This document shows positions 1 through 64,000 of a DNA stretch of 64,000 nt, one piece after another. A model generated the notes under the pieces. That model did no database searches and was not told the origin of the DNA. It worked only from the letters and a program-made list of their open reading frames with translations. The stretch lies in assembly GCA_963549285.1 (NCBI GenBank), contig CAUUYF010000001.1:25683-89682 (forward strand). The letters are read 5' to 3'. Made by a program: the position numbers and the translations under genes. How positions within the stretch are numbered: the first letter of the stretch is position 1; each line of letters begins with the position of its first letter. Source of the DNA: an uncultured Candidatus Saccharibacteria bacterium (GTDB taxonomy: Bacteria > Patescibacteriota > Saccharimonadia > Saccharimonadales > Saccharimonadaceae).

Positions 1-75
1 AGCTCTCAGCCGCCGGCTGATACTGCCGAGGTAGATGCTGACGAGCCGATTGACCTAAGTGATATCCCATTCTAA
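1..75 (+). CDS. ssb: single-stranded DNA-binding protein, 3' end only (cut by window edge)
   Basis: Frame 1 reads ...[12 protein letters not shown]. The acidic tail ending in DIPF is the SSB C-terminal signature. It lies directly upstream of rpsR as in rpsF-ssb-rpsR operons. Confidence 0.55.
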
Positions 76-85
76 GGAGAGAATT

Positions 86-280
86 ATGAAGAGAACTAAA
101 CGTCCATCACCACGCTACTTTGACTATAAGGAGGTCGAAGTCTTGCGTAAGTATATTGATAACTACGGGCAGATTGAGCCTCGCTCCAAGACGGGGCTGA
201 GTGCCAAGTCGCAACGCAATCTGGCGGTAGCGATCAAGCGAGCTCGTCATTTGGCGCTTTTGCCATTTGTGGCTAGCTAG
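86..280 (+). CDS. rpsR: 30S ribosomal protein S18
   Basis: [24 protein letters not shown]...[10 protein letters not shown] is typical S18. AAGGAGAG RBS at 74-81. The ATG at 86 is preferred over the track start at 59. Confidence 0.9.
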
Positions 281-299
281 TAGATTAGGGTAAAGACTA

Positions 300-340
300 G
301 GGCGAATCAGCCGGGTGGGCTTCCGGCTGTCGCCCTTTTT
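300..340 (+). terminator. rho-independent terminator after rpsR
   Basis: GGGCGAATCAGCCGG...CCGGCTGTCGCCC stem followed by TTTTT. Confidence 0.75.
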
Positions 341-351
341 GAAAGGAGAGA

Positions 352-918
352 ATGATGTATGGACCAACTGATCTGAAGAAAGGGCGAGTGATCGTCGTCG
401 ACGGCAAGCCGTATCAGGTGATTGACTATGCCCAGAAGGTAATGGGGCGGGGTGGCTCGATCGTCAATGTCCGGATCAAGAGCTTGATCGATGGCTCGGT
501 GCTGGCTAAGACTTATAAGGGGCAGGACAAGATTGAGGCAGCGGAAGTATCGCACCAGGTAGCGCAGTATCTGTATAGCGACGCCGAGAAAGTCTACTTC
601 ATGAACCCCGATACCTTTGAGCAGTTTGAGCTGCCGCTGGATGAAGCGAACGATGTGCCCAGCTACCTCAGGGAAGGGGCGGAAGTCCAGCTTCAATTCT
701 TTGATGGGCGGGTCATCGCTGTCGATCTGCCGACTTCGACGCCGCTTAAGGTCGAGTATACCGAGGACGTCGTCAAGGGTAATACCACCTCCAGTGTCCA
801 GAAAGATGCCAAGCTGGAGACGGGTATCACTATCAAGGTGCCGGCCTTCATCAAGAACGGTGACGTGATCAAGGTTGACACCCGGGATGGTAGCTATATT
901 GAACGAATGAAGGACTAG
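352..918 (+). CDS. efp: elongation factor P
   Basis: DLKKGRVIVVDGKPYQVIDYAQKVMGRGGSIVNVRIKSLIDG is an EF-P N-terminal KOW-like motif. Length is 188 aa. Confidence 0.93.
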   Translation: MMYGPTDLKKGRVIVVDGKPYQVIDYAQKVMGRGGSIVNVRIKSLIDGSVLAKTYKGQDKIEAAEVSHQVAQYLYSDAEKVYFMNPDTFEQFELPLDEANDVPSYLREGAEVQLQFFDGRVIAVDLPTSTPLKVEYTEDVVKGNTTSSVQKDAKLETGITIKVPAFIKNGDVIKVDTRDGSYIERMKD

Positions 919-924
919 CTGAGT

Positions 925-1650
925 ATGACGGGGCAGGGCGTCCGTCTGGATAAGGCTTTGGTTCAGCTAGGGCTGGTGACCACTCGTTCGCAGGCTGAAT
1001 CTTATATTCGCCTGGGGCGGGTTAGAGTGGCCGGTCGCCTCATCACTAAGTCGGGCTACTTCGTCCATGATCTGAGCCTAGTTGAGCTGGATCAGCCCGA
1101 GCAGTTCGTCAGCCGGGCTGGGCTGAAGCTGGCCTCGGTAGCCGATAAGCTGGCGGTAGACTTTCGGGGTAAGATAGTCCTGGACGTCGGCTCATCGACA
1201 GGTGGCTTCACTGACTATGCCCTCAGTCGGGGTGCTCGGCGAGTCATCTGTGTCGATGTCGGCACTGACCAGCTTCACCCTAAGCTACGGCGTGACGCAC
1301 GAGTCGAGCTACATGAGAAGACGGATATCAGAGATTTTGCGACCGATCAGTCGGTCGATATTATATTGATCGACGTCTCTTTCATCTCGCTACGTGAGGT
1401 ACTACCTCATCTGGCTGAGCTGGCGAATCGACAGACTCAAGTCGTAGCTATGGTTAAGCCGCAGTTTGAGACAGGTAACCGACTGAAGAACCGCGGTGTG
1501 ATCAAAAATGACACCGAGCGGCGGCGCATCTTACACGATTTCGAGCAGTGGGCGAAGCAGTACTTTTTACTGAGAGCCAAGGCCGATAGTGCCGTAGCGG
1601 GGGCGAGGGGTAATCGGGAGAGGTTTTACCTACTGACTAAGCTAGCTTAG
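925..1650 (+). CDS. tlyA: TlyA-family rRNA 2'-O-methyltransferase (S4 domain + FtsJ-like SAM MTase)
   Basis: N-terminal S4 RNA-binding motif (RLDKALVQLGLVTTRSQAESYIRLGRV) and SAM motif VLDVGSSTGGFTDYAL. Confidence 0.85.
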   Translation: MTGQGVRLDKALVQLGLVTTRSQAESYIRLGRVRVAGRLITKSGYFVHDLSLVELDQPEQFVSRAGLKLASVADKLAVDFRGKIVLDVGSSTGGFTDYALSRGARRVICVDVGTDQLHPKLRRDARVELHEKTDIRDFATDQSVDIILIDVSFISLREVLPHLAELANRQTQVVAMVKPQFETGNRLKNRGVIKNDTERRRILHDFEQWAKQYFLLRAKADSAVAGARGNRERFYLLTKLA

Positions 1651-1651
1651 A

Positions 1652-2773
<1,122 letters not shown>

Positions 2774-2952
2774 AGCAACGCCTCCTCTCTCATCTTGCTA
2801 ATATTCTAGCACTAATTATCCGCACGGCTTTTGCTTTGTACGGGTTGACTAGATTCCTGGAGCATGCACGTCTAGGGCTCAAGCCGTGTCATGAGTCGAC
2901 CGGTCCGGCGTGACATTGTATTTTCAAATTGGTTATGTATAATGAAAATAGT

Positions 2953-3996
2953 ATGAAGTTAAATAAAACGGTGGGCAACTTCTTCGCCTTGGACATAGGT
3001 ACAACAGCGATCCGGGTGGTTGAGTTGGGGCATTCCGGCAGTGGCTGGAATCTAAAGCACTATGCGACTAAGGCTATACCATCCCGCCTTAGCGAGTCTA
3101 CCGCAGACAAAGACCGCCGGGCATTAGGGATGGCGATCACTGAGGTGATCAATCAGTCGGGCATCAAGACTAAAGATGTGGCGATTGGCGTCCCTTCGGG
3201 CAAGATGTTTGCTAGCGTCGTTGAGGTACCGACAGTAGCTAAAGCAGAGCTGAATGCCACCATCAAGTACCAAGCCGAGAATTACGTGCCGATGCGTCCT
3301 GATGAAGCTAAGATTGATTGGGCAATTATCGGACCATCACCGGTCGAGCAGGGTAAGACAGAGGTGCTGGTGGCAAGCGTGCTTAATACCTTTACTGAAG
3401 CCAGGCTGGACATGCTGGAGAACGAGCTGGGGCTTAATGTCATCGCTATCGAGCCGGACAGCATCGCCCTGATTCGAGCCCTCTTACCTGACGGCATCAC
3501 CGATGGGCGACTCCTGGTTAATATGGAGGACTCATCGACAGACGTGATTGTGACCATCGGCAATGCGCCTCGTCTGATTCGCTCTATCCCAATCGGGCTG
3601 ACCTCTATGGTACGGATGGCTAAGCAGAACCTCAATATCGACGACCAGCAAGCTCGTCAGCTACTACTTAAGTTCGGTGTTGACCAGAATGCCCTGGACG
3701 GACAGGTCTATCGGGCGGTACACACACTGGTTGACCAGCTTAATGCCGAGCTGGTTAAGTCGCTCAAGTTCTTCGTCACTAAGTACAACAATATGCAGAT
3801 TGGTGCCATGCTAGTCAGTGGCTATACTGCCAGCTTGACCGGCTTTACCGATATCATGAGCGAGAAGACCAATCTGCCGGTCCAGTTAGCGACACCTTGG
3901 CAGCATGTCAATGTCCCGATGGGTGATCAGACCACCCTGGCACCAATAAGTTCGCAGTTCGCCGTAGCGGTCGGACTAGCAGAAAGGGCAGAGTAA
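2953..3996 (+). CDS. pilM: type IV pilus assembly protein PilM (actin-like ATPase fold)
   Basis: FALDIGTTAIRVVEL start of the actin-like fold, first gene of the pil cluster. ATG 2953 lies 9 nt after an extended -10 TGTATAAT (2936-2943). Confidence 0.85.
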   Translation: MKLNKTVGNFFALDIGTTAIRVVELGHSGSGWNLKHYATKAIPSRLSESTADKDRRALGMAITEVINQSGIKTKDVAIGVPSGKMFASVVEVPTVAKAELNATIKYQAENYVPMRPDEAKIDWAIIGPSPVEQGKTEVLVASVLNTFTEARLDMLENELGLNVIAIEPDSIALIRALLPDGITDGRLLVNMEDSSTDVIVTIGNAPRLIRSIPIGLTSMVRMAKQNLNIDDQQARQLLLKFGVDQNALDGQVYRAVHTLVDQLNAELVKSLKFFVTKYNNMQIGAMLVSGYTASLTGFTDIMSEKTNLPVQLATPWQHVNVPMGDQTTLAPISSQFAVAVGLAERAE

Positions 3997-3997
3997 G

Positions 3998-4915
3998 ATG
4001 ATTTCCTTAAACCTCCTACCGGATGTCAAGAAAGATCTCCTGCGGGTCAGGCGAGAGCGCAATCTAGTCGTCTCGATCAGTGTTGTCGTCGTTGGCGCTT
4101 CGATCGGCGTCTTACTCCTGCTCAGTGGTACGCTTGGCGTGCTGGTGGCGACTAAGGCTCTGATGGAGAATGGCATCAAGAATGACGAGCAGACGATCAA
4201 GCAAGCCCAAAAGAAGAAGCAGCTTGATAAATACATCACCATCCAGAATCAGCTCAAGCAGATCGGCAAGCTCAAGTCTGACCAGCAGGTCTACTCTCGG
4301 CTGATGGATTATCTGACTCAGCTTAATCCGGCTGCGCCGAATAACGTCCAGATCAGCAGTGCGAAGATCGAAGCACCGGCCGGTAGTAGCGGCGACACCT
4401 CGTCTAGCAGTAGCTCTTCTGATGGTATCACTATGACGATCGAGGGTAAGACGACCAACTTCTCGGCACTTGACGTCTATAAGAATACCTTGTCCAAGGC
4501 GCAGCTCAGCTACGAGGTAGAGGAGGAAGACACCTCGTCGGATAGCGAGAGCTCGGCTAATTCAGACGGCACCTATAGCAAGGAGACCTCATCAGACAGT
4601 GACAGCTCCGACAGCGATAGTCAGTCCAAGAAAAAGAAGAAATCTGCTACTAAGAAGAAGGCGATGAAAGAAAATCTGGTCACCGCTGTCAATGTCAAAG
4701 ACAGCAGTCTCTCTGCCGGTGGTAGCCAGAATGAGGCTCTGGTTAGCTTCACTCTGACGGTTACCTTTAACGACAGTGCCTTCAGTCCGAAGTCGACTAA
4801 TATCAAGCTGGAAGTACCGAAAGAAACCACCTCGGATGGCGACCGCAATGCTCCGAAAGAGACTTTCCATACTGATGCCAAAGATAAGTCTAATGACAAG
4901 AAGGACGAGCAATGA
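3998..4915 (+). CDS. PilN-like pilus assembly protein with long Ser/Asp/Lys low-complexity insert
   Basis: N-terminal LNLLPDVKKD...R + single TM typical of PilN, position after pilM. Acidic Ser/Asp tract followed by KKKKKSATKKK. Confidence 0.6.
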   Translation: MISLNLLPDVKKDLLRVRRERNLVVSISVVVVGASIGVLLLLSGTLGVLVATKALMENGIKNDEQTIKQAQKKKQLDKYITIQNQLKQIGKLKSDQQVYSRLMDYLTQLNPAAPNNVQISSAKIEAPAGSSGDTSSSSSSSDGITMTIEGKTTNFSALDVYKNTLSKAQLSYEVEEEDTSSDSESSANSDGTYSKETSSDSDSSDSDSQSKKKKKSATKKKAMKENLVTAVNVKDSSLSAGGSQNEALVSFTLTVTFNDSAFSPKSTNIKLEVPKETTSDGDRNAPKETFHTDAKDKSNDKKDEQ

Positions 4916-5688
4916 GTGAAGAAAATGCCCTGACCGGTATCAAGAAGCGACAGCAGATCACTAATACCCGCAAGCAGGTATTCACCTGGGTGGCATTAGC
5001 GGCGGCTTTGGTAGTGATTTGCTTGGTGGTGGGCTGGAATCTGATGCAGCGGATCAACTACCAGAACAAGGTTAACCGTGACGTGGGTAAGACTGCTCAG
5101 ACCATGCACGATAATGTTGAGGCGGTCGACAAGCTGATCAAGAATGTCAACGCCCTTAAGGCTAACGCTGCTCTGTCGCTACCCAATCTCAAAGCCGATG
5201 ACAGCACGGTCTTTCAGGTGGTGATCGACGCCTTGCCGACCGAGGACGATAGTGTGGCACTGAGCTCATCGCTTCAGAACAAGATCTTGTCTAAGTCGGG
5301 CGTGACTATAGAGCAGATCAATGTAGATACTACCGAGTCTGACAGTTCATCCAGCTCGTCGAGTTCATCCAGCTCCAGCTCCAGCTCATCCGGAAGCTCG
5401 TCCAGTTCTAGCTCCGGTTCTAGCAGATCTGGCGTCAGTAAGGCGGACGATGTCCAATTCCCGGTAGCTAAGCCGATCACCTTCCGAGTTAGCTTGGTCG
5501 GTAGCTTCGACTCAGTCAAGTCTGCCCTGCAGGATATCGAGAGCACCATTCGACCAATCACTATCACTAAGCTGACGATTGATGGCTCGGACGACAAGCT
5601 CAACGCCACCATCGAGGCACAGACCTATTATTCTAGCAAGGTTAACTTTAAGCTAGGTAAGAAGGAGATCCAGTATGAGAAAAAGTGA
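4912..5688 (+). CDS. PilO-like pilus assembly protein with poly-Ser tract
   Basis: Single N-terminal TM, coiled region, position after pilN, start overlaps the pilN stop. Contains a run of about 30 Ser/Gly residues. Confidence 0.5.
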   Translation: MSEENALTGIKKRQQITNTRKQVFTWVALAAALVVICLVVGWNLMQRINYQNKVNRDVGKTAQTMHDNVEAVDKLIKNVNALKANAALSLPNLKADDSTVFQVVIDALPTEDDSVALSSSLQNKILSKSGVTIEQINVDTTESDSSSSSSSSSSSSSSSSGSSSSSSSGSSRSGVSKADDVQFPVAKPITFRVSLVGSFDSVKSALQDIESTIRPITITKLTIDGSDDKLNATIEAQTYYSSKVNFKLGKKEIQYEKK

Positions 5689-5926
5689 TTGGGCGGCTAT
5701 CATCTTAATCGTTGCCATCGTCGGCTTGACTTCGTACTTCGTAGTCGGGGCGATCATGCCTTCACCGGCCGATAGCCTGCAGACAGTCCAGATAGCTCCG
5801 ACTATTGAGAGCAAGGTTGACGAGCCGGATAAGAAGATCTTCTCTGACACCGCCATCAATCCGACCGTTCGGACAACTATCGGTGACCAGTCCAACCAGC
5901 ACCCCTTTAACCTGGAGAACAAATAG
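5675..5926 (+). CDS. small single-pass membrane protein of the pil operon
   Basis: AAGGAG RBS upstream, TM helix AAIILIVAIVGLTSYFVVGAI, overlaps the end of the PilO-like gene. Confidence 0.45.
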   Translation: MRKSDWAAIILIVAIVGLTSYFVVGAIMPSPADSLQTVQIAPTIESKVDEPDKKIFSDTAINPTVRTTIGDQSNQHPFNLENK

Positions 5927-5931
5927 GTGGT

Positions 5932-7698
5932 ATGGCAATCCTGACCGACGAGTCTCGTGCTAAGATTGAGGCCTACTTTATAGAAGCAGGCCTTTTTACC
6001 GATGACCAGCTCGAGCATTTTCGTCGCAAGGCACAGGCAGAGAATGAGCCTCTCTTTGCTTATTTGATGCGAGAGGAGATCATTAACGATGAGCAGCTAG
6101 CTGAGGCGACGGCTCGCACCAGTGGTACGCCTTATGTCAACTTGTCGCACGCTATCATCGATAGTAGTGTCTTAGCACTTCTACCGATGGAGGTGGCGCA
6201 ACGTTTCATGGCTGTGCCGCTGGGTGAGACTAACGAAGGTGGGGCAGAGCGCTTGGCGGTCGCCATGCTTGATGCTAATAACGTCCAGGCAGTTGACTTC
6301 CTGTCGAATACCATTGGTCGTCCGATCAAAGTCTACATGGCGAGCGAATCGGGCATCAATAACGTCCTGTCGCAGTACCGGATGGATGTTGATGAGGGGG
6401 TCCGAGCTTCGCTTGACAGTAACGCTCCTAAGATCACCAGCAATGCTCAGGTGATTGTCCAGGATTCGCCGATCTCTAAGGTGCTGAACCAGCTGCTTGA
6501 GTATGCCCAGCGGGTTCGGGCCTCAGATATCCACATTGAGCCGAGCGAGAATCAGCTAACCATTCGTTGTCGGATTGACGGCGTACTCCGAGTAGTGATG
6601 GTTCTACCCAAGTCAACTGAGGCGGCACTAGTCTCTCGGATCAAGATCTTATCTAACCTCAAGATTGACGAGCATCGCAAGCCGCAGGATGGTCAGTTCA
6701 CTGTCATGGTCGGCGAGAAAGAGGTTGACCTTCGTATCGCTATCTCACCGGTCGTCTGGGGTGAGCAGGTGGTGATCCGCTTGCTGGATAAGTCAGGTAG
6801 CACCTTTAAGCTGGAGGATATGGGCTATGCTAGCCGAGCTCTCCGGATGATTCGACGGGGGATTGCTCGGCCTAATGGCATGATTCTGACCTCCGGACCG
6901 ACCGGCTCAGGTAAGTCGACCTCGCTCTACGCTCTGGTCCAAGAGATCTATAGCGAGAAGATCAATATCGTCACCCTGGAGGATCCGGTCGAGTACAAGA
7001 TGGAGGGAGTGAATCAGATCCAGGTTAATCCTGCCGTTGGGCTGACCTTTGCTAATGGGCTACGCTCTATCCTGCGCCAAGACCCTGATGTCGTCCTGGT
7101 CGGCGAGATCCGAGATAGTGAGACGGCTAACCTGGCGGTTCAGGCAGCTCTGACCGGGCACCTTGTTCTCTCGACTCTGCACACCAACTCGGCGGCTGGC
7201 ATCTTGCCTCGTCTACTGGATATGGGAGTAGAGCCGTTCCTGATCGCCTCGACGATCAATACCGTCATCGGTCAGCGTCTGGTTCGTCGAGTCTCGGCAG
7301 ATAAAGAGTCGTATCAGAGCGACCCGCTACAGACCGAGATGATCAGAAACGTGGTCGGGCCGCTCCTGCCGAGGACGCCTGACGAGATTCAGACGATCGG
7401 TCAGGACTTAGGCTACGCTAATCTGCCCCTGCAGGATTCGGCCTCCTTTACCCTGGTCAAGGGTAAAGAGACGGCTACTACGCCGGGTGGTTTCCGAGGT
7501 CGGATGGGCCTCTACGAGGTGATGGAAGTGACTGACGAAGTGCAGAAGCTGATCATCGGGCATGCTACCTCCAGCCAGATCCAGCAGCTGGGCATTGCCC
7601 AGGGGATGATCCCGATGCACCAAGATGGCTTCCTCAAGGCGCTGACCGGGCAGACCACCATTGAAGAAGTTAACCGAGTGGCGGCTAATATTGCATAA
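5932..7698 (+). CDS. pilB: type IV pilus assembly ATPase PilB (GspE family)
   Basis: N-terminal GSPII_E_N-like region, Walker A SGPTGSGKSTSL, Asp box, VLVGEIRD, His box TGHLVLSTLHTN. Confidence 0.9.
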   Translation: MAILTDESRAKIEAYFIEAGLFTDDQLEHFRRKAQAENEPLFAYLMREEIINDEQLAEATARTSGTPYVNLSHAIIDSSVLALLPMEVAQRFMAVPLGETNEGGAERLAVAMLDANNVQAVDFLSNTIGRPIKVYMASESGINNVLSQYRMDVDEGVRASLDSNAPKITSNAQVIVQDSPISKVLNQLLEYAQRVRASDIHIEPSENQLTIRCRIDGVLRVVMVLPKSTEAALVSRIKILSNLKIDEHRKPQDGQFTVMVGEKEVDLRIAISPVVWGEQVVIRLLDKSGSTFKLEDMGYASRALRMIRRGIARPNGMILTSGPTGSGKSTSLYALVQEIYSEKINIVTLEDPVEYKMEGVNQIQVNPAVGLTFANGLRSILRQDPDVVLVGEIRDSETANLAVQAALTGHLVLSTLHTNSAAGILPRLLDMGVEPFLIASTINTVIGQRLVRRVSADKESYQSDPLQTEMIRNVVGPLLPRTPDEIQTIGQDLGYANLPLQDSASFTLVKGKETATTPGGFRGRMGLYEVMEVTDEVQKLIIGHATSSQIQQLGIAQGMIPMHQDGFLKALTGQTTIEEVNRVAANIA

Positions 7699-7739
7699 AG
7701 CATGAGCATGATATAATTAAAAACGAATAGGGAGGCATA

Positions 7740-8804
7740 ATGGATAACATCAGAATAGAAATGCTGCTGCAGGAGGTCATTAACCAGCACGCCAGTGACC
7801 TACACCTGCAGGTAGGCTTACCGCCGATGCTTCGGATCGACGGAGCGCTAACGCCGGTGGCTAATACGCCATCGCTAGATGTCGAGACGACAGAGCGCTT
7901 GATCTTCAGCATCTTAGACAACGAACAGAAGCAGATCCTGCTCAAGGACAAGGAGTTTGACTTCTCCTTTGCCTTTGGCGATCTCGGTCGTTTCCGAGTC
8001 AACGCCTTTCATGAGCGGGGCAATATCGCTGCTGCTATGCGTCTCATCCCGAATGATATTCCGACCTTGGCTGAGCTCGGCTTGCCGGCGGTCGTCGAGT
8101 CCTTCGCTGATTATCCTCGGGGGCTGGTCTTAGTCACCGGGCCGACCGGCTCAGGCAAGTCGACTACCTTAGCGGCGCTACTGGACAAGATCAACTCCGA
8201 GCGGAGCGAGCATATCATCACTATCGAGGACCCGATCGAGTTCACCCACAAGTCGAAGCGCTCGGTGATCGTTCAGCGGGAGGTTCACTACGACACCTAC
8301 TCCTTTAGTGCCGCCTTACGCTCCGCCCTACGAGAAGACCCGGATGTCGTCTTGATCGGTGAGATGCGTGATCTGGAGACGATTAGCGCCGCCATCACTA
8401 TCGCCGAGACAGGGCACTTAGTCTTCGCCACCTTGCACACCAATAGCGCTTCCCAGTCGATCGACCGGATGGTCAATGTCTTCCCACCGCACCAGCAGCC
8501 TCAGATCAAAGCCCAGCTGGGCAATATGCTGATGGCGATCTGCTCGCAGCGTTTGATTCCAGCTATCGGAGGTGGACGCTTGGTCTCAGCCGAGATCTTG
8601 GTCGCTAACCCGGCTGTCCGCAATATCATCCGTGAGGGCAAGTCACATCAGCTCGACCAGGTCATCCAGACCAGCGCTAAGGAAGGCATGCAGTCGATGG
8701 ATCGCACTCTGGTGCAGCTGGTTCAGTCCGGTCAGATTACTTACGACGAGGCGAAGAATTACGCTGTTGACTTAGATGATCTTAATCGAATGATGAGGGG
8801 GTAG
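7740..8804 (+). CDS. pilT: twitching motility (retraction) ATPase PilT
   Basis: ASDLHLQVGLPPMLRIDG, TGPTGSGKSTTL, AALREDPDVVLIGEMRD, TGHLVFATLHTN. GGGAGG RBS upstream. Confidence 0.92.
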   Translation: MDNIRIEMLLQEVINQHASDLHLQVGLPPMLRIDGALTPVANTPSLDVETTERLIFSILDNEQKQILLKDKEFDFSFAFGDLGRFRVNAFHERGNIAAAMRLIPNDIPTLAELGLPAVVESFADYPRGLVLVTGPTGSGKSTTLAALLDKINSERSEHIITIEDPIEFTHKSKRSVIVQREVHYDTYSFSAALRSALREDPDVVLIGEMRDLETISAAITIAETGHLVFATLHTNSASQSIDRMVNVFPPHQQPQIKAQLGNMLMAICSQRLIPAIGGGRLVSAEILVANPAVRNIIREGKSHQLDQVIQTSAKEGMQSMDRTLVQLVQSGQITYDEAKNYAVDLDDLNRMMRG

Positions 8805-8810
8805 AGACCG

Positions 8811-10019
8811 GTGATTACCTTTCGATATAAAGCTCGTAATACCGCCACTGGCAAGATCGAGAAGAGTACTGTCCAGGGCAATAGTGAGTCGGCGGCGGCT
8901 AAGCTGCTAATGGCGCAGGGGCTAGTTCCCCTAGAGATGACCCCGGCCAGCGAGGAGGGGCTTCTCTCCGGTCTGCGCAAGCGGGTCAGTCCGAAAGAGC
9001 TGGTCATCTTCACTCGTCAGCTGGCGACCATGCTGAATGCTGGCTTGCCGCTGGCTCAGTCGTTGGCGACCGTCCAAGACCAGACTAGCAGCAAGATGCT
9101 CAAGGTGATCGTCGCCGACCTGGTCGGCAGCATCAATGGTGGTATGCCTCTGTCTGATGCCATGGCGAAGTACCCGAAGGTCTTTAACCAGGTCTACGTG
9201 GCGCTGGTACGAGCCGGTGAGACTTCTGGTACGCTGGATCAAGCCCTGGCTCGCCTAGCTAACCAGCAGGAGCACGACTACGACCAGATCAGCAAGATCA
9301 GGGGGGCGATGGTCTATCCGGCGATCGTCCTGGCGGTGATCGTAGCGGTGGTTATCTTCATGCTGGTTACCTTGATCCCGCAGGTCTCCAGCATGTACAA
9401 GGACTTAGGCAAGACTCTACCGATCACCACCGAGATCCTGCTGGCTGTCGTCAATTTCTTCGCTGCTTTCTGGTATATCATCATCGTGGCGCTGGGCGGG
9501 CTGATCTTCTTCGCTCGGCGGTGGCTGGCTACCAGTAGTGGGCGACGGGCTTGGGATTCCTTCAAGCTCAATGCGCCGATCTTTAATAGCCTGCTGCGCA
9601 AGATGTACATGGCTCGCTTCGCTCGGACGGCTCAGGTACTGCTTAGCTCAGGCGTGTCGATGATCGAGACGCTGAAGATCTCGTCAGAGGCGGTCAATAA
9701 CGTCCTTATCCGAGATGAGCTTCTCCAGGCGGTCAATAAGGTCAAGAACGGCAAGGCGCTCTCAGAGGCGCTGACGAACCAAGAGTACATCTTGCCCTTC
9801 GTGCCGCAGATGATCAAGATCGGTGAGTCGTCCGGTGGTATCGATGCCATGCTGGCGAAGATTGCCGACTACTACGACAAGGAGGTCGATAACGCCATCG
9901 CCGCTATCTCCACCTTGATCGAGCCTGTCCTGATGATCTTGATGGCGATCATGATCGGCTTCATCGTCCTGGCGGTCTTGCTGCCGATCTACGGCTTGAC
10001 CGATACTTCCACTCTCTAG
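8811..10019 (+). CDS. pilC: type IV pilus platform protein PilC (GspF family)
   Basis: Two GspF repeats (FTRQLATMLNAGLPL ... FARTAQVLLSSGVSM), three TM segments, GTG start. Confidence 0.9.
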   Translation: MITFRYKARNTATGKIEKSTVQGNSESAAAKLLMAQGLVPLEMTPASEEGLLSGLRKRVSPKELVIFTRQLATMLNAGLPLAQSLATVQDQTSSKMLKVIVADLVGSINGGMPLSDAMAKYPKVFNQVYVALVRAGETSGTLDQALARLANQQEHDYDQISKIRGAMVYPAIVLAVIVAVVIFMLVTLIPQVSSMYKDLGKTLPITTEILLAVVNFFAAFWYIIIVALGGLIFFARRWLATSSGRRAWDSFKLNAPIFNSLLRKMYMARFARTAQVLLSSGVSMIETLKISSEAVNNVLIRDELLQAVNKVKNGKALSEALTNQEYILPFVPQMIKIGESSGGIDAMLAKIADYYDKEVDNAIAAISTLIEPVLMILMAIMIGFIVLAVLLPIYGLTDTSTL

Positions 10020-10110
10020 CTGATATTCCGCTGATAGTGCTTGTGTTTTCGCCAGCTTAGTATATAATCAGACATGTAATAATTAATAAAGAAAGGACAT
10101 ACAATCTAGT

Positions 10111-10611
10111 ATGAAAAAAACTGAAAAAGGTTTCACCATCATCGAGGTAGCCTTGGTCTTAGCTATCGGTGCTTTGATCTTCCTCGTGGTCTTCCTGGCT
10201 GTACCGGCTCTGCAGCGCAACCAGCGAAATGACGCCCGCAAGCGAGATATCAGCAATATAGTCGAGGCTGTCCATGACTATAACGCTAACCATCCGACGG
10301 GACAAATGGCTGGTGGGACAGTTTATGACGCTAATGGTCCTAAGAAGGATGATACTAAAAATAATTTATTGGGCAACTACCTTGACAATCTGTCGTCAAG
10401 TACGGATGAGGTTGAGGTCTATGATAGTGGTAGTGGCAACCTTCCTCCCATCACTGGAAATGGCGTGCAAACGAACAAGATCCATGTGTTTAAGGGTAGA
10501 AAGTGTAATGGCTTGGATGGCGTAGAACAAGGATCCGGTCGGCAGGCAGCTGTCATGGGTACGATGGAGCGCTCCGGCGGTTATACTCGTTACTGCCAGG
10601 ATGCCAGCTAA
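10111..10611 (+). CDS. type IV pilin (probable major pilin)
   Basis: Class III signal MKKTEKG|FTIIEVALVLAIGALIF (Gly-1, Phe+1, Glu+5). Own promoter-like TATAAT and terminator. Confidence 0.85.
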   Translation: MKKTEKGFTIIEVALVLAIGALIFLVVFLAVPALQRNQRNDARKRDISNIVEAVHDYNANHPTGQMAGGTVYDANGPKKDDTKNNLLGNYLDNLSSSTDEVEVYDSGSGNLPPITGNGVQTNKIHVFKGRKCNGLDGVEQGSGRQAAVMGTMERSGGYTRYCQDAS

Positions 10612-10639
10612 TCTTGCCTAAGTATTAGCCTAGGCTATA

Positions 10640-10670
10640 CCTCCTTATCCTCTCGGGATAGGGAGGTTTT
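10640..10670 (+). terminator. rho-independent terminator after pilin gene
   Basis: CCTCCTTATCC-tctcg-GGATAGGGAGG followed by TTTT. Confidence 0.75.
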
Positions 10671-10678
10671 AGCTTTAC

Positions 10679-10687
10679 TGCTATAAT
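10679..10687 (+). promoter_or_regulatory. extended -10 (TGCTATAAT) for pilD
   Basis: The motif ends 6 nt before ATG 10694, implying a leaderless pilD mRNA. Confidence 0.55.
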
Positions 10688-10693
10688 ATGCTT

Positions 10694-11578
10694 ATGCAAG
10701 TAATGATCTTTTACTACTTCTCATTAGCCCTCCTCGGGGCAATCATGGGCTCGTTCGTCGGTGCCCTGACTTGGCGGATGAAGCGGGGGCTCAACTGGCT
10801 AAGTGGGCGGAGTGAGTGTGAGCACTGTCACCATCGCCTCGCCCCGACCGATATGATCCCGATCATCTCATATCTGGGGCTGGGTGGGCACTGCCGCTAC
10901 TGCCACAAGCGGATCGGACGGCTGGCGATCCGGCTGGAGGTGCTGACCTGCCTCAGCTTCGTTCTCTCCGGTGCGCTCTTTCCCTCGGTGCTGGAGCACA
11001 CCTGGCGTGATCCAAGCATCACCCTGGGGATTGCTTGTACTCCCGCTAGCCTCTGGTGTCGTTCGCCGGGGCTAGCTTGGCTAGCTTTCGGGCTGTGGTT
11101 AGCTTGCCTAGTGCTGATGGTCGCCCTCTTCGTCTACGACCTGCGCTGGCGCAAGCTACCGAACCGCCTGGTCTTTCCCCTGATCGGGCTTAGCCTGGTC
11201 TACTCGCTGGTGACCTTGCCGGTGCTACATGGTGGTGGGGTAGGAGGCTGGCTGATGGCGGTAGCCGGCGGTATGGCACCGATTGCCGGCATCTATGGTG
11301 TTATCTACCTAGTTTCTCAGGGTAAGTTAGTCGGGCTGGGTGATGTCAAGCTGGGGCTGGCGATCGGTCTCTTGGTGCCACAGTGGTGGCTGGGTCTGGT
11401 CATTCTTTTCCTGGCTAACTTGCTGGCGACGCTGGTCTCTCTGCCAGCGCTTCTGCGCCACAGGCTCAAGCGTACCAGCGCCATCCCCTTCGGCCCTTAT
11501 CTAATAATAGCTACCTATCTGGTCTTCCTGCTCAGCTGGCTGATCCAACCAGCTCTCCAGTCCTTCTTCACGCTATAG
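10694..11578 (+). CDS. pilD: prepilin peptidase / N-methyltransferase PilD (peptidase A24)
   Basis: Cys-rich N-terminus (CEHCHHRL...CRYCHKRI), polytopic membrane protein, GLGDVKL and IPFGPYL A24 motifs. Start moved to the second ATG because the -10 abuts the first. Confidence 0.88.
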   Translation: MQVMIFYYFSLALLGAIMGSFVGALTWRMKRGLNWLSGRSECEHCHHRLAPTDMIPIISYLGLGGHCRYCHKRIGRLAIRLEVLTCLSFVLSGALFPSVLEHTWRDPSITLGIACTPASLWCRSPGLAWLAFGLWLACLVLMVALFVYDLRWRKLPNRLVFPLIGLSLVYSLVTLPVLHGGGVGGWLMAVAGGMAPIAGIYGVIYLVSQGKLVGLGDVKLGLAIGLLVPQWWLGLVILFLANLLATLVSLPALLRHRLKRTSAIPFGPYLIIATYLVFLLSWLIQPALQSFFTL

Positions 11579-12132
11579 CATCAGAGCGGAGGTAGAGTCC
11601 GTAATTTCCCTCCATGCATAACTCTATAGTGTACGAGTAGTACAGGTGGTCTCCTCAGGCTCCAGCACGATGCTTAACACTAGTAACCGCAGAGAGGACT
11701 TGAGGTGTAATAACGCTTTACTATGTCAAGTTAGCCTGACTAGCATCAGCTGGACAGGTTGGCACCGTATAAACTACCACGTGCACTGGATAGCTTACTG
11801 ATATATCAACAGCCTTCGTCAACCACACTGTACTACTCGTACCTAGGAGTGCTTGTTTTAATCAAGGTCAGACTACGGAATGAAACCGGGAAATTACAGG
11901 TGCACCAAAAGGGTGCATGTTGTCTTTCATCTACATCGTCATTTCCTGAAGACTGTGCACGCTTGAAGCTCAGCAGTGCACGAGCCAGCCAGGCGGGTCT
12001 GAGGGAAATGATGATGTAGACGAAGAGTGAGGGCTGTAGTAACGAGTAATCCGGGGAAGAGGAGACCACCTGTACTACTCGTACAGAGAGGAGCTATACG
12101 TAGAGGGGAAATTACAAATCCTGCTCTGATGC
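11578..12132 (+). repeat. L element copy 1 (full length, both arms, carries nested S element)
   Basis: The 5' arm GCATCAGAGC...GTAATTTCCC...GTACGAGTAGTACAGGTGGTCTCCTC is mirrored by the 3' arm GAGGAGACCACCTGTACTACTCGTAC...GGGGAAATTAC...GCTCTGATGC (26 bp perfect). Internal modules are shared with copies at 13231, 30515, 36817 and 45857. Confidence 0.9.
11661..11758 (+). mobile_element. S element copy 1 (about 98 bp, MITE-like) inserted inside L copy 1
   Basis: The other four L copies read CTCCTCAGGC|(T/C)TGGC without interruption. Here 98 bp intervene, bounded by imperfect inverted ends CCAGCACGATGC / GCATCAGCTGG. Homologous to 18044-18150 (inverted) and 58512-58610. Confidence 0.8.
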
Positions 12133-12138
12133 TATCAT
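12130..12138 (+). promoter_or_regulatory. extended -10 (TGCTATCAT) for holA, partly built from the L1 right end
   Basis: TGC belongs to the terminal GCTCTGATGC of L1. The motif ends 6 nt before ATG 12145. Confidence 0.45.
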
Positions 12139-12144
12139 ATTGGT

Positions 12145-13080
12145 ATGATCTATTTCCTCCACGGTGACAACGACTACCTGATCAGCCAGCGAGTCAAAGA
12201 ATTACGCCAAGCATTTGCTCAGAAACACGGCACCGGTGCTATCACCACCATTGACGGCACCGAAGTAGCGCCGGCTGACCTGGCCTCTCAGCTAACTGCC
12301 CTTAGCCTCTTCGACCCTTATCGGCTAGTCATCGTCTCAGCCATTACCGCCCAGGCGGGCAACTGGACCATGCTGGAGACGAACCTGGCTCATATCCCCG
12401 AGCAAACCACCGTCATCCTGACTGATATTAAAGCTCTGAGCAAAGTGCGCAACCTCACCATCACTCGCACCACGAAGGAGCTGAGGCGCCTCGGCGCCAC
12501 GGTAGAGAAGTTTGACCTGGCTAAGAGTAGCTATCAGCTCCGACCGTGGCTGGAGGCGGAGCTCAAGCGCCACCAGCTGAGTGTCGAGCGAGGCGTTACT
12601 GATAAACTGCTCGAGCTAACGGCGGGTGAGGAGAACCAGCAAGCTCGTCTCAAGCTGGAGCTGGACAAGCTGGCGCTACTAAGTGGCGAATTAACGGTTC
12701 GGCTGGTCGAGCAGTATGTTCAGCCCAGCCCCCAGACTAATGCCTTTGCTATCCTAGAGGCAGGATTAGCTGGCGATCAAGCTAAGGTGGCGCAACTGCT
12801 TGACCGGCTGATTACAGCGGGGGAGGATAGTAATCGCTTCCTGGGGCTACTGGCTTCACAAGCCCTAGCCCTGGCCGGCGTCTTGACCGGTGCTAAGGTC
12901 AAGCTCAGCCCCTATCAACTGAATCAGACTCGCCAACTGGCTGAGCGCCTAGGCGATCGTCAGCTATCCCGGCGACTAGGCGAGGTTGTCGAGAAGCTCG
13001 CCCAGCTGGATGGCAAGGTTAAACTATCCGCACCGGACGAAGCTTGGCTACATATCCGCTCTACACTGAGCAATATATAG
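12145..13080 (+). CDS. holA: DNA polymerase III delta subunit
   Basis: MIYFLHGDNDYLISQRVKELRQAF start and about 310 aa helical C-terminus typical of HolA. Low-identity family, so moderate confidence. Confidence 0.7.
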   Translation: MIYFLHGDNDYLISQRVKELRQAFAQKHGTGAITTIDGTEVAPADLASQLTALSLFDPYRLVIVSAITAQAGNWTMLETNLAHIPEQTTVILTDIKALSKVRNLTITRTTKELRRLGATVEKFDLAKSSYQLRPWLEAELKRHQLSVERGVTDKLLELTAGEENQQARLKLELDKLALLSGELTVRLVEQYVQPSPQTNAFAILEAGLAGDQAKVAQLLDRLITAGEDSNRFLGLLASQALALAGVLTGAKVKLSPYQLNQTRQLAERLGDRQLSRRLGEVVEKLAQLDGKVKLSAPDEAWLHIRSTLSNI

Positions 13081-13099
13081 TGGATATCCGGCTGGACAG

Positions 13100-13195
13100 G
13101 CCCAGCTGGATGGTAAAACAAAGCAATCTACACCAGACCAAGCTTGGCTCTACATCCGCTCCACGCTGAGTAATATATAGCGGAGTAATATATAG
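13100..13195 (+). repeat. degenerate duplicate of the last ~80 bp of holA (plus a third 15-bp stub)
   Basis: 13100-13180 aligns with 13001-13080. Translated in frame it gives AQLDGKTKQSTPDQAWLYIRSTLSNI* versus the holA tail AQLDGKVKLSAPDEAWLHIRSTLSNI*. GAGTAATATATAG recurs at 13183-13195. Confidence 0.8.
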
Positions 13196-13230
13196 TGAAC
13201 GGGCTAGCCCCGTATAAAAGATTAGGCCCC

Positions 13231-13820
13231 GTAGCTCAGAGCAAAATCCGTAATTTCCCTCTATATATAACTCTATGGCATACGAGTAGTACAGGTGGTC
13301 TCCTCAGGCTTGGCACCGTATAAACTACCACGTGCACTGGATAGCTTACTGCTATATCAACAGCCTTCGTCAACCACACTGTACTACTCGTACCAGGAGC
13401 ATTCATCTCCGACTGAAGTCGGACTAAGAAATGAGACCGGGGAAATTACGGGTGTATCAGCTAGCTTACTTATGTATCAACAGCCTTCGTCAACCATCGA
13501 GTACTGCTCTTTACTCACAGGAAAGCTTTCATGGGGGGGCGGATTCATCACAGACAACCGAAGACTAATCAATGTCCTACAAGTAATCAATCGCCAGTGG
13601 TACATTATGGGCGCCAGGTCTGAGGTTGATGTGATGAATCTATCAGCCCCCCATATAAAGTATTAGATAGCCCTTAATACATAAAGGGTGTCTTTTGTCT
13701 TTCACTCTATTAGTCATTTCCTGAAGACTGTGCACGCTTGAAGCTCAGCAGTGCACGAGCCAGCCAGGCGGGTCTGAAGGAAATGATAATAGAGTGAAGA
13801 ATGAGGGCTATAGTGATTAG
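13231..13820 (+). repeat. L element copy 2 (no 3' arm; expanded middle)
   Basis: Same 5' arm, module B and domain D as the other copies. Extra partial module-B duplicate at 13463-13509 and an inserted hairpin unit with 20-bp inverted repeats at 13533-13552 / 13630-13652. Confidence 0.88.
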
Positions 13821-13822
13821 CG

Positions 13823-14164
13823 TTACGCATCCTGCCGGGGCTTCTTGGTTCGGCTAGCCGGCTTAGTGGTACTTTTCTTGCCGGCGGGCTTACTCTTGGC
13901 GGCCGTCTTAGTCGGGACCTTGACGCCAGACTCTTTGGCGAGCTTAGCCAAGTGCTTGATCCGTCTAGCGGCAGCTTGCTTAGAGATGACATTCTTCTTC
14001 GCAGCGGTATCAATGGTGCTCTGAGCCTGACACATAGCACTAAAGCTAGGGCTACTCTGGAAAGCCTTGATGGCGGTGCGCATAGCCCGCTTGGTGCGCA
14101 GGTTTTGGGCATAACGGCGCTGATCCTGCTTCATCTGCTTGATAGCTGATTTGATAAGTGGCAT
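13823..14164 (-). CDS. rpsT: 30S ribosomal protein S20 with Lys/Ala-rich C-terminal extension
   Basis: MPLIKSAIKQMKQDQRRYAQNLRTKRAMRTAIKAF is canonical S20. A TTGACC-17-TAGAAT promoter lies upstream on the minus strand. Confidence 0.9.
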   Translation of the reverse strand: MPLIKSAIKQMKQDQRRYAQNLRTKRAMRTAIKAFQSSPSFSAMCQAQSTIDTAAKKNVISKQAAARRIKHLAKLAKESGVKVPTKTAAKSKPAGKKSTTKPASRTKKPRQDA

Positions 14165-14391
14165 ATAACTCCTGTTTCTAGCGATCCTAAGACCACCTTA
14201 TATGATGATATGACAAGAGATATTCTAATAGAAAACACCGGTCAGGTCAAATGCGACCTACCGCAATTTGTCACCGGTCAGTATCTGTGGTATTATCTAG
14301 GCTAAGTTAAAGGTCAGCGAACCTACAGGATAGATGTGCATAAACTCGAAAACACTAAAACAGAGATAACCATTGAGAGAGGAGTGAAGTA

Positions 14392-15489
14392 GTGGCTGAT
14401 AGACCGGTCGACGAAGAATTATTAAATGATATCAATCTTGACGAAGCAGGAGAGCCGACCGACGGCGATATCACTAGTGATATTGATGACGATACTATCA
14501 TCGAGCCCTCTGACCTAGACAGCATCTCTGATGATAGCGTTCGAGTCTACCTGCGAGAGATTGGGCGCATCCCATTACTAACGCCGGAAGAAGAAGCGGA
14601 GATTGCCTATGATATCGTTAAGAACGCTGAGCCGCTGGCCGAGGCAGAGCAGAGGCTTAAGGAAGTCGAGGCAGAGCGAAAGAGCGAGTCTGACCCGGCG
14701 AAGCGAGCCAGCTTGCAGAAAGAGGCGACCGGTCTGCGCTTTAAGATTAAAAGGCTCAAACGACCGAAGGATAAGATGGCAGAGGCTAACATGCGCCTGG
14801 TGGTCTCAATCGCTAAGCGTTATTCGGGGCGAGGCTTGGACTTTCTCGATCTGATCCAGGAGGGTAATACAGGGCTGCTCAGAGCAGTCGAGAAGTTTGA
14901 CCCGGATCGAGGCTTTAAGTTCTCGACCTATGCGACTTGGTGGATTCGCCAGGCGATCACTCGGGCGATTGCCGACCAAGCTCGGACTATCCGGATCCCG
15001 GTTCATATGGTAGAGACGATCAATAAGCTACTGCGGACACAGCGCAAGCTAACTCAGGAGCTTAACCGAGAGCCGTCTGTCGAGGAGCTGGCGGAAGCAC
15101 TGGGCGAAACGCCGGAGAAGATCAAGTACGTCTTTAAGATCAAGCAAGATATCCAGAGCCTCGATGCCACTATCGGTGGTAGTGATGAGGACGATGCCAG
15201 CGAGCTAGGCAACTTCGTCGAGGATGATACGGCGGTTAGCCCGGAAGATGCCACTAATGATCGTTTACTGAAAGAGCAAGTCATGGAGGTGGTAGGGCAA
15301 CTATCCGATCGGGAGCAGAAGATCATCAAGCTTCGCTTTGGACTGGATGGCGGACGACAGCACACTCTGGAGGAAGTCGGTGTGGAGTTTGCGGTGACTA
15401 GAGAGCGGATTCGTCAGATAGAAGCCAAGGCGCTGATGCGGCTACGCAAGAATAAGGAGACGGAGAAACTCCACGATTATCTGAACTAA
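14392..15489 (+). CDS. rpoD: primary RNA polymerase sigma factor (sigma-70)
   Basis: Acidic N-terminus, region 2 ([31 protein letters not shown]), region 4 ([24 protein letters not shown]). GTG start after GAGAGGAG. TTGTCA-17-TATTAT promoter near 14268. Confidence 0.93.
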
Positions 15490-18038
15490 TGAAGGATGAG
15501 CCGGTGAAGCAAGCTAAGCCTAAGATCTTTGTCTTGATCGATGGTAAATCGCTTTTCTACCGGGGGTATTATGCTATGCCTCATCTTTCGACTGCTGATG
15601 GGCGACCGACGGGCGGGGTCTACGGCTTTGCCTCACTGGCGCTGGAGCTGGTTCGTCAGCTCAGACCGGATTATGTAGCAGTGGCTTGGGATAAAACTAA
15701 GACCAACATTCGGCGTCGTCGGGCTATCTACCCGGAGTATAAAGCTAATCGTCACCCGGCGCCGCCGGATTTTTATCAGCAGATTCCGATCTTACGCCAG
15801 CTACTTGAGGCGCTGGGCTGGCCTTTCTATGAGGTGGACGACTATGAAGCAGATGATATCATCGGCACTTTGTCTAAACAGGCTAACCAAGCCGGTATTC
15901 ATACGGTGATCGCTTCGTCTGATCTGGATATGCTTCAGCTGATCGATGATGACACCGAAGTCTATGCTCTTAAAAAGGGGCTAAGTAGTATCGATCGCTT
16001 CGATGTTAAGGCTTTCCAGGCTAAGTATGGCATCCGGGTAGATCAATTCCTAGATCTGAAGAGCCTTAAGGGAGATAGTAGTGACAATATCCCCGGTGTG
16101 CCCGGGGTGGGCGAAAAGACGGCTGTGGCGTTGCTGCAGAAGTATCATGACCTTGATGGTGTCTACGCTCACCTGGATGAAATTACCGGAGCAGCTCAGC
16201 GCAGACTGGCTGATGGTAAAGCCAGTGCCTATATGTCGAGAGAGCTGGTGCAGATTCAGTGTGATGCGCCAATCCCTCTCAACTTACAGGCGGCAGACGT
16301 GAGCAAATTGGATCGGCACAAGCTGCGTCGGCTTCTCCTAGATCTACAATTCACCTCACTGCTGAGGCGACTGCCTGCCGACATGCAAGTGTCTGAGGGA
16401 GATGAGGCGGTTGGCGCAGAGACTGTTATCGAGCCGGCAGTGGAGTTCCACTCGGCCTCTTTGCCGGACAAACTAACTGGCACGGTCATGGTGGTGCCGG
16501 CTGAGGATGGTTTACTGCTCAGTGATCAGCCGGGTCAATATTACAAGACTAGTTACAAGCTGGCGGCAGAGTTGCTCACGGCGGTGCCGGTGGTAGCTTA
16601 TGACCTGAAGGAGCTGGCTAGCCAGTTTCTCCGGCGTAATCTCCCGGTTAAGTTCGTGGCTGACTATGACATTAGTCACGCCGGCTTCCTAGTGGGGTCG
16701 CTCAGTAAGCCACGCACTCTGGCGGACCTCTTGGCTGAGCTGCCGGATCAGTCGGAGCAGAGGCGGCTGGCTGTCGTCTATCAGCTCTGGCAGCAGACTC
16801 GTCGGCAACTAAATCAGCTATCTCAGTTGGCGCAGTTGGCGAGCCGGGTGGATTTCCCCTTGCAGCTGGTCTTGGCTAGGATGGAGGAGCGAGGCGTCCT
16901 GGCTGATCAAGCTCAGCTGACTCGACTGCATCAAAAGCTGGGCGATAGCTTGGCGCTACTGGAGCAAGCTATCTGGCGGGAGGTCGGCTATGAGTTTAAT
17001 GTAGCCAGCCCGGCTCAACTGTCCGAGGCACTATTTACCAAGCTAGCCTTGAAGCCGACAGCTCGCAAAAACAAGCGAGGGAGCTATCCGACCGGGGCTA
17101 AGGAGCTGGCTAAACTGCGGTCGGCACACCCGGTCATCGATCTAATCATTAAGTATCGGGAGCTAGCTAAGCTCAAGACCGGCTATGCCGATACCTTGCC
17201 GAAGTTGATTGCTCCCGATGGGCGGATTCATACGACCTTTAGCCAGAGCATCACGGCGACCGGGCGCTTGTCGTCGAGCAACCCAAATATGCAGAATATC
17301 CCCGCTCGAACCGAGCAGGGGCGAGAGATTAAGCGGGCTTTTATCGCTCCGACCGGTCGGGTCTTGGTCAATGCCGACTATGCCCAGTTTGAACTGCGCC
17401 TGGCGGCTGCTCTAGCGGGTGATCAAGCGTTGATCCGGGTCTTTGACGACCCGACTAATGATGTTCACACTATGACGGCGGCTGAAGCCTATGGGATCAC
17501 CCCGGCTGAAGTCACGCCCGAGCAGCGTCGTCATGCTAAGGTGATTAACTTCGGCATTCTCTACGGCATGAGCCCGCATGGACTAGCCGAGGCGACGGAC
17601 ATGAACTTGAGCGAGGCGAGAGAGTTCATCGACAAGTACTTCCGGGCTCGTCAGTCGATCCGGGACTATCAGGCGAAGGTGATTGAGCAGGCGAAGGAAG
17701 ACGGCTATGTGCAGACCTTGCTCGGTCGACGTCGCCCGGTACCGGGGTTGCGATCGTCTAATGCGATGGTGCGGGAAGCCACTAAGCGAGCAGCTATCAA
17801 CCTGCCGGTACAAGGGACGGAGGCTGACCTGATGAAAATGGCGATGCTTCAGGTCGAGGAGATTGCCGGTGCCAGCCAGATCATGCAGGTACACGATAGC
17901 ATCATGGTTGAGTGCGACGAAGCCGAGGCGGAGCGCATCGCCGGGGAGATGAAGCGGATCATGGAGCAGATCTACCCCGAGCTGGGCGTCCGCTTATTAG
18001 TCGAGACGAAGATTGGTCACGACTGGAGTCAACTGTAG
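15489..18038 (+). CDS. polA: DNA polymerase I
   Basis: 5' nuclease domain (LIDGKSLFYRGYYA, GDSSDNIPGVPGVGEKTA). Family A pol motifs RIHTTFSQSITATGRLSSSNPNMQNIP, INFGILYGMS, QVHDSIMVE. Confidence 0.93.
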   Translation: MKDEPVKQAKPKIFVLIDGKSLFYRGYYAMPHLSTADGRPTGGVYGFASLALELVRQLRPDYVAVAWDKTKTNIRRRRAIYPEYKANRHPAPPDFYQQIPILRQLLEALGWPFYEVDDYEADDIIGTLSKQANQAGIHTVIASSDLDMLQLIDDDTEVYALKKGLSSIDRFDVKAFQAKYGIRVDQFLDLKSLKGDSSDNIPGVPGVGEKTAVALLQKYHDLDGVYAHLDEITGAAQRRLADGKASAYMSRELVQIQCDAPIPLNLQAADVSKLDRHKLRRLLLDLQFTSLLRRLPADMQVSEGDEAVGAETVIEPAVEFHSASLPDKLTGTVMVVPAEDGLLLSDQPGQYYKTSYKLAAELLTAVPVVAYDLKELASQFLRRNLPVKFVADYDISHAGFLVGSLSKPRTLADLLAELPDQSEQRRLAVVYQLWQQTRRQLNQLSQLAQLASRVDFPLQLVLARMEERGVLADQAQLTRLHQKLGDSLALLEQAIWREVGYEFNVASPAQLSEALFTKLALKPTARKNKRGSYPTGAKELAKLRSAHPVIDLIIKYRELAKLKTGYADTLPKLIAPDGRIHTTFSQSITATGRLSSSNPNMQNIPARTEQGREIKRAFIAPTGRVLVNADYAQFELRLAAALAGDQALIRVFDDPTNDVHTMTAAEAYGITPAEVTPEQRRHAKVINFGILYGMSPHGLAEATDMNLSEAREFIDKYFRARQSIRDYQAKVIEQAKEDGYVQTLLGRRRPVPGLRSSNAMVREATKRAAINLPVQGTEADLMKMAMLQVEEIAGASQIMQVHDSIMVECDEAEAERIAGEMKRIMEQIYPELGVRLLVETKIGHDWSQL

Positions 18039-18043
18039 CCCGT

Positions 18044-18150
18044 CCAGCACCCAGCAGATGCGTTAGTTAGACCAGCTAATTACAGTGAAGCATGATTATA
18101 CACTTTTCCGCTTAGGTAGCGTAGTGCCATGCATCCTGCTGGGCTGCTGG
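18044..18150 (-). mobile_element. S element copy 2 (inverted relative to copies 1 and 3)
   Basis: The reverse complement aligns with 58512-58610 along its length (CCCAGCA.GATGCAT ... ATAATCA.GCTT ... CATC.GCTGG). Intergenic between polA and mazE. Confidence 0.7.
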
Positions 18151-18213
18151 GGTTCTATGTATATACATAATGATACTTATGTGCTATAATGTTTATCATA
18201 AATAGGAGGCGCC

Positions 18214-18462
18214 ATGATGCAAGTAGTGATTAGTAAATGGGGCAATAGCTCGGCCATTCGATTGCCCAAGCAGCTGATGAAACAGCTGCAGCTACAGCCG
18301 AACGATATTTTAGACTATAAAACTACAGGAGATAAGATCATTCTGGAGAAAGCCGGCAAAACTCCGGAGCTGACGGTGGAGGAGCTCTTTAGAGGTTACA
18401 AAGGGAAGCCGGTCAATACCACTCCGGTGGTGTTTAAGAGTACTGGGAACGAGCGGTGGTAA
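18214..18462 (+). CDS. mazE: MazE-type antitoxin (SpoVT/AbrB fold)
   Basis: VISKWGNSSAIRLPKQLMKQLQL AbrB-like looped-hinge motif. AGGAGG RBS. Stop overlaps the mazF start (TAATG). Confidence 0.8.
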   Translation: MMQVVISKWGNSSAIRLPKQLMKQLQLQPNDILDYKTTGDKIILEKAGKTPELTVEELFRGYKGKPVNTTPVVFKSTGNERW

Positions 18463-18788
18463 TGGTTCGGCAAGGATCTATTATTAAGATCAACCTTGAC
18501 CCGAAGGCCGGGCATGAGCAAAGAGGATATCGTCCTTATATCTGTTTGAGTCATAGCATAGTCACCAAGTATTCCAATATCGCTATTTTTGCTCCGATTA
18601 GTAACACTGGACGAAACTATCCTTTTTACGTGCCGCTGGACGGTACCGCATCAACGGGCAAGGTTTTACTGGATCAGCTGGTGACGATTGACTACAACGC
18701 CAGAAATTACCGCTATGTAGAAGACATTCCGGACGACTTACTGGAAAAACTTCTGGCGAGAGTGAAGGTGCTATTCGAGAAAGGTTAA
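18462..18788 (+). CDS. mazF: MazF/PemK-family endoribonuclease toxin
   Basis: RQGSIIKINLDPKAGHEQRGYRPYICLS and LLDQLVTIDYNAR are typical MazF/ChpB motifs. Confidence 0.85.
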   Translation: MVRQGSIIKINLDPKAGHEQRGYRPYICLSHSIVTKYSNIAIFAPISNTGRNYPFYVPLDGTASTGKVLLDQLVTIDYNARNYRYVEDIPDDLLEKLLARVKVLFEKG

Positions 18789-18862
18789 GAGCAGGTCTTG
18801 GGTCGGGCGGTACGTGCTTAAGTTTGCGCTCGTAGCGGTTTGTCGTTACAATGATAAGCGTA

Positions 18863-19462
18863 ATGAGACGAACTAAGATACCTTTTGGTGCCATCGCTTT
18901 AGTCATATTGATCGCTATGGTGATGATCGGAGGGATAGTCTTTCTGGCACAGACCATCTTTGGTGGCAAGAACGAGCCGAAGAAGCCGGAGCAACAGGTG
19001 ACTCATAGCATCTTGGAGCCGACCGACTCGACGGTGGTGCGCATGGAGGTGCGGGGGCCGGTACTGGCCAAAGAGCGTCATTATGAGATCAGCGCCAGCA
19101 TCACTCCGAACCAGCGCAAGCTAGTGATATATAAAGGCTATGGGCGAGAGGACGTCCTCAAGACGATGGAGCTAGGTAATACCAAGGAGGCATTTGCTAA
19201 CTTCCTGGCTGCCTTAGGCGATAACGGCTTTATCAAGGCTAACGAAAAGAGCGCCCAGAAGAGCAGCGGTCTCTGTGCCTCCGGTCAGCTGATTGACTTC
19301 ATCCTGGATAACGGGAGCTATGGCAAGTCTGAGCTGTGGACTACCTCTTGCGGTGATATCGAGGGTAGCTTTAACGGTAACGGTGCGGCTGTCACCAATC
19401 TTATCTTGGGTCAATTGCCCGGTAGCAAGGCCGCCATTGACGAAGTCCAACGCTCGCTGTAA
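18863..19462 (+). CDS. hypothetical membrane-anchored protein
   Basis: N-terminal TM (FGAIALVILIAMVMIGGIVFLA) then a soluble domain with no recognised motif. ATG 18863 lies 10 nt after TACAAT. Confidence 0.45.
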   Translation: MRRTKIPFGAIALVILIAMVMIGGIVFLAQTIFGGKNEPKKPEQQVTHSILEPTDSTVVRMEVRGPVLAKERHYEISASITPNQRKLVIYKGYGREDVLKTMELGNTKEAFANFLAALGDNGFIKANEKSAQKSSGLCASGQLIDFILDNGSYGKSELWTTSCGDIEGSFNGNGAAVTNLILGQLPGSKAAIDEVQRSL

Positions 19463-19532
19463 CGCTGGAGCTTTATATTTCACCCCCGGTGGTTGACGCT
19501 ATGACGTCAATGATGATAAACTTAACAACATA

Positions 19533-19757
19533 ATGACTGGAACGAAGACCACGATCTACCTACCGGAGGAGCTACGCAAGACTGTCAAGAAGCATCTGAT
19601 CGACACCGGTGAGACATTGTCAAAGTATGTCGAGATCGCCCTGACCCGCCAGCTGGCTTTTGATAAAACTCGGGCAGGCAAGAAACGCCTCAAGGAGAAG
19701 CAAAAGGCCGTCGAGCTAAATAACGTCATCAAAGAGTTCATCAGAGGCGAGCAGTAG
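19533..19757 (+). CDS. ribbon-helix-helix (CopG-like) DNA-binding protein
   Basis: KTTIYLPEELRKTVKKHLIDTGETLSKYVEIALTRQL fits the RHH beta-alpha-alpha pattern. Stop overlaps the mutM GTG by 1 nt. Confidence 0.6.
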   Translation: MTGTKTTIYLPEELRKTVKKHLIDTGETLSKYVEIALTRQLAFDKTRAGKKRLKEKQKAVELNNVIKEFIRGEQ

Positions 19758-20632
19758 TGCCGGAGCTGCCCGAGGTCGAGACGGTACGTCGTGGCTTGGC
19801 GGGACTGATACTTCACCGGCAGATCACTAAGGTGACCGGATTGTGCGATAAGTCACTTCAGATCGCCTCGGCAGATGTCAGCCGGCTGGTGACCGGGGCG
19901 ACCGTTGCCGGTGTCAGGCGTCGGGCTAAGATGCTGATGATTGATCTGACCAGCGACTACACCTTGCTGATCCATCTCAAGATGACTGGTCAGCTAGTTT
20001 ACAGGGGCGATCAGGCGTGGGCGGCAGGTCATCCGAATGACTCAATGATCGGTGAGCTGCCGGATAAGTCGACCGGGACGATCTTTGAGCTATCCGGTGG
20101 CGGCAAGCTATTCTTTAATGATCAGCGTAAGTTCGGCTGGATCAAGCTATATCCGACTAGTGAAGTGATGCAGCTAGCTAGTATAGTTAAGCTCGGGCCG
20201 GAGCCTCTGTCGGGCGACCCGTGGCGGGAGTTTTTATCACGGCTGCGTCGGCATCAGAAATCACGGATCAAGACGGCTATCCTGGACCAGACGGTACTGG
20301 CTGGTGTCGGTAATATCTACGCCGACGAGAGCTTGTGGCTAGCCCGGATCAACCCGATGACCAGAGTCGAGCAGCTGTCAGATGATGATCTGCATCGCTT
20401 GCTTGATAGTATCATCGAGATCATGAATCAGTCACTCCGGGCGGGTGGTTCGACGGCTCGCAACTATGTCAAAGCGGATGGAAGCAGGGGCGACTATCTG
20501 GATAAGTTTGCCCGAGTGTATCACCGAGAGGGTCAGCCTTGCGCCCGTTGCGGACACGAGATCAGGAAGATCAAGCTGGCGGGGCGAGGCACTCACTATT
20601 GCCCGGCCTGCCAGCCGCTACTAGATAAATAG
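19757..20632 (+). CDS. mutM: formamidopyrimidine-DNA glycosylase
   Basis: PELPEVETVRRGL N-terminus (catalytic Pro2) and C-terminal zinc finger CARCGHEIRKIKLAGRGTHYCPACQ. Confidence 0.92.
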   Translation: MPELPEVETVRRGLAGLILHRQITKVTGLCDKSLQIASADVSRLVTGATVAGVRRRAKMLMIDLTSDYTLLIHLKMTGQLVYRGDQAWAAGHPNDSMIGELPDKSTGTIFELSGGGKLFFNDQRKFGWIKLYPTSEVMQLASIVKLGPEPLSGDPWREFLSRLRRHQKSRIKTAILDQTVLAGVGNIYADESLWLARINPMTRVEQLSDDDLHRLLDSIIEIMNQSLRAGGSTARNYVKADGSRGDYLDKFARVYHREGQPCARCGHEIRKIKLAGRGTHYCPACQPLLDK

Positions 20633-20646
20633 CGGTGCCCCCTAAA

Positions 20647-20675
20647 TTGACATGACCCGGCTTGGATGATAGTAT
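20647..20675 (+). promoter_or_regulatory. sigma-70-like promoter TTGACA-17-TAGTAT
   Basis: Near-consensus hexamers with a 17-nt spacer. No ORF follows on this strand. Confidence 0.55.
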
Positions 20676-20679
20676 ACTA

Positions 20680-20776
20680 CGTATAGGAGAGTGTTCACCT
20701 CTCCGCCGTAGGGAGCGCCACTTCGGTATCGTTCTCACGAGGTAGCACCGTGTAGACGGTGCTATGCTCGATTTTA
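20680..20776 (+). ncRNA. candidate small RNA (about 95 nt, three hairpins)
   Basis: Follows the promoter at 20647. Hairpins GGAGAG-tgttcac-CTCTCC, a UUCG-loop hairpin, and CGAGGTAGCACCG-tgtaga-CGGTGCTATGCTCG followed by ATTTTA. Confidence 0.35.
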
Positions 20777-20846
20777 GAGGGGGCGGCTTTTGATTTTATC
20801 CTCGATATTAGCAATAGAATCTAATAAATCGCTGTGGTAGGGTAGT

Positions 20847-21257
20847 TTAGTAGCCGGGGAACTTTTTCATAATCTCCGGGAATTGCTCATTGATCACTTT
20901 CTGCCATTTTACAGTCTCGTTGGGCTGGCAAATTTCCTTCTTAGAGTACACCAGCAGTACTCTGGCGATGTGCAGGGTATCATCCAGGAAGACTATAGCT
21001 CTATTGCCTGACCCTCTCGCCGAGTCCTTAGTTCCGGCAATCTTGAAATATAGCTTAACGATTCGACCGACATCTGATGCGTGGATCGTCCTTGCCTTGT
21101 CGGTGAGAATGTGCTGATCTATGTGCTCAAGTACGAACTCAAGAGATTTCCGGGTGGCTTGCCACTGTCTACTGCTGTATCGTTTGGTGATGCTCTTTGT
21201 GAAATGATTCTTCGTATATGGGTCAAACTGCACTAGATATCTACCGCCGGTAGACAT
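20847..21257 (-). CDS. RelE/HigB-like toxin candidate (partner of the DUF4065 antitoxin)
   Basis: KLYFKIAGTKDSARGSGNRAIVFLDDTLHIARVLLVYSKKE resembles the K.R...GKSGG.R.I...LL..Y.K.E core of RelE/HigB-like killer proteins. It overlaps the upstream gene by 17 nt. Confidence 0.5.
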   Translation of the reverse strand: MSTGGRYLVQFDPYTKNHFTKSITKRYSSRQWQATRKSLEFVLEHIDQHILTDKARTIHASDVGRIVKLYFKIAGTKDSARGSGNRAIVFLDDTLHIARVLLVYSKKEICQPNETVKWQKVINEQFPEIMKKFPGY

Positions 21258-21939
21258 GGTCGGGATCCTCCTGGACTATGGCGTCGTATGGGATTAATTC
21301 ATTTGGCTCGCAGTACTTCCATGGCAGCTGGCTGTGGGTATAGTCAACTATCGCTCGTGTGTTGGCTGTCTTCCATTGGGCTGCTATTTCTCTGAGCCGC
21401 TTGTCTTGCTCGTCGGAGAGGAGGTGCTTATTCGCCGGGTCGAGCTCTTCGTTCAGACTGATCATCATTGCTCTGCCTCGGAGCTTGATATCGATCTCTT
21501 CCGTATCATACATCTCTTCGACAGTGCGAAAGAACTCGTCCGGTACCGGACCTTGTGCAATCCTGCGGTACTGCAGCCCACTCACAGACTCCAGATTGTC
21601 GTAATACCACGAGAAATCCAGGAGGTAGAGTAGCTTGGCTAATTTTGTCTTCGGGATCCTGCCGTCGCTATCTGCGCCGGCATACCTGATGAACCGACGA
21701 ATCATTTCTTTATAACGCTCCTTGTCGTAGCTGGTGCTTGGCTCGCTATTCATGAAGATGGTATCGAAGCTGGCACCCAGCTCGTCAGACAGCTTGCGGG
21801 CTTCAGTGACGGTAAGCTCCTTTGTCCCGGCCTCCACCTTGTCATAAGAGGGGCGGCTCATGCCCAGCGTATCAGCCATATATTGCTGGCTGAGCCCGAG
21901 GCTCCCACGCAGTCTCTTGATCTCGCTTCCATTGCTCAT
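21241..21939 (-). CDS. XRE-family HTH fused to DUF4065 (Panacea/SocA-like) antitoxin domain
   Basis: N-terminal IKRLRGSLGLSQQYMADTLGMSRPSYDKVEAG (HTH_XRE). C-terminal KTKLAKLLYLLDFSWYYD...GLQYRRIAQGPVPDEF matches the DUF4065 signature. Confidence 0.72.
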   Translation of the reverse strand: MSNGSEIKRLRGSLGLSQQYMADTLGMSRPSYDKVEAGTKELTVTEARKLSDELGASFDTIFMNSEPSTSYDKERYKEMIRRFIRYAGADSDGRIPKTKLAKLLYLLDFSWYYDNLESVSGLQYRRIAQGPVPDEFFRTVEEMYDTEEIDIKLRGRAMMISLNEELDPANKHLLSDEQDKRLREIAAQWKTANTRAIVDYTHSQLPWKYCEPNELIPYDAIVQEDPDHVYRR

Positions 21940-22145
21940 AGCTTTACTCCTACCTTATGTAGTGATACTAGCATATTACGCTACTAATGTAAATATTCTT
22001 AGCATACCCACGCTGCGCCTATTGACTTATCTTTACAACCACCTCGGCTCTTTATCTGGTTACATAGTATGTGGTCGCTTCTTGCCAAAAAACTCCCAAC
22101 TTGATGTTGGCAATCAGCCCGACTATGCTATAATCAATTATAGTT

Positions 22146-22745
22146 ATGGTTAAAAGTGGGGACAACATAAACAAAGAGGTGTCATTAGCCGGTGCGGTGC
22201 AGTCGGGTGACTCACCGGTGGCTGAGCCTACTAAGAAGTCGTCTGATGGACGCCTGCTCAAGGTCGGGCAAGTCGTCATGGGGGTAGTCTTGATCCTGAC
22301 GCTGGTCGCCATCGGCATCTGCGCTTTCACCGACCTGGACGACCAGCTGGGTAACTACCTGGCGTATAGCAAGTATAATATCAAGTCGGAGCGAGACGCC
22401 AGTAAGCTAATCTATGAGGGACACGAAAAAGCTGCTATCTGGTGGTACGAGGGTCAGATCAGGCAGACTAAGGATAAGCAGAAGCAAGCGAAGCTCTATC
22501 TAGAACTGGCGATGTATCTTAATGCTCTAGTCAGGGATAACAAGACTGGATATAGCCTGGCGCTTAAATATGCTAGCAAAGCAGAGGAGCTAGTGCACAA
22601 TAGCGATTCAGCCGGTGTCTTAGCTGAAGTTTACAATAGGGTCAATGATCAGAGTAATTATACGAAGTACCTACAGCTGTCGAATGAGCGTCGAAGTAAA
22701 GAAGGTAAGAATAGCGGTGATAAGAATGGGGTGAGTGCATCATGA
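22146..22745 (+). CDS. hypothetical membrane-anchored helical (TPR-like) protein, first gene of the adhesin/minor-pilin operon
   Basis: TM helix VVMGVVLILTLVAIGICAF. ATG is 11 nt after TGCTATAAT (22126-22134). Stop overlaps the next start. Confidence 0.45.
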   Translation: MVKSGDNINKEVSLAGAVQSGDSPVAEPTKKSSDGRLLKVGQVVMGVVLILTLVAIGICAFTDLDDQLGNYLAYSKYNIKSERDASKLIYEGHEKAAIWWYEGQIRQTKDKQKQAKLYLELAMYLNALVRDNKTGYSLALKYASKAEELVHNSDSAGVLAEVYNRVNDQSNYTKYLQLSNERRSKEGKNSGDKNGVSAS

Positions 22746-25700
22746 AAAGATTATTCGCTTGTATCAGCACTAGAGCTCAATTAGCCATTATGGTGATAGG
22801 GCTATCGTTTCTATGCTCTATTATTTACAGTATGCCGGCTTCAGCGGAGTTTAATTTGTCATACATCGGTCCGGCTAGTTCAAATGATCGATATAATCTG
22901 ACGGGTCATTATACGCACCCTAGAACCACTCTTAGGATACCAGTTTACTTTAAGTATGACCCCGGGACGGTAGGAGTGGATGTTTTTGATGTGTACTACG
23001 GCAAAAATGCAAGTGATGGTGCTTTATTCAACGGCGTCTATAATAAGAGTGGTGGTGGCGAAGGGCACTTCACTATCAGTGGCTTCCAGTATGATAATGC
23101 AACCGGTTTGTGGAAGACCACGATAACGGCTCAACTAACCAAGAACAATGGTCATCAACTGGTGACCAGTGAGCCATCGTTGTATCAGTTTAGGCTAAGA
23201 CTGTCTAATCATGATGGCATCATCGCTTACGCTGGCGGTTGGGCATCACAGGCAAATCGACAGTATAATGTAGATTATAATACCGGTGGTGATCTGGCGG
23301 GCGAAGGTGGCGATCAAGATGAGTACCTCCTAATGTCATTACCGTGTAATATCACTCATGACGTAGAGCTCGGTTCAGGTAAGCAAAATGAATTAATACT
23401 GTTTGATCTTGATCAACCTGGTCCGTTATATCCTGGCTCTAAGCTTAACAAACCATTTATAAATAATAGAATGAATATAAATGTAGCTGTCTACGATGAA
23501 ACGGATAAAAAAGAAGTGGTTAAATATGAAGGGCTTAATTACAACTGTGATTTTAATAACCAATATGATGGAAGTAATTGTATGGGTGAAAACGGTACTT
23601 TACATGTAACAATGACTATGAAGCCCGGTCATAAGTACCGAATTCGTATCTGGCGCAACTGGGTCAATAACCTGATTGAGTATCACTTACCCTTTGATAA
23701 TATTTCCTATGCGACTGAGTGTGATCCGAAGATTGATATGCGGGCGGCGGTCGACTACATTGACGAAGCCGGTCGCAAACGAGCTTCTGCCCAGGGTAAG
23801 TATGATAGTCAGGACAACAGTAAGAGCAATAGCGAAGTTTACGTCTTTGACCAGTGGGGTCATAATGCCAGAACGACGTGGTCAAGTTGGGGTGTTTCAC
23901 CTAACCCGGCGATAATTCGCAAGGAGGACGCTAAAGTCACTCCAGGTAAGTTTCTGACTTGGTGGTTCCGAGCTCACAATGTCAGTGGCTATCCGCCCCC
24001 CGACGAGACTGACTTTGCTAACTTCCGTACGACTTTCAATGGCAGTACTTCTGGTTGGGATGAGATGACTGTATATCCACCACGGCGAGCAACTAACTGG
24101 TTTCAACCGTCTAAAAGGGGCGGAAAGCTAGACCGCAACCATCCTCAAGTGACCTGGGGGTGTAATGAATGGGGTGCCAACTGCGTTGATCACCATGACT
24201 GGTATAATAAAGGGGTATCGTTTGGTGAGTCTATTAATTATCATTATCGTTATCAAGTTAGGGCAGACGATGCGGAAAAGACTTTATGTCAGCGAGTTCG
24301 TAATAGCTGGCCCGTCGGACAGGATTGGAAGGAGCGCTTTACACCCTGGGCTTGCGCTTATGTGCCATATGATTATCCACCGAATCAACCACCACCTGGT
24401 GGCGGAGACAAGGATAATAGTGGCGTCGTACCGACAGCTAGTGTGGTTGATAATAAGTCTAAAGTTCAGGCAGGAGACGACGTGCAGTTTAGTTATAGTT
24501 TGACTAATACTAGCGGTCCAACTGTCTCTAGACGAATAGATTATAAAGCTTATGCTTTCATTCTCAAGAGAGGGGCTAAGTTGCCGCTCAATGCCGGGAA
24601 GAAGCCCTACCATTATGCCATGCGCTGGGATGGTAATGGTGTTGGTTGTGGTGGTCGTGACATCACCCCCGGGTCACAAAGTCGGTGTGAACTAAGTGTC
24701 TTTGGTACCAGTGAGAAGATTTATCCGGGTCAAACCTGGCCTGTGCCTGGGCAGCAACCGAAGTATAATGTATCTGGTATCTGGCTGGCTCAGCCCGGCG
24801 ATAAGATTTGCTCTTACATCGCCATTGACAATAACTGGAGCGTGAAGAATGACCAGTCAGCTGATACTTTCCGAGCTAGCAACATTGCCTGCGTCGTGGT
24901 GACGAAGAGCCCCAACCTTAACTTATCCGGCTCAGATAGCTATGCTGATAAGGGCTTCCAGGGTGCTAGTGTCAGTGAGAACAAGGTTCCCGGTACGGAT
25001 AAGCGAGGCTCCTACTCGCAGTATGGGCTACTGACAGGTGATAAAAATGGGGTGACCAGCTTTGGCTCAGCCGGCTATACCACAGCTAGCCAAGCCAACT
25101 ATAAATTTGCTTGCAAGCTTAGCTATGCTAATACGGACAGTGCTCAAGTCAATTGCAATGATCTGAGTAGGCTTCAGCCGGCCGGCCTATCTAAGAATCT
25201 GTCCACACCCAGTTCAACTAATGCCAAGCCATTGCCGGGTGGATCTAGCGTTAATCTGAGTATTTTAAGCGGTAGCTACAAGACGACCAGTAGCGGGTCG
25301 CTAAATATAAGTGGCAGTCTGGACAAAGGTCAGCACATTACTATCTTTGCTGAGTATGCTGATGTCACTATTACCGGTGATATCGATGCTTATGCCGGTC
25401 CTTACCACAATCTGTCTGACATTCCCAGCTTCACCATCAAGGCAAGGAACATTAAGGTCGAGCCGCAGGTAAAGCGGATCACCGGTACCTATGTAGCGAC
25501 CGGTAAGTTTGAGAGCTGCAAGAATGCTCAGAATAAATCAGCTGACTTAGGTATGAGGCCGACCAGCAGGTGTCAGAACAAGCTCAAGATCAATGGTGCT
25601 ATCGTCTCTGGTAGTTCGCCGATCTTCCGTCGCACCTTCGGGGCAGGTAATCTATCGGATGATTATCAGTGGGAGACCAATAATATTTCCTCGACTGCTG

Positions 25701-25813
25701 AGTGGATCAATTACACACCCAATCTCTGGCTGACCACCTCTAACGGCTCGTCCGGCAATCAGCTGGAAGGTCTGACCACGACGCAAGTCACTAATCTGCC
25801 GGTGAGGTATTGA
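22742..25813 (+). CDS. large secreted protein, candidate pilus-associated adhesin (function by context only)
   Basis: N-terminal signal/TM ending PASAEF, 1023 aa, Cys- and Trp-rich. Translationally coupled to four pilin-like genes downstream. Confidence 0.45.
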   Translation: MKRLFACISTRAQLAIMVIGLSFLCSIIYSMPASAEFNLSYIGPASSNDRYNLTGHYTHPRTTLRIPVYFKYDPGTVGVDVFDVYYGKNASDGALFNGVYNKSGGGEGHFTISGFQYDNATGLWKTTITAQLTKNNGHQLVTSEPSLYQFRLRLSNHDGIIAYAGGWASQANRQYNVDYNTGGDLAGEGGDQDEYLLMSLPCNITHDVELGSGKQNELILFDLDQPGPLYPGSKLNKPFINNRMNINVAVYDETDKKEVVKYEGLNYNCDFNNQYDGSNCMGENGTLHVTMTMKPGHKYRIRIWRNWVNNLIEYHLPFDNISYATECDPKIDMRAAVDYIDEAGRKRASAQGKYDSQDNSKSNSEVYVFDQWGHNARTTWSSWGVSPNPAIIRKEDAKVTPGKFLTWWFRAHNVSGYPPPDETDFANFRTTFNGSTSGWDEMTVYPPRRATNWFQPSKRGGKLDRNHPQVTWGCNEWGANCVDHHDWYNKGVSFGESINYHYRYQVRADDAEKTLCQRVRNSWPVGQDWKERFTPWACAYVPYDYPPNQPPPGGGDKDNSGVVPTASVVDNKSKVQAGDDVQFSYSLTNTSGPTVSRRIDYKAYAFILKRGAKLPLNAGKKPYHYAMRWDGNGVGCGGRDITPGSQSRCELSVFGTSEKIYPGQTWPVPGQQPKYNVSGIWLAQPGDKICSYIAIDNNWSVKNDQSADTFRASNIACVVVTKSPNLNLSGSDSYADKGFQGASVSENKVPGTDKRGSYSQYGLLTGDKNGVTSFGSAGYTTASQANYKFACKLSYANTDSAQVNCNDLSRLQPAGLSKNLSTPSSTNAKPLPGGSSVNLSILSGSYKTTSSGSLNISGSLDKGQHITIFAEYADVTITGDIDAYAGPYHNLSDIPSFTIKARNIKVEPQVKRITGTYVATGKFESCKNAQNKSADLGMRPTSRCQNKLKINGAIVSGSSPIFRRTFGAGNLSDDYQWETNNISSTAEWINYTPNLWLTTSNGSSGNQLEGLTTTQVTNLPVRY

Positions 25814-26739
25814 TGAAGCGAGAGGGTGGATATACCGTACTTGAGACCGGGCTAGCTATCGCCATGTCGACGACACTGGTCTTGCTGACCTTTGGCTTAG
25901 CGGCTATGGTCGGGCGAGGCCGCTTCCGTGATTCGCTGGTCACTACCCAGTCTTTCATCAAGCAGCAGTATAATGAGGTTCGCTCCGGCATCAATTCTCG
26001 CTTAACTGAGGGTGATGTGAGTACTAACAAGATGGGGCCCGTATCAGAGTGTAAGAATACGGCTATTCCCGGCAATAATAACGGTTGCTACATCATCGGG
26101 CGTCTGTTGACCTTTGATAATGACGGTGAGGTCGGTCGTGTCAAATCCAGCTTTATCATTGCTGTGGTGGGGACGGGCTCTAAGTGGCCGGACAGCACTA
26201 AGACGGGTCTTGATAACCTAAAGGACGGTAATGTGGTGACGCTATACGCCCTGACTGATACTAGTGGGAATGACGCCGGTCTTAACCCTACGGTCAAGCA
26301 AATAGGCAGCAATAAATTGGAGAAGGTTTGGCTGATTGGCAATACTAATATGAGTCTATATGATTCTAATTCCAATAAGCAGAATCCTAACCAAACCAAC
26401 AATATTGCCATTATGCGCAGTCCGGTCGACGGTTCATTGGTGGTCGTCTTGGCGGCGGTCTTACAGGACGTATCCAGTGCGTCGGTTAAGGGTCTGAAGA
26501 AAATAAACCTAGATTTAACTAAGACTAATATGTCGCAAGATGACAAGGTAGTATTGGCAGTGAGTAATAGTGGTCTGGGCTACCCGGGTGGCGTTATCTG
26601 TATACCCGGCGGTGATAACCCGGCGGGTACGTCAAACAACTTTAACGTAACGGGTAGTAATTGGAACTGGGACGGCAAGCTGAAGAACGTAGGGTATAAC
26701 GATATGACAGATGCATGTAAAAACTGGGAATATAAATAA
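25813..26739 (+). CDS. pilin-like protein (minor pilin candidate)
   Basis: MKREGG|YTVLETGLAIAMSTTLVLL has Gly-1 and Glu+5 followed by a hydrophobic helix. ATG overlaps the preceding TGA (TGATG). Confidence 0.62.
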   Translation: MKREGGYTVLETGLAIAMSTTLVLLTFGLAAMVGRGRFRDSLVTTQSFIKQQYNEVRSGINSRLTEGDVSTNKMGPVSECKNTAIPGNNNGCYIIGRLLTFDNDGEVGRVKSSFIIAVVGTGSKWPDSTKTGLDNLKDGNVVTLYALTDTSGNDAGLNPTVKQIGSNKLEKVWLIGNTNMSLYDSNSNKQNPNQTNNIAIMRSPVDGSLVVVLAAVLQDVSSASVKGLKKINLDLTKTNMSQDDKVVLAVSNSGLGYPGGVICIPGGDNPAGTSNNFNVTGSNWNWDGKLKNVGYNDMTDACKNWEYK

Positions 26740-26740
26740 T

Positions 26741-27349
26741 ATGATAAGGATGATGATGGGGAAGAAGCGAGCAGAACGGGGCGACACATTAGTCGAGGTG
26801 ACTGTGGCGATGGCGGTGCTGGGGCTAATGCTGGCGGCTAGCCTGGCGGTCATTAACCGAGGGCTGATGGGGGTGTCAAATGCAGTCGAGCGGACTTCGG
26901 TGCGGGCTAGTCTAAGTAGCCAGGCGGAGCTACTGCGCTATGTCTTTGACGATCCGGTTACTAATGAGGCGACTTATAAGGAGATCCTCAAGCGCACTAA
27001 GCCAAATGCAAGTCTTGGCCAAGAAGGCTGCAAAATTGGTGGCGGTGGCTTCTACCTGAGTGTCAATAATAAGACCGGCACGCCACCGGTTGAAATACAT
27101 CCGGAAACACAGCCACTTGATTCGTTAAATACCAAGCAGCTGACGGATAACGTCTATGGTCAGCCGGAAGCGGGTGACAACAGTGGTGCTAGCCGAGGTA
27201 TCTGGATCGAGGGAGACAAGCACGATGCGCAGGGCGACATGCCAGGCTATATCGACTTCTACGTTCGAGCTTGCTGGACACCACATGCGGCGCAACAGCC
27301 GGGCTCAGGACGAATGGAATCTAACGTACGGGTGTACTATAAGAACTAG
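26741..27349 (+). CDS. pilin-like protein (minor pilin candidate)
   Basis: KKRAERG|DTLVEVTVAMAVLGLMLAA class III signal. Start chosen just after the upstream stop; the exact Met is uncertain (26741-26756). Confidence 0.6.
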   Translation: MIRMMMGKKRAERGDTLVEVTVAMAVLGLMLAASLAVINRGLMGVSNAVERTSVRASLSSQAELLRYVFDDPVTNEATYKEILKRTKPNASLGQEGCKIGGGGFYLSVNNKTGTPPVEIHPETQPLDSLNTKQLTDNVYGQPEAGDNSGASRGIWIEGDKHDAQGDMPGYIDFYVRACWTPHAAQQPGSGRMESNVRVYYKN

Positions 27350-27372
27350 TGAAGGACAGGAAAGGATAAGAC

Positions 27373-28116
27373 ATGGCTAGACTATCAGACAAACAGAGCG
27401 GTTTTACCTTGATCGAGGTGTCGACGGCTCTGATCTTCGTCGGCTTCATCATCTTCATCTTGGCTGCTACTACGGTCAATATCGTCCGTTCGTATAATAA
27501 AGGCATCTGGCTGGCTCAGATCAACCAAGCCGGTCAGCAGATGAATAACGATATCGGTGATAAGGCTCGCTATAGCCCGGCAGCGACGGTAGATACTGTC
27601 AATCGTCGGATGTGCATCAACGGCGTGTCTTATCTGTGGAATACGCAGCAGGATATTGATAACAGTAATCAGGGAAATAATAATAATGCCTATCTTGATG
27701 GGACGCTGATCCGACTGGCTCGGATCGACGACCCGAACGGTGAATACTGTAGCAAGCCTACGAAGCGGCCGGATCTACCGAGTGCCAATTCCAATGTCCA
27801 TATCTTGCTGGGGCGAGGAGCAACGATCCAGGAGTTCGAAGTGAAGCGAAAGGATAATGTGCCTCTGCTAACCATCAGCGTAGTAGTCTCGACCGAGGGG
27901 GCGAACCGACCGATCAAAGCTTATACCGATAACACCGGAATCGTTCATATTGATGCCAGTCAGAATAACCCCAACTCTTATTGGCAATGTGGTGAGTGGA
28001 TAGATAAAAATGATGACGGAAAAGTTGACTCGACAGATACATTTACCCCGGCTAAGAACCAGTATTGCTCATTTGCCAAGTATACCTTCACTGTCTATGA
28101 AAGGAGTAAGATATGA
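27373..28116 (+). CDS. pilin-like protein with canonical prepilin N-terminus
   Basis: MARLSDKQSG|FTLIEVSTALIFVGFIIFILAA. Confidence 0.75.
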   Translation: MARLSDKQSGFTLIEVSTALIFVGFIIFILAATTVNIVRSYNKGIWLAQINQAGQQMNNDIGDKARYSPAATVDTVNRRMCINGVSYLWNTQQDIDNSNQGNNNNAYLDGTLIRLARIDDPNGEYCSKPTKRPDLPSANSNVHILLGRGATIQEFEVKRKDNVPLLTISVVVSTEGANRPIKAYTDNTGIVHIDASQNNPNSYWQCGEWIDKNDDGKVDSTDTFTPAKNQYCSFAKYTFTVYERSKI

Positions 28117-29402
28117 TTTCTCGCTTAGTATCTCGGTGTCGACCGGGTGATCGTGAGTCGGGCCAAGCTTCGATGGTGACCGTGGCTATGTTTATGATGC
28201 TCTTTGCGGCGATCGCCGTTAGCTTTACCTTCGTGGTCATCTCAGCATCTCGCCAAGCGCTTAATGACTCTCTCCAGTCATCAGCGAAGATTGCGGCTGA
28301 GTCGGGCGTTGAGGATGCTAAGCGCCTGATCGTCTACTGCTATAACAAACGCCAACCAGGCGGTGGTTATCTTCCAGCTGATCAACAGTTATGCTCTCAG
28401 GTCATCGGCAAGCTTTCGACTGAACTGGAGGGTATGAAGTGTGACTACATCCTCGAACAAATGAAGAATAAGGCAGGAATCGATGGTGTGGAGGAAGAGG
28501 ATAATGGTAGAGGCTACCGAGTTAGAGTCGGTAATAATGGTGGCGGCAAGAACGAGAATAACGAATATTATCAGTGCCTAAAGATCGCCACTAAGACTGA
28601 CAACTACCAGGGGGTAGTGAATAACTTGGGCAAGTCGGTCATCGTACCGCTCAGGGTAGTGGACAAATATAACCAAGCCGCCGTCATTGATAGACTAGAG
28701 ATCGAGTGGCACCGCAACGTTACCGGTAACGATGGTGATGACCCGGCTGTCATGAATGGTGCCCAGGGCACCGGTCTACCCCCGGCTGGTACTTGGAATA
28801 ACAGCAACCGACCGGCAGTCCTTCGGGTCGAGCGAGTTGGTGTGCCTAAAAAAGTTGGCGGCTTTAGTCTGAATGACCTGGCAGATAGCGACACTGCTCT
28901 GACGCTACGTCCATCGTTAAAGGGTAATAGTAGCTACAATTTAGGTGCTTACAAGCCTCAATACCCGTTCAACGATCGAGACAAGATTGCACCTAATAGC
29001 CAATATTATGACCAGCATGGCAATAAAATAGCGCCAATCGTCGAGGCGACATGTAAGAATAATAATGGAGAGTATGCCTGCAAAACGATATTTGATCAAG
29101 AGTCACTTTATACTGATAAAACATATTATCTGCGCATCAATGCCATCTATCGTAGTACTCACTTCAAGATCACGGCATACCAGGGTAAGAACAAGCTCTA
29201 CTTCGACGGCGTTCAGCCACTGGTTGATGTGACCGGTAGATCGTCTGATTCCTTTAGCCGGATTCAGGCTCGGCTCAAGCCTAGCTTTGACAAGAATGCC
29301 GACAGTACGAACTGGTGGCCGGAGTACGTCATCGATACTAATGGTAAAGTCTGTAAAGACATAGAAGTACAGTACGATACGGGTGAAGACAGGTGTAAGT
29401 AA
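28113..29402 (+). CDS. PilX/GspK-like large minor pilin candidate (no Glu+5)
   Basis: N-terminal ESGQASMVTVAMFMMLFAAIAVSF hydrophobic helix lacking Glu5. Last gene of the pilin-like run, overlapping the previous gene by 4 nt. Confidence 0.45.
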   Translation: MISRLVSRCRPGDRESGQASMVTVAMFMMLFAAIAVSFTFVVISASRQALNDSLQSSAKIAAESGVEDAKRLIVYCYNKRQPGGGYLPADQQLCSQVIGKLSTELEGMKCDYILEQMKNKAGIDGVEEEDNGRGYRVRVGNNGGGKNENNEYYQCLKIATKTDNYQGVVNNLGKSVIVPLRVVDKYNQAAVIDRLEIEWHRNVTGNDGDDPAVMNGAQGTGLPPAGTWNNSNRPAVLRVERVGVPKKVGGFSLNDLADSDTALTLRPSLKGNSSYNLGAYKPQYPFNDRDKIAPNSQYYDQHGNKIAPIVEATCKNNNGEYACKTIFDQESLYTDKTYYLRINAIYRSTHFKITAYQGKNKLYFDGVQPLVDVTGRSSDSFSRIQARLKPSFDKNADSTNWWPEYVIDTNGKVCKDIEVQYDTGEDRCK

Positions 29403-29485
29403 ACGTTAGTTCGCTGTGGGCGTCGCAGTCTCAGGCTGCGGTCTTGATGGCGGTAGTGACCTTGCGCTAGCCCGGTAGCAGTGCT

Positions 29486-30439
29486 TTACAGATTGCTCTG
29501 AAACTTGTCGTGCACTTCCTTGAGATGAGGGTCGGTCACGTGAGTGTAGATCTGGGTAGTGGCGATATTGCTATGCCCCAGCATTGACTGGACCGAGCGT
29601 AGGTCGGCGCCATTCATCAGCAGGTCGGTGGCGAAAGAGTGGCGCAAGGTGTGGGGAGTGACGTGCTTGGTGATGCCGGCTGCTTGAGCATATTTACTGA
29701 CGATTCGCTGGATCGAGCGGGGAGTCAGGCGGCGAGCTTCACTGAGGTCGACGCCATCGCCCTCGACGACATTGCGAGAATTATTGAGAAAGAGCGGCTT
29801 GAGCCCGTCTGACCTGGTCTGCAGATATTGCTCGATCGTATCGGCAGCCGATTGGCTGATGAAGATGGGGCGATCCTTACCACCCTTGCCCCTGATGGTG
29901 AATTCTCGTCGATCCAGATTGAGCTGGTCGCAATTGATGCTACATAGCTCGCTGACTCGCATGCCACCCGAGAAGAGCAGCTCGATGATGGCTCGGTCTC
30001 GCAGTCCACTAGGCTGGTCAAGCGGAATGGCGTCGAATAGCCGAGCCACTTCTTCCGCCAGTAGGAAGGAGACCTGTTTCTTCTGAGTGCGGGGTAGGTT
30101 GACCCGGCTGGCATCCAGGGTGGGGATGTCTCGCTGCGAGCAATATTTGAGAAAGCTCCTCAGAGCGATCAGATGATAACTCTGGGTGATGAGCGAGAGT
30201 TCACGCCCTTGTTCGTCGACGAAGCGGTTCAGCCACAGACGATATTTTCTGACCAGTTCGTCGGTGATTTGGCTGACGGGGATGTTGCCGGCGAATTCGA
30301 CCAGTCGGTCCATGTATAGGTTGTAGTTCTCGGCGGTGCGGATGGATCGGCCTCGCTCTATTTCGATGTACTCGACGAAGTCCATGATCAGGTCGGCGAG
30401 GTAATATTCATCATTTTTAGCGTCTTTGTCATGGGTCAT
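29486..30439 (-). CDS. tyrosine recombinase, XerC/XerD family
   Basis: RDRAIIELLFSGGMRVSEL, HTLRHSFATDLLMNGADLRSVQSMLGHSNIATTQIYTHV (R..H-R-Y catalytic set). Start set at MTHDKDAK; the longer track ORF runs into repeat sequence. Confidence 0.85.
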   Translation of the reverse strand: MTHDKDAKNDEYYLADLIMDFVEYIEIERGRSIRTAENYNLYMDRLVEFAGNIPVSQITDELVRKYRLWLNRFVDEQGRELSLITQSYHLIALRSFLKYCSQRDIPTLDASRVNLPRTQKKQVSFLLAEEVARLFDAIPLDQPSGLRDRAIIELLFSGGMRVSELCSINCDQLNLDRREFTIRGKGGKDRPIFISQSAADTIEQYLQTRSDGLKPLFLNNSRNVVEGDGVDLSEARRLTPRSIQRIVSKYAQAAGITKHVTPHTLRHSFATDLLMNGADLRSVQSMLGHSNIATTQIYTHVTDPHLKEVHDKFQSNL

Positions 30440-30514
30440 TAGGCGTATTTTAGCATTTTGCCTAATGTCGCACAAGATGAAGAAATTAAAGTCTCGCCAA
30501 TTTGAGCCCCTCAT

Positions 30515-30985
30515 TCCTCATCTACATCATCATTTCCTTTGTAGCCGCCCGGCTAGTTACTTGTCACTATAGTCTTCATTCTTCACTCTATGTTAATCTG
30601 TAGCTCAAAGCAAAATCTGTAATTTCCCTCCAACGTATAACTTGAGTTTGTACGAGTAGTACAGGTGGTCTCCTCAGGCTTGGCACCGTATAGACTACCA
30701 CGTGCACTGGATAGCTTACTGATATATCAACAGCCTTCGTCAACCACACTGTACTACTCGTACCTAGGAATGCCTGCTTTAATTGAGATTAGATTAAGAA
30801 ATGAGACTAGGGAAATTACAGACATAACCTTCCTTCCGCCTCAAAGGGTGTCTTTCGTCCTTCGTCTGCGTCAGTCATTTCCTGAAGACTGTGCACGCTT
30901 GAAGCTCAGCAGTGCACGAGCCAGCCAGGCGGGTCTGAGGAAAATGATAATAGAGCGAAGAATGAGGGCTGGAGTAGCGAGTGAT
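30515..30985 (+). repeat. L element copy 3 (no 3' arm) with an extra inverted end-module on its left
   Basis: Core from GTAGCTCAAAGC...GTAATTTCCC (30619) to ...GAATGAGGGCTGGAGTAGCGAGTG. At 30563-30589, CACTATAGTCTTCATTCTTCACTCTAT is the inverted match of the element's own 3' end. 30520-30538 resembles the domain-D stem. Confidence 0.85.
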
Positions 30986-30994
30986 TAAATCATC

Positions 30995-31082
30995 AAGTTC
31001 CTTACAAAAAGTGTAGCGATAGCGCCAAAGTTCGTCACAAAAAGTGTAGTAAATCACCAAAAGTTCCTTACAAAAAGTGTAA
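30995..31082 (+). repeat. three direct 22-bp repeats at 33-bp spacing (iteron/operator-like)
   Basis: AAGTTCCTTACAAAAAGTGTAG at 30995, AAGTTCGTCACAAAAAGTGTAG at 31028 and AAGTTCCTTACAAAAAGTGTAA at 31061, immediately upstream of the ATPase gene promoter region. Confidence 0.8.
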
Positions 31083-31124
31083 AAACATGGCATAATTAGT
31101 AGTGGAAGAGAGGAAGTTGACATT

Positions 31125-32453
31125 ATGTACATGTATCGTCAAAAGATTGAAGACCTGAAGGCTTGGCAGAAGAGCCCACACCGTAAACCACTGATCGTTC
31201 GAGGTGCTCGCCAAGTAGGCAAGACAGAGCTGATCAAAGAGTTCGGCAGGACTCAGTATCAGCAGACGGCATACGTCAGCCTGGACAACAACTCTCGCAT
31301 GGCGGCACTCTTTGACGGAGACTTTGACGTTAACCGATTGATCCAGGGCCTGAAAGCCGAGACGAACGTGGACATTGAGCCCGATAGCACCTTGATCGTA
31401 CTGGATGAGATCCAGGAGATACCCAAGGCGCTCACGGCGCTAAAGTACTTTTGCGAAAATGCCCCTCAGTATCATATTGTTGTAGCCGGCAGTCTGTTGG
31501 GTGTAGCCACTCATCAAGGTGTGTCCTTTCCGGTCGGCAAAGTGGATTACTTAGAGCTGGCACCTCTGTCGTTCCGAGAGTTTCTGCTGGCCTTAGGCGA
31601 GAAGCATCTGGTCGAGATGATCACGTCTCCGTCGGTGGATCAAGAGTTACTGGCGTCTTTTCATGATAGACTGATCGATTATATTAAGGCCTATTGCTAT
31701 GTCGGCGGGATGCCGGAGGTGGTGGTCAGTTATGCCGAGCAGAGATCGTGGAACGAGGTGCGACGGATTCAGAATAATATCTTGTTTGATTATGCTAATG
31801 ACTTTAGCAAGCATACACCCGAAGCGTCTTTTGCGAGAAGGATCGAGCAGGTCTGGCGTATCATCCCGAGTCAGCTAGCCAAGGAAAATGCCAAATTTAT
31901 TTTTGGCATGATTCGTGCGGGAGCGAGGGCAAAGGAATATGAATTGGCACTGGCGTGGCTGGAAGAAGCGGGGCTGGTGCGTCGGGTAAATCGGCTGGAA
32001 GCTCCCCGGATACCGATCATGTCGTATGCCAATGCGAGTGCCTTTAAGCTGTACCATCTAGACGTCGGGCTGTTAGCAGCCATGGTACGTCTAGACGAGC
32101 GAGTCTTGCTGGAAGGCAACCAAGTCTTTACCGAGTTTCGGGGATCGTTAGCCGAGCAGTTAGCCCTGCAAGAATTGCAAGTCGATGGCGGTTTGGATGT
32201 CTGCTATTGGGCGATGGATGGGCAATCACGAGCCGAAGTCGAGTTCGTCGTCCAGACCGGCAGTCAGATCGTGCCGGTCGAGGTCAAGAGTGGCACAAAT
32301 CTACGAGCTAAGAGCCTGGCGGTATATATGAATAAGTACCAACCACGACTGGCAGTCCGTTCATCGGTAGCGAATTACAAGAAAACAGACAATCTATATG
32401 ACGTACCCTTCTATCTGCTGAATAACTTCTTTCAGAACATCCAAAAGTACTGA
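31125..32453 (+). CDS. AAA+ ATPase of the AAA_14/DUF4143 type
   Basis: Walker A GARQVGKTELIKEF, Walker B LIVLDEIQEIP. C-terminal region with EVEFVV...VPVEVKSG resembles the DUF4143 restriction-endonuclease-like tail. Confidence 0.78.
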   Translation: MYMYRQKIEDLKAWQKSPHRKPLIVRGARQVGKTELIKEFGRTQYQQTAYVSLDNNSRMAALFDGDFDVNRLIQGLKAETNVDIEPDSTLIVLDEIQEIPKALTALKYFCENAPQYHIVVAGSLLGVATHQGVSFPVGKVDYLELAPLSFREFLLALGEKHLVEMITSPSVDQELLASFHDRLIDYIKAYCYVGGMPEVVVSYAEQRSWNEVRRIQNNILFDYANDFSKHTPEASFARRIEQVWRIIPSQLAKENAKFIFGMIRAGARAKEYELALAWLEEAGLVRRVNRLEAPRIPIMSYANASAFKLYHLDVGLLAAMVRLDERVLLEGNQVFTEFRGSLAEQLALQELQVDGGLDVCYWAMDGQSRAEVEFVVQTGSQIVPVEVKSGTNLRAKSLAVYMNKYQPRLAVRSSVANYKKTDNLYDVPFYLLNNFFQNIQKY

Positions 32454-32518
32454 GTAAATGTAGTGTTCAGTCACTACTGTTAGACGGAGCTGCCACGACT
32501 ATGCTATAATCTAGCTGT

Positions 32519-32594
32519 GGCTCAGTAGCTCAATGGATAGAGCAGCTCCGTCCTAAGGAGAAGGTTGTACGTTCGACTCGTATCTGGGCTACCA
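32519..32594 (+). tRNA. tRNA-Arg (anticodon CCT), CCA encoded
   Basis: Manual cloverleaf with anticodon loop GTCCTAA and T-loop TTCGACT. TGCTATAAT lies 9 nt upstream. Confidence 0.85.
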
Positions 32595-32729
32595 GGTATT
32601 ATTAGGTATATACGTGCTTGTCCGGGGACAGGGAGGTGTAGTTGGCTTTGCCGCCCCCAGGGGTTTTACGGGGGCGGTGTGTCAGTGACCATTCAGGTAG
32701 ATGCGGTATCATTTTGCTATAATGTAGGC

Positions 32730-33239
32730 ATGGTAAAGCAGAGCTTCGTTGGGCAGCAAGCAGGCGAGCAGGTTGACTTCGTCTTTCGCCGACATTATTC
32801 GGTGATGCTGGAGGCGAGTTGGCCGGGCATAGCTTTACTGGCAGTCGGCGGAGGTGTATTGACACAGTGGAGTCAGTATTCGTGGAGCTGGTATATAGCG
32901 CTTGGCTTGGTCGTAGTTGGACTGCTCAAGATCTTTGGTGCCTGGCTGAGCTGGTACTATAGCGTCAATATCGTGACTAATCAGCGGATCCGTCAGCAGA
33001 TTCAGCGAGGGCTATTTCACAAGGCTACTACCGATATTAATTTGGCTAAAGTAGAGAATATCCAGTATAATATCGACGGGCTACGAGGTAGCATGGCGGG
33101 CTATGGTACGATCATCCTCCAGACTATGGCCGGTGATATGGTCATGACTAAGATTGCTAGCTGTGAACAAATTTGCGGTAGGCTTAATCGGGCGGTGCAG
33201 CGTAGTCACCGAGGAGCATCTGCCCAGGAAGAGAACTGA
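32730..33239 (+). CDS. bacterial PH-domain (bPH_2/YdbT-like) membrane protein
   Basis: Two TM helices then NIVTNQRIRQQIQRGLF...VENIQYNIDGLRGSMAGYGTIILQT. ATG is 6 nt after TGCTATAAT (32715-32723). The longer track ORF overlaps tRNA-Arg. Confidence 0.55.
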   Translation: MVKQSFVGQQAGEQVDFVFRRHYSVMLEASWPGIALLAVGGGVLTQWSQYSWSWYIALGLVVVGLLKIFGAWLSWYYSVNIVTNQRIRQQIQRGLFHKATTDINLAKVENIQYNIDGLRGSMAGYGTIILQTMAGDMVMTKIASCEQICGRLNRAVQRSHRGASAQEEN

Positions 33240-34348
33240 TGAGTAAGAGTAATGAACAAATAAATGATTCGCCGGGTAAGGAGCGACGCCTGGGCGGTAA
33301 GCTAAGAGCGAAGCTGTTCCGCCGTCGAGCTAGCTTGTCGCCGGTGCGCATAACCAGTGATAATATCGATGAGCATCGGCAGAGCATCTTAGCTCGGGGT
33401 CGCCGGCTCAAGTATCCGGTACAGTACTCTAAGAAGCGTCTGCTGGTCGTCACTGTGATACTGGTCATTGTCGCCGCTACCGGCTTTGGGCTTTGGCTTC
33501 AAAATGCACTCTATCGGCAGCAGCAAACTAGCAATTTTTACTACAATGTCACCAAGGTCTTGCCACTAAGCGTTGCCTCGGTCGATGGTCATCCGGTGCG
33601 CTACCAAGACTACTTGCGTCGTCTGCGAGCAGATATTTATTATTACATTAATCGAGAGCGACGTTCATTCAATAGCAAGGAGGGTGGCAAGGAGTTAGCT
33701 TATCTCAAGCGGAAGGATCTACAGGTGACCGAGAAAGCTGCCTATGTGAAGTGGCTGGCCGGGCAATCCGGCGTGAGCGTATCGGACAGCGAGGTTGATG
33801 CCAAGATCAAGTCGATGCGAGAGGCCGACAGAGCAACCAAAGATGACCTAACTGACACACTCCAGAGCTTCTACGGCTGGACGCTGGATGATTATCGGGC
33901 GACGATTAAAGACCAGATGCTCAGTCAAAAGCTGTCGTATCTGATAGACCAACAAGCCAAGTCTAAGATTGATAAGGCTAAGCGTCTGATCGAATCGGGG
34001 GTGGATTTCGCTCAAGTGGCTAAGGATATGAGCGACGATGATGCAGCGGGCGCAAACGTCAACCGGACGGTTAGTCTGGCCGGTCAAGATCCGACCGGTA
34101 TGGTCAAGCTAATCCGGCGACTGGAGCCGGGTCAGACGACCGGTGTGCAGAAAGTCTGCCTGGATAGCTCGGACTACTACTACATTGCCAAGCTGATAAA
34201 TAAGAACAAGAAAGAAATGACCTACCAGCTGGTCATGGTTAAGCTGACCAAGCTGGATCAGGACTTCGCTAAGCTACGGCAGCGAGGGGTGATCAAAGAA
34301 TATATCAATGTGCCGAGCGACAGTAGCTTTGCCGGTAAAGAAAATTAG
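33239..34348 (+). CDS. membrane-anchored SurA/PrsA-like chaperone with degenerate parvulin domain
   Basis: TM helix, SurA_N-like helical region, then RLIESGVDFAQVAKDMSDDDAAGAN...LEPGQTTGVQKV resembling a PpiC rotamase. Confidence 0.5.
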   Translation: MSKSNEQINDSPGKERRLGGKLRAKLFRRRASLSPVRITSDNIDEHRQSILARGRRLKYPVQYSKKRLLVVTVILVIVAATGFGLWLQNALYRQQQTSNFYYNVTKVLPLSVASVDGHPVRYQDYLRRLRADIYYYINRERRSFNSKEGGKELAYLKRKDLQVTEKAAYVKWLAGQSGVSVSDSEVDAKIKSMREADRATKDDLTDTLQSFYGWTLDDYRATIKDQMLSQKLSYLIDQQAKSKIDKAKRLIESGVDFAQVAKDMSDDDAAGANVNRTVSLAGQDPTGMVKLIRRLEPGQTTGVQKVCLDSSDYYYIAKLINKNKKEMTYQLVMVKLTKLDQDFAKLRQRGVIKEYINVPSDSSFAGKEN

Positions 34349-34425
34349 TCGGTCACGAAGCGTAACCGACTAACCATACTCTAGAGTAAATCCGGGTTGA
34401 TGAGATCTATTTAGGATCTTACTCA

Positions 34426-34503
34426 TGGCGCGCCCGACCGGATTCGAACCGGCGATCTCCTCCGTGACAGGGAGGCGTGATGGACCAGCTTCACTACAGG
34501 CGC
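34426..34503 (-). tRNA. tRNA-Asp (anticodon GTC), CCA encoded
   Basis: The reverse complement folds as a cloverleaf with anticodon loop CTGTCAC. TTGCAA-17-TACTAT promoter upstream on the minus strand. Confidence 0.88.
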
Positions 34504-34573
34504 AAAACTCTAGGCGTATAGTAGCAAAACCCCTCGGCTTTTGCAACTCACATGGTATAATGTAGCAAGGCGT

Positions 34574-34650
34574 GCCACCTTGGCTCAGTTGGCTAGAGCA
34601 TCGCTTTCGTAAAGCGGGGGTCCGGAGTTCGAATCTCCGAGGTGGCTCCA
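34574..34650 (+). tRNA. tRNA-Thr (anticodon CGT), CCA encoded
   Basis: GCCACCT acceptor, anticodon loop TTCGTAA, T-loop TTCGAAT. TGGTATAAT upstream. Confidence 0.88.
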
Positions 34651-34669
34651 GTACTTTGGACTCTAATAT

Positions 34670-34743
34670 GCGGGTGTCGTATAGCGGTAATACATAACCT
34701 TCCCAAGGTTGAAACCAGAGTTCGACTCTCTGCACCCGCACCA
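34670..34743 (+). tRNA. tRNA-Gly (anticodon CCC), CCA encoded
   Basis: GCGGGTG acceptor, anticodon loop TTCCCAA, T-loop TTCGACT. Confidence 0.88.
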
Positions 34744-34756
34744 TAAAGGAAGTAAG

Positions 34757-35137
34757 ATGAGTAAGCAAATCAAAGAGGCTGTAGCAGATGCGATCAAGAG
34801 TCGCTTTTTTGTCGTACTAAGCATAGTCTGTCTGCTGGAGATGTTGGTGATGATCGTTATCGCTCTGACGCATGCTCGTGCAGGACTAACCATCAAGACC
34901 CATTGTGAGATTATCGGCAAAGCAGCCATTAATTGCACCTCCAGCGACGCTCCCTGGTATTATATTTTTAATTTTGCTGTCTTTCCGGCGGTAGTCTTCG
35001 TGGCTAATCTGTTAGTCTCGCTCAAGCTATTAGCCGTCAAGGGTCGTCAGCTGGCTCTCTGCTGGCTATGGCTAACTGCTCTAGCTGGCTTGGTGATCGG
35101 AGTACTTGGTTCTGCTATGGTCGTCCACGTGATCTGA
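34757..35137 (+). CDS. hypothetical polytopic membrane protein
   Basis: AAGGAAG RBS then ATG 34757. The track ORF start at 34709 would overlap tRNA-Gly. Confidence 0.5.
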   Translation: MSKQIKEAVADAIKSRFFVVLSIVCLLEMLVMIVIALTHARAGLTIKTHCEIIGKAAINCTSSDAPWYYIFNFAVFPAVVFVANLLVSLKLLAVKGRQLALCWLWLTALAGLVIGVLGSAMVVHVI

Positions 35138-35148
35138 GCGAGGAATCT

Positions 35149-36816
35149 ATGACGGATATTGAGATACCCCTAGGCAAGCGGACTCGACGGTACCGCCTGC
35201 TTGAGATATTGCCGGGAGCAATCTCGATAGGGGCGGTGATTCTACTGGTCTTGCTGAGCTTTCTTAGCCCGCTGATTGCCTCGCTATACATACTTTCGCT
35301 AGTCCTGCTGACCTTCGTCCGAGCGGTTACCACGGCGTATCGGACGATCCAGGGGCGCTTGGCGATGCAACGCACCTCGGCGCTTGATTGGGCGGGGCGA
35401 CTGGATGACCTAAGGCACCCGGCTGAAGCGTTAGCCCGCTACCGGCAGATGCCGAGTAAAAAAGTTGCTCAGGAGTATACACTGGCTGACCACATAGCTA
35501 AGCTAAGTTATCTAACTGAACACAAAAATATGTGTATCGACCCAAAACAGATCGTCAATGTGGTTATCGTTGCTTTATATAACGAGAGCTACCAGGTGCT
35601 TGGTCCGACTATGCAGAACTTAGCTGAGCTGGACTATGATATCAAGCATAATCTAGTGGTCTTCATCGCTTACGAAGAACGGGGTGGTCAAAATGCCCTA
35701 GATACCGTGGCTCAGATTAAGGAGTGCTGGTCGGGAGTATTTCGTGACCTGGTTTTTGTGCAACATCCGGCTGATCTACCTGACGAGGTGATGGGTAAAG
35801 GACCGAATCTGACCTACGCCGGCCCGCAAGTCTCAGCCTGGGTTAAGCGTCACCGGATTGACCCTGGTAATGTCATCGTGACCACTCTAGATTCTGATAA
35901 CAAGCCCGACAGGCAGTATTTCTCCTACCTGACATACCGGTGGATCACGACTGAGAATAGGCAACAATGCTCCTTCCAGCCGATATGTCTGTTTAACAAC
36001 AACATCTGGGATGCGCCGGCTCCGATGCGAGTGGTAGCGCTGTCTAATTCTTTCTGGAACGTCATCTCGTCAATGCGCCCCAATACCCTAAAGAACTTTG
36101 CTTCACACTCGCAAGGGCTGTGGGCGCTGGAACAGATGAACTATTGGAGTAAGCGGACGATCGTCGAGGACGGACATCAATACTGGCGCAGTTATTTCTT
36201 CTTTGACGGTAACTACGAGGTGATCCCGCTGCGGCTAAGCATCGGGCAGGATGCGGTGCTGTCGAGTACCTACAGGCGGACGCTCAAGGCGCAGTTTATT
36301 CAGATGCGGCGCTGGGCATACGGTGCTTCGGACGACGCCTATATCGCCACTCGGCTGATGAGCGGCAAGTTCCGGGGGAGCTTACTGGACGGTTGGGCTC
36401 GTTTCTTCCGCTCGCTTGAGGGGCACGTCTCACTGGCCTGTATGGCGCCGATCGTTGGCTTCGGCGCTTTCGCTCCTCTCTACATCAATCCAATCGCCGC
36501 CCATAATAGCATCCTGGTCAATGATTTACCGCTGATCGTCTCTCGAGTACAGCAGATAGCGGTGGTTGGGCTGCTGATCACGGTAATTACTTCACTCTCT
36601 ATGCTACCGACTCGTCCGAAGTGCTATCGCAAAGGTAGAAGCTTGCTAATGGTGCTGCAGTGGGCGCTGATGCCGATCAATGCCATCGTCTATAGTAGTG
36701 CTTCGGCTTATGCTGCTCAGTGGCGACTACTGACGGGCAACTACATGGAGAAGTTTGATGTGACCGAAAAGGCGATCAAGCAGGTCAAACCCAAAGCCAC
36801 CAAGCCTAGGCGCTAG
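35149..36816 (+). CDS. processive family-2 glycosyltransferase (membrane-embedded, cellulose/chitin-synthase-like)
   Basis: VIVALYNES, TLDSDNKPD and QMRRWAYG (QxxRW) motifs with flanking TM helices. Start at MTDIEIPLG after GAGGAA. Confidence 0.75.
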   Translation: MTDIEIPLGKRTRRYRLLEILPGAISIGAVILLVLLSFLSPLIASLYILSLVLLTFVRAVTTAYRTIQGRLAMQRTSALDWAGRLDDLRHPAEALARYRQMPSKKVAQEYTLADHIAKLSYLTEHKNMCIDPKQIVNVVIVALYNESYQVLGPTMQNLAELDYDIKHNLVVFIAYEERGGQNALDTVAQIKECWSGVFRDLVFVQHPADLPDEVMGKGPNLTYAGPQVSAWVKRHRIDPGNVIVTTLDSDNKPDRQYFSYLTYRWITTENRQQCSFQPICLFNNNIWDAPAPMRVVALSNSFWNVISSMRPNTLKNFASHSQGLWALEQMNYWSKRTIVEDGHQYWRSYFFFDGNYEVIPLRLSIGQDAVLSSTYRRTLKAQFIQMRRWAYGASDDAYIATRLMSGKFRGSLLDGWARFFRSLEGHVSLACMAPIVGFGAFAPLYINPIAAHNSILVNDLPLIVSRVQQIAVVGLLITVITSLSMLPTRPKCYRKGRSLLMVLQWALMPINAIVYSSASAYAAQWRLLTGNYMEKFDVTEKAIKQVKPKATKPRR

Positions 36817-37207
36817 AATATGAGGGTAAAGCCCGTGATTGCCGTTGGCACCTGTAATTTCCCCTCCACGTATAGCTCTATAGTGTGCGAGCAGTACAGG
36901 TGGTCTCCTCAGGCTTGGCACCGTATAAACTACCACGTGCACTGGATAGCTTACTGATATATCAACAGCCTTCGTCAACCACACTGTACTACTCGTACCT
37001 AGGAGTGCTTGTTTTAATCAAGGTCAGACTACGGAATGAAACCGGGAAATTACAGGTGCACCAAAAGGGTGCATGTTGTCTTTCATCTACATCGTCATTT
37101 CCTGAAGACTGTGCACGCTTGAAGCCAGAGCTGTGTCACGAGCCAGCCAGGCGGGTCTGAAGGAAATGATGATGCAGATGAAGAATGAGGGGCTGAAGGT
37201 GCCGAAC
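36817..37207 (+). repeat. L element copy 4 (no 3' arm; domain D loop partly degenerate)
   Basis: Same modules as copy 1, including the type-I variable hairpin. The inner hairpin of domain D is altered (GAAGCCAGAGCTGTGTCAC versus GAAGCTCAGCAGTGCAC). GGCACC/GGTGCC closes the unit. Confidence 0.88.
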
Positions 37208-37252
37208 AACAAAAAGACCCGCCACTTTTGGATTTCTCCATGGTGGGGCGGG
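37206..37252 (-). terminator. rho-independent terminator (minus strand)
   Basis: The minus strand reads CCCGCCCCAC...GTGGCGGG followed by TCTTTTTGTTGTT. Confidence 0.65.
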
Positions 37253-37449
37253 CAACTAATGTACTAGTTTTTGGTCGTTCCTGAGATACTATCTAGCTCC
37301 CGGTGCAGCCTCGCAGCTCTGCGCTGGGAGCTAGGAAAGTGTGGTGATCATCGCTCAAGCGACTAACCTAGATACTTTCAAAGTAAATGTGGAACTGTGC
37401 TAGGCGAGATGAGCGCTGGCTCTTCGCCTTTGAACTCTTGTTCATAAGC
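37208..37449 (-). ncRNA. candidate small RNA (about 240 nt) between promoter and terminator
   Basis: Minus-strand TTGACA-17-TATAGT (37456-37484) and the terminator at 37206-37252. Strong internal hairpin CTAGCTCCC...GGGAGCTAG. Only a 26-codon ORF without RBS. Confidence 0.4.
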
Positions 37450-37455
37450 ATTGTT

Positions 37456-37484
37456 ACTATACCCTAGCCGTCACTGTATGTCAA
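37456..37484 (-). promoter_or_regulatory. consensus-like sigma-70 promoter (minus strand)
   Basis: TTGACA, a 17-nt spacer, then TATAGT on the reverse complement. Confidence 0.6.
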
Positions 37485-37653
37485 TGGTGGACGATGGTGG
37501 TGAATATATCATAGGGTGCATAATGACGACCGAATAAGCCATAATAATTTGTGGAAAAGGCAGGAATAACGGGTAGTATCAGTAGTGAGAGATGATGGGG
37601 TTGCTGAAGGGAAGCTGCAATTTTCTGTGGAAAAGTCTGGGGTAAATAGGCGC

Positions 37654-37680
37654 AAAAAAGCCACTACCTGAGGTAGTGGC
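37654..37680 (-). terminator. terminator after tRNA-Val (minus strand)
   Basis: GCCACTACC-tca-GGTAGTGGC followed by TTTTTT on the minus strand. Confidence 0.75.
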
Positions 37681-37688
37681 GATAATGC

Positions 37689-37765
37689 TGGTGGGTCGAA
37701 AGAGGCTCGAACTCCTGACCTCATCCACGTCAAGGATGCGCTCTAGCCAACTGAGCTACCGACCC
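37689..37765 (-). tRNA. tRNA-Val (anticodon GAC), CCA encoded
   Basis: Reverse complement GGGTCGGTAGCTCAGTTGGCTAGAGCGCATCCTTGACGTGGATG..., anticodon loop TTGACGT. Confidence 0.9.
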
Positions 37766-37815
37766 ATATGGCATTCATACTAGCAAATCAGCCAGCTATA
37801 TGCAAAAGTTCGGGG

Positions 37816-37824
37816 TGCTATAAT
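37816..37824 (+). promoter_or_regulatory. extended -10 (TGCTATAAT) for thrS
   Basis: Ends 7 nt before ATG 37832, and no SD sequence fits in between. Confidence 0.55.
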
Positions 37825-37831
37825 ACATAGC

Positions 37832-39664
37832 ATGAGTGAGATAGATATTACTAGTGTCAGGCACAGCCTGGCGCACGTCTTAGCGGCCGCCACCCGTCGC
37901 CTCTATGGCGACAGCGTCAAGCTTGGTGTCGGTCCGGCCATCGAAAACGGCTTCTACTATGACATGGACCTGGGTGAGACCCATCTGACTGATGACGACC
38001 TGCCTAAGATTGAGGCGGAGATGCGCCGGATCATAGCAGAGAAGCAACCCTTCGAGCGTAGCACCAAGACTATTGCCGAGGCGGAGAAATGGGCACAAGA
38101 GAACGATCAAATCTACAAGCTGGAGCTGATCCGGGATTTTCAGCATCACGGTACTACCAAGGCGGGCGCCAAGGGCAAAGAGCAGCCGGCTAGTAGCGAG
38201 ATGTCTTTCTATACCAATGGCGACTTTACTGACTTGTGTATGGGTGGACACGTGGCAAATACAGGTGATATCCCGGCTGATGGCTTTCACCTGACTAAGA
38301 TTGCCGGAGCATATTTCCGAGGCGATGAAACCAAGCCGATGATGCAGCGGGTCTACGGCGTCGCTTTCGCCACTAAGGCCGAGCTTGACGACTATCTGGC
38401 TCGTCAAGCCGAAGCGAAGTCCCGAGATCACCGCAAGTTGGGGCGAGAGCTGGATCTCTACGTCACCAGCGACCTAGTCGGAGCGGGGTTACCGATGTTT
38501 ACTCCCCGAGGCACAGTGCTGAGAGATGAGATTGCCCGGCTATCGACCGAGATCAGAGCGGGCATTGGCTTTGAGAAGGTTTGGACCCCTCACATGACTA
38601 AAAAAGATCTCTACGTCAAATCAGGTCACTGGGCGAAGTTTGGCGGCGAGCTGTTCTTGGTCAAGTCGCAAGAGACCAGTGACCAATTCGTTCTTAAGCC
38701 GATGAATTGTCCTCATCACGGACAAATCTATGCCTCTAGGGTGCGGAGCTATCGGGATCTACCGCAGCGCTATATGGAGGTCACCACTGATTACCGAGAT
38801 GAAAAGTCAGGCGAGCTGGGCGGGCTAGCTCGGGTGCGAGCCCTGACTCAGGATGATTCGCACGACTTTGTCCGCCCCGACCAGATAGAAGGCGAGATTG
38901 CCAACTTGCTATCGGCGGTCAAGGTGATCTATGAACTATTCGATATGAAGCTCCGGGTGCGCCTGAGCTATCGGGATGACTCTGATGCTTATCTGGGCGA
39001 CCGGGCGCTCTGGGACTCAGCACAAAAGCAGCTCAAGCAAGCTGTCTTGCGTCTGGGTGATGTCGAGTATTACGAGCAAGATGGCGAGGCCGCCTTCTAC
39101 GGTCCGAAGATTGATTTCATGGCGACCGATGCCTTGGGGCGGGAACATCAGCTGGCGACCGCTCAGCTGGATTTCGTCCAGCCGGAGCGCTTTGAGCTGG
39201 AGTATATCGACCAAGCCGGTCAGCCTCAGCGACCGGTGATGATCCACTGCGCCTTGCTCGGTTCGCTGGAGCGGTTTCTGTCAGTCTATATTGAGCATAC
39301 CGCCGGTAAGTTTCCTGTCTGGGTGGCGCCGGAGCAGTTACGGATTATCAAGGTCAAGGATGCACCGGCGGTGGACGATATGGTTGACCGACTGGTCAAG
39401 CAAGCGCAGCTTCATCGGATTCGCTATACGGTGGATGATAGCAACGGCTCGATCGGTAAGAAGATTCGCTCGGCAGAGCTATATAAGGTGCCTTACACGG
39501 TGGTAATTGGTGACCGAGAGGCGGAGTCAGGGCGAATCGGTGTTCGCATCCGCAAGGATCTGGTTGGTGAGGCGACTGACGAGGCGAAGCAGTTCGCCCC
39601 CGATGAGCTGGCGGAAGCGATCGAACAAGAGCATGACCAGCGAGCTAAGCTGTCGACACTGTAG
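37832..39664 (+). CDS. thrS: threonyl-tRNA synthetase (no N-terminal TGS domain)
   Basis: Begins at the editing/SAD domain (HSLAHVLAAA...GPAIENGFYYD). Class II motifs (FVLKPMNCPHH, RVRALTQDDSHDF, FYGPKIDF) and an anticodon-binding domain. Confidence 0.93.
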   Translation: MSEIDITSVRHSLAHVLAAATRRLYGDSVKLGVGPAIENGFYYDMDLGETHLTDDDLPKIEAEMRRIIAEKQPFERSTKTIAEAEKWAQENDQIYKLELIRDFQHHGTTKAGAKGKEQPASSEMSFYTNGDFTDLCMGGHVANTGDIPADGFHLTKIAGAYFRGDETKPMMQRVYGVAFATKAELDDYLARQAEAKSRDHRKLGRELDLYVTSDLVGAGLPMFTPRGTVLRDEIARLSTEIRAGIGFEKVWTPHMTKKDLYVKSGHWAKFGGELFLVKSQETSDQFVLKPMNCPHHGQIYASRVRSYRDLPQRYMEVTTDYRDEKSGELGGLARVRALTQDDSHDFVRPDQIEGEIANLLSAVKVIYELFDMKLRVRLSYRDDSDAYLGDRALWDSAQKQLKQAVLRLGDVEYYEQDGEAAFYGPKIDFMATDALGREHQLATAQLDFVQPERFELEYIDQAGQPQRPVMIHCALLGSLERFLSVYIEHTAGKFPVWVAPEQLRIIKVKDAPAVDDMVDRLVKQAQLHRIRYTVDDSNGSIGKKIRSAELYKVPYTVVIGDREAESGRIGVRIRKDLVGEATDEAKQFAPDELAEAIEQEHDQRAKLSTL

Positions 39665-39792
39665 CTGGTGCTGATGACTGACAGATACAGCACTGTGCTT
39701 GACGAATAGTCGGAAGCTTGTCATGATAGTGCGTATAGGTTGTACCGATGAATCGGTCATCGGTAACCTACGAGCCTGAGGAGGGCAGAAAG

Positions 39793-39960
39793 ATGAAGTT
39801 TTCAGAGCACGATAAGATGATTCTCTCCGGCAAGGTGGCTAAGCCCACCTTCCGGGGGAACGTCACCCCTATGAGAGGGGGTGGCAGGAAGAGTCATCGC
39901 AAGAACATCAAGCCTGGTTGGCTTGATGTTCGGGAGCAGCTCCGGCGGGGGGCTGCTTGA
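39793..39960 (+). CDS. small basic hypothetical protein (55 aa)
   Basis: GGAGG RBS 8 nt before ATG 39793, followed by hairpins and a terminator. No recognisable motif. Confidence 0.3.
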   Translation: MKFSEHDKMILSGKVAKPTFRGNVTPMRGGGRKSHRKNIKPGWLDVREQLRRGAA

Positions 39961-40014
39961 TGAGGTGGATGACGCCTAGTCGTCATCTCTGCCTCCAACT
40001 CAAACTTCATTTCC

Positions 40015-40047
40015 GGGGCTACCTTACGAGGTAGCCCCTTTCTCTTT
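40015..40047 (+). terminator. rho-independent terminator
   Basis: GGGGCTACC-ttacga-GGTAGCCCC followed by TTTCTCTTT. Confidence 0.7.
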
Positions 40048-40063
40048 CCTTTGCTTGATATTG

Positions 40064-43000
40064 TCAGCGCTGAGCAAAGATTGGTGCTAGGTGTACGCTC
40101 ATAAAGAGTGGCTCGCTACCGGTATTGGGTACGCCGGGTGCTTTGGGTGTAGTGGGTGCGCCGGGTACGGGTGACGGGTTTGGCTTGCCGTCATCCCACG
40201 GCGGTAGCTTGACGCAAGTAGATGGTATAGTGCCATCGACCGGCTGAATAGTCTCATACCTAGGGCCTCTGTTTTCGCCAATGATTCGATTGTAGGCGGC
40301 GCCACTCAGCCCGACACAGATAGTATCAGGCTGACTCTGTGGCACGAAGGCAAAGTCGTAGAAGGGGAGATCCTTAGGGTAGTCAGTATAGCCTGAATCA
40401 CCCCGGTACCTTGTCTCTACCTCGCCACTGAGGAGTTTAATCTTCTGCTTACCGCCGAGCAGAGTGCCGACGTCTATCGGGTCAACGCTCCTACCCACGA
40501 AGTACTGACTATGCCTATTGATATGCGTGTCAGTTATGGCGTAGATCGCTCCATCGGCACCACGGGCGACAGGGCCGAGAACATTAAAGAAGCTATCTAG
40601 GTGAGGCAATTTATCACTAGTTGATATCTTTGCCATATCGTGGATAGAGTCATTGCCTTCTCGGTAGCCGTAGTACCATAGACCACCCTGTCTGTCGATG
40701 GCATAATGACCGGCATAAGATAATTGCTTGAACCCGCCTCGTTTTTTAATCTCCGAGTTGGTGATCTCGCTGGTGGTACCGTCTTCCAGTACCCTCAGCA
40801 GCTTGTGATCGGAGGTCAGGGTGTAGTAACCTCCCTTATCCGGCTCGGGCTCTTCCGCTGTGGGTGTGCGATGCTTGATATGATCGACATCGAGGATGGT
40901 GACGCCACTGCTGAGCCGTGGCTTGATCCGATTTTTTGCCTCGTCGTGGTACTGGAGCTGGCTTGTGTCCAGATCGTAGTTCAGAGCAAAGATAGTGTCT
41001 TTGCTAAAGGCGAGGTAGTCACTCATGTTGTCAGGATGACTAGCTACATAGGAAGATAAACCGTTACCATTGCTGGGATCTATGCTTCTACCGAAGCCAA
41101 TGATGTGATGGGGTGACAACTCGCTCAGTGCGACCGGATGTATGATGGGTTTCTTGTCTTTATCAGATAGTCTGTGCCCCCAGTAGTACACTTTGCCGGA
41201 GCTGGTAATGGCTGCAAACGTATGGTAGTGATTTACTAGCTTGACAATCTTGTCGCCGTTAAAGAATCTAGTGATATCCTGGGGGTTACTGTAGTAGACG
41301 GGTGGCTTCTTATCAAGTGTCAAGCCGTAGTCGGTGTCGTTGCCAACCCCGCCTGCGATGTTATTACCCCAGGCATACAGCTTGCCGCTTTCGGTCAGCA
41401 CGACGGTCGTGCCGGCATAGTCTTGGTCTCGCCAGGTCTCCATGTTGCCCATTTTTACCTTACCGTAGTAGTCAAATGTGGCGGGTGAGTGAACCAGCTG
41501 GACGACTTTGTCATCTCTCAGCCCGGTATTGGGTACGCCGGGTGCTTTGGGTGTAGTGGGTACGCCGGGTGGCTGAGGCTGATTAGGAGAGGGCGTGGGT
41601 GCCGGTGGTTTAATTGGGTCGGGATTACCGGATGGTAGCTTGACGCAGGTCAGAGTGGCTTGCTTGCCGGGCTGTTGGCGTAGCTTACCCGTATTGGACG
41701 GAGGAAGCGCACCTAGCGACGGGGCATTATATCTAGATGCTCCGTCAATAGCGGTGCACACCAGATCTCGGTTATCTTCTTCGACGACGAATGAATAATC
41801 GTGGAGCAATTTATCGGCATATCCGGTGGCCTTGATAGTGTCGATATCGCCATGAAAGAGCCTGATTTCTTGTCGGCTGATGATGGTGGTCATGTCGATA
41901 GGTTTATACTTTAGGGTAAAACTATAGTTACTACCTTCTAGAAAGTAGATGTGGTTATCGGCACTGCGAACGACCAGAGGACGACTAAAGTGGTCCATAT
42001 CGGACTCACCATTGGAATTAACAAATTCTCGCAGAGCCGGTAGGACACCCTCAGCTACCTCTGTGGACATATCGACGATGTTACCACCGGGGTCTTCTTG
42101 AAGCTTATGACCATAAAACCACAACCCGCCCCGGTTATCGATGGCGTAATGGTGATGAATCTGCTTGATGCCACCTCGCTCAGCTATTTTAGAATTGGTA
42201 ATCTCGACGGCGGTACCGTCATATCCTACCTTAAAGAGCTTATTGTTTGAGGCAAGAACATAGATACCGCCCCTGTCGACTGATCCACCGACCCAGTGTT
42301 CTACAAAGTCGACTTGCCGAATGGCAGCTCCGTTTAGTTGAGGCTTAATAATCTCGGAAGCGTTGCCTCCGGAGTCATCATAATCAAGGGATGCATTATA
42401 AAAGATAGTATCGTCGCTATAGGCAAACCAGCCGTTAATATGACTCATATTTTCATGATCTACACCATCTGTTCCGCTATAGCCGGTAATGTGATAGGAG
42501 TCCAGTGCCCGGTACTTGGTTGGGTGATTGATAATTGCTTCGGGCTTGAGGTCATGGTGGTAGGCTGAGCCCCAGCGATATAGCTTACCTGACTCGGTAA
42601 TGGCTATGGCGAGACTGCCTTTGTTGGTTAGTCTAGCTATCCTATCCCCATTAAAGTACTTAGTTATTTCCTGGGGTGCATTATAGTAACAGGGTGGTCG
42701 TTTGGGTAATATATCCTTTCCTTCTGCATTCTTGACGTAGGTGCAGACAGCGCCATTACCTACTCCGCCGTACATATTGTTGCCCCAGGCGTAAACCTTG
42801 CCGTTCTGAAGCAGGGCGATAGTCGTACCGGCGTAGGCGTTATCGTTATCATTTCCATCCCCCCAGCTGAATCCATCATAAGGCTGGCCGGGAGCGGCTA
42901 GGTGCAGTATCCGGACGATGTGGTTGGCTGTGTTTCCGCCCGACGACTGACCGGACTGTCTGGTGGTGATGCAGGTAGCTATTGCCGGACCGGCTATTAG

Positions 43001-43099
43001 CAATGCACTAAGGATGGTCGAGACGACAACACTAAGAATTCGTTCCGAGTTACACCATAGTTTTCGGAGCTTGATTTGGTTAATCTGACTGATTTTCAT
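40064..43099 (-). CDS. two-module RCC1-repeat (beta-propeller) surface protein with sortase-like VPNTG sorting signal
   Basis: N-terminal TM/signal. GKVYAWGNNMYGGVGNG / GKLYAWGNNIAGGVGND RCC1-type repeats in two homologous halves. Each half ends with a Pro-rich stalk plus PKAPGVPNTG. The C-terminus is VPNTGSEPLFMSVHLAPIFAQR. Confidence 0.75.
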   Translation of the reverse strand: MKISQINQIKLRKLWCNSERILSVVVSTILSALLIAGPAIATCITTRQSGQSSGGNTANHIVRILHLAAPGQPYDGFSWGDGNDNDNAYAGTTIALLQNGKVYAWGNNMYGGVGNGAVCTYVKNAEGKDILPKRPPCYYNAPQEITKYFNGDRIARLTNKGSLAIAITESGKLYRWGSAYHHDLKPEAIINHPTKYRALDSYHITGYSGTDGVDHENMSHINGWFAYSDDTIFYNASLDYDDSGGNASEIIKPQLNGAAIRQVDFVEHWVGGSVDRGGIYVLASNNKLFKVGYDGTAVEITNSKIAERGGIKQIHHHYAIDNRGGLWFYGHKLQEDPGGNIVDMSTEVAEGVLPALREFVNSNGESDMDHFSRPLVVRSADNHIYFLEGSNYSFTLKYKPIDMTTIISRQEIRLFHGDIDTIKATGYADKLLHDYSFVVEEDNRDLVCTAIDGASRYNAPSLGALPPSNTGKLRQQPGKQATLTCVKLPSGNPDPIKPPAPTPSPNQPQPPGVPTTPKAPGVPNTGLRDDKVVQLVHSPATFDYYGKVKMGNMETWRDQDYAGTTVVLTESGKLYAWGNNIAGGVGNDTDYGLTLDKKPPVYYSNPQDITRFFNGDKIVKLVNHYHTFAAITSSGKVYYWGHRLSDKDKKPIIHPVALSELSPHHIIGFGRSIDPSNGNGLSSYVASHPDNMSDYLAFSKDTIFALNYDLDTSQLQYHDEAKNRIKPRLSSGVTILDVDHIKHRTPTAEEPEPDKGGYYTLTSDHKLLRVLEDGTTSEITNSEIKKRGGFKQLSYAGHYAIDRQGGLWYYGYREGNDSIHDMAKISTSDKLPHLDSFFNVLGPVARGADGAIYAITDTHINRHSQYFVGRSVDPIDVGTLLGGKQKIKLLSGEVETRYRGDSGYTDYPKDLPFYDFAFVPQSQPDTICVGLSGAAYNRIIGENRGPRYETIQPVDGTIPSTCVKLPPWDDGKPNPSPVPGAPTTPKAPGVPNTGSEPLFMSVHLAPIFAQR

Positions 43100-43249
43100 T
43101 ATTTACCCCCGCCTATTTTTATTTTTGGTTTAGCCAATAACCTTATGCTAACAATATATCAGGCGATTAGGCGGGATGCAATATGCCGGCGGGCGATATT
43201 CTTGCTCTTATCTCATAAATAATGCCACCAATTTGTTACCATGTAAGAC

Positions 43250-44173
43250 ATGGAGTTACCACTGATCGTTATCTTGGGCCCGACTGCTAGCGGCAAGACT
43301 GCTTATGCTATTCGGCTAGCTCGGCTGATAGGTGGCGAGGTGATCTGCGCTGATAGTCGGACGGTTTACCGAGGGATGGATATCGGTACGGCGAAGCCGA
43401 CTGAGCCGGAGCGGGCAGGTGTGTTACATTGGGGTCTGGACCTGATCGAGCCGGATCAGCGCTACAGCCTATATGACTTCCAGCGGTATGCCACGACTAA
43501 GATCGCCGAGATTCGTCAGCGTCAACACGTGCCGCTGCTGGTGGGCGGTTCGGGGCTATACATCAATAGCGTTATCTATAATTATCAGCTGGTCGGTGAC
43601 GACCATGACCCGGCTACGAGAGCCGAACTGGAGAAACTGTCGCCCGATGAGCTACGTCGGCTGATAGTCAAGCGAGGAGTTAAGCTACCCCGAGACCTTG
43701 ATAACAAGCGACGACTAATCCGCAGTCTGGAGACGGGCGGGGTGAGCAATAATTGTGGGTATCTAAGTAGGCAGACTGTAGTGATCGGTATAGCGGTGGA
43801 TAAAGAAAAATTATCTCAGCGCATCAGCGGGCGAGCCGAGCAGATGCTGGAGCGAGGCTTGATCGATGAGGTGGAGCGGCTGATAGCCCACTATGGTATG
43901 GTCGAGCCGCTGCGACGTAATGCCTATGGTGTGGTAGCTAAATACTTGGCAGGGCAAATCTACGAGGCTGAGCTGATAGAACAGATCAGCGCCAAAGACC
44001 GTCAGCTGGTTAAAAAACAGCTGACTTGGTGGCGCAACCCTCGCTGGGCAAGTGATATCATGTGGCGTACTTTACCGGAGCTGACTAATCAGCTGAACAA
44101 CCCGAGCGGTGCGCCTGCCGGTCAGATTACCGGCGAGCTAATGTCTGAGTACAAAAGTTTTTGCCTTAGCTAG
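43250..44173 (+). CDS. miaA: tRNA dimethylallyltransferase
   Basis: LIVILGPTASGKTAYAIRLA P-loop, DSRTVYRGMDIGTAKP, LVGGSGLY. Confidence 0.9.
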   Translation: MELPLIVILGPTASGKTAYAIRLARLIGGEVICADSRTVYRGMDIGTAKPTEPERAGVLHWGLDLIEPDQRYSLYDFQRYATTKIAEIRQRQHVPLLVGGSGLYINSVIYNYQLVGDDHDPATRAELEKLSPDELRRLIVKRGVKLPRDLDNKRRLIRSLETGGVSNNCGYLSRQTVVIGIAVDKEKLSQRISGRAEQMLERGLIDEVERLIAHYGMVEPLRRNAYGVVAKYLAGQIYEAELIEQISAKDRQLVKKQLTWWRNPRWASDIMWRTLPELTNQLNNPSGAPAGQITGELMSEYKSFCLS

Positions 44174-44195
44174 CCGAGGTGTTAAAATAGCCTTG

Positions 44196-44837
44196 ATGAT
44201 AGATGCACTATTTGGCTCAAAGACTCGGGTGAAGCTTCTCGGTTTGTTTATGAATAATCCGCATCGCTCGTTTTACGTCAGAGAGATTACTCGCAATATT
44301 AACGAGCAGATCAATAGCGTGCGTCGAGAGCTGGCTAACCTGGTGCGGATTGGCATCATCACTGATCGGTCGGTCGACAACAGACTGTATTATCAGGCGG
44401 ACACCAAGTTTCGCTACTTCGCTTCACTTAAAGACATGTTTGCCAACGACCAAGCTATGGTTAGTGGCGCCAGGGTCTCGACCGGCGATTGGGCGACCCG
44501 CTTCCGAGCGATCAAGGGGGTGAGCGAGGTGGTCTTCTCGGGCGTGATGGTCTACGAGTCAGATAGTAAGATTGACCTGGTAGTAGCGGGTAACCAGCTG
44601 GATGAAACTAAGGTCAAGAGCTTGATCAAGGTGCTGGAGCGAGAGACGGGTTCGTCGCTTAATTACACCATCATGAGTCTGGATGACCTGGACTACCGAC
44701 TAAGCATCCGTGACAAGTTCGTCCTAAATGTGCTAGAATCAAAGCATATTACGGTGCTGGACGACGCCGGCATACTGGTGGATTATCCTGGCGTCAATGA
44801 TCAGGCTGAGGCGAGGAGGAGTAAACATGGAGATTGA
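44196..44837 (+). CDS. winged-helix (ArsR-like) N-terminal domain protein, function unknown
   Basis: SKTRVKLLGLFMNNPHRSFYVREITRNINEQINSVRRELANLVRIGII fits a wHTH. The C-terminal domain is unassigned. Confidence 0.45.
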   Translation: MIDALFGSKTRVKLLGLFMNNPHRSFYVREITRNINEQINSVRRELANLVRIGIITDRSVDNRLYYQADTKFRYFASLKDMFANDQAMVSGARVSTGDWATRFRAIKGVSEVVFSGVMVYESDSKIDLVVAGNQLDETKVKSLIKVLERETGSSLNYTIMSLDDLDYRLSIRDKFVLNVLESKHITVLDDAGILVDYPGVNDQAEARRSKHGD

Positions 44838-45465
44838 TTATAGGGGCGCTAACTGTGTGGTGATCAAGGATAAGAACGCCTTGATCGTCGTTGACCCGAC
44901 GGCTAACGCTCAGGCTAAGGAAGCCCAGAACCCCGAAGCGGTAATACTGGTGACTCAGCCCGCTTTTGCTCCTGCTGAGGGAGAAGCCAGGGGCTTCGTT
45001 ATTGATATGCCGGGTGAGTATGAGCATCGTGACGTCAGCGTGCGAGGCATCGCCGTACCGGCGCACTTAGCCGAAGACGAGCATGCTCAAGATGCGGTAA
45101 TGTACCGGATCGAGACCATGGGCGTGGCGATCGCCATCATTGGTCATACGGTTGCGCCTCTAACGGATGACGATCTGGAGATGCTCGGTCAGATAGATAT
45201 CGCCGTTGTCCCGGTCGGAGGCGGTGGCTACACCCTTGACGCTCAAGATGCCGCTACGATCGTTCGCCAGATCAGCCCCAGCGTAGTCATCCCGACCCAC
45301 TACGATGACGGTCAGACTAAGTATGAAGTGCCACAAGAGAGCCTGGCTGCTCTGGAGAAAGAGATGGGCAATAGCAATATCGAGAAGCAAACCGTCTACA
45401 AGCTAAAGACAGGGGCGAGCCTGCCTGCCAATATGACCACCTATGAGCTTAGTCGGACTAAGTAG
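44827..45465 (+). CDS. MBL-fold metal-dependent hydrolase-like protein
   Basis: GAGGAGGAG RBS. Beta-lactamase-fold-like pattern (VVIKDKNALIVVDP ... IAIIGHT ... AVVPVGGGGYTLD ... VIPTHYD). Confidence 0.6.
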   Translation: MEIDYRGANCVVIKDKNALIVVDPTANAQAKEAQNPEAVILVTQPAFAPAEGEARGFVIDMPGEYEHRDVSVRGIAVPAHLAEDEHAQDAVMYRIETMGVAIAIIGHTVAPLTDDDLEMLGQIDIAVVPVGGGGYTLDAQDAATIVRQISPSVVIPTHYDDGQTKYEVPQESLAALEKEMGNSNIEKQTVYKLKTGASLPANMTTYELSRTK

Positions 45466-45525
45466 CGGGTGCTGCGGTAAGAAGATCGCTCTCTACTACC
45501 GTAGAGTGTAGTTAGTATGACAATA

Positions 45526-45556
45526 ATAGCCTCTCACCGGGAGAGGCTATTTCTCT
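45526..45556. terminator. bidirectional terminator between the MBL-fold gene and rpmB
   Basis: ATAGCCTCTC-accgg-GAGAGGCTAT with T-rich tracts on both strands. Confidence 0.7.
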
Positions 45557-45575
45557 GATCTTGTCGGGCTACCGG

Positions 45576-45791
45576 CTATTTCTTGCCGGTTTCTTCCGGC
45601 TGAGTGGCGAACCCCTTCTTCTTAAGTGTCTTGATAGTACTGGTCGCCACCAGCAGACGCACCTTCTGACCGTTCACATAGAAAGTCTTACGTTGTAAAT
45701 TCGGCTTAAACTTACGCTTGGTATGACGCATTGAGAAGCTGACATTATTGCCACTCATGGCGTGTTTACCGGTAATCTGGTCCTTTGCCAT
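45576..45791 (-). CDS. rpmB: 50S ribosomal protein L28
   Basis: ITGKHAMSGNNVSFSMRHTKRKFKPNLQRK is canonical L28. AAGGAG RBS and a TTGACT-18-TATACT promoter on the minus strand. Confidence 0.92.
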   Translation of the reverse strand: MAKDQITGKHAMSGNNVSFSMRHTKRKFKPNLQRKTFYVNGQKVRLLVATSTIKTLKKKGFATQPEETGKK

Positions 45792-45856
45792 AGTTAAATC
45801 TCCTTGTTTTACTTGACTAAAGTATACAAGGTTGTATAGCGAGCAGTCAAGATGTA

Positions 45857-46328
45857 GGTGCTAAGCTTCTTCGTTAATCTTTCATTTATATATCATATCT
45901 GTAATTTCCCTATATATACATAACTCTATGCGTACGAGCAGTACAGGTGGTCTCCTCAGGCCTGGCGACGTAGCTAGCACCACTGGCAATTGCTAGCTTA
46001 CTGCTGTATCAACAGCCTTCGTCAACCACACTGTACTACTCGTACCTAGGAATGCCTGCTTTAATTGAGATTAGATTAAGAAATGAGACTAGGGAAATTA
46101 CAGACATAACCTTCCTTCCGCCTCAAAGGGTGTCTTTCGTCCTTCGTCTGCGTCAGTCATTTCCTGAAGACTGTGCACGCTTGAAGCTCAGCAGTGCACG
46201 AGCCAGCCAGGCGGGTCTGAAGGAAATGATGACGAGACGAAGAGTGGGGGTGCTAAGTAGCAGAGCCTGAGGAGACCACACTGCACTACTCGCACCAACT
46301 CAAGCTATGCGTATAGGGAAATTACAGA
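45857..46328 (+). repeat. L element copy 5 (both arms present, 3' arm decayed)
   Basis: 5' arm TCTGTAATTTCCC...GTACGAGCAGTACAGGTGGTCTCCTCAGG and 3' arm CCTGAGGAGACCACACTGCACTACTCGCAC...GGGAAATTACAGA. Type-II variable hairpin shared with copy 3, and a divergent module-B hairpin. Confidence 0.88.
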
Positions 46329-46387
46329 CTTTACTGTGAGACACGAGGGCGGATCATGGAAGAGAGGGCAATGGTATAATTGTAGCC

Positions 46388-47047
46388 ATGATAGCCATGG
46401 CCATTGTCCTAGGCACCACCCTAGGCGTCACTCTAGTGTCGCTAGTCTTGCATGAGATAATGCACGGACTAGTGGCGCACTGGCTGGGCGACGACACAGC
46501 CAAGCGAGAAGGGCGTCTGACGCTTAACCCGGCACCTCATATCGACCCCTACCTGACCATCGTACTGCCGGCAATAGCCATATTGGCAACCGCCTCGGGC
46601 ACACCGATGCCGATCTTCGGCGGGGCTAAGCCGGTACCGATAAACACCAAACGGCTAAAAGGTGGCGACTGGGGTGCCGCCCTAGTTGCGCTAGCAGGAC
46701 CGCTGACCAACCTAGTGCTAGCTTTTATCTGCTTTATCATATCTAGGTGTCTACGGATTGACCAGGCTGGTCTAGCAGGTCAGCTCATCGGTCAAGCGGA
46801 AGTAATCAACTTGAGCCTCTTTGCCTTTAACCTGCTACCCATGCCACCGCTAGATGGCTCACGCTTGCTCTATGCTTTTGCCCCGCCGGGAGCTAGGCGA
46901 GTGATGGATAAGATGGAGCGGTACGGCGTGGCGGTGGTTTTCCTGGTCGTATTATTAGCCGGGACGATTGTGAGCGGACTGGTGATCAATATCGCTCGAG
47001 GGGCAGAGGGCTGCTTCACCGTCGTCGCTAAGTGGTTCGGCCTCTAG
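46388..47047 (+). CDS. site-2 protease family (peptidase M50) membrane metalloprotease
   Basis: LHEIMHGLVAHWLGD (HExxH), NLLPMPPLDGSRLL. ATG is 7 nt after TGGTATAAT. Confidence 0.85.
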   Translation: MIAMAIVLGTTLGVTLVSLVLHEIMHGLVAHWLGDDTAKREGRLTLNPAPHIDPYLTIVLPAIAILATASGTPMPIFGGAKPVPINTKRLKGGDWGAALVALAGPLTNLVLAFICFIISRCLRIDQAGLAGQLIGQAEVINLSLFAFNLLPMPPLDGSRLLYAFAPPGARRVMDKMERYGVAVVFLVVLLAGTIVSGLVINIARGAEGCFTVVAKWFGL

Positions 47048-47086
47048 GGTAGTGGGTAATTTGCCGGTCAATGATATAATTAGGTT

Positions 47087-47213
47087 AGGTCTAGCCTGTA
47101 GTTTATTTCCTAACGACGCATTAGAAAGGGGCTCTAATGGTAGCTAACCGTGGTTAGTTATTGCGAGCACCCGCCTTGTCCTAGATGGGGATTCTAATAC
47201 GCCAGGCTAGACC
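47087..47213 (+). ncRNA. candidate structured 5' leader / cis-regulatory RNA upstream of the Nudix-RNase H gene
   Basis: TGATATAAT at 47072-47080. 11-bp closing stem GGTCTAGCCTG/CAGGCTAGACC. Internal hairpins CATTAGA-aaggggc-TCTAATG and AGCTAACC-gtg-GGTTAGTT. An alternative partner TTCTAATACG exists for GCATTAGAA. Confidence 0.4.
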
Positions 47214-47255
47214 ATCCGGAAGTTGAAATATTTGAGTAATAAATATCAGGTGGGC

Positions 47256-48110
47256 ATGCGACAAAAAGTAGTCATCAGGGCGCTGGTAGAGCGACAAGGC
47301 AAGATTTTATTGCTGCGCCGAGTCGGTGGTCGCCCGTCGATTAGCGGGCTATACGAGCTGCCGGGCGGTTCGCTCCATGTCGGCGAGCAGCCGGTGGACG
47401 CACTGAAGCGGAGCTTGCAGATTCATGCCGGTATCGAGCCGGAGACCTTCTGTCTGCGTGATGTTGTCAGCTTCATCGATCCTGACTACCAGAACACCCA
47501 GTATGTTTTCATTGTCTATAGCACAACTATTGATAGAGGCGATAAAGTCACAACGGACGACGAATACGATAAAATCCGCTGGGTTAAGTTGTCAGATATA
47601 CATTATAGCCAGCTAACCTCATCCACTAATATTCTACTAGACATAGCTAAGTTTGACAGTGGTGGCGACAAAGCCACTCCCGACCAGACGGCGACTCGGC
47701 AGACGGCTATTATTCACTCGGACGGTGGCTCTAGAGGCAACCCTGGCCCATCAGCCAGTGCTTATATTATCACTGATCGCTCCGGGCAGACTGTCCTAGC
47801 CCAGGGTGGCAAGTTCATCGGCTATAGTAATAGCGGCATGGCGGAATACATCGGGGTGGAGCTGGGGCTGGCTAAGGCGGTCGAGCTGGGGCTAACTGAT
47901 GTTGATTTCTATAGTGATAACCTGATGGTGGTTAACCAGATTAACGGTATCTTCAAGGTGCATAACCCCGAGTTTATCGACGTCTATAATAGGGTGGTCA
48001 AGCTACTGTTTAACTTTCGGCGGGTACACTTTCACCACATCCACCGTGAGTACAACAGCCTAGCCGACAGCCTGGTCAACAAGATACTGGATGAGCATCA
48101 GGGTAGGTAA
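47256..48110 (+). CDS. Nudix hydrolase fused to RNase HI-like (RVT_3 type) domain
   Basis: N-terminal Nudix fold (ELPGGSLHVGEQPVDALKRSLQIHAG). C-terminal IIHSDGGSRGNPGPSASAY...AEYIGVELGLAKA...DNLMVVNQ...REYNSLADSLVN is the RNase H DEDD pattern. Confidence 0.78.
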   Translation: MRQKVVIRALVERQGKILLLRRVGGRPSISGLYELPGGSLHVGEQPVDALKRSLQIHAGIEPETFCLRDVVSFIDPDYQNTQYVFIVYSTTIDRGDKVTTDDEYDKIRWVKLSDIHYSQLTSSTNILLDIAKFDSGGDKATPDQTATRQTAIIHSDGGSRGNPGPSASAYIITDRSGQTVLAQGGKFIGYSNSGMAEYIGVELGLAKAVELGLTDVDFYSDNLMVVNQINGIFKVHNPEFIDVYNRVVKLLFNFRRVHFHHIHREYNSLADSLVNKILDEHQGR

Positions 48111-48230
48111 GTGTGGGCGCATGGCGTGACGCCGTGTTATTGCGCTAGTCGGTAGCGGTCGTCCAAGTTCGTGCGCTGGCTCTCTGCTATATATCAGCAA
48201 GGCTCATTTGTTATAATCTTCATAAGCACT

Positions 48231-51200
48231 ATGAATAGACATAATAGTTATCAACAGCCGGAAGTGACAGCGAACGACGCCAATGCCAAGCAGTGGCAGA
48301 GTGACGTGCCGGAACAAGGAGCTAGTAAAGTAGATAACTACGGCAACGCCAGTGATGTCAATGGCTATAAAAATGCTAACGATACCAACCGCACGTCAGA
48401 TCAAGGCGAGACCGTTGAAGTCCGGGTAATCAAAGGCGACCGGGACGAACCTAATAACGGCGAGCCCGGTCAGGTAGGGCAGGGCGGTCAAGCTGGTCAG
48501 ACCGTCCGGACTGATACCGATGAGTCGCAATATAGCACTAACGTTGACCCGGAAGAGCGGAGCGGTCGAGTTGCTCAGGCCGGTGCTGAGGTACAGCCTA
48601 AGAAAAGAGGGATAATAGAGCTACTTGGCTCCAGCCCGCTAGGTGTCATGGCGCAGACAGCGCTCGACTCGGTAAGACAACTTCGAACAAAGAAGCAAGA
48701 ATATAAACAGGCGTGGCTAATCAGACGCATATTGAATATGTCGTCTAGTGCCGTTGATCACAGCAAGCAAGAGGCGCTAGAGCAACAGCGGAAGCACGCT
48801 CAACTTAATCAGCTGGTTGAAGACGGCGAACTTGACTTATCTAACAAGCGAGTCTTGCAAACCTATATGGATAAGATGAGGACAAGAACGGCAATAAGTG
48901 ACGAGGTCGCCGAGTCAGACTCCAAGTTTATTTCCAAGATGCTGCGAGAGGGTAAAATCAACTTATCTGACCCGGAGATGGCCAAAGGGTTTCTGGATAC
49001 TCGTGAAAACTATCATAACAAGTATTTTGGTATACGAGAGGCACTTGAGCTGGGTAAGCTTGATCTATCCAATGAGGATATCAAGCGCCATTTCTTAGAT
49101 TCGCTTGCTGACGTCAAGGCTGATAGTGTAGCTTTACTTGACGCCTCTGGTCTTCCTATTGAGGAGATTGCAACTAATGAACACATCCAGCAAGTCATCG
49201 TCGATGAAACAAGTAAAAGGGTGCATTCAATAGAGACAAATAGCTATGACAACGATGAATTATCTTCGGTAGATAAAGCCGGCGATTCATACCGCTTTGG
49301 CATCATTGATGCAATTTGTGCTACCGAGGATGGTAGACAACGCTTAGCTGACTCGATAAATAAAGCCTCCGGATGCGAGAGCATTCAAGATGTGGGTGAG
49401 AAGATTGAGAACAACATACTGTGGGGCATTAATCCTAGAAACGAACGGTCTCGTAGTAGCCCATACGACAAGCTTATCCATAATAGTGCTCTCATCCAGA
49501 ACGTCGCCAAATATAACAGCGTGCTCAGAAAGCTCGGCTGGGAGCCACTGAAGAAAGATGAGTCACTCGCTAAGTTATTTTATACATACGTAGACTACGG
49601 GATTCAAGAAGAAGAAAGAGCTAAGAGACGAATTGATCTTCAAGATAGAGCATACAAGCTAGGTCTTATTACCCCCGAAGTTACTGACCGATTATATGAC
49701 CGTCAATTCAACGTGCTATTCAGAGAGGCGAGAAATGGATTTACATGGATACTGGATAGTGATGGTGGCGACGCATTCCTATCCGGCCATGTTGTTAGTC
49801 CTGATCTAGTTCCAAGTGGTAACGACCTAACGGCTAACTACTGGCGGGAACAATCTAGCTACTTGGGCAATGATGCGATGCGGCTCTGTATGGCGCAGGC
49901 ATACGGTATGACCTTCTTAGAAGATCGGTGGACACTTAAGCTATCCGACCTGATAGACAAGAAGGGCATTCTCAAGGATGCATTCTTTCAAAATCGTCCA
50001 GGATCATTCCTACGAGACGTCTACAATGCTCAAGAGACTTATGATTCTTGTGACGGCGAGGAATACGCAAGGACTGTTAGATTTCTGGAAGCGCACAAGG
50101 ATCAGACTAGAAAAGCCGACGGCAGCAGAGCACTGGTCAATCTGCTGGGCAAGATGAAAAATGAAAATGGCGGTTATGACATGAAAGCTATTATTGATCT
50201 ACAGCGCTTAACCGGTCTTACCTATAACTATAAGAAGTTGTTTGATGCCAATGGTCTGAAACCGGAAGTCTGGCAAGATGCTTTCTCACGAGGGGGTTAC
50301 CTTGCGATTCTTAGGTGCTCTCAAAACCAAGACGAAGCTGGCAAGAAGCGGATGGGGCTGGATGACAAGCAGATAGCGGTCGCAAGAGGCTATAGTAGTA
50401 TTAGTGAAGGCAATGACTGGAATGACTCTCGAAGTCTCTTCGAATCATATGTTAGAGAACATTACGATGAACTGACTATCGACCAAATCAAGTGGACAGC
50501 AAGCATCATGGCTCGCCTGTCCAACTCTAACGCCAGTGAACTGGCTGATCGTTCCGAGGCTTTCACTCGTGAGCTACTCAAGCTGGATACAGACAAGATC
50601 CCTGAGGCTCTAGATAAGATCGAGGATGTCTATATTCATAATCACTTACCCTACGTCGGCAAGAACTACCTAGTCTTCCGGACAATGCATCCGTCAGATA
50701 ATCTGGAAAATGATTTTCACTTTGACAATGGCCGGATCAGCCCCGTCCTTCAGCAAGCCACCGGCGATATAAGGAGCGGCAAGTTGGATCAGATGCTCAA
50801 TAGCAGGGATGCCATCATCATCTCGGACCTGCTCCGAGCCTCGCTCGGCTCTAATAACCGCTCAATCAGGGAGTATCTAGCTACCCTAAAGAACGGCCAA
50901 GCTCTACTTGATCAGCTGAGCTCGGGCGAACTGGCTTGGGATGCCTTTAACCAGCCAACTAGCCTGATGGATAAAGACACTAAGGCTAATTATGACACCC
51001 TCAGTACCTTTGCTTGGCACTTAACTACTCTCTACAACAGCACCTTACCCGGTAAAGAACATCCCTATCAGCTGATCCATCAGCAAGCAGGTCAGTCGAA
51101 CACCAAAAACCAACTAGACCACCCCAACGCTCTCCAAACCGACTTCGCTAACCTGACTAGCCTGATCAAACCCAACAGCCGATATACTCTGGCTGACCGA

Positions 51201-52943
51201 GCCGTCCGTTACTTTGCTCACTTCGTCGGTATCGAGGATTTAGCCGGTGCTGAGCGGTACATGGATAATATCGTCAAAGAGGCAGATGCCAGAAACCGCA
51301 AAACAGCTGAATACCTTGCTACTACGAAGGAGCCTAAGCTCCAGCCCGGTGACCTGGTCAAAGGTATGGGCGGCACCAGAGGCAGTGGTATCCGTTACCT
51401 ATCTTACGCTTTCCAGAATGGCTCTATCTCTAAAGAGTACTTAGGTGATGCGTCTCGTAGTGACACTACGCCACTGGATGCTGATGTGAGTATAGTCCTG
51501 TACGGCGAACAGACGATTGACCAAACCATGGATAATATGCTAGCTGACGGTTATGGCTGGGGTCTCTGGACGGTGCTGAGACCCGACAAGGATAGATTCA
51601 TTGTCACTCGACGTGACGAAGGTGAAGCCGACCAAAGTGTCTATGATCTGAGTGTGCCCGATGCTAACTTTGACCGTACCGACCTCACTCAGGAAGAGAT
51701 TGACCGTCGTCTCAAGGAGATAGCGGAAGCTAAGCGCCATCGCCGAGAGGGGTTGTCCAAGCTGGAAATCTTTGCTACCGGTGTAGATGGCGAGGGTCAC
51801 TATGGCATCCGGACCGGCTTTGGTATGGATAAAGTTAGCTTCTTCGTCGCTATCCCTGCTTCCTATGGCATTACCCCCGTCTCCGAAGTCACTAAGCTGG
51901 AGATCGCCCTGGGTGGCTTCTATATCCCGATCGTAGAGAGAGACAGTGAGGAGCTAGTCTTCACCCCGGCTGACTATGACAAGATGAGGGAGCAGATGTC
52001 CGGCCTCAGCTACTACCATACCGGTGACTATGTCTTCGCCCCGGATAGTGAGCTGGAGCTCCCTTCTACCGATGTCGGTAAGACTACCATTCCTAGCACT
52101 ACCACCATCATCAGTGAACTCCCAACTAGCATAGCCGAGACTGATCATAAGCATGAAGTGATCAATCAGGCCATCAAGCAGGCTATCACTGGCATCCCTG
52201 AGCTAAACCTCAGCTATAAAGACTACCTAGATGGTGACCTAACCGAGAATATAGTTGAGATGATCGATACCGGCTCAACCGGCAGACAGACTAATGCTCC
52301 CGGCTCCGGTGACTTTGACTACGTGGCTAGACTGGATAGAAGTATCCTTAATGATCCGACCAAGAAGCAGCAGATCGCTGATGCGCTCCTTACTGCCTTT
52401 GGTAGAGAGAATGATGGTAGCGCCATAGTCAATGGTAACCTTCGCCTCAAACAAGTATCTATCGATGGACTAACCGAACCAGCTGACATTGACATCACCT
52501 TCGTTCAGAAGACTAACAAAGTCCAATACTCGACTGATATGGCACTGACTGACCGTTTAACTAACATTAAGAAACAGTCGGAGCATAAATACCACCAAGT
52601 CCTGGCTAACGTCATCTACGCCAAGCAGTTCCTCAAGGCTGCCGGTGCCTACAAGCCAAGACGCAGTCCCGAGGCAGAAGGAGTGGGCGGACTAGGCGGT
52701 GTCGGCATCGAGAACTGGGTTCTGCAGCATGGCGGCTCATTCAAACAAGCTGCTAGAGACTTCCTGAGTGTAGCTGACAACTACTCCAGCTTTGAGGACT
52801 TCCGTACCTACTACCCGGTCTGGGACTATGGTGAGAACCATAAAGGCATTCGCAGTAAGCCCCACGACAACTTCGTTGCTGACAATATGAACCAAGAGGG
52901 CTATGAGCGGATGAAAGAGGCGCTCAGGACAGTGGTGGGGTAG
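48231..52943 (+). CDS. giant protein (about 1570 aa) with C-terminal Pol-beta-type nucleotidyltransferase domain resembling class I CCA-adding/poly(A) polymerase heads
   Basis: Disordered N-terminus and long helical middle. C-terminal TGSTGRQTNAPGSGDFDYVARLD (G[GS]-x9-13-DxD), ADIDITFV (third carboxylate strand) and KQFLKAAGAYKP...GLGGVGIENWVLQHGGSF (compare K.FLK..G.YG...GFSGY..ELL...GSF). ATG 48231 lies after TGTTATAAT. Confidence 0.6.
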   Translation: MNRHNSYQQPEVTANDANAKQWQSDVPEQGASKVDNYGNASDVNGYKNANDTNRTSDQGETVEVRVIKGDRDEPNNGEPGQVGQGGQAGQTVRTDTDESQYSTNVDPEERSGRVAQAGAEVQPKKRGIIELLGSSPLGVMAQTALDSVRQLRTKKQEYKQAWLIRRILNMSSSAVDHSKQEALEQQRKHAQLNQLVEDGELDLSNKRVLQTYMDKMRTRTAISDEVAESDSKFISKMLREGKINLSDPEMAKGFLDTRENYHNKYFGIREALELGKLDLSNEDIKRHFLDSLADVKADSVALLDASGLPIEEIATNEHIQQVIVDETSKRVHSIETNSYDNDELSSVDKAGDSYRFGIIDAICATEDGRQRLADSINKASGCESIQDVGEKIENNILWGINPRNERSRSSPYDKLIHNSALIQNVAKYNSVLRKLGWEPLKKDESLAKLFYTYVDYGIQEEERAKRRIDLQDRAYKLGLITPEVTDRLYDRQFNVLFREARNGFTWILDSDGGDAFLSGHVVSPDLVPSGNDLTANYWREQSSYLGNDAMRLCMAQAYGMTFLEDRWTLKLSDLIDKKGILKDAFFQNRPGSFLRDVYNAQETYDSCDGEEYARTVRFLEAHKDQTRKADGSRALVNLLGKMKNENGGYDMKAIIDLQRLTGLTYNYKKLFDANGLKPEVWQDAFSRGGYLAILRCSQNQDEAGKKRMGLDDKQIAVARGYSSISEGNDWNDSRSLFESYVREHYDELTIDQIKWTASIMARLSNSNASELADRSEAFTRELLKLDTDKIPEALDKIEDVYIHNHLPYVGKNYLVFRTMHPSDNLENDFHFDNGRISPVLQQATGDIRSGKLDQMLNSRDAIIISDLLRASLGSNNRSIREYLATLKNGQALLDQLSSGELAWDAFNQPTSLMDKDTKANYDTLSTFAWHLTTLYNSTLPGKEHPYQLIHQQAGQSNTKNQLDHPNALQTDFANLTSLIKPNSRYTLADRAVRYFAHFVGIEDLAGAERYMDNIVKEADARNRKTAEYLATTKEPKLQPGDLVKGMGGTRGSGIRYLSYAFQNGSISKEYLGDASRSDTTPLDADVSIVLYGEQTIDQTMDNMLADGYGWGLWTVLRPDKDRFIVTRRDEGEADQSVYDLSVPDANFDRTDLTQEEIDRRLKEIAEAKRHRREGLSKLEIFATGVDGEGHYGIRTGFGMDKVSFFVAIPASYGITPVSEVTKLEIALGGFYIPIVERDSEELVFTPADYDKMREQMSGLSYYHTGDYVFAPDSELELPSTDVGKTTIPSTTTIISELPTSIAETDHKHEVINQAIKQAITGIPELNLSYKDYLDGDLTENIVEMIDTGSTGRQTNAPGSGDFDYVARLDRSILNDPTKKQQIADALLTAFGRENDGSAIVNGNLRLKQVSIDGLTEPADIDITFVQKTNKVQYSTDMALTDRLTNIKKQSEHKYHQVLANVIYAKQFLKAAGAYKPRRSPEAEGVGGLGGVGIENWVLQHGGSFKQAARDFLSVADNYSSFEDFRTYYPVWDYGENHKGIRSKPHDNFVADNMNQEGYERMKEALRTVVG

Positions 52944-52951
52944 AGGTTGCT

Positions 52952-52995
52952 GTCGGGTCAGACAAAATGTAAACATTTTGCTTGCCCCGACAGAC
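52952..52995. repeat. 44-bp direct repeat copy 1, internally palindromic
   Basis: GTCGGGTCAGACAAAATGTAAACATTTTGCTTGCCCCGACAGAC. It recurs at 53112-53155 with one mismatch and contains a 19-bp imperfect hairpin. Confidence 0.85.
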
Positions 52996-53111
52996 ATCAT
53001 TATATCCCCGGTGGGTATATAATGACTTCGGTGAAGCTCAGATCAAACCCTGAGATATCTCTCATAACCGAGGAAGACTTATGCTCCTGGCAGACACCAT
53101 TATTTTTGCCT

Positions 53112-53155
53112 GCCGGGTCAGACAAAATGTAAACATTTTGCTTGCCCCGACAGAC
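53112..53155. repeat. 44-bp direct repeat copy 2
   Basis: GCCGGGTCAGACAAAATGTAAACATTTTGCTTGCCCCGACAGAC. Confidence 0.85.
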
Positions 53156-53156
53156 G

Positions 53157-53180
53157 AAAATAACGCCCCTCACGGGGCGT
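53157..53180 (-). terminator. terminator after tRNA-Ile (minus strand)
   Basis: The minus strand reads ACGCCCC-gtga-GGGGCGT followed by TATTTT. Confidence 0.7.
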
Positions 53181-53196
53181 AAGTCTTCCTCGGTTA

Positions 53197-53273
53197 TGGT
53201 GGGCGATTCAGGACTTGAACCTGAGACCTCGTCATTATCAGTGACGCGCTCTAACCAGCTGAGCTAATCGCCC
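53197..53273 (-). tRNA. tRNA-Ile (anticodon GAT), CCA encoded
   Basis: Reverse complement GGGCGATTAGCTCAGCTGGTTAGAGCGCGTCACTGATAATGACG..., anticodon loop CTGATAA. Confidence 0.9.
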
Positions 53274-53300
53274 AAGTTACTCTATTGTAACACCTAAAAG

Positions 53301-53377
53301 TGGTGGAGATAAAGAGGCTCGAACTCTTGACCTCCTGCTTGCAAAGCAGGCGCTCTAGCCAACTGAGCTATATCCCC
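53301..53377 (-). tRNA. tRNA-Ala (anticodon TGC), CCA encoded
   Basis: Reverse complement GGGGATATAGCTCAGTTGGCTAGAGCGCCTGCTTTGCAAGCAGG... with a G3:U70 pair. TTGCGT-18-TAGAAT promoter upstream on the minus strand. Confidence 0.9.
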
Positions 53378-53493
53378 ACGCCATGCATTCTACCAGATAC
53401 GGGCGAATTGACGCAAGGCGGTGTGAGGGGGGTGCTTAGCGGTGAACATAGCCGAATTAGGGGTGAATTAGTGTATAATGCTTGTATAAATAT

Positions 53494-56388
53494 ATGCATC
53501 GATACGAAAAGCCACCGATCAAAAAAGTTGACCCCTCTAATGAGTGGGGCGGGGAAGATGTGTTCAGGCTGCCTGAGCCTGATCAGGCGGGTGAATTGAC
53601 GAACTCACCTCAGCCCGGTGAAGTCGCAAGGGTGGATGAGTCTCTTATTCAGCCTGAAACGACCGGGGCTACACCCTCGCCGGAGGTGGCGGAGGGTGAG
53701 CCGTCTTTGGAGCAGATGTCACAACACTTATTAGATATGATTGTCGATCTTGCTGGTAGTGATGACGAGGAGGCTATAGAGCCACCTCCGCTAGCTGCTG
53801 CTAGATGTTTGGCGGAGTCCGTGCCGATAATTAAGGCGGATGATCCGGCTAAGGACGAAGTGATCAGGGGTGTGTTAAATAACTGTCGGCGCTACGACGA
53901 CTCTATCAAATACCACTTGATTAATGACATTTCGACTCTGTTTAGTGAGCAGGATGTCACTCCGGCCAGTCATGATGGACTGGAGGATCTGACGGTAGAC
54001 TGTCTGAGCCAAGCGGTGCGAGACCACCGGAATCGGTTTGTCGAGCCGGTGGAGTCTATCTCCAGTCCGGCTTACGGCTATTTTATTAACAAGGTACTGG
54101 CTGATACAGAGTCGGCCAACGAAGTGAAGGAGCGTCTTGACCAGGAGGATATCAGTATGGCAGATGTCGCCGGGGCGACCATTCTAGACGACCGTTACAT
54201 CTGCCTGTATAAGCCCGGCGACGATAATCCCGAGCTAAAGCAGCAGGTGCTGGATAACACCAAGAGCCTGGTTGATAGTCTAAAGAGCTTGGGTTACGAC
54301 CCGCTGGAGGACAGGCGGTTTGTCGAGCGATGTTGCGACGAGAAGCTGGGTGAAGCTACTCAAGAGAATCTATACCAAGCCGGAGTGCTCAATGACGATA
54401 ATGTCGCTAGGCTATATGACTATTTGATCAGTAGTGGTAGGGGTATGGTGGCTGTCGTCTCGACCAAGATTTGCCCTGACGCTCCGGCGACTAAATTTTG
54501 GAACACAGTTGATGTAGATGACAGCTCGGGGCACAGACCGGCTAGTGAACGGACGTTGGTACAGTCAATTGAGATGAACCGCTTCAGTGGCTTTCTAAAC
54601 TCGATTAGATCAAGGGGCAAGGACCGTCCTATCAGTGATTATTTTACTGACGGGGCGCCAAACGAGCTCTTTATTGAGACCCTAGATCAGAGCTTGAAGC
54701 TTAAGAAAGAAGAATACAACGGCAGCTTTGTGCATGATTGCATCGGTCGCACCCCGATGACGCCACTGATACTGGACAAACTGGGCGATGTGCAACGGCG
54801 GTCGGTAGAGGCCTATGGTAGCTTGGAGTCGTTTGAAGAGGGTCAGACTTTCTGCGAGGTCATGCAGGAGGGGCGGGAAGAGCATGCTGACCCGGCTAAG
54901 GTAGCGGAAGATATCCGACATCTCGCTCAGCGTTTCCCATTCTTGCGAGGTACTTATACCAAGCTCCTCCGGCTGGAGCACGATGGCAAGGCGGCTATCC
55001 TGGGCGATGACTACATTGGCGATATCGTCTACTACGATAGTCACGTCGACGATATCATCTGTGATAAAATGACGAGCCAACAGAAGATCGAGACGATAAA
55101 ACGCCGCCTGGATACATTACAACGGTATGATTTATTTAATGGCGACAGAGCTCGGACGACCAACTACGCCGTCTTGGTGGGGGAGAAAGAGGGGTCAGGA
55201 GAACTATTTGACGATCTGGCCGATGTGGTTGAGTTGAGCGAAGAGACCAAGCAAAATCTGGTAAAGGTACTGAGAACTGGCAATTTCTGCCATATTCGCT
55301 CGTTGGAAGAGCTGGAGAATTACCGAGCGATCGTTTCGGAGCGGCTTTGTGACGACTTGATCAGTGGCAAGAGAGACGAGGTCGTCAAAGCGGCTCGCTT
55401 CATTATGCGACCAGATAGACCAAGCCGCACGCTGGAAGCTTATGATCTGAAGCACCTTGCCAAAGCCGGCGCATTGACGATTAATGACCGGGCAGTGATG
55501 CTGCTGCGCAAGAAGATAAAAGGTGCTAAGAGCGCCGAGGATGTCCTGCGGGTGATTCAGAACTCTCCCTTGTGTACGCCGGTAGTGGGTGACGACGGAG
55601 TGGCTCGGATCACTAAGATCGAGGGCTCAGAGTCTGATCTAATGGATAAGCTAGTTCGCTTTATCACCGACGATTGGAATCAAGCTTTGTTTGACCCGAG
55701 CGCCGACAATGATGGGGTGGAGCACATCCAAGTAGCCGACGATCAAGGTGAGGGCAAGATTGACGTGGTTAAGCTGAATGGCGCTCCTTTTAATATTCTC
55801 AGTCATACTATCTACATGTTTGGTAATGCGAGTATTTATAACGCCTTGATGAAAGATCCCGGTGTCTGGAATACGGCTCGGGGATCATCAACCATTTCGG
55901 CCAGCTGTGTCAGTAGCGATTATCTCTATTATCTGGAAGACGGGAGCCATAGGAGTGTGACGCTAGGTTTTAACAATATTAGCTATGGCGGTATCATCGG
56001 CATGTGCCCGCAAGATGGCTATCTCAGCGGCAACTTCTTGCCTAATATGTTTAGTCTGCCCCTGACGACTTGTGATGAGTTTATTAAGCGGTGCATTAGC
56101 AAGCGGGAACAATCCGTGGCGGGCGAATTGGATACGATGCACTATAACGAGGTGGGACTATTCCGTAACTCCGGTGATCTAAACGTCCGACATGGCCGCC
56201 TGCAACCGTCCTATATCGTGGCACACGGTGCTGATGTGGCGGTGATTAACGACAACAGCAAGAAATTTGCTCGGTATTTTGGCATACCGATAGTGTTGAT
56301 TGATGATAAGGCGTACTATAGAAAAAATAATTTTGCTTATTATAATAAGAATAGGCTAAAGGAGGCAAAGCATGAAAAGCAGCAATAG
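53494..56388 (+). CDS. giant protein (about 964 aa), partly paralogous to the 48231 gene; C-terminal domain of unknown function (weak ADP-ribosyltransferase-like pattern)
   Basis: Acidic disordered N-terminus. Block LKSLGYDPLEDRRF...LYQAGVLNDDNVARLYDY parallels LRKLGWEPLKKDES...AYKLGLITPEVTDRLYDR in the other giant. The C-terminus has SHTI..., GSSTISASCVSSDY, HYNEVGLF. Confidence 0.55.
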   Translation: MHRYEKPPIKKVDPSNEWGGEDVFRLPEPDQAGELTNSPQPGEVARVDESLIQPETTGATPSPEVAEGEPSLEQMSQHLLDMIVDLAGSDDEEAIEPPPLAAARCLAESVPIIKADDPAKDEVIRGVLNNCRRYDDSIKYHLINDISTLFSEQDVTPASHDGLEDLTVDCLSQAVRDHRNRFVEPVESISSPAYGYFINKVLADTESANEVKERLDQEDISMADVAGATILDDRYICLYKPGDDNPELKQQVLDNTKSLVDSLKSLGYDPLEDRRFVERCCDEKLGEATQENLYQAGVLNDDNVARLYDYLISSGRGMVAVVSTKICPDAPATKFWNTVDVDDSSGHRPASERTLVQSIEMNRFSGFLNSIRSRGKDRPISDYFTDGAPNELFIETLDQSLKLKKEEYNGSFVHDCIGRTPMTPLILDKLGDVQRRSVEAYGSLESFEEGQTFCEVMQEGREEHADPAKVAEDIRHLAQRFPFLRGTYTKLLRLEHDGKAAILGDDYIGDIVYYDSHVDDIICDKMTSQQKIETIKRRLDTLQRYDLFNGDRARTTNYAVLVGEKEGSGELFDDLADVVELSEETKQNLVKVLRTGNFCHIRSLEELENYRAIVSERLCDDLISGKRDEVVKAARFIMRPDRPSRTLEAYDLKHLAKAGALTINDRAVMLLRKKIKGAKSAEDVLRVIQNSPLCTPVVGDDGVARITKIEGSESDLMDKLVRFITDDWNQALFDPSADNDGVEHIQVADDQGEGKIDVVKLNGAPFNILSHTIYMFGNASIYNALMKDPGVWNTARGSSTISASCVSSDYLYYLEDGSHRSVTLGFNNISYGGIIGMCPQDGYLSGNFLPNMFSLPLTTCDEFIKRCISKREQSVAGELDTMHYNEVGLFRNSGDLNVRHGRLQPSYIVAHGADVAVINDNSKKFARYFGIPIVLIDDKAYYRKNNFAYYNKNRLKEAKHEKQQ

Positions 56389-56653
56389 CGAACCGCAACT
56401 AGATTCGGGGCAAGATAACGAGCGACGCCCTGAGGGTCGTGGTCCGGTCTTCATCGGCTATAACGAGGAGTTTGATAGCAAGCTCAGGGAGAGCGCCAAG
56501 CGAGACTTGATCGAGAGTAGCTTACTGCAAGACACTCTGATGAAGATCTACCGAGGTGAGTTTGATAAGCTTCGTCCGAAGGATCAGCCCCGGCGAGAAA
56601 CTGACCGAGAAGAGTCTGACGCCCAAGCCAAGAGCAATCCTGATGACAAGTAG
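56372..56653 (+). CDS. small charged hypothetical protein (93 aa), overlaps the end of the giant gene
   Basis: AAGGAGG RBS 6 nt before the ATG and a 17-nt overlap with the upstream gene. No motif recognised. Confidence 0.5.
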   Translation: MKSSNSEPQLDSGQDNERRPEGRGPVFIGYNEEFDSKLRESAKRDLIESSLLQDTLMKIYRGEFDKLRPKDQPRRETDREESDAQAKSNPDDK

Positions 56654-56731
56654 TAAATCAGTTTAGCCGTCATGACAGCTAGAAGTCGGGTTGCTGAATG
56701 GTTTAGCCGTGACCGATTGGCAGGGTGGTCG

Positions 56732-56740
56732 TGCTATAAT
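56732..56740 (+). promoter_or_regulatory. extended -10 (TGCTATAAT) for rnpB
   Basis: Located 6-7 nt upstream of the predicted P1 5' strand. Confidence 0.55.
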
Positions 56741-56746
56741 ATCTGT

Positions 56747-57150
56747 GCCAGTTTGCCGGATGGTCGCTGGTGAGGCGATGGCCTCACGAGAGGAAAGTCC
56801 GGGCAGTGTAGAGCAACGACAGTCGCTAACGGCGACCGGGGGTAACCCTAGGGAAAGTGCCACAGAAACGATACCGCCCAGCACCTTTACTAGCTTTGTG
56901 TCGGATGTCGGCCGAGTCGACGGTAACTCGCAGAGCTAGTAAAGGTGCCGGGTAAGGGTGAAAGGAGTGAGGTAAGAGCTCACAGTCGGATGCGGTGACG
57001 CATCAGAGAGGTAAACCCTGTTGACTGCAAGGAGATCGGGTCACTGGTGGCTCGCCAGCCGATCGTTTTAACCCGCTAGACGTGATTAGCAATAGTCATG
57101 GTAGATAGATGACCATCTAAACAGGACCCGGCTTATAGGCAGACTGGTAG
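56747..57150 (+). ncRNA. rnpB: RNase P RNA (bacterial type A-like)
   Basis: Conserved GAGAGGAAAGTCCGGGC (P4 5' strand), AGGGTGAAA region and ACAGGACCCGGCTTATAGG (P4 3' strand). P1 pairs GCCAGTTTGCC with GGCAGACTGGT. Confidence 0.88.
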
Positions 57151-57157
57151 ACTTAAT

Positions 57158-57190
57158 AAAACACCCCTCTAAGTAAGAGGGTGTTTTAGA
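57158..57190. terminator. bidirectional terminator between rnpB and rplT
   Basis: AAAACACCCCTCT-aagtaag-AGGGTGTTTT. Confidence 0.75.
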
Positions 57191-57216
57191 TTTGATTTAG
57201 CGACACTCCGGCGAAG

Positions 57217-57564
57217 CTATTTTTGGGTAGCTTTGACGATAGCTGTGAAAGCCTCGGGCTCACGCACTGCTAAGTTAGCCAAGGTCTTGCGGTCAAGCTG
57301 GATGTTCTTAGCTTTGAGACCGGCTATCAGCTGAGCGTAGGTAGTACCATTCTGCCTAGCGGCGGCGTTGATACGGGTAATCCATAGGCTACGTAGATCA
57401 CGCTTGCGGTTGCGCCGGTCACGAAAGGCGTACTGTAACGCTTTGATGATCCGGGCGTTCGCTAGACGGAAGCTACGCCCGGCGCTGTTATGCTTCATGC
57501 CTTTGGCTTGCTTTAGTACCTTGTGGTGGCGAGCTCTGGCGGTGACACCTCGTTTAACTCTCAT
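57217..57564 (-). CDS. rplT: 50S ribosomal protein L20
   Basis: [22 protein letters not shown]... is canonical L20. Confidence 0.93.
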
Positions 57565-57596
57565 TCTTACTCCTTCTCCATGTAGATTAAATAATT

Positions 57597-57791
57597 TTAG
57601 ACACCTAGAGCCCGGCGAATAGTCTGCTTAGCCGAACCATTGATCTTAGTGTCGGCTTTCTTGGCTCGCTTGCTTCGGGCAGTCTGATGGGCTAGCTTGT
57701 GGTGGGTGGCGGCATTGCGCCGTAATAGCTTGCCGGACTTAGTCAGGCGGATGCGCTTGCTAGTGCCCTTGTGCGTCTTTAGCTTTGGCAT
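57597..57791 (-). CDS. rpmI: 50S ribosomal protein L35
   Basis: [21 protein letters not shown] is canonical L35. Overlaps the infC end by 32 nt. Confidence 0.9.
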
Positions 57792-58302
57792 GAGGGTTAC
57801 TCCTTATGATGATATTCAGGTTGCGACCTGCCATCACCGGCTTATTATCGGCGACGGCGACATCTGATAGCTGATCGAGTATTTTACTGAGTAAATCTCG
57901 ACCCACCTCAGGGTGCGCCATCTCTCGACCGCGAAAAATCAGCTGAATCTTGACTTTATCGCCGTCTAATAAGAACTTACGGACTTTGCGTAGCTTGATG
58001 TTGAGGTCGTTCTGGCTAATCTTGAGACCCAACCGCATCTGTTTGATCTCACTACTATGCGCATTCTTGCGATTACGCTGCTGCTCTTTCATCTTTTGAT
58101 ACTGGTACTTACCCCAGTCAACGATTTTAGCAACAGGTGGTGCTGCATTGGGTGATATCTCTACTAGGTCAAGACCGACTTCACGGGCTTTATCGAGGGC
58201 TCTCGCAGTAGGCATGACACCTAATTGATCGCCGCTTGCACCGATAACACGTAGCTCACGAGCACGGATCTGACCATTTATCCGAATTGAATGATTGGCT
58301 AT
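57760..58302 (-). CDS. infC: translation initiation factor IF-3, with non-AUG (ATA, or nearby ATC) start
   Basis: The track ORF starts mid-protein. The frame stays open upstream, giving IANHSIRINGQIRARELRVIGASGDQLGVM..., the IF-3 N-domain. AAAGGA SD lies 5 nt before ATA at 58302-58300. Confidence 0.82.
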   Translation of the reverse strand: MANHSIRINGQIRARELRVIGASGDQLGVMPTARALDKAREVGLDLVEISPNAAPPVAKIVDWGKYQYQKMKEQQRNRKNAHSSEIKQMRLGLKISQNDLNIKLRKVRKFLLDGDKVKIQLIFRGREMAHPEVGRDLLSKILDQLSDVAVADNKPVMAGRNLNIIIRSNPHAKAKDAQGH

Positions 58303-58332
58303 ATAGATCCTTTTACCTGATATTAGTTTATA

Positions 58333-58407
58333 TGGCTCCGGAGGCCGGATTCGAACCGGCGACCCATTGATTAACAGTCAACTGCGCTACCGCTGCGCCA
58401 CTCCGGA
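58333..58407 (-). tRNA. tRNA-Asn (anticodon GTT), CCA encoded
   Basis: Reverse complement TCCGGAGTGGCGCAGCGGTAGCGCAGTTGACTGTTAATCAAT..., anticodon loop CTGTTAA. Confidence 0.9.
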
Positions 58408-58511
58408 ATAGTTGCCTAACCACGGTGACTGTCGTCGGGACTTTATCCACTGTAGACTCAATCATCGTGTGTTCGCTCATGATTATAACTAAGTTACCTC
58501 TGAGCAGTCAA

Positions 58512-58610
58512 CCCCAGCCCAGCACGATGCATAAAGTCATGCTACTAAGGCTAGAGAGCGCATAATCACGCTTTGTCATAATCGGCTGGTTTCATTCAGC
58601 ATCAGCTGGA
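58512..58610 (+). mobile_element. S element copy 3
   Basis: CCCAGCACGATGC ... CATAATCACGCTTT ... GCATCAGCTGGA. Aligns with 11661-11758 and the reverse complement of 18044-18150. Intergenic between tRNA-Asn and comM. Confidence 0.7.
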
Positions 58611-58630
58611 TAAACCCAAGCAGGATATGA

Positions 58631-60133
58631 TTAACGTATTAGCCGGTGCTGGCGGAACTGCAATGCTTCGGCGACGTGTTGATCGGTGACTGTATCTGAT
58701 CTGTCAAGATCGGCGATGGTGGTAGCGACTCGCATGGTCTTGAAATAGCCACGGGCGGACAGCCCCAGCTTATCCATGGCGTCATCCAGTAGCTTCTTGG
58801 CGGCGGGTGAGAAGTGGATTAGCTGCTGGAGCTGCTTATTGGATAGGCCGGCGTTAGGGCAGCGCTGCCGTACTTCGCTGCGATGTCTGGCGTCGACGAT
58901 AGCCTGGCGCCACTCAGTGGCCACCGGGTGATCGGTCGGCGTCGTGCTGGTCAAATCCTGCCTAGGCACCCGGGCGACTTGAACAAATAAATCGATCCGA
59001 TCAAGCAACGGGCCGGATAATTTCTTTTGGTATTCCTGGATCATTTTCTGACTACAGCTACATTCATGGCTAGGGTCACCGTAGTAACCGCAAGGGCAAG
59101 GGTTCATAGTAGCTAACAGCATGAAGTTGGCGGGGTAGGTCGATTTAGCGCCGGCTCGACTGATATTGATCCGGTGATCCTCCAGCGGCTGACGCAACGC
59201 CTCAAGAGTGCGTTTAGAGAACTCCGGCGTTTCGTCTAGGAAGAGCACACCATTATGGGCTAGCGATATCTCGCCGGGGGCGATGTTGGTGCCGCCGCCA
59301 ACCATGGCTACATGCGAGGCGGTGTGGTGAGGCGACCGGAACGGTCGTGCGGTAATGACCTCATCGCTCTCCCCGGCTAGTGAATAGAGCTTAGTCGTCT
59401 CGAGAATCTCCTGGTCATTTAAGGGTGGCAAGAGGCCGGGTAATGCTTTGGCTAGCATGGTTTTGCCCGAGCCCGGTGGCCCGACGAAGAGAACGTTGTG
59501 GTGTCCGGCAGCAGCGACTTCAAGTGCTCTTTTGGCCAGCGCCTGACCGTGAATGTCGTCAATAGATGGTAAGTTTGTATAACTATTATTTACAACGTTG
59601 CTATGGGCTGGAGAAATAATGTGTTCGCCGATCAGATGCTCAAATACGCTGTTAAGAGTTGTTGCTCCTACTACACTAATACCTTTGACTAGGGCTGCTT
59701 GCTGAGCATTATTGAGCGGTACGATGATACAGGAGTGCTTAGTTGCTTTAGCGCATTCGGCTAGGCTTAGCGCACCTCTGACGTTGCGTAGTTCACCATT
59801 CAGCCCCAACTCGCCGGCAAATAAGATGTCCTTAGCAACCTTAGCCGGTAGCTGCTTGCTGGCGATTAAGATAGACAGGGCGATCGCCAGGTCGAGGTGA
59901 GAGCCGTCTTTAGCGATATTGGCAGGTGCCAGGTTGATGGTGATGCGTTTAGCGGGGAAGCTGAAGCCGGAATTAACGATAGCTGAGCGAACTCGCTCTC
60001 TCGACTCGGCAATCGACTTATTGGCTAGTCCTACGATATTAAATGCGGGTAGTCCCTTGGTGATATCACACTCCGAGACGACCGGTACGCCATCGTAACC
60101 CTTGGCGACTGCGGTTTCTACTCGTGCGATCAT
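58631..60133 (-). CDS. comM: Mg-chelatase-like AAA+ ATPase YifB/ComM
   Basis: Lon-like N-domain, Walker A VGPPGSGKTM, GVLFLDE, zinc-like CPCGYYGDPSHECSC, C-terminal Mg_chelatase_C. Confidence 0.9.
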   Translation of the reverse strand: MIARVETAVAKGYDGVPVVSECDITKGLPAFNIVGLANKSIAESRERVRSAIVNSGFSFPAKRITINLAPANIAKDGSHLDLAIALSILIASKQLPAKVAKDILFAGELGLNGELRNVRGALSLAECAKATKHSCIIVPLNNAQQAALVKGISVVGATTLNSVFEHLIGEHIISPAHSNVVNNSYTNLPSIDDIHGQALAKRALEVAAAGHHNVLFVGPPGSGKTMLAKALPGLLPPLNDQEILETTKLYSLAGESDEVITARPFRSPHHTASHVAMVGGGTNIAPGEISLAHNGVLFLDETPEFSKRTLEALRQPLEDHRINISRAGAKSTYPANFMLLATMNPCPCGYYGDPSHECSCSQKMIQEYQKKLSGPLLDRIDLFVQVARVPRQDLTSTTPTDHPVATEWRQAIVDARHRSEVRQRCPNAGLSNKQLQQLIHFSPAAKKLLDDAMDKLGLSARGYFKTMRVATTIADLDRSDTVTDQHVAEALQFRQHRLIR

Positions 60134-60192
60134 GATAGACCATATTATAACGCCAGCTTAAAATGTCTGTACAGGCATACCTCTGTAGGGTG

Positions 60193-60221
60193 TTGATTTA
60201 TTAACATGAGTTTGCTATAGT
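60193..60221 (+). promoter_or_regulatory. promoter TTGATT-17-TATAGT for tmRNA
   Basis: Correct spacing, about 11 nt upstream of the mature 5' GGGG. Confidence 0.55.
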
Positions 60222-60232
60222 AGATGACGTCT

Positions 60233-60650
60233 GGGGCTGATATATACCTTGACGGATGGACTTTAACAGTTTGATCGGCGAGCAGTTGACAACTTTACAG
60301 TCGTAATAAATGCAAAGAATCGTTTGCAAGCCTTTGTCGCCAGTCTAAAGAGTGCTTTCGCTCCCAAGGCTGTCGCCATGGCCGTTGCTGCCTGAGCTTG
60401 TTAGCTTAGAATTATTGGCAGCCCGCCAAGTGACCGACGCACGATAGGTCACTTGTGCGTCAGATTATGGTGCTAGGTTATCTCCGGATTCTCTTGCCCC
60501 GGGGTTAGCCGAAGCGAAAGCAGGGGCGTCTATCCGTTATCTGAGTAGAACTCTTGAGACGGATTGATGTAGCCACGAGTTCTACTAGGCTTCGTAGATG
60601 ATCGGATTGTTACCATGCGGACGCGGGGGTAGTTCCCGCCAGCTCCACCA
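60233..60650 (+). ncRNA. ssrA: tmRNA
   Basis: The 5' GGGGCTG pairs with the 3' CAGCTCCACCA (G3:U70). T-arm GCGGGGGTAGTTCCCGC. Internal frame GCA AAG ... GCC GTT GCT GCC TGA (60312-60395) ends in AVAA. Confidence 0.85.
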
Positions 60651-60709
60651 GATGTGATTTTGGCAATGAACTAATATATGTGCGTGGTAAAAAATACTAG
60701 CCGGGGTCG

Positions 60710-60738
60710 TTGACATGGCTGAATTGGTGCGATACTAT
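60710..60738 (+). promoter_or_regulatory. consensus-like promoter TTGACA-17-TACTAT
   Basis: Good hexamers and spacing in a gene-free region. Confidence 0.55.
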
Positions 60739-60744
60739 AGTGGT

Positions 60745-60862
60745 GGTTGATGAGTAAAAAATGTATTCATGAACCGCGCACATACAAAAACAAAAATTAT
60801 CAACAATAACACAAATCAAATCTCCATAAACGACCCGAATTCTCGCAGCGGGTCGTTTTTTG
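60745..60862 (+). ncRNA. candidate small RNA (about 118 nt) or leaderless 19-codon micro-ORF transcript
   Basis: Promoter at 60710. CA-rich unstructured body. Terminator CGACCCG-aattctcgcag-CGGGTCG followed by TTTTTT. ATG 60750 opens MSKKCIHEPRTYKNKNYQQ*. Confidence 0.4.
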
Positions 60863-61237
60863 TGTGACCCGGTTTGTGGCTAGACGTTCAAGCTTGACTG
60901 CCTAGGCACGACGACATGGTGGTGATCTTGGCGTAGGGTGTTGGTTCGGATAGTGAGGGTTCATGGCAAGGCGCAGAACTCCGGGGTGACGTAAAGACGG
61001 TGTGATATTTCTCAGGATGGCTGTGCTTAGGACGTCGGCATGGTCGGCGGTCGGTACATAGTGCATAGTTTGGGCTGATACTGTTTACTATGGCTAAGAC
61101 ATCAATAAGTCTCATCACCGGACCGGAAAGCTACTCATACAATATTTACAACGTTAATTTTGGGCATTATCAAGGATATTTGGGCTTTATAACAGTGGTG
61201 ATGATAAAAAATACAACGTATAGCGGAAGCTTAAGCG

Positions 61238-61266
61238 TTGACAGCCGGCTAGTTGTTTGGTATAGT
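61238..61266 (+). promoter_or_regulatory. consensus-like promoter TTGACA-17-TATAGT
   Basis: Precedes about 560 nt without a credible ORF. Confidence 0.55.
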
Positions 61267-61272
61267 CAACCT

Positions 61273-61720
61273 AAGCTTGTAAGACAAAAAGAACTAATCA
61301 AAAGTCCGAAAAAGCTCGCTCTTTAATCTAAAATAAAAACTGACAAATATAAATTGTCTGTGTGCCGGGGCGGATCAAGCCTCGCCGAAAGTCATCAGCT
61401 GGTGAGGAGCTTGAGACGCATAGCACGCAGACTAGATCGTGTCACCGGCTGAAGTGAGGAACGCAACCACATAAGACGTTCGTCCACAGTTGAGAGTTCG
61501 TGACAGGCATGGTAGCTGTAGTGCCACAGAGTCGTGGTGCTAGTGCTACCACTCTGTCACGAAAGCGTTGAGCGTAAGATAAAATCCAATCAGAGGGATT
61601 TTGATCCAGCTCCGCTACACATATGCTCCCGAAAGGGAGCGGTCAGTCGAGGCTTGTCCAGCTTCTGATGTGACCGTGACCCGCGCCCCATTTTGTTTTT
61701 AGTGGGCGGATGGGATGTCG
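61273..61720 (+). ncRNA. candidate large structured non-coding RNA (class unknown)
   Basis: Three GAAA-capped helices (CGCC-GAAA, GCTCCC-GAAA-GGGAGC, CACG-AAAG), a 10-bp helix TTCGTGACAG/CTGTCACGAA enclosing GGTAGC/GCTACC, and long-range complements CAAGCCTCG/CGAGGCTTG and GGGGCGG/CCGCGCCCC. Confidence 0.35.
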
Positions 61721-61838
61721 CACTTTAGACTTCGCAACTACGGAGGAAGCTGGGCAGCCTCTCTTACAACATTGCCGGAGCTGAACTATTTTTACCGGTA
61801 TTTTTGATTTTGCATTAGCGGTATTATAAACTTAAGCT

Positions 61839-62243
61839 ATGAGAAAGCGAACGATCGCTGTCGTATCTTTGGTCGGAGTAATCCTGGCGATGATTGCTCT
61901 ATTCTTTGTGCTCAATATGACTAACCCGTCGGACAACGGTCCGGCGGGTATATTATTAGTTCTAGGTCTGATCTATCTATTGAGCTATTGCTTCATTGTG
62001 CTCATGACAATGATTATTAGATATGTTTGGGGGCTGGTTCGCCCGAGCCAACCGATTACCACTACGTCCGACAGCAAGGCACGACGCTCACAGACTAAAG
62101 TGCTGGCTGTCTGCGGGGTGCTGGCCATGATGCCCCTGATCATCATCTCGCTCAACTCTATCAAGCGAATCGAACTAACTGATGTGGTGCTGACGGCCAT
62201 TACCGAGGCAGTGGCGGTCTTTTATATCGTCAAGCGCCTGTAG
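61839..62243 (+). CDS. hypothetical membrane protein (four TM segments)
   Basis: Hydrophobic segments throughout. No motif recognised. Confidence 0.45.
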   Translation: MRKRTIAVVSLVGVILAMIALFFVLNMTNPSDNGPAGILLVLGLIYLLSYCFIVLMTMIIRYVWGLVRPSQPITTTSDSKARRSQTKVLAVCGVLAMMPLIIISLNSIKRIELTDVVLTAITEAVAVFYIVKRL

Positions 62244-62367
62244 ATGTACTGCTAAGTGGGGTCACTATGGAGCAAAGGTTGTATGCCGGAGCCGGTCAGC
62301 CGGTGTAGTCGAGAACTGCTGATTTCTCATGTTAATCTGACCGTGGTTATGCTATACTGTATCAGTA

Positions 62368-62802
62368 ATGGAACCGAGTGCAGGCACGCCCAATTTTAAT
62401 ACCGCTCCCAGGCCGGGTAATAATGTCGAGAGTGGCGGTAATCAGCTACCACAGTACAATGTAGACCCAGGTACAACGATTGACAGTAGTCCGAACAATC
62501 TTAATCAAGCGCCGATGGGGCATGAGCAGTTGGCTAGTGCCGAAGAGCTGGCGTTGCCTAGTCAAGCGATGACTGTTAATCCTGTAGCTCAGACCACTCA
62601 GTCAACTACCACCACCTCTACCACTACACCGGTTGACCCCGTGGTGGTTGATGCAGAGAAGTTCAATCGGGTCTGGGTGGACAAGACCAAGCAGATCATT
62701 AGTGCTACTGAGACTGACCCTTATGAGCAGGCACATCAGATCGCTCAGCTAATGCAGGGGTATCTAAAGGAACGTTATGGTAAAATTATTAACAGTAAAT
62801 AG
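62368..62802 (+). CDS. hypothetical protein with disordered Pro/Asn/Thr-rich N-terminal half
   Basis: ATG is 10 nt after TGCTATACT. The C-terminal about 50 aa look folded. No motif recognised. Confidence 0.4.
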   Translation: MEPSAGTPNFNTAPRPGNNVESGGNQLPQYNVDPGTTIDSSPNNLNQAPMGHEQLASAEELALPSQAMTVNPVAQTTQSTTTTSTTTPVDPVVVDAEKFNRVWVDKTKQIISATETDPYEQAHQIAQLMQGYLKERYGKIINSK

Positions 62803-62845
62803 AAGTGGACAAGTAGACACCGCTTAACATTAGGATAAAACTGGG

Positions 62846-64000
62846 ATGGGCATGGGTAATCTGATCGCAACGCTAGTGAGTGCACTGGTCTTCATCGGTG
62901 TGATGGCGGTTATCATCACGATTGCCTACATGGCTTTCCGCAAAGAAGTACGAGGGCGCAAGAACTACGAGCGAGCCCTTAAGATGGTTCAGGTGATGAT
63001 CCAGCTACCACCAAGTAGCGAGGATAAAGAGGTGGGCAGTAGGGATATTCGTGATGTGACTGACGAGAGTATCTCCCAGGCTCAGACTATGTATGACATC
63101 ATTGCCAGTACAGCTACCAAAGGGTTTCATAGTCGGATCTATGGTCAGCGCCATATCTCATTTGAGATTATCGCCCATGACGGACTAGTCCACTACTATG
63201 TGGCGGTGCCATTTCTGTTACTAGACAATATTAAACAGGCGGTCATAGCAGCATATCCGACGGCTCGCCTGGAGGAAGTGGCTGAAATAAATGTGTTCAA
63301 CAGAGCGAGTAAGATGAGCGGTACTCTGGGCGGTGAGATGCACTTGTCTCGCCCCTACCTATTTCCGATTGCTACCTACAAGGACACGAAGCGTGATGCC
63401 ATGGGGGCGATTCTTAACGCCCTGACCATGGCCGGGCGAGGTGATGGTGTGGCGGTGCAAATCTTATTACGTCCGGCTAAGCCGAACTGGGCACACAAGA
63501 TCGACGACCGGGTGCAAGATATTCGGGATGGCAAAAAGAGTGCCAGCGGCAACCGCAAAGGCTCGGCGGCTCTAGCTTATGCCGGTCAGATCCTGGAGGC
63601 GCTCTGGAAACCGCCTGATGAAATAAATAAAGAGAAAGAGACCAAACCGCTGAGTGGCACTGATCAGACCAGGGTGGAGCAGATGGAGGAAAAAGCCCGG
63701 CATGCCGGCTACGAAGTGATGATTCGCCTAGTGGTATCGACGCCGAACTCGGCTCGCTCGCAGGCCCTCTTGACCAGTTTACAGTCCGCTTTCGCTCTCT
63801 ATACTTTGCCGACTGGCAACGGCTTTAAGTTTGAGCCGACTGGCGACATCAAGAGCTTCGTAACGGATTACATCATGCGCTTCTTTCCGGCTGAAAAGTC
63901 GTCAGACATTCTTAACTCGGTTGAGCTGGCGACTATCTTTCATCTGCCGAATCAGACCAATATCCCGTCGTCTCAGGTAGAGCGTCAGACTTTCCGAGAG
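62846..64000 (+). CDS. membrane-anchored protein, 5' part only (open to window end; not in the ORF track)
   Basis: My own translation from ATG 62846 (or 62852) has no stop for 385 codons: MGMGNLIATLVSALVFIGVMAVIITIAY...HISFEIIAHDGLVHYYVAVPFLLLDNIKQAVIAAYPTARLEEV. This pattern reminds me of N-terminal regions of HerA/FtsK-like or T4SS coupling-type ATPases, but the ATPase part would lie beyond the window. Confidence 0.55.
   Translation, partial: MGMGNLIATLVSALVFIGVMAVIITIAYMAFRKEVRGRKNYERALKMVQVMIQLPPSSEDKEVGSRDIRDVTDESISQAQTMYDIIASTATKGFHSRIYGQRHISFEIIAHDGLVHYYVAVPFLLLDNIKQAVIAAYPTARLEEVAEINVFNRASKMSGTLGGEMHLSRPYLFPIATYKDTKRDAMGAILNALTMAGRGDGVAVQILLRPAKPNWAHKIDDRVQDIRDGKKSASGNRKGSAALAYAGQILEALWKPPDEINKEKETKPLSGTDQTRVEQMEEKARHAGYEVMIRLVVSTPNSARSQALLTSLQSAFALYTLPTGNGFKFEPTGDIKSFVTDYIMRFFPAEKSSDILNSVELATIFHLPNQTNIPSSQVERQTFRE

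What the first reader, a model, noticed from the sequence alone, without database searches (positions are those of the whole stretch)
11578..12132. L elements: five same-strand, intergenic, modular 0.39-0.59 kb repeats with a conserved two-domain fold; unassigned to any class I know
Copies lie at 11578-12132, 13231-13820, 30515-30985, 36817-37207 and 45857-46328, all in the same orientation and all between genes.

Shared architecture:
- 5' arm: GTAATTTCCC...GTACGAGTAGTACAGGTGGTCTCCTCAGGC.
- Module B ends in CAACCACACTGTACTACTCGTACC, which is complementary to the 5' arm.
- A variable hairpin follows.
- GGGAAATTAC is complementary to the extreme 5' end.
- Domain D: a stem closed by TCATTTCCT/AGGAAATGA around the invariant TGAAGACTGTGCACGCTTGAAGCTCAGCAGTGCACGAGCCAGCCAGGCGGGTCTGA.
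- An end module (GAAGARTGAGGGCT).
- In two copies only, a 3' arm that mirrors the 5' arm (26/26 bp in copy 1).

The variable hairpin has three unrelated sequences that still fold: CTTG-ttttaat-CAAG, TTAAT-tgagattag-ATTAA and TCCGAC-tgaa-GTCGGA. ORFs in the track crossing these copies are conserved at the nucleotide level and broken by indels, so they are not coding.

Such density of a large repeat is unexpected for a streamlined genome. It could be a novel structured RNA gene family, a BOX/Correia-style modular MITE, or both.
Basis: seen in the sequence. Interest (0 to 1): 0.85.

Follow-up and report, generated by a model that had tools for sequence, protein, structure and literature searches.

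The report
Mosaic palindromic repeats in oral Saccharibacteria
Five copies of a 0.4-0.6 kb non-coding, hairpin-rich repeat made of interchangeable palindromic modules fill the gaps between housekeeping genes of an ultra-small oral bacterium (Saccharibacteria, Nanoperiomorbus group). It is most likely an undescribed family of transposase-less, BOX/Correia-like interspersed DNA, not a demonstrated RNA gene.

Summary
All five same-strand intergenic copies sit at the stated coordinates, and no chance matches are expected. The element matches no Rfam family and nothing in the phage, plasmid or viral collections.

The "L element" is a mosaic of at least four nested palindromic modules:
- AB: about 200 nt, with long inverted arms.
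- X: a 97-nt insert.
- D: about 105-120 nt, with its own 25-bp inverted ends.
- D': a diverged paralogue of D.
Some copies also carry an extra terminal arm.

At least 118 further stretches were found. All lie in oral Candidatus Saccharibacteria MAGs (N. periodonticus and relatives), and many sit at contig ends.

Modules occur alone, in tandem and recombined. Orthologous sites can be empty, hold D only, or hold the element in either orientation. Across genomes, orientation follows neither GC skew nor neighbouring genes. No transposase, no fixed target duplication and no conserved promoter was found. Covariation is weak.

Best reading: a new, clade-specific family of MITE/BOX/BIME-like mosaic repeats, shaped mainly by recombination.

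Unexplained: the module cores are far more conserved than neutral sites. They also carry strand-specific G.U and tandem G.A features (D on +, AB on -). A structured RNA or single-stranded-DNA role therefore remains possible.

The parts
11576..11600 (+). Copy 1: outer extension of the left inverted arm (ATAGCATCAGAGC...). It overlaps the TAG stop of the prepilin-peptidase gene.
   Evidence: Mirrored by GCTCTGATGCTAT at 12120-12132. The related extension TAGCTCAGAGCAAAGTCT is conserved upstream of many of the 66 arms listed.
11601..11897 (+). Copy 1: AB module. It comprises the 5' arm 11601-11660, the mid region, the internal arm 11820-11843, the variable hairpin and GGGAAATTAC at 11888-11897. 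It is interrupted by insert X.
   Evidence: nhmmer hits at 11601-11661 and 11756-11897.
11661..11757 (+). Copy 1: module X, a 97-nt palindromic insert (TCCAGCACGATGC...GCATCAGCTGGA) nested after CTCAGGC.
   Evidence: Alignment gap in the other four copies. The same insert is in L013. 22 of 64 AB copies fall in the 290-319 nt length class.
11898..11922 (+). Copy 1: link hairpin (GTGCACC-AAAA-GGGTGCA) followed by a T-rich run.
   Evidence: Terminator-like site at 11900-11918. The 3' half AAAGGGTG is conserved, while the 5' half differs between copies.
11923..12035 (+). Copy 1: D module (outer stem, CCUGAAGAC/GUCUGAGGG junction, two inner hairpins) plus end module GAAGAGTGAGGGCT.
   Evidence: MFE -53.3 kcal/mol, z -6.9.
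12059..12132 (-). Copy 1: terminal arm, an inverted copy of the 5' arm including the outer extension.
   Evidence: Inverted repeat I4, 52 nt at 81%. 26/26 core. nhmmer minus-strand hit at 12115-12059.
13231..13449 (+). Copy 2: outer extension (GTAGCTCAGAGCAAAATCC) plus AB module 13250-13449.
13456..13647 (+). Copy 2: nested partial second B segment (13456-13532) and diverged D' module (13531-13647: GGGGGCGGATTCATCAC..CCGAAGAC..GTCTGAGG..GTGATGAATC..CCCC).
   Evidence: The same D' is in L036, L078, L098, L062, L089 and L016. A short form is in L065, L077 and L050.
13670..13820 (+). Copy 2: link hairpin (13670-13689), D module (13698-13802) and tail. It ends 2 nt from the stop of rpsT.
30494..30600 (-). 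Inverted fragments of the D 3' half and end module, immediately upstream of copy 3. They overlap the first listed start codon of the Xer-like recombinase ORF.
   Evidence: Inverted repeats I3 and I5. nhmmer D hit at 30556-30516 on the minus strand. Sequence.
30601..30985 (+). Copy 3: outer extension, AB (30619-30819), link (30820-30858), D (30859-30963) and tail.
36817..37203 (+). Copy 4: D-tail-like remnant (36817-36853), AB (36854-37053), link, D (37079-37185, variant inner hairpin) and end module. There is no terminal arm.
   Evidence: The site is empty in L103 and holds an element in the opposite orientation in L055.
45857..46251 (+). Copy 5: left flank, AB (45901-46101, second mid-hairpin haplotype), link (46102-46140), D (46141-46245) and tail.
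46252..46328 (-). Copy 5: terminal arm, an inverted copy of the 5' arm.
   Evidence: nhmmer minus-strand hit at 46325-46252. The same right junction GGGAAATTA|CAGAC appears in alleles of either orientation.

Best explanation
The 'L elements' are members of a previously undescribed, clade-specific family of non-coding mosaic interspersed repeats. The family lives in oral Saccharibacteria of the Nanoperiomorbus (TM7 G5) group. It is the same kind of thing as pneumococcal BOX, neisserial Correia/NIME and enterobacterial BIME/REP elements.

Shown:
- Each copy is assembled from separable palindromic modules. AB has long inverted arms. X is a small insert nested in AB. D has its own 25-bp inverted ends. 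D' is a diverged paralogue of D.
- The modules also occur alone, in tandem and recombined.
- Elements occupy intergenic DNA in either orientation.

Inferred:
- The family spread as selfish DNA. Either a trans-acting enzyme not encoded nearby did this, or copies moved by uptake and recombination in these naturally competent bacteria.
- Today it evolves mainly by recombination between copies: gene conversion, deletion at microhomologies, duplication and inversion across inverted arms.
- When transcribed by read-through, the modules would fold into long hairpins. Those could terminate, stabilise or expose transcripts to RNase III. I treat such effects as side-effects, not the reason the elements exist.
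For: 1. Repeat family and range:
- Five full copies plus fragments in 64 kb, 2.5 kb or 3.9% of the window.
- At least 118 further stretches, all in Candidatus Saccharibacteria MAGs including N. periodonticus.
- None in viral, phage or plasmid collections.

2. Modularity:
- In the census, D stands alone 9 times and AB alone 6 times.
- AB-link-D is the commonest arrangement; tandem D-D and B-B forms and nested X and D' also occur.

3. Non-coding:
- ORFs crossing the copies hit 231 unnamed, Pfam-less 'proteins' of 60-175 aa with ragged coverage.
- A 2-nt indel variant lies inside the D core.

4. Presence/absence and orientation polymorphism at orthologous sites:
- The copy 2 site is empty in L027 and L086.
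- The copy 4 site is empty in L103 and holds an inverted element at the same junction in L055.
- The copy 5 site shows 8 architectures in 10 assemblies, including D-only alleles in both orientations.

5. No orientation rule:
- 68:67 relative to GC skew.
- 12 sense to 10 antisense in co-directional gene gaps.

6. Recombination mosaics:
- The three D outer-stem haplotypes are mismatched in about 21 of 83 copies.
- Copies 1 and 4 share a 211-nt block at 100% identity.

7. Near-neutral divergence overall: orthologous copies are 0.81-0.93 identical, against 0.83-0.93 at third codon positions.

8. Weak RNA signals:
- No Rfam family.
- No conserved promoter.
- D covariation is not significant on the robust measures.

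9. Repeat behaviour in assemblies: 87 of 133 held contig ends stop in an element.

10. Context from the literature:
- Saccharibacteria are naturally competent (PMC10633639).
- BOX is modular, 67-637 bp (PMC3049150).
- Correia elements can invert (PMC10969869).
Against: - No cognate transposase was found. Arms more than 1 kb apart enclose only housekeeping genes. No multi-context transposase-like ORF appears in about 0.84 Mb of loci.
- There is no fixed target-site duplication. Junction repeats are 0-2, 5 (ATTTG) and 6 (AGTAGC) bp, and part of AGTAGC belongs to the element tail.
- GC content is about 50%, so the element is not AT-rich.
- Composite size of 0.4-0.6 kb is large for a MITE.
- Module cores (arm cores, D core) are almost invariant across paralogues and species, although third codon positions differ by 7-17%. 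This needs selection or strong homogenisation.
- Strand-specific features are conserved. D has G.U pairs at two invariant positions and a tandem G.A junction on the + strand, and D, D'-long and D'-short all fold better on +. AB folds better on the - strand in 39 of 39 copies.
- D and D' keep the same CC-GA-AGAC/GUCU-GA-GG junction, with two compensatory pairs between the D' forms.
- Much of the comparative evidence comes from short-read MAGs, where repeats can be mis-joined.
Confidence: 0.6

Rival explanations
1. A family of structured non-coding RNA genes or RNA modules. D/D' would be transcribed from the + strand and AB possibly from the - strand, with the conserved tandem G.A junctions serving as a protein-binding motif.
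For: - Cores are much more conserved than third codon positions.
- On the + strand of D, G.U is invariant or near-invariant at columns 34-64 (70/70) and 18-95 (65/70), and U.G occurs in 19 of 70 copies at columns 27-85.
- D, D'-long and D'-short all fold better on +: -53.3 vs -48.6, -38.4 vs -31.5, and -34.8 vs -29.4 kcal/mol.
- AB gives an alifold energy of -58.5 on - against -33.7 on +, with 197 G.U cells against 15 A.C.
- The inner D hairpin shows a double compensatory change, GTGCAC/GTGCAC to GTGTGC/GCACAC, in 19 of 70 copies.
- D and D' share the junction despite a different sequence elsewhere.
- The variable hairpin keeps pairing through G.U-rich variants, with + more stable in 36 cases against 12.
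Against: - No Rfam hit.
- No conserved promoter or terminator.
- Orientation is random relative to neighbouring genes.
- 14 of 26 D pairs never vary, and the count of covarying pairs is reached by 328 of 500 shuffles.
- About 25% of copies carry mismatched outer stems.
- Truncated, tandem and module-only copies are common.
- Overall divergence is near neutral.
- The two modules prefer opposite strands, which does not fit one transcript.
- Compensatory-looking changes in palindromes can arise by template switching without selection (established knowledge).
Confidence: 0.17
2. Non-autonomous elements moved as single-stranded DNA hairpins by a HUH/Y1 enzyme encoded once elsewhere in the genome. 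They would be analogous to REPIN-RAYT or IS200/IS605-derived palindrome-associated elements.
For: - The hairpin features are strand-specific (G.T and tandem G.A tolerated on one strand only), which suits recognition of folded single-stranded DNA.
- No fixed target duplication.
- The outer arm begins with GTAG, as REP heads do (the REP feature is from my own knowledge).
- Copies are retained at orthologous sites, as REPINs are.
Against: - No IS200/RAYT-like ORF in the window or in 118 element-bearing loci by tblastn.
- No orientation bias relative to GC skew, 68:67. IS200/IS605-type elements are expected to show one.
- The modules are far larger than REPs.
- AB and D favour opposite strands.
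- Junctions are ragged.
Confidence: 0.1
3. Substrates of a site-specific recombinase: invertible segments or Xer-dependent elements. The inverted arms would be the recombination sites.
For: - Either orientation is found at the same junctions.
- A Xer-like tyrosine recombinase gene (29486-30514, -) abuts copy 3 and an inverted D fragment.
- rpsJ lies between inverted elements and is inverted relative to tuf and rplC in five assemblies.
Against: - The recombinase scores like a housekeeping XerC/XerD/XerA and sits in conserved synteny in relatives at 86% identity.
- Most copies lack a second arm.
- No allele pair was seen with fixed arms and a flipped interior at one locus.
- rpsJ has the same orientation in all five assemblies, so no switching is shown.
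- No conserved promoter inside the element.
Confidence: 0.06
4. An assembly artefact or a chance set of repeats.
For: - Copies 1 and 4 share a 211-nt 100% identical block.
- Elements sit at 87 of 133 contig ends, so assemblers struggle with them.
Against: - 0 matches expected by chance.
- The copies differ from each other.
- The family recurs in about 45 independent MAGs and many ENA assemblies, with unique flanks on both sides.
Confidence: 0.01

Closest known systems
BOX elements of Streptococcus pneumoniae (boxA-boxB(n)-boxC)
   Same: - Modular composite intergenic repeats of variable length (67-637 bp, PMC3049150).
- Strongly base-paired.
- Create spurious ORFs.
- No clear active transposase.
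- Apparently dormant and shaped by recombination.
- The host is naturally competent.
   Different: - No sequence relationship was tested or is expected.
- The modules here are themselves palindromes nested in one another, not a linear A-B-C array.
- The arms are 60-95 nt.
- The host is a CPR bacterium, probably with a genome under 1 Mb.
Correia elements and neisserial intergenic mosaic elements (NIME)
   Same: - Inverted-arm intergenic repeats, in many copies, in a competent oral/nasopharyngeal bacterium.
- No known cognate transposase (my own knowledge).
- Elements can be found inverted, and their transcripts are cut by RNase III (PMC10969869).
   Different: - Correia elements are 100-200 bp with 26-bp arms and a TA duplication (the TA duplication is from my own knowledge).
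- The composites here are 390-590 bp, with no consistent duplication and no conserved promoter.
BIME/REP and REPIN-RAYT systems of proteobacteria
   Same: - A mosaic of palindromic units in both orientations between genes.
- Long-term retention at orthologous sites.
- The hairpin is the conserved feature.
   Different: - REP units are 20-40 nt, and a RAYT gene is flanked by them (my own knowledge).
- The units here are 100-200 nt, and no RAYT was found.
Rickettsia palindromic elements (RPE)
   Same: Palindromic repeats proliferating in a reduced genome of a host-dependent bacterium with no transposase in sight (PMC10969869; my own knowledge).
   Different: - RPEs often insert in frame into genes.
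- The elements here are strictly intergenic in the window. They only touch gene ends: the stop of the peptidase gene and the first listed start of the Xer ORF.

Membership tests
MITE (miniature inverted-repeat transposable element) | Terminal inverted repeats | tested here: met
   - Copies 1 and 5 have 52-75 nt terminal inverted arms.
- Every AB unit has arm-like inverted ends.
- D has 25-bp inverted ends.
- Three of the five window copies lack the second terminal arm.
MITE (miniature inverted-repeat transposable element) | Target-site duplication of fixed length | tested here: not met
   Filled/empty pairs give 0-2, 5 and 6 bp junction repeats or ragged replacements. Only five pairs were usable.
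MITE (miniature inverted-repeat transposable element) | Small, non-coding, multi-copy | tested here: met
   390-590 bp. Five copies per 64 kb and at least 118 stretches elsewhere. ORFs are ragged and unnamed.
MITE (miniature inverted-repeat transposable element) | Cognate autonomous IS with matching inverted repeats | tested here: inconclusive
   None was found in the window or in about 0.84 Mb of related loci. Whole genomes and ISfinder could not be searched.
MITE (miniature inverted-repeat transposable element) | Insertion polymorphism between relatives | tested here: met
   Empty sites in L027/L086, L103, L070/L059 and L009. Deletion rather than insertion cannot be excluded.
MITE (miniature inverted-repeat transposable element) | AT-rich relative to the genome | tested here: not met
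   The 2-kb windows that hold the copies have 0.49-0.52 GC, within the window's range of 0.45-0.57. The GC content of the elements on their own was not measured.
REP/REPIN-RAYT | Short (20-40 nt) imperfect palindromes, with a RAYT gene flanked by them | tested here: not met
   The units are 100-200 nt. tblastn with RAYT and IS200 TnpA found nothing with an E-value below 0.3.
IS200/IS605-derived palindrome-associated elements | Orientation bias relative to replication | tested here: not met
   Element strand against GC skew is 68:67 in strongly skewed loci.
Known structured RNA family (Rfam 15) | Covariance-model match at or near the gathering score | tested here: not met
   Only tRNAs and RNase P pass in the window. 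The best match in 11500-13900 is a plant miRNA model at 24 bits against a cut-off of 96.
Structured ncRNA gene (generic) | Significant covariation supporting the fold | tested here: inconclusive
   - D: 98% of cells are paired, but 14 of 26 pairs never vary.
- 3 pairs have double changes, a count reached by 328 of 500 shuffles, although cells with double changes reach 0 of 500.
- AB: 3-5 pairs with double changes.
- The sample is closely related and was selected with an exact D 21-mer.
Structured ncRNA gene (generic) | Own promoter/terminator and consistent orientation or context | tested here: not met
   Promoter-like sites are not above the shuffle level and are not conserved. 12 sense against 10 antisense.
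Structured ncRNA gene (generic) | Discrete transcript | not testable with these tools
   No transcriptome data are available here.
Integron attC / Xer-type recombination site | Dedicated integrase and core-site motifs (attC R''/R' sites, or a dif-like 28-mer) | not tested
   The neighbouring recombinase scores as XerC/XerD/XerA. It reaches 147 bits on the integron-integrase model, whose cut-off is 265. No motif search was done.

The most novel reading that the evidence does not exclude
The modules are not passive junk but strand-specific folded nucleic acids, either RNA or single-stranded DNA. Their almost invariant cores would form the recognition site of an unknown protein. For D and D' on the + strand this is the symmetric junction CC(U)-GA-AGAC / GUCU-GA-(A)GG. 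For AB on the - strand it is a helix with two tandem G.A pairs. The protein could be a new kind of hairpin-dependent mobilisation enzyme or an RNA-binding regulator, in a phylum with almost no known mobile elements or small RNAs.
Probability: 0.2. Interest if true: 0.75.

Novelty: new member of a known kind. Interest (0 to 1): 0.45.

Why it matters
- Saccharibacteria and other CPR bacteria are regarded as streamlined, repeat-poor genomes. Here a single repeat family takes about 4% of a 64-kb stretch.
- I found no description of such a family in the searchable literature.

Practical consequences:
- The repeats end 87 of 133 held contigs, so they are a main cause of fragmented G5 MAGs.
- They generate hundreds of spurious 'hypothetical proteins' in public databases.
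- They mark sites of rapid structural change that could be used for strain typing.
- They may have mediated rearrangements, such as the inverted rpsJ between tuf and rplC.

If the conserved strand-specific cores turn out to be functional, they would give a first handle on RNA- or hairpin-based biology in this hard-to-study phylum.

Tried and rejected
- Rfam at gathering and permissive thresholds gave nothing relevant.
- BLAST of copy 5 against the phage and plasmid collections, and exact scans of IMG/VR with the D and arm cores, gave no match.
- Search for an autonomous partner. Arm pairs more than 1 kb apart enclose RecJ, S10 and other housekeeping genes, not transposases. Clustering of 648 ORFs from all loci found no transposase-like multi-context family. 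The only clearly mobile-looking gene is an AAA_14/DUF4143 ATPase that is not bounded by elements.
- Coding hypothesis rejected.
- Replication-strand and transcription-strand rules rejected.
- Intrinsic promoter not supported.
- Target-site duplication: no consistent length.
- Exact look-up of the HolA protein for strain-level comparison found no record. The L28 look-up worked but returned relatives at only 93-96% identity.
- A first version of the orthologue rate test timed out and was redone.
- Supplement search of the human-microbiome structured-RNA survey (PMC8040213) for the D core found no match in the 200 of 408 files held.
- The single metagenome scan was not used, because any pattern specific enough would mostly return the same oral Saccharibacteria copies.
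Full report
**Observation**

- The repeat finder recovers them as families D1-D5 and D7, plus inverted pairs I1-I5.
- The D core GAGCCAGCCAGGCGGGTCTGA occurs five times exactly, against 0 expected. The arm core AGTACAGGTGGTCTCCTCAGGC occurs five times, plus once reverse-complemented at 12055-12076.
- A five-way alignment and motif coordinates confirm the described order: 5' arm, mid region, internal arm, variable hairpin, GGGAAATTAC, link, D, end module, and an optional mirror arm in copies 1 and 5.

1. Copy 4 has a variant inner D hairpin, and copies 4 and 5 have variant end modules.
2. Copy 1 carries a 97-nt palindromic insert (X, 11661-11757).
3. Copy 2 carries a nested partial B segment and a diverged D-like module (D', 13531-13647).
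4. An inverted D fragment lies at 30494-30600.

Profile searches find no further pieces in the window. Together the elements make up 2.5 kb, or 3.9% of the window.

**Surroundings and organism**

The neighbours are ordinary housekeeping genes:
- A24 prepilin peptidase, DNA polymerase III delta (HolA), ribosomal proteins S20 and L28, ThrRS and an M50 peptidase.
- A Xer-like tyrosine recombinase and an AAA_14/DUF4143 ATPase.

Rfam finds only tRNAs and RNase P RNA in the window.

Every one is from a Candidatus Saccharibacteria MAG, including Ca. Nanoperiomorbus periodonticus (TM7 G5, HOT-356), a Nanoperiomorbus sp. and UBA1103. Syntenic loci are 86-96% identical to the window. The window is therefore a Nanoperiomorbus-group genome.

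**Anatomy: a mosaic of palindromic modules**

- **AB** (about 200 nt in 39 of 64 copies).
  - Both strands start GTAATTTCCC and end GGGAAATTAC.
  - The arm cores GTACGAGTAGTACAGGTGGTCTCCTCAGGC and ATCAACAGCCTTCGTCAACCACACTGTACTACTCGTAC are almost invariant.
  - Many copies carry a further outer extension, (G)TAGCTCAGAGCAAAGTCT.
- **X** sits in 22 of 64 AB copies at one position.
- **D** (105-120 nt) has its own 25-bp inverted ends (CATTCTTCACTCTATTATCATTTCC) and occurs alone.
- **D'** exists in a long and a short form. It shares with D only the outer-stem logic and the junction CC-GA-AGAC / GUCU-GA-GG.

A census of 163 clusters shows:
- D alone 9 times and AB alone 6 times.
- AB-link-D as the commonest form.
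- Tandem B-B and D-D forms, and extra arms in either orientation.

The 'two-domain fold' is therefore two independent hairpin modules that usually travel together.

**Not coding, and not a known RNA**

- Permissive Rfam searches give nothing.
- An ORF across copy 3 hits 231 unnamed proteins of 60-175 aa, with no Pfam domains and ragged coverage. That is the signature of gene callers reading through repeats.
- The D core has a +2-nt variant.

**Dynamics**

Orthologous sites differ between relatives:
- The copy 2 site is empty in L027 and L086, where holA and rpsT abut.
- The copy 4 site is empty in N. periodonticus (L103). In L055 it holds an element in the opposite orientation, at the same junction to within 1-2 nt.
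- The copy 5 site carries D alone in + (L028) or - (L034) orientation.
- Ten assemblies encode the identical L28 protein, with flanks 93-96% identical to the window. At the copy 5 site they show eight architectures, in both orientations, while the right junction GGGAAATTA|CAGAC stays constant.

Junction repeats are 0-2, 5 and 6 bp, so there is no fixed target duplication. In one case the repeat overlaps the element's own tail. That looks like microhomology rather than staggered cleavage.

Signs of recombination between copies:
- The D outer stem has three perfectly self-complementary haplotypes. About 21 of 83 copies combine arms of different haplotypes.
- Copies 1 and 4 share 211 identical bases.
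- Orthologous copies are 0.81-0.93 identical, close to third codon positions at 0.83-0.93.

Across all loci:
- Orientation is independent of GC skew (68:67).
- It leans only weakly towards the majority ORF strand (88:64).
- It is independent of co-directional neighbours (12:10).

The window's five-for-five same strand is therefore not a property of the family.

**Search for a partner enzyme**

- Arms more than 1 kb apart enclose RecJ or S10, not transposases.
- No IS200/RAYT-like sequence was found.
- No transposase-like ORF family appears among 648 ORFs of the loci.
- The Xer-like gene beside copy 3 scores as a housekeeping XerC/D/A and lies in conserved synteny.

**Structure tests**

Every module folds far better than shuffles, on both strands, as any palindrome must.

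Formal counting on 70 distinct D copies:
- 98% of cells are paired.
- 14 of 26 pairs never vary.
- Three pairs show double changes, a count reached by 328 of 500 shuffles.

So covariation is weak.

Strand asymmetry is the interesting part.
- D has G.U at two invariant or near-invariant positions and a tandem G.A junction on the + strand.
- It folds better on + in 73 of 85 copies, as do both D' forms.
- AB folds better on the - strand in 39 of 39 copies, by a mean of 11 kcal/mol. On that strand GGUUGACGAAGGCU/AGCCUGAGGAGACC forms a continuous helix with two tandem G.A pairs.
- The two D' forms differ by two compensatory pairs.
- The variable hairpin keeps pairing through G.U-rich variants.

These features, and the near invariance of the cores, are not explained by neutral junk.

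**Interpretation**

The weight of evidence favours a selfish or neutral interspersed mosaic repeat family. It rests on:
- modularity, nesting and tandem forms;
- presence/absence polymorphism and either orientation at the same sites;
- recombinant stems and ragged junctions;
- near-neutral overall divergence;
- no promoter and no orientation rule.

The closest analogues are BOX, Correia/NIME, BIME/REP and RPE. BOX is modular at 67-637 bp, and both BOX and SPRITE lack a convincing transposase (PMC3049150). Correia elements can invert, and their transcripts are processed by RNase III (PMC10969869).

Like the hosts of BOX and Correia elements, Saccharibacteria are naturally competent (PMC10633639). 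That offers a route for copies to spread and recombine, but this step is inference.

I found no paper describing repeats, MITEs or such RNAs in Saccharibacteria.

I file it as a new member of a known kind. I keep a 0.2 probability for a functional, strand-specific structured-nucleic-acid reading.

**Caveats**

- Most comparative data come from short-read MAGs, and 87 of 133 held contig ends stop inside an element. Individual mosaics and orientations may therefore be mis-assemblies, especially where arms exceed the assembler's k-mer.
- The loci were selected with an exact D 21-mer, which inflates apparent D conservation and narrows the taxonomic range seen.
- The transposase search covered only DNA near elements.

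Noticed in passing
window 37205-37690 (- strand): A conserved non-coding stretch of about 480 nt lies between copy 4 and tRNA-Val.
- A terminator-like hairpin follows the tRNA directly, and a second one (GCCCGCCCCACC..GGTGGCGGGTCTTTTTGTTGTT) closes the stretch at 37205-37250.
- There is no ORF of 80 aa or more, no Rfam hit and no tmRNA.
- The fold z-score is -3.7.
- The stretch is 94-99% identical in L055, L084, L103 and L118.
It is a candidate unknown ncRNA.
   Followed up: partly
L129 1-6453; L098, L077, L075, L042: The S10 gene (rpsJ) lies on the opposite strand to tuf and rplC-rplD and is flanked on both sides by elements with inverted arms. This holds in all five assemblies that cover the region. 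It suggests a repeat-mediated inversion inside the otherwise highly conserved tuf-S10 operon junction.
   Followed up: partly
window 13000-13184: An 85-nt tandem duplication (79% identical) of the 3' end of holA lies directly upstream of copy 2. Relatives without the element (L027) have a single copy.
   Followed up: partly
window 30986-32453; L027 1543-3024; L086; L066: The AAA_14/DUF4143 ATPase gene is a variable gene found in several contexts. It is a 1.5-kb insertion between rpsT and rpoD in L027 and L086, but lies next to copy 3 in the window. Its upstream region (30986-31124) carries three direct repeats, AAGTTCCTTACAAAAAGTGTA.
   Followed up: partly
window 48171-52943; L013 4930-5042: The 1590-aa ORF is absent from L013, where about 110 nt containing a D fragment joins the flanks. 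Other relatives (L021, L034, L115) are only about 65% identical across part of it.
   Followed up: no
window 29486-30514 (-): A Xer-like tyrosine recombinase scores similarly on the XerC, XerD and archaeal XerA models. The first listed start codon of its ORF lies inside an inverted D fragment, so the true start is probably further downstream.
   Followed up: partly
window 52950-52995 and 53110-53155: A 46-nt hairpin-forming direct repeat (98% identical), 160 nt apart, next to two tRNA genes.
   Followed up: no
window 11759-11969 and 36915-37125: Copies 1 and 4 share a 211-nt block at 100% identity, although they lie 25 kb apart. This reflects either recent gene conversion or assembly cross-joining.
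   Followed up: no
window 37810-37834 and 46365-46390: TGNTATAAT-type -10 boxes lie 6-7 nt before the ATG of ThrRS and of the M50 peptidase. This suggests leaderless transcripts.
   Followed up: no
window 40119-40166 and 41523-41570: A 48-nt repeat (98% identical) lies inside the 1011-aa ORF on the - strand. The syntenic gene in the loci is an RCC1/WD40_RLD-type repeat protein.
   Followed up: no

Follow-up and report, generated by a model that had tools for sequence, protein, structure and literature searches.

Domain D, a discrete module of about 105-135 nt that occurs five times in the window (the whole 64,000-nucleotide stretch of Candidatus Saccharibacteria DNA analysed here), combines a near-invariant core with a long stem that has taken on several sequence versions, each complementary to its own partner. 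The copies of D display covariation in the stem, discrete arm types, chimeric combinations of arms, insertion polymorphism, turnover of arm types at orthologous sites and a sharp boundary of conservation around the module. Selection for the helix is the likeliest explanation of the paired changes, though it falls short of proof. We hold with moderate confidence that D is a cis-acting structural module, folded as a single strand (RNA or ssDNA), of a non-autonomous, modular and mobile intergenic repeat of oral G5 Saccharibacteria. The strand that folds is most likely the + strand.

Domain D and the L element in the window

The preliminary description had placed five copies of domain D in the window, and all five were recovered where it had put them, on the + strand in each case and with the arm sequences as quoted. 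Its invariant loop of 55 nt needed correction on both counts. The core is 56 nt long, TGAAGACTGTGCACGCTTGAAGCTCAGCAGTGCACGAGCCAGCCAGGCGGGTCTGA (TGAAGACTGTGCACGC...GGGTCTGA), and is exact in four of the five copies, where no match is expected by chance, while the core of copy 4 departs from it by two 1-nt insertions and a few substitutions that preserve the inner hairpin. Nor is copy 4 a version of copy 1 with G:U changes when the + strand is read, since one change mends an A·C mismatch of copy 1 to A-U and the other does the reverse at an A-U pair, leaving A·C; G·U pairs arise only on the - strand. Copy 3 had rightly been recognised as a chimera of a 5' arm of the copy 5 type and a 3' arm of the copy 2 type, and it folds no better than its shuffles (z -1.5). 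Folding of copies 1, 2, 4 and 5 gave z values of -4.5 to -6.6, with none of 200 shuffles as good, on both strands. Pairing in copy 5 joins 46141-46164 to 46221-46242 as 8+5+8 bp with two bulged G residues. All five copies are intergenic and adjoin housekeeping genes, the neighbours being those for prepilin peptidase, holA, rpsT, a Xer-like recombinase, thrS, rpmB and an M50 protease.

The module consists of a stem, P1, of 21-23 bp, a tandem G·A internal loop and the 56-nt core, which is predicted to form a small three-way junction, with the same predicted fold in every intact copy. P1 carries a bulged G, for which type A has a G·U pair, at nine pairs from the core; type C has a second bulged G, and the outer end of the fold is a G·U-rich extension. 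The symmetric tandem G·A loop (UGAA/UGAA) lies between P1 and P2, and the helices of the core are P2 (AGACU/GGUCU), P3 (GUGCAC...GUGCAC with a small top) and P4 (GCC-AGCCA-GGC).

Domain D sits at the 3' side of a larger, modular and ORF-less repeat of about 350-520 nt, termed L. A conserved unit of about 200 nt (M1) precedes D in about 90% of copies, in fixed order and orientation, and the inverted-repeat pair that bounds it, TGTAATTTCCC...GGGAAATTACA, is found 12 times in the window, where 0.6 would be expected. Within the M1 unit of copy 5, an inner stem (GTACGAGCAGTACAGGTGG/CCACACTGTACTACTCGTAC) encloses a conserved core. As in a MITE, L has terminal inverted repeats, here of 11-60 nt. In copies 1 and 5, which are full length, about 60 nt of the two ends pair with each other, so that the whole element folds end to end, while copies 2-4 have no right end. 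Features of the window copies, the arm types and the empty alleles of one insertion site are collected in Table 1.

Table 1. Positions and composition of domain D, the L element and related features (window coordinates unless a locus is named)
Feature	Position	Strand	Description
Copy 1 domain D	11923..12027	+	arms A1/a1', core 11947-12002, one A·C mismatch, one G·U
Copy 2 domain D	13698..13803	+	arms B/b, core 13722-13777, one bulged G
Copy 3 domain D	30859..30962	+	5' arm type C, 3' arm type b; stem largely broken
Copy 4 domain D	37080..37184	+	arms A1/a2, one A·C, variant core
Copy 5 P1 5' arm	46141..46164	+	type C CCTTCGTCTGCGTCAGTCATTTCC, two bulged G
Copy 5 core, 56 nt	46165..46220	+	tandem G·A loop, P2, P3, P4
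Copy 5 P1 3' arm	46221..46244	+	type c AGGAAATGATGACGAGACGAAGAG
Exact cores	11947-12002, 13722-13777, 30883-30938, 46165-46220	+	
Copy 4 variant core	37103-37160	+	different P3 top
Upstream module (M1 unit) of copy 5	45900..46102	+	bounded by TGTAATTTCCC...GGGAAATTACA
M1 unit equivalents	11600-11898, 13249-13450, 30618-30820, 36853-37054		
Upstream-module core region	45932-46045; also 11631-11842, 13281-13393, 30650-30763, 36885-36998		also in loci L119, L121
Outer 5' flank of D	46119..46140	+	small hairpin ending AAGGGTG, then U-rich tract
Small-hairpin equivalents	11900-11930, 13670-13697		
Right end of full-length element	46261..46326	+	inverted complement of left 60 nt
Right-end equivalent in copy 1	12046-12116		
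Arm type A1/a1			5' arm ATCTACATC; 3' arm GATGTAGAT
Arm type A2/a2			5' arm ATCTGCATC; 3' arm GATGCAGAT
Arm type B/b			5' arm ACTCTATTA; 3' arm TAATAGAGT
Arm type C/c			5' arm GTCTGCGTCA; 3' arm TGACGAGAC
Empty alleles of copy 4 site	L104:6081-6190; L120:19921-20030		

The upstream module resembles D in its construction, with a conserved core (CCTCAGGC...CAACAGCCTTCGTCAA) between alternative self-complementary stems. The stem versions seen were GTACGAGTAGTACAGGTGG/CCACACTGTACTACTCGTAC, CAGAGTAGGGCGTATGG/CCATATCGCCCTACTCT (with a compensated T>C/A>G variant) and AGAGTAGCTCACCTAGCTTCC/GGAAGCTTAGGTGAGCTACTCT, and chimeras occur here too. In copy 1 this module holds an extra nested segment of about 100 nt (11663-11765), bounded by CCAGC...GCTGG. 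Optional inserts of the same kind are present in loci L121, L123 and L124, which indicates that the element is built of nested hairpin modules.

Copies in related genomes

An exact 20-mer of the core was compared with GTDB genomes and matched at least 118 stretches. Among the matches listed, all were from Candidatus Saccharibacteria, including Ca. Nanoperiomorbus (G5, oral), so that L is a repeat of oral G5, Nanoperiomorbus-like genomes; many of the matches lay at contig ends, which indicates that these repeats break metagenome assemblies. With the addition of eight metagenome contigs carrying the window's exact rpmB product, the set came to at least 113 copies (counted as cores), among them 76 distinct D sequences of full length. 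Across many species-level genomes the core hardly varies. When sorted by unique right flank the copies occupy at least 50 distinct sites, and with a single exception the scored copies fall outside long ORFs. A 5'-truncated remnant of D, comprising the 3' half of the core and the 3' arm, was observed just past a gene end at one orthologous site in three loci (L040:~5900-6000, L043 and L111).

Searches of phage, plasmid and viral-contig collections with the element gave no match. Rfam 15 covariance models run against the whole window at gathering score returned no family matching the element, and at E≤10 the element itself matched only miRNA-hairpin noise (E 2.1 and 8.8). A search of the literature on Saccharibacteria repeats found no description of the L family.

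Paired changes in the stem

The claim of the preliminary description that the stem is kept complementary through paired changes is borne out by the 76 distinct full copies, in which covariation is well beyond chance. Over this alignment 98.7% of cells pair and 7 of the 39 pairs vary on both sides. Cells with both sides changed numbered 126, against 53±8 in shuffles (0/500), and the covariation score was 0.170, against 0.123±0.003 for shuffled and 0.015-0.093 for slid partners, in each case over copies that are related and recombining. The mean duplex energy of P1 was -28.8 kcal/mol with its own partner and -24.3 kcal/mol with swapped partners, with none of 5000 permutations as good.

The variation is concentrated in a block of 9-10 bp, flanked on either side by conserved stem, which comes in the discrete types A1, A2, B and C, each fully complementary to its own partner. 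A switch between types needs several matched substitutions together with a matched C/G insertion, and thus descent alone cannot explain the pairing. Within type, arms and core are mostly 94-100% identical and the flanks 30-50% (ungapped), the 5' arm of type B being lower at 83% (ungapped). The bulged G (G·U in type A) stays in its position in over 90% of copies, and six have lost it. The variable block has no other match within the window, and a guide-like role for it was rejected on that ground.

Individual compensated changes were also found within types. An A-U>G-C change at position 8 of type A sets A1/a1 apart from A2/a2, and rare variants include U-A>C-G in L052 and A-U>G-C in both L066 and L126. 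One orthologous site presents a series of U-A (L116), U·G (L119) and C-G (L123). Covariation extends into the core, where it involves two pairs of P3, one apical pair and a junction pair (U-A>C-G); P3 switches from GUGCAC/GUGCAC to GUGUGC/GCACAC (in DNA, GTGCAC/GTGCAC to GTGTGC/GCACAC), and its 2-bp top from A-U to U-A. About 21 variant events were counted within types, and the 4 distinct compensated doubles among them are far more than chance would give, the probability of two random stem changes in one copy hitting partners compatibly being, by rough estimate, about 1-2%. The contrary possibility raised at the outset, that the stem variants are a few lineages copied by descent with no independent compensation, is not borne out: a few lineages do dominate (A1/a1, A2/a2, B/b and C/c), but independent compensated events exist. 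The exclusion of a protein or a plain sequence motif as the cause also stands, since indels and bulges separate the arm types and would throw any reading frame out of register. ORFs of 72-107 aa span copies of D, and a small protein was rejected as an explanation because their frame differs between arm types. As to selection for the helix, the pairing on which that claim was built is maintained, whereas selection itself has competitors in the chimeras, the turnover of arms and the restoration of pairs at the DNA level.

The two arms are associated with one another (Cramér V 0.57, p 2e-12) more strongly than with the inner hairpin, which lies nearer and does not pair with them (0.32 and 0.15), and between the halves of the inner hairpin the coupling is tight (0.78). 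The stronger association between arms fits selection on pairing. It could also arise without selection, from short-tract gene conversion helped by the invariant flanks, if the tracts tend to replace the patch between the two invariant core segments.

Chimeras and recombination among copies

Non-matching arms were found in 22 of the 76 sequences and in 30 of 97 distinct arm pairs (~30%), and mixed forms of the inner hairpin in 7 of 76. Some chimera types occur at 3-4 sites, and so a copy can persist without an intact P1. Assembly error was rejected as their source: a C/a1' chimera is present at the same site in independent assemblies (L004 and L122), and the window holds a chimera too. At one orthologous site the arms are A1/a1, A2/b, B/b or C/c in different genomes, with flanks that are 92-97% identical. 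Such differences at the same genomic site indicate that recombination among copies shapes much of the pattern and that single copies are not under strong selection. Thus ectopic recombination between a few lineages explains much of what is seen in the stem. Copies 1 and 4 of the window (11759-11969 and 36915-37125) share 211 nt at 100% identity, ending inside the D core, and this resembles the tract of a recent gene conversion, the two copies lying 25 kb from each other.

Exchange between the arms at the DNA level clearly happens. In L126 the 5' arm is the exact complement of its own 3' arm over 21 nt, with the canonical type's wobble and its mismatch removed together. The left arms of L123, L029 and L035 are the reverse complement of a 3'-type arm including its outer flank, the core being in either orientation within the same flanking context. 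About 95% of copies have the canonical orientation of arms and core. Processes that restore pairs in DNA, be it templated correction of inverted arms or recombination of oppositely oriented copies, are accordingly a live alternative to selection.

Insertion sites and mobility

The element is small, ORF-less, multi-copy (5 copies per 64 kb; at least 113 cores) and polymorphic for insertion. Copy 4 is an insertion of 36816..37195 (+) relative to the empty sites in L104 and L120, which are uninterrupted between GGCGCTA and AAGGTG, and in another related genome this site holds an element in the opposite orientation. The inserted sequence begins 37 nt ahead of the left inverted repeat, with GAATATGAGGG, a stretch similar to the 3' flank of D. 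In L121 the element at this site is flanked by GCGCTA/GCACTA, possibly a 6-bp duplication, which is missing from the window and from L124; no consistent target-site duplication was found at the insertion sites compared. Between rpmB and the M50 protease gene, D is present in all of the 17+ genomes examined and its neighbours differ: it stands alone (L123), follows one or two upstream units, lies in either orientation or adjoins a truncated older copy.

An autonomous partner with the same ends was sought as inverted-repeat pairs 600-4000 bp apart enclosing a transposase, in about 1 Mb of related loci covering 8-20 kb around the matches, and none was found. An insertion sequence with an rve (integrase-core) transposase lies inside an L element at L123:19900-20216. 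Its end (TGTCAACAC...) is unrelated to those of L, and it was rejected as a partner because of this difference. A tyrosine (Xer-like) recombinase gene is located about 100 nt from copy 3; it was likewise set aside as a linked enzyme since it stands beside the element only at that one orthologous site.

Strand and transcription signals

In 74 of the 76 copies the + strand has the better fold, the mean difference from the - strand being 8.2 kcal/mol for the full module and 4.5 kcal/mol for the inner 105 nt. The + strand has several invariant G·U pairs, and the covariation reaches helices of 2-3 bp that a cruciform does not need. The advantage of the + strand is largely inherited from these shared G·U pairs and from the composition of the flanks, which are pyrimidine-rich on the 5' side and purine-rich on the 3' side. 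Single-sided changes in P1 fall into about 8 that preserve a wobble pair and about 9 that break the pair (A·C), an even split that carries no strand-specific signal. The asymmetry of G·U over A·C was therefore rejected as a strand test, being absent among single changes inside P1; it is strong in the outer flank alone, and there it is accounted for by base composition.

A promoter scan found no -35/-10 pair in D or just upstream of it, and a promoter role was rejected. D was also rejected as an intrinsic terminator, given that no U tract follows and that in the 3' flank the + strand is rich in purines and the - strand in A; the only terminator-like feature near D is the small hairpin with its U tract just upstream. 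Orientation relative to genes was biased in the raw counts (28 vs 12) and not significantly so once orthologous sites were collapsed (31 vs 19, p 0.12).

Other features of the window

Several features outside L were observed. A 46-nt palindrome, CTGTCGGGTCAGACAAAATGTAAACATTTTGCTTGCCCCGACAGAC, of a different repeat family occurs twice at 98% identity (52950-52995 and 53110-53155), 160 nt apart and beside tRNA-Ile and tRNA-Ala. These two genes, tRNA-Ile(GAT) and tRNA-Ala(TGC), are adjacent at 53197-53377 in the manner of an rRNA spacer, and no rRNA gene was detected in the 64-kb window. RNase P RNA of class A (56748-57151, 258.6 bits) measures 404 nt against a model of 367 nt, one of its hairpins being extended by an insertion of about 55 nt. 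The 3' end of a holA-like ORF and the stretch just past it (13000-13184), directly before copy 2, carry two tandem ~100-bp units with 79% identity. A 48-nt repeat, 98% identical, lies at 40119-40166 and 41523-41570, 1.4 kb apart within an ORF of 1011 aa on the - strand, and suggests an internally repetitive large protein.

Discussion

The reading that we prefer, a structural module of a mobile repeat, can be put as follows. The + strand would fold on itself into the long P1 helix carrying the three-way-junction core, of which the core and the adjoining stem segments would be constrained in sequence. The block of 9-10 bp in the middle of P1 would be constrained only to pair and could thus drift into several self-complementary versions. 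Copies with an intact fold would be those that are propagated or retained, the fold presumably being read by a trans-acting factor such as a transposition or processing enzyme, and selection would act mainly at the level of propagation of the element. After insertion, ectopic recombination and gene conversion with other copies would produce the roughly 30% of chimeric, mis-paired copies.

A serious, though rather unlikely, rival is that structure is under no selection at all, the arms being kept complementary by processes acting on DNA and the core being kept uniform by concerted evolution. Such processes would include templated correction of one arm by the other (through template switching at a quasipalindrome or gene conversion within the molecule), exchange between copies of opposite orientation, and long conversion tracts that move both arms together. 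The perfect 5' arm of L126, the reverse-complemented left arms of L123, L029 and L035, the loss of the bulged G in six copies, the wholesale replacement of arm types at orthologous sites, the identity shared by copies 1 and 4 and the single-sided changes without strand asymmetry would all be in keeping with such processes. However, templated correction should erase asymmetry, yet the bulged G survives in over 90% of copies, as does the second bulge in type C. Concerted evolution should likewise homogenise the arms, whereas 3-4 arm types coexist within genomes beside a near-uniform core; pure homogenisation would give neither result. Compensation is moreover found in core helices of 2-3 bp with short loops, where templating of one arm by the other is implausible. 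An invertible switch, in which the arms or the 60-nt terminal inverted repeats serve as recombination sites and the segment flips to alter expression of neighbouring genes, is highly improbable. While D and the whole element do occur in both orientations at rpmB-M50 in different strains, and a tyrosine recombinase gene does lie near copy 3, the oppositely oriented rpmB-M50 alleles differ in flanks and module types and so are not simple flips. The predominance of the canonical arm-core orientation, a 56-nt core without a promoter and the presence of that recombinase beside the element at a single orthologous site also argue against it.

A functional RNA at the level of the host, we consider, is also rather unlikely. 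D or the whole of L would then be transcribed, and the hairpin could be a place where RNA is processed or stabilised (an RNase III substrate, for instance), a small RNA that binds protein, or a catalytic or regulatory RNA of a kind not yet described. The invariant three-way junction would be the functional site, and the multiplicity of copies would be due to the RNA riding on a mobile element. Such a role would be consistent with covariation in helices that a cruciform would not need (the two P3 pairs and the A-U to U-A change in the 2-bp apical stem), with the near-invariance of the core across species-level genomes, with the greater stability of the + strand and with the retention of D at rpmB-M50 in spite of turnover around it, and bcr1 provides the precedent of a transcribed repeat with compensatory changes (PMC3184786). 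Set against this are the lack of an Rfam match at gathering score or E≤10, of a promoter in or just upstream of D and of a terminator after it, the loss of significance of the gene-orientation bias after de-duplication, stems that are broken in 30% of copies, the occurrence of both orientations at one site and the absence of an excess of G·U over A·C among single changes. Somewhat less probable again is the proposal that the core and the tandem G·A loop are the active or protein-binding site of an undescribed class of functional RNA that spreads on a mobile element among the ultra-small genomes of Saccharibacteria, with P1 as its covarying closing helix. Such a class could act as a processing signal or as a small ribozyme-like or riboregulatory module, and if it exists it would add to the small number of structured RNAs confined to one lineage that are known from the candidate phyla radiation.

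Saccharibacteria have very small genomes, of about 0.7 Mb in TM7x, in which there is little room for repeats, and even so a structured repeat is present every ~10-15 kb in this lineage. The repeats are substrates for recombination between distant sites. They offer a clear case, found in nature, of a stem evolving under the constraint of pairing while ectopic recombination is rampant, around a core that is almost identical across species, and, if transcribed, would constitute a new RNA element in an uncultivated, host-dependent group.

Comparison with known systems

Small multi-helix junctions are also found in hammerhead and other repeat-borne ribozymes, and D recalls these in having CUGAAGA beside a helix junction, GAAA further 3' and a multi-copy element as its setting. 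The hammerhead core (CUGANGA - stem II - GAA - stem III - UH) is, however, incomplete, as UCU intervenes before GAA after the would-be stem II, and no Rfam ribozyme was matched at E≤10. A box C/D motif or k-turn built on the UGA/CUGA pair was also rejected, there being no 3-nt bulge but instead the symmetric tandem G·A loop.

The BOX repeats of pneumococci, the Correia repeats of Neisseria and the ERIC repeats of enterobacteria, in a comparison that draws in part on a review (PMC3184786), resemble the D element in being modular and intergenic, in their terminal inverted repeats, in hairpins predicted to be strong and in an influence that they may have on transcripts. In contrast, D has no sequence similarity to any of them, and the TA duplication and IHF site of Correia were not seen in the D element. 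A three-way-junction core that is near-invariant across species is a feature of D that is unusual for repeats of this kind.

REPINs, which are REP doublets mobilised by RAYT transposases, are like D short, ORF-less, multi-copy and intergenic, form a long hairpin in ssDNA or mRNA and persist in a lineage, and compensatory changes have been reported in their hairpins (PMC3116915). Their ends are conserved (the REP 16-mers) and their central spacer is variable, whereas D reverses this arrangement, with a conserved centre and stem base and a variable internal block of the stem. Unlike a REPIN, D is one module of a larger element of about 350-520 nt with terminal inverted repeats of 11-60 nt. Two inverted, conserved REP ends around a variable pairing spacer were not found. 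Compensatory changes have also been reported for bcr1, a repeat of about 155 bp with a non-conserved genomic distribution and flanking 5-bp direct repeats (PMC3184786). The D element is without a consistent duplication and differs from bcr1 in phylum, sequence and fold. L, with its domain D, is a previously undescribed family of repeats, and the principle of matched changes that it follows is one already known in bacterial hairpin repeats from REPINs and bcr1.

Follow-up and report, generated by a model that had tools for sequence, protein, structure and literature searches.

What kind of enzyme forms the C-terminal domain of the large protein encoded near the right-hand part of the window (the whole 64,000-nucleotide stretch of Saccharibacteria DNA analysed here), and what is that protein for? 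A first-pass annotation had likened the domain to archaeal-type (class I) CCA-adding enzymes and poly(A) polymerases, and had proposed that the protein is an effector or modifier rather than a housekeeping enzyme.

Gene and domain layout

In the ORF list the frame is open from a GTG at 48171 (48171..52943, + strand, 1590 residues). Translation probably begins at M21 (48231), giving a protein of ~1570 residues, since the orthologue P0124 (1557 residues, 92% identity) begins at the equivalent residue; residue numbers below are those of the 1590-residue frame. The features of the gene are as follows.

48231..52943, + strand: whole gene, 1570 residues from the ATG at 48231
48231..48590, + strand: N-terminal low-complexity, N/D/Q/G-rich region, residues 21-140, judged from its sequence to be probably disordered
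48591..50270, + strand: variable all-helical solenoid-like region, residues 141-700 (model 2, Foldseek, identity)
50271..51260, + strand: conserved helical region, residues 701-1030 (BLASTP against Firmicutes homologues)
51261..52085, + strand: alpha/beta middle domain and linker, residues 1031-1305 (alignments A1 and A4; model)
52086..52940, + strand: two-lobed nucleotidyltransferase (NTase) domain, residues 1306-1590 (AlphaFold2, Foldseek, Pfam)
52269..52337, + strand: GS...DxD motif, TGSTGRQTNAPGSGDFDYVARLD, residues 1367-1389, a helix-turn and two putative metal-binding carboxylates (54/54 sequences)
52482..52505, + strand: ADIDITFV, residues 1438-1445, a strand with the putative third carboxylate D1441 (54/54 sequences; model; pairwise alignment), in which D1439 is nearly invariant
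52608..52742, + strand: helical-lobe motifs A-K1485-x-x-L-K...Y1494-K, in NVIYAKQFLKAAGAYKP (residues 1480-1496), and G-G-L-G-G-x-G-x-E-N-W-x-L-Q-x-G-G-S-F, in GLGGVGIENWVLQHGGSF (residues 1507-1524), in invariant or nearly invariant columns
52860..52889, + strand: H1565-D-N-F-V-x-x-N-M motif (H, D, F, N and M each in at least 90% of sequences)

The protein is soluble and built of several domains, with the catalytic NTase at its C-terminus, and neither a signal peptide nor a transmembrane segment was found in family members, P0124 included. The ~1300 residues upstream of it had been taken in the first-pass annotation to be largely helical; this held for ~900 of them, while residues ~1055-1290 proved to be a separate conserved alpha/beta domain. 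Residues 21-140 were left out of the structure models, and pLDDT was <50 for the first residues of model 2. The solenoid region (residues 141-700) is helical throughout in model 2 and lineage-specific, and no other part of the gene has diverged as far; it showed no BLAST similarity to Firmicutes proteins, its Foldseek matches were generic HEAT/ARM-type solenoids with none better than E 0.05, and its GC3 is 0.46 vs about 0.63 in housekeeping genes. The following ~330 residues (701-1030), also helical, are common to Firmicutes homologues and carry the motifs SNASEL (786-791) and GSNNRS (893-898). By BLASTP this region matched the 1015-residue protein of a Clostridia locus, L002, at 30% identity over 249 columns (E 7e-27), and the match to fused Firmicutes proteins was continuous at 37-39% identity.

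Fold and active site of the NTase domain

The domain is a two-lobed member of the Pol-beta NTase superfamily, with a head lobe and a PAP/OAS-type helical neck. AlphaFold2 modelled the NTase region with pLDDT >90 as a long N-terminal helix, a Pol-beta catalytic lobe and a PAP/OAS/CCA-type helical lobe, in that order, with D1381/D1383 and D1441 on neighbouring strands. When model 1 was searched against the PDB with Foldseek, all 50 matches listed were Pol-beta-fold proteins (17 at E <= 1e-3), either active NTases or the pseudo-enzyme relatives NF90/NF45, MiD51 and OASL. The matches, which carry a PAP/OAS-type helical lobe, included OAS1 (the best E-value, 8e-5), the Archaeoglobus fulgidus class I CCA-adding enzyme (1.5e-4), CdnC/CdnE/CdnD, TUTase4 and NF90/NF45, with alignments of ~300 columns each that spanned both lobes. 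The structure search thus returned the NTase fold, and the catalytic aspartates aligned.

All peptides quoted in the first-pass annotation were found in the protein, and the catalytic roles it gave them fit the alignment and the model. The Pol-beta signature it had recognised, G[GS]-x(9-13)-D-x-D, is matched by G1368-S1369, the 11 residues between S1369 and D1381, and D1381-F-D1383; ADIDITFV, proposed as the strand with the third carboxylate, adjoins the DxD strand in the model. An alignment of 54 homologues spanning 36-88% identity had G1368, S1369, T1370, R1372, D1381, F1382, D1383, D1441, A1484, K1485, Y1494, K1495, G1507, G1512, E1514, W1516, G1522 and S1523 invariant (54/54). In a more diverse set of 25 sequences the GS, both DxD aspartates, K1485 and Y1494 were still invariant, and D1441 was present in at least 90%. 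Judging from these residues, the predicted active site is complete, with a GS turn, three carboxylates that would hold two Mg2+ and, for the triphosphate of the NTP, a Lys/Tyr pair, and sequence and model together suggest that the NTase is very probably active.

Sequence searches of the domain reached no named family. PF01909 matched below threshold in 28 of the 54 members and in the window protein, and one family member, P0434, cleared its gathering score (25.7 bits). SMODS matched 5/54 members (best E 0.018) and the PADLOC 'Cyclase' model gave E 0.0039 (14.9 bits), both sub-threshold and confined to the GS..DxD stretch; the family profile searched against PDB sequences gave two borderline matches, to the CD-NTase 6e0m (E 0.019, GS..DxD stretch) and to an MNT-type NTase (E 0.035). 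Among Pfam families, neither PAP_assoc nor PAP_central gave a match.

Comparison with class I CCA-adding enzymes and other relatives

The A. fulgidus CCA-adding enzyme (PDB 1r89, 3ovs and others), whose sequence we checked against 1r89_A (437/437 residues agree), has the same head and neck architecture. Its G46-S47, R50, E59/D61 and D110 pair with G1368-S1369, R1372, D1381/D1383 and D1441. In the computed alignment its FLKANGIY pairs with FLKAAGAY here, placing Y161 opposite Y1494, and its GFSGY..ELL....GSF pairs with GLGGVGIENW....GGSF; K152 and K1485 were matched by eye. In the archaeal enzyme K152 and Y161 bind the triphosphate. The class I neck motif cited in the first-pass annotation is therefore real, as it aligns with the checked A. 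fulgidus sequence. The templating arginine of that enzyme, used together with a beta-turn for C/A selection, is R224; the local alignment stops just before it, and the conserved H-D-N-F-V-x-x-N-M motif is located there. From the pairwise alignment, this motif may be the counterpart of 'h-D-P-x(5-6)-N-h', which comes after the neck in the CCA-I, OAS and PAP families.

Overall identity to the A. fulgidus enzyme was 13-16%, hhalign gave E 0.16 confined to the GS..DxD stretch, and CCA enzymes were not retrieved by profile searches of PDB sequences. The class I enzyme also has body and tail domains that clamp the tRNA acceptor and T-arm, which are absent here: the protein ends 66 residues past the GSF motif, Foldseek covers ~300 of 430-440 target residues, and PF09249 was not among the recurrent or reported Pfam matches in the 54 members. 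A further difference from the A. fulgidus enzyme is that the domain here forms the end of a 1570-residue protein that is multi-copy, hypervariable and mobile. A tRNA CCA-adding or repair enzyme was accordingly rejected, with the tRNA-binding body and tail domains missing.

The class I likeness was thus right as to superfamily fold and too narrow as to identity, as OAS1, CdnC/CdnE/CdnD, TUTase4 and NF90/NF45 match equally well by Foldseek. CdnE and CdnC have the best target-normalised TM-scores (0.45-0.51), and a long N-terminal helix ahead of the catalytic lobe is common to this domain and the OAS1/cGAS-like/CD-NTase group. Members of the TUTase4/PAP family share the two-lobed NTase build and the PAP/OAS-type helical lobe; their Foldseek E-values are 8e-4 to 8e-3 and their TM-scores are lower (0.31-0.39), whereas the context here is bacterial and mobile. 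On the model, the closest kind is the whole group of NTases with a head lobe and PAP/OAS-type neck, and not class I CCA enzymes specifically. We are highly confident that the domain is an OAS/CCA-type NTase with a complete active site that is not a CCA-adding enzyme.

A conserved module at the C-terminus

Directly upstream of the NTase, and always paired with it, is a middle domain of ~190-250 residues (model pLDDT mostly 70-90) whose invariant features are NG, D1098-x-T-P-L-D1103-x-D1105, G-I-R-T-G (1212-1216), Y-I-P (1251-1253) and G-L (1278-1279). A profile search of PDB sequences with this domain found nothing, neither Foldseek run gave a PDB match better than E 0.05, and no Pfam family recurs over it among members. 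With a well-understood catalytic fold joined to a conserved domain that lacks a solved relative, the biochemistry is likely to be new.

Together the middle domain and the NTase are a module of ~560 residues that is also found as a separate gene. The module was matched over its whole length in the best 150 clusters out of at least 1209, nearly always at the very end of the protein, and the gene is split independently at the same module boundary in three loci: L002, where tandem stops are followed by a new ATG, L001, from a Saccharibacteria relative, and L093, from a reduced-genome bacterium that is probably CPR. The independent splits and end-to-end matches indicate that the module is a unit, and it caps long helical proteins with lineage-specific, hypervariable N-terminal parts.

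Distribution and variation of the family

The family comprises at least 1209 clusters at 50% identity, mostly of 1000-1700 residues with some to 6100 (the longest 6114). We counted 522 loci among GTDB species representatives, and the family is abundant in human gut and oral metagenomes. No model in Pfam, NCBIfam, PHROGs or PADLOC covers it, the window protein has no Pfam match, and no paper on the family was found in the literature searched. Large and not previously described, the family evolves fast, is mobile in part and has the look of one shaped for biological conflict.

Oral Saccharibacteria have two or three paralogous chromosomal loci per genome, which sit among housekeeping genes and not in defence islands. 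At the syntenic locus to which the copy in the window belongs, the flanking genes, for an M50 peptidase, a NUDIX-RNase H and a 968-residue protein, keep 93-100% identity from genome to genome, whereas identity for this gene is 36-99% in its N-terminal part and 75-99% in the module; a mosaic allele (L055) is 96% identical in the N-terminal part and only 79% in the module. The 968-residue neighbour shows no co-variation with this gene. About half of the contigs terminate inside the gene, and the ORF is intact in 38/47 assessable loci and split or interrupted in the other 9/47. Because divergence, mosaics, paralogy and contig breaks occur while the ORF stays mostly intact, we regard the evolution of the gene as conflict-type.

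Firmicutes carry it as a lone gene, which at some loci is the cargo of serine-recombinase elements. At L002 the element is Tn4451-like (large serine recombinase, Mob_Pre, TnpV) and the gene adjoins the PADLOC candidate defence gene PDC-S13, the match being to the neighbour and not to this protein. One other copy lies directly downstream of a large serine recombinase and near a Dam methylase, another near a restriction-modification pair and another beside a Fic gene; the defence-island signal in Firmicutes comes from this handful of loci. At one locus the next gene downstream is of the SUKH-family immunity type, which is not conserved elsewhere.

Proposed role and alternatives

Without a template, the enzyme would move an NMP from an NTP onto a hydroxyl, the likeliest acceptor being a 3'-OH on an RNA end or nucleotide, since all active structural neighbours work in this way; these neighbours carry out CCA addition, tailing, or 2'-5' or cyclic oligonucleotide synthesis. 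Foldseek likeness does not separate RNA tailing, oligonucleotide synthesis and protein nucleotidylylation. In the reading we prefer, the variable solenoid would be the recognition part and the module the constant output: a bound foreign ligand would license the NTase to act, and the invader, or else the cell, would be shut down by what the NTase makes or by its modification of RNA. A protein with recognition and output so divided would be a sensor-effector conflict protein, and its location would be intracellular because no signal peptide or transmembrane segment was found. The logic of a sensor licensing an NTase is that of OAS, cGAS and the CD-NTases, although here, unlike in OAS or the CD-NTases, the NTase shares its chain with a ~1000-residue helical region and with a conserved alpha/beta domain unrelated to it. 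Single-protein sensor-effector defence systems share the hypervariable helical-repeat N-terminus, the conserved enzymatic C-terminus, several alleles or paralogues and mobile carriage, a likeness that is a functional analogy only; unlike in such systems, a STAND or other NTPase switch domain was not detected here, and no PADLOC model matched (across the PADLOC-DB v2 system models the protein had only the sub-threshold 'Cyclase' match). Against the sensor-effector reading are the position of the Saccharibacteria loci among housekeeping genes, the 120-residue disordered N-terminus, which is unusual for known defence sensors, the lack of an above-threshold PADLOC, Pfam, NCBIfam or PHROGs match for the protein, and the fact that an exported effector would account just as well for hypervariability, paralogy and an enzymatic module at the C-terminus. 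Taken as one statement, that an active-site-complete, non-CCA NTase has an intracellular, OAS/cGAS-like sensor-effector role in conflict, we judge by analogy that this reading falls just short of an even chance.

Several other readings concern the NTase itself. A housekeeping class I-type CCA-adding enzyme or poly(A) polymerase replacing the bacterial class II enzyme would account for the A. fulgidus enzyme being among the top structural matches, with catalytic and NTP-binding residues aligned, and the class II enzyme (PF01743) was not found among the 24 window ORFs scanned, an absence that carries little weight with 64 kb of the genome covered. We nevertheless find it scarcely credible, given the missing body and tail domains, the absence of PF09249 from the recurrent or reported Pfam matches, two to three divergent paralogues per genome with hypervariable alleles, a gene split or interrupted in 9/47 loci and mobile in Firmicutes, and tRNA genes in the window that, as the first-pass annotation had said, already encode the 3' CCA (8/8), which argues against a housekeeping role. 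The preference in that annotation for an effector or modifier is also favoured by the several paralogues, the extreme divergence between near-identical flanking genes and the serine-recombinase carriage in Firmicutes. That the domain is a catalytically dead scaffold binding nucleotide or RNA only, like the pseudo-NTases NF90/NF45 and MiD51 that are among its structural matches, is highly improbable: pseudo-enzymes generally lose catalytic residues, whereas here the carboxylates, GS turn and Lys/Tyr pair are invariant in 54 sequences down to 36% identity and all but D1441 (at least 90%) remain so in the 25-sequence set. We consider very improbable an NTase-HEPN module of the MNT-HEPN/KNTase type, in which the helical lobe would be a HEPN RNase regulated by AMPylation by the NTase. 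PF18735 (HEPN_RiboL-PSP) does match the helical lobe in 11/54 members, weakly in 10 and above its gathering threshold in P0040 (30.9 vs 28.4 bits, E 3e-7), and the profile match to an MNT-type NTase is borderline; yet the Rx4-6H signature is not conserved (Arg in 26/54, with spacing Rx3H), the invariant K1485, Y1494 and GG..E..W..GGSF correspond to NTP-binding and neck motifs of the CCA-I/OAS family, and Foldseek aligns the entire ~300-residue unit with OAS, CCA and CD-NTase structures. A CD-NTase/OAS-type signal synthase, making a cyclic or 2'-5' oligonucleotide with the middle domain as effector or receptor in a one-protein, CBASS-like arrangement, is quite unlikely. The CdnE and CdnC TM-scores, the weak SMODS and 'Cyclase' matches, a CD-NTase as the best PDB profile match and the obligatory fusion of the NTase to a second conserved domain speak for it; every one of these sequence matches, however, is sub-threshold and limited to the universal GS..DxD stretch, no CBASS operon, effector, Cap, HORMA or TRIP13 neighbours were found in the gene neighbourhoods examined, and the helical-lobe motifs are at least as close to those of the archaeal CCA enzyme.

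The remaining alternative shares the chemistry and moves it to another cell: the giant protein, or its module, would be exported or injected as an effector or toxin that nucleotidylylates RNA or protein in the actinobacterial host of the epibiont or in competitors of Firmicutes. The enzymatic module at the very C-terminal end of proteins as long as 6114 residues, an N-terminal transglutaminase-like domain in one very long member, a hairpin-like 'WSGEA' N-terminus seen by eye in some giant members, hypervariability with several paralogues in an obligate epibiont, the disordered N-terminus and the single downstream SUKH-family gene are all consistent with export. In polymorphic toxin systems a trafficking domain at the N-terminus precedes a toxin that varies at the C-terminus, and the cognate immunity gene lies next door; a conserved C-terminal enzyme behind a variable N-terminus is the reverse of that arrangement. 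Since, in addition, neither a signal peptide or transmembrane segment nor a known trafficking domain was found (LXG/WXG100 not detected), and there is no conserved neighbouring immunity gene (SUKH is not conserved and the 968-residue neighbour does not co-vary), we regard export as unlikely.

Returning to the intracellular sensor-effector, it is possible, if on balance doubtful, that the family is a previously unrecognised single-protein class of such systems, widespread among Firmicutes of the gut and mouth, where serine-recombinase transposons carry part of it, and expanded to two or three hypervariable alleles in oral Saccharibacteria. If so, recognition of a molecule from an invader or host would fall to the diversifying helical solenoid, which would then activate an output of two enzymes, an OAS/CCA-type NTase and a new catalytic alpha/beta domain with a D-x-T-P-L-D-x-D/G-I-R-T-G active site, and RNA-end tailing or nucleotide-signal synthesis by this output would be new chemistry for bacterial immunity or for epibiont-host manipulation. 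Saccharibacteria genomes are smaller than about 1 Mb, and the upkeep in them of two or three 1500-residue paralogues, whose alleles turn over far faster than the neighbouring genes, suggests a function central to conflict, be it with phages or with actinobacterial hosts. Small mobilisable transposons of Firmicutes, of a kind that otherwise carries resistance genes, have this gene as their main cargo.

Identification of the nucleotidyltransferase domain

The first-pass annotation had described the end of a protein of about 1570 residues as resembling class I CCA-adding and poly(A)-polymerase-like nucleotidyltransferases (NTases), and we found all of the peptides that it quoted in the window ORF (residues are numbered in the 1590-residue frame from GTG):

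48171-52943, + strand: ORF of the NTase protein, 1590 residues from GTG, with the domain of interest at its end
Residues 21-140: low-complexity N-terminal stretch
Residues 1367-1389: TGSTGRQTNAPGSGDFDYVARLD, quoted peptide
Residues 1438-1445: ADIDITFV, quoted peptide
Residues 1480-1496: NVIYAKQFLKAAGAYKP, quoted peptide
Residues 1507-1524: GLGGVGIENWVLQHGGSF, quoted peptide

Because the orthologue P0124 (1557 residues, 92% identical) begins at the equivalent of M21, the likely start of the protein is ATG 48231, which gives 1570 residues and agrees with the length first proposed. By the names that close homologues carry, the window belongs to oral Saccharibacteria (Candidatus Nanoperiomorbus).

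Searches with the window protein, both as a single sequence and as a profile, yielded no usable match in Pfam, PDB sequences, NCBIfam or PHROGs; sequence searches with the protein alone being silent, its assignment as an NTase rests on conservation and structure. There were more than 170 homologues to the last 380 residues, and in a 54-sequence alignment (36-88% identity to the window protein) the G1368-S1369 turn, R1372, D1381-F-D1383 and D1441 were invariant, as were A1484-K1485, Y1494-K1495 and most of the stretch G-G-L-G-G-x-G-x-E-N-W-x-L-Q-x-G-G-S. An AlphaFold2 model of residues 1031-1590 (mean pLDDT 86, pTM 0.85; pLDDT >90 in the NTase part) placed the DxD pair and D1441 on adjacent strands. 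Foldseek against the PDB matched this region solely to Pol-beta-type NTases with a PAP/OAS-type helical second lobe, each over ~300 aligned columns at 11-17% identity; these included porcine OAS1 (E 8e-5), many entries of the A. fulgidus class I CCA-adding enzyme (E 1.5e-4), and CdnC, CdnE, CdnD, TUTase4, NF90/NF45, cGLR and MiD51. Against viral structures (BFVD), Foldseek found no match below 1e-3. Profile matches within the family were fainter: PF01909 was sub-threshold in 28 of the 54 members and exceeded the gathering score in family member P0434, SMODS matched weakly in five of the 54, the PADLOC 'Cyclase' model gave a weak match (E 0.0039), and a profile from a diverse NTase alignment (A5) gave borderline matches among PDB sequences to a CD-NTase (E 0.019) and an MNT-type NTase (E 0.035), in the GS..DxD stretch only. 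The invariant active-site residues, the model and the Foldseek matches together bear out the NTase fold.

Comparison with class I CCA-adding enzymes

The A. fulgidus reference sequence was checked against PDB 1r89_A (437/437 residues match). Local pairwise alignment to the NTase protein paired G46-S47 with G1368-S1369, R50 with R1372, the carboxylates E59/D61 with D1381/D1383, and D110 with D1441. FLKANGIY of the archaeal enzyme aligned with FLKAAGAY, hence Y161 corresponds to Y1494, and its GFSGY..E..L..YGSF aligned with the GLGG..E..W..GGSF stretch, while K152 was paired with K1485 by eye; in the A. fulgidus enzyme K152 and Y161 bind the NTP triphosphate. The class I CCA motif noticed at the outset is therefore a real resemblance, but since it is shared across the whole PAP/OAS/CCA-I group (NTases with a head lobe and a PAP/OAS-type helical second lobe) it is no marker of CCA enzymes. 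It is also statistically weak: hhalign aligned the family in the right register to the A. fulgidus enzyme, but with E 0.16 and over the GS..DxD stretch only.

Unlike the class I enzyme, the NTase protein has no tRNA-clamping body and tail domains, as its chain stops 66 residues past GSF. We rejected a CCA-adding identity on this ground and because PF09249 was not among the recurrent or reported Pfam matches in family members, the gene is multi-copy and hypervariable, and all eight tRNA genes in the window encode CCA, as originally stated. A housekeeping CCA or poly(A) enzyme is thus unlikely, and the missing domains and the multi-copy, hypervariable gene uphold the initial opinion on this point. 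The 24 window ORFs scanned included no class II CCA enzyme, 64 kb being too little to settle its absence from the genome. We are highly confident that the domain is an active-site-complete OAS/CCA-type NTase and not a CCA-adding enzyme.

Domain architecture and gene fission

The NTase was never found alone among homologues. Together with a middle domain it forms a module of ~560 residues (1031-1590) that, in the 150 best of 1209 clusters (50% identity), was matched end to end and almost without exception formed the C-terminal end of proteins 1000-6100 residues long. The middle domain accounts for the module's first half; it is alpha/beta and ~190 residues in most members, longer in Saccharibacteria due to an inserted helix, with invariant NG, D-x-T-P-L-D-x-D, G-I-R-T-G, Y-I-P and G-L. 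It had no recurrent Pfam family and no PDB sequence match; a diverse middle-domain profile (A4) gave only noise against PDB sequences (LCP protein, E 0.23; Csf2, E 0.45), and neither Foldseek run, with models that spanned longer segments than this domain, gave it a PDB match better than E 0.05.

Residues ~701-1030 form a helical region that is conserved from Saccharibacteria to Firmicutes (BLASTP to the protein of Clostridia locus L002, E 7e-27), and residues 141-700 are helical, solenoid-like and lineage-specific. Foldseek with a model of residues 141-1310 was dominated by generic helical solenoids, none below E 0.05. No signal peptide or transmembrane segment was found in any family member examined. 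In giant members, among them P0377 (4932 residues), P0381 (6114 residues) and P0434 (3529 residues), the same module lies far from the N-terminus. One giant has an N-terminal transglutaminase-like core, and several start with a helical hairpin containing 'YWSGEAK' that is reminiscent of WXG-type secretion substrates; Pfam gave no confirmation, with only coiled-coil noise for LXG/WXG100 domains in the giants.

Most members from Firmicutes are fused, with lengths of 1530-1560 residues, and the fused proteins match at 37-39% identity without a break over window-protein residues ~714-1566. At four Clostridia loci (L002-L005) the gene is split into 1015 and 550 residues: tandem stop codons end the first part, and 13 nt further on a new ATG opens the second. 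A Saccharibacteria relative (L001) shows a split at this boundary too, as does another reduced-genome bacterium that is probably CPR (L093). Among assessable loci 38 are fused and nine split, and, to go by this pattern at one recurring boundary, the module behaves as an autonomous unit.

Variation of the gene in Saccharibacteria

In Saccharibacteria the gene is at stable chromosomal loci, two of which are arranged as follows:

Window's locus: M50 peptidase, NUDIX-RNase H, NTase gene, tRNA-Ile and tRNA-Ala, 968-residue protein
Another locus: NTase gene between uvrB and a pair of ABC exporter genes

Several MAGs have three copies; within the window we found no second one. About half of the contigs stop within the gene, as diverged repeats would lead one to expect; in ~36 of 80 Saccharibacteria loci (L010-L089) the contig end falls in the gene's N-terminal half. 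This suggests that metagenome assemblies regularly break at the diverged paralogues and that the copies counted are probably too few.

Among species-representative MAGs the flanking proteins at the window's syntenic locus are 93-100% identical, while at the same syntenic loci the NTase protein ranges over 36-99% in residues 141-700, 76-97% in residues 701-1030 and 75-99% in the module. There are mosaics, such as L055, with 96% identity in its N-terminal part and 79% in the module. GC3 of the variable part is 0.46 versus ~0.63 for housekeeping genes. The ORF is nevertheless intact in most assessable loci: the gene itself is retained, and its recognition-like part changes rapidly.

Immediately upstream (47223-48110, + strand) a NUDIX hydrolase is fused to an RNase H-like (RVT_3) domain in one polypeptide that is 99-100% conserved across MAGs. 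The N-terminus of the 968-residue protein just downstream (53482-56388, + strand) is acidic and probably disordered; the protein has no match in Pfam, NCBIfam, PHROGs or PADLOC. We rejected it as a paralogue, as it has no similarity to the NTase protein, and as a co-evolving partner, because its own identity across MAGs is 93-97% and the NTase gene beside it varies. Between the NTase gene and the gene of the 968-residue protein, both large, are tRNA-Ile(GAT) and tRNA-Ala(TGC) (53197-53377, - strand), with no rRNA in the window; the usual home of this pair is the 16S-23S spacer. A strong terminator-like hairpin follows them (53180-53163, minus strand).

Mobile elements and neighbors in Firmicutes

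A ~11-kb Tn4451-like element, whose sites of insertion differ, carries the gene as its main cargo at L002-L005:

Tn4451-like element: large serine recombinase, Mob_Pre relaxase, Bro-N genes (PDC-S13 match), gene pair, TnpV

Adjacent ORFs of 140 and 165 residues on this element (L002 5868-6741, also L003-L005) match two halves of the PADLOC candidate defence protein PDC-S13 (Bro-N), and the gene therefore appears to be split or frameshifted. At other Firmicutes loci a large serine recombinase is directly upstream with a Dam methylase nearby (L091/L092), a restriction-modification pair and an integrase fragment are near (L009), a Fic gene adjoins (L090), or the gene is alone amid housekeeping genes (L006). 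A SUKH gene lies downstream in L009, but it is unrelated to the gene downstream in L002, and we therefore rejected it as a conserved immunity gene. Since tblastn found no match in GenBank phages or PLSDB plasmids and a scan of IMG/VR found no relative, the gene belongs to no phage or plasmid represented in those collections.

Proposed function

Three features come together in this family: an NTase active site that is complete and conserved, within a fold of the OAS/CCA type; a second conserved domain to which the NTase is obligatorily coupled; and a helical N-terminus that is hypervariable. The catalytic fold is already known; we found no description of the family, second domain, architecture or evolutionary behavior in the literature searched or in Pfam, PADLOC, NCBIfam or PHROGs. 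A 2026 preprint on actinobacterial defence against Saccharibacteria provides context only.

The protein would move an NMP from a predicted NTP substrate to a hydroxyl acceptor, template-free, and the acceptor would be an RNA 3' end or a nucleotide, as for all active structural neighbors. The solenoid would be the recognition part, and the protein may act in a conflict. For this role we prefer an intracellular sensor-effector, because there is no export signal and no immunity gene, and because the protein is encoded by one gene that is carried on mobile elements and, in several Firmicutes loci, has defence-type genes as neighbors, although this defence-island association rests on few loci. The explanation as a whole, sensor-effector role included, is tentative, and could about as easily prove wrong as right.

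The main rival, an exported effector, would likewise make the protein a party to conflict; given the missing export signal and immunity gene we find it doubtful. In a second mechanistic variant the NTase would be a CD-NTase-like signal synthase with a fused effector; CdnC, CdnD and CdnE are among its structural neighbors, OAS1 and the CCA enzyme being others, and we rank this variant lower, as rather improbable. A catalytically dead scaffold is unlikely, the active site being complete and conserved. HEPN_RiboL-PSP (Pfam) scored above the gathering threshold on residues 347-471 of homologue P0040 (~window residues 1455-1580) and weakly in 10 other homologues, which might point to an NTase-HEPN pair; however, the HEPN Rx4-6H motif is not conserved, so we attribute these matches to helical-lobe similarity and consider the pair unlikely.

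Other features of the window

A large ORF at 22742-25813 (+ strand; 1023 residues, no Pfam family) has GC 0.47 and GC3 0.47, like the variable part of the NTase gene, and may be another fast-evolving or acquired gene. A tyrosine integrase (29486-30514, - strand) and an AAA_14/DUF4143 ATPase (31125-32453) adjoin tRNA-Arg(CCT) (32519-32594), and the region 29486-32594 may be the remnant of an element integrated at this tRNA. A type IV pilus cluster (2929-11578, + strand) encodes PilM, two T2SSE-family ATPases, a T2SSF platform protein and a prepilin peptidase (A24). An RCC1-repeat/WD40_RLD beta-propeller protein (40064-43099, - strand) has 1011 residues, its L001 orthologue 1513. RNase P RNA of bacterial class A is at 56748-57151 (+ strand; 258.6 bits).
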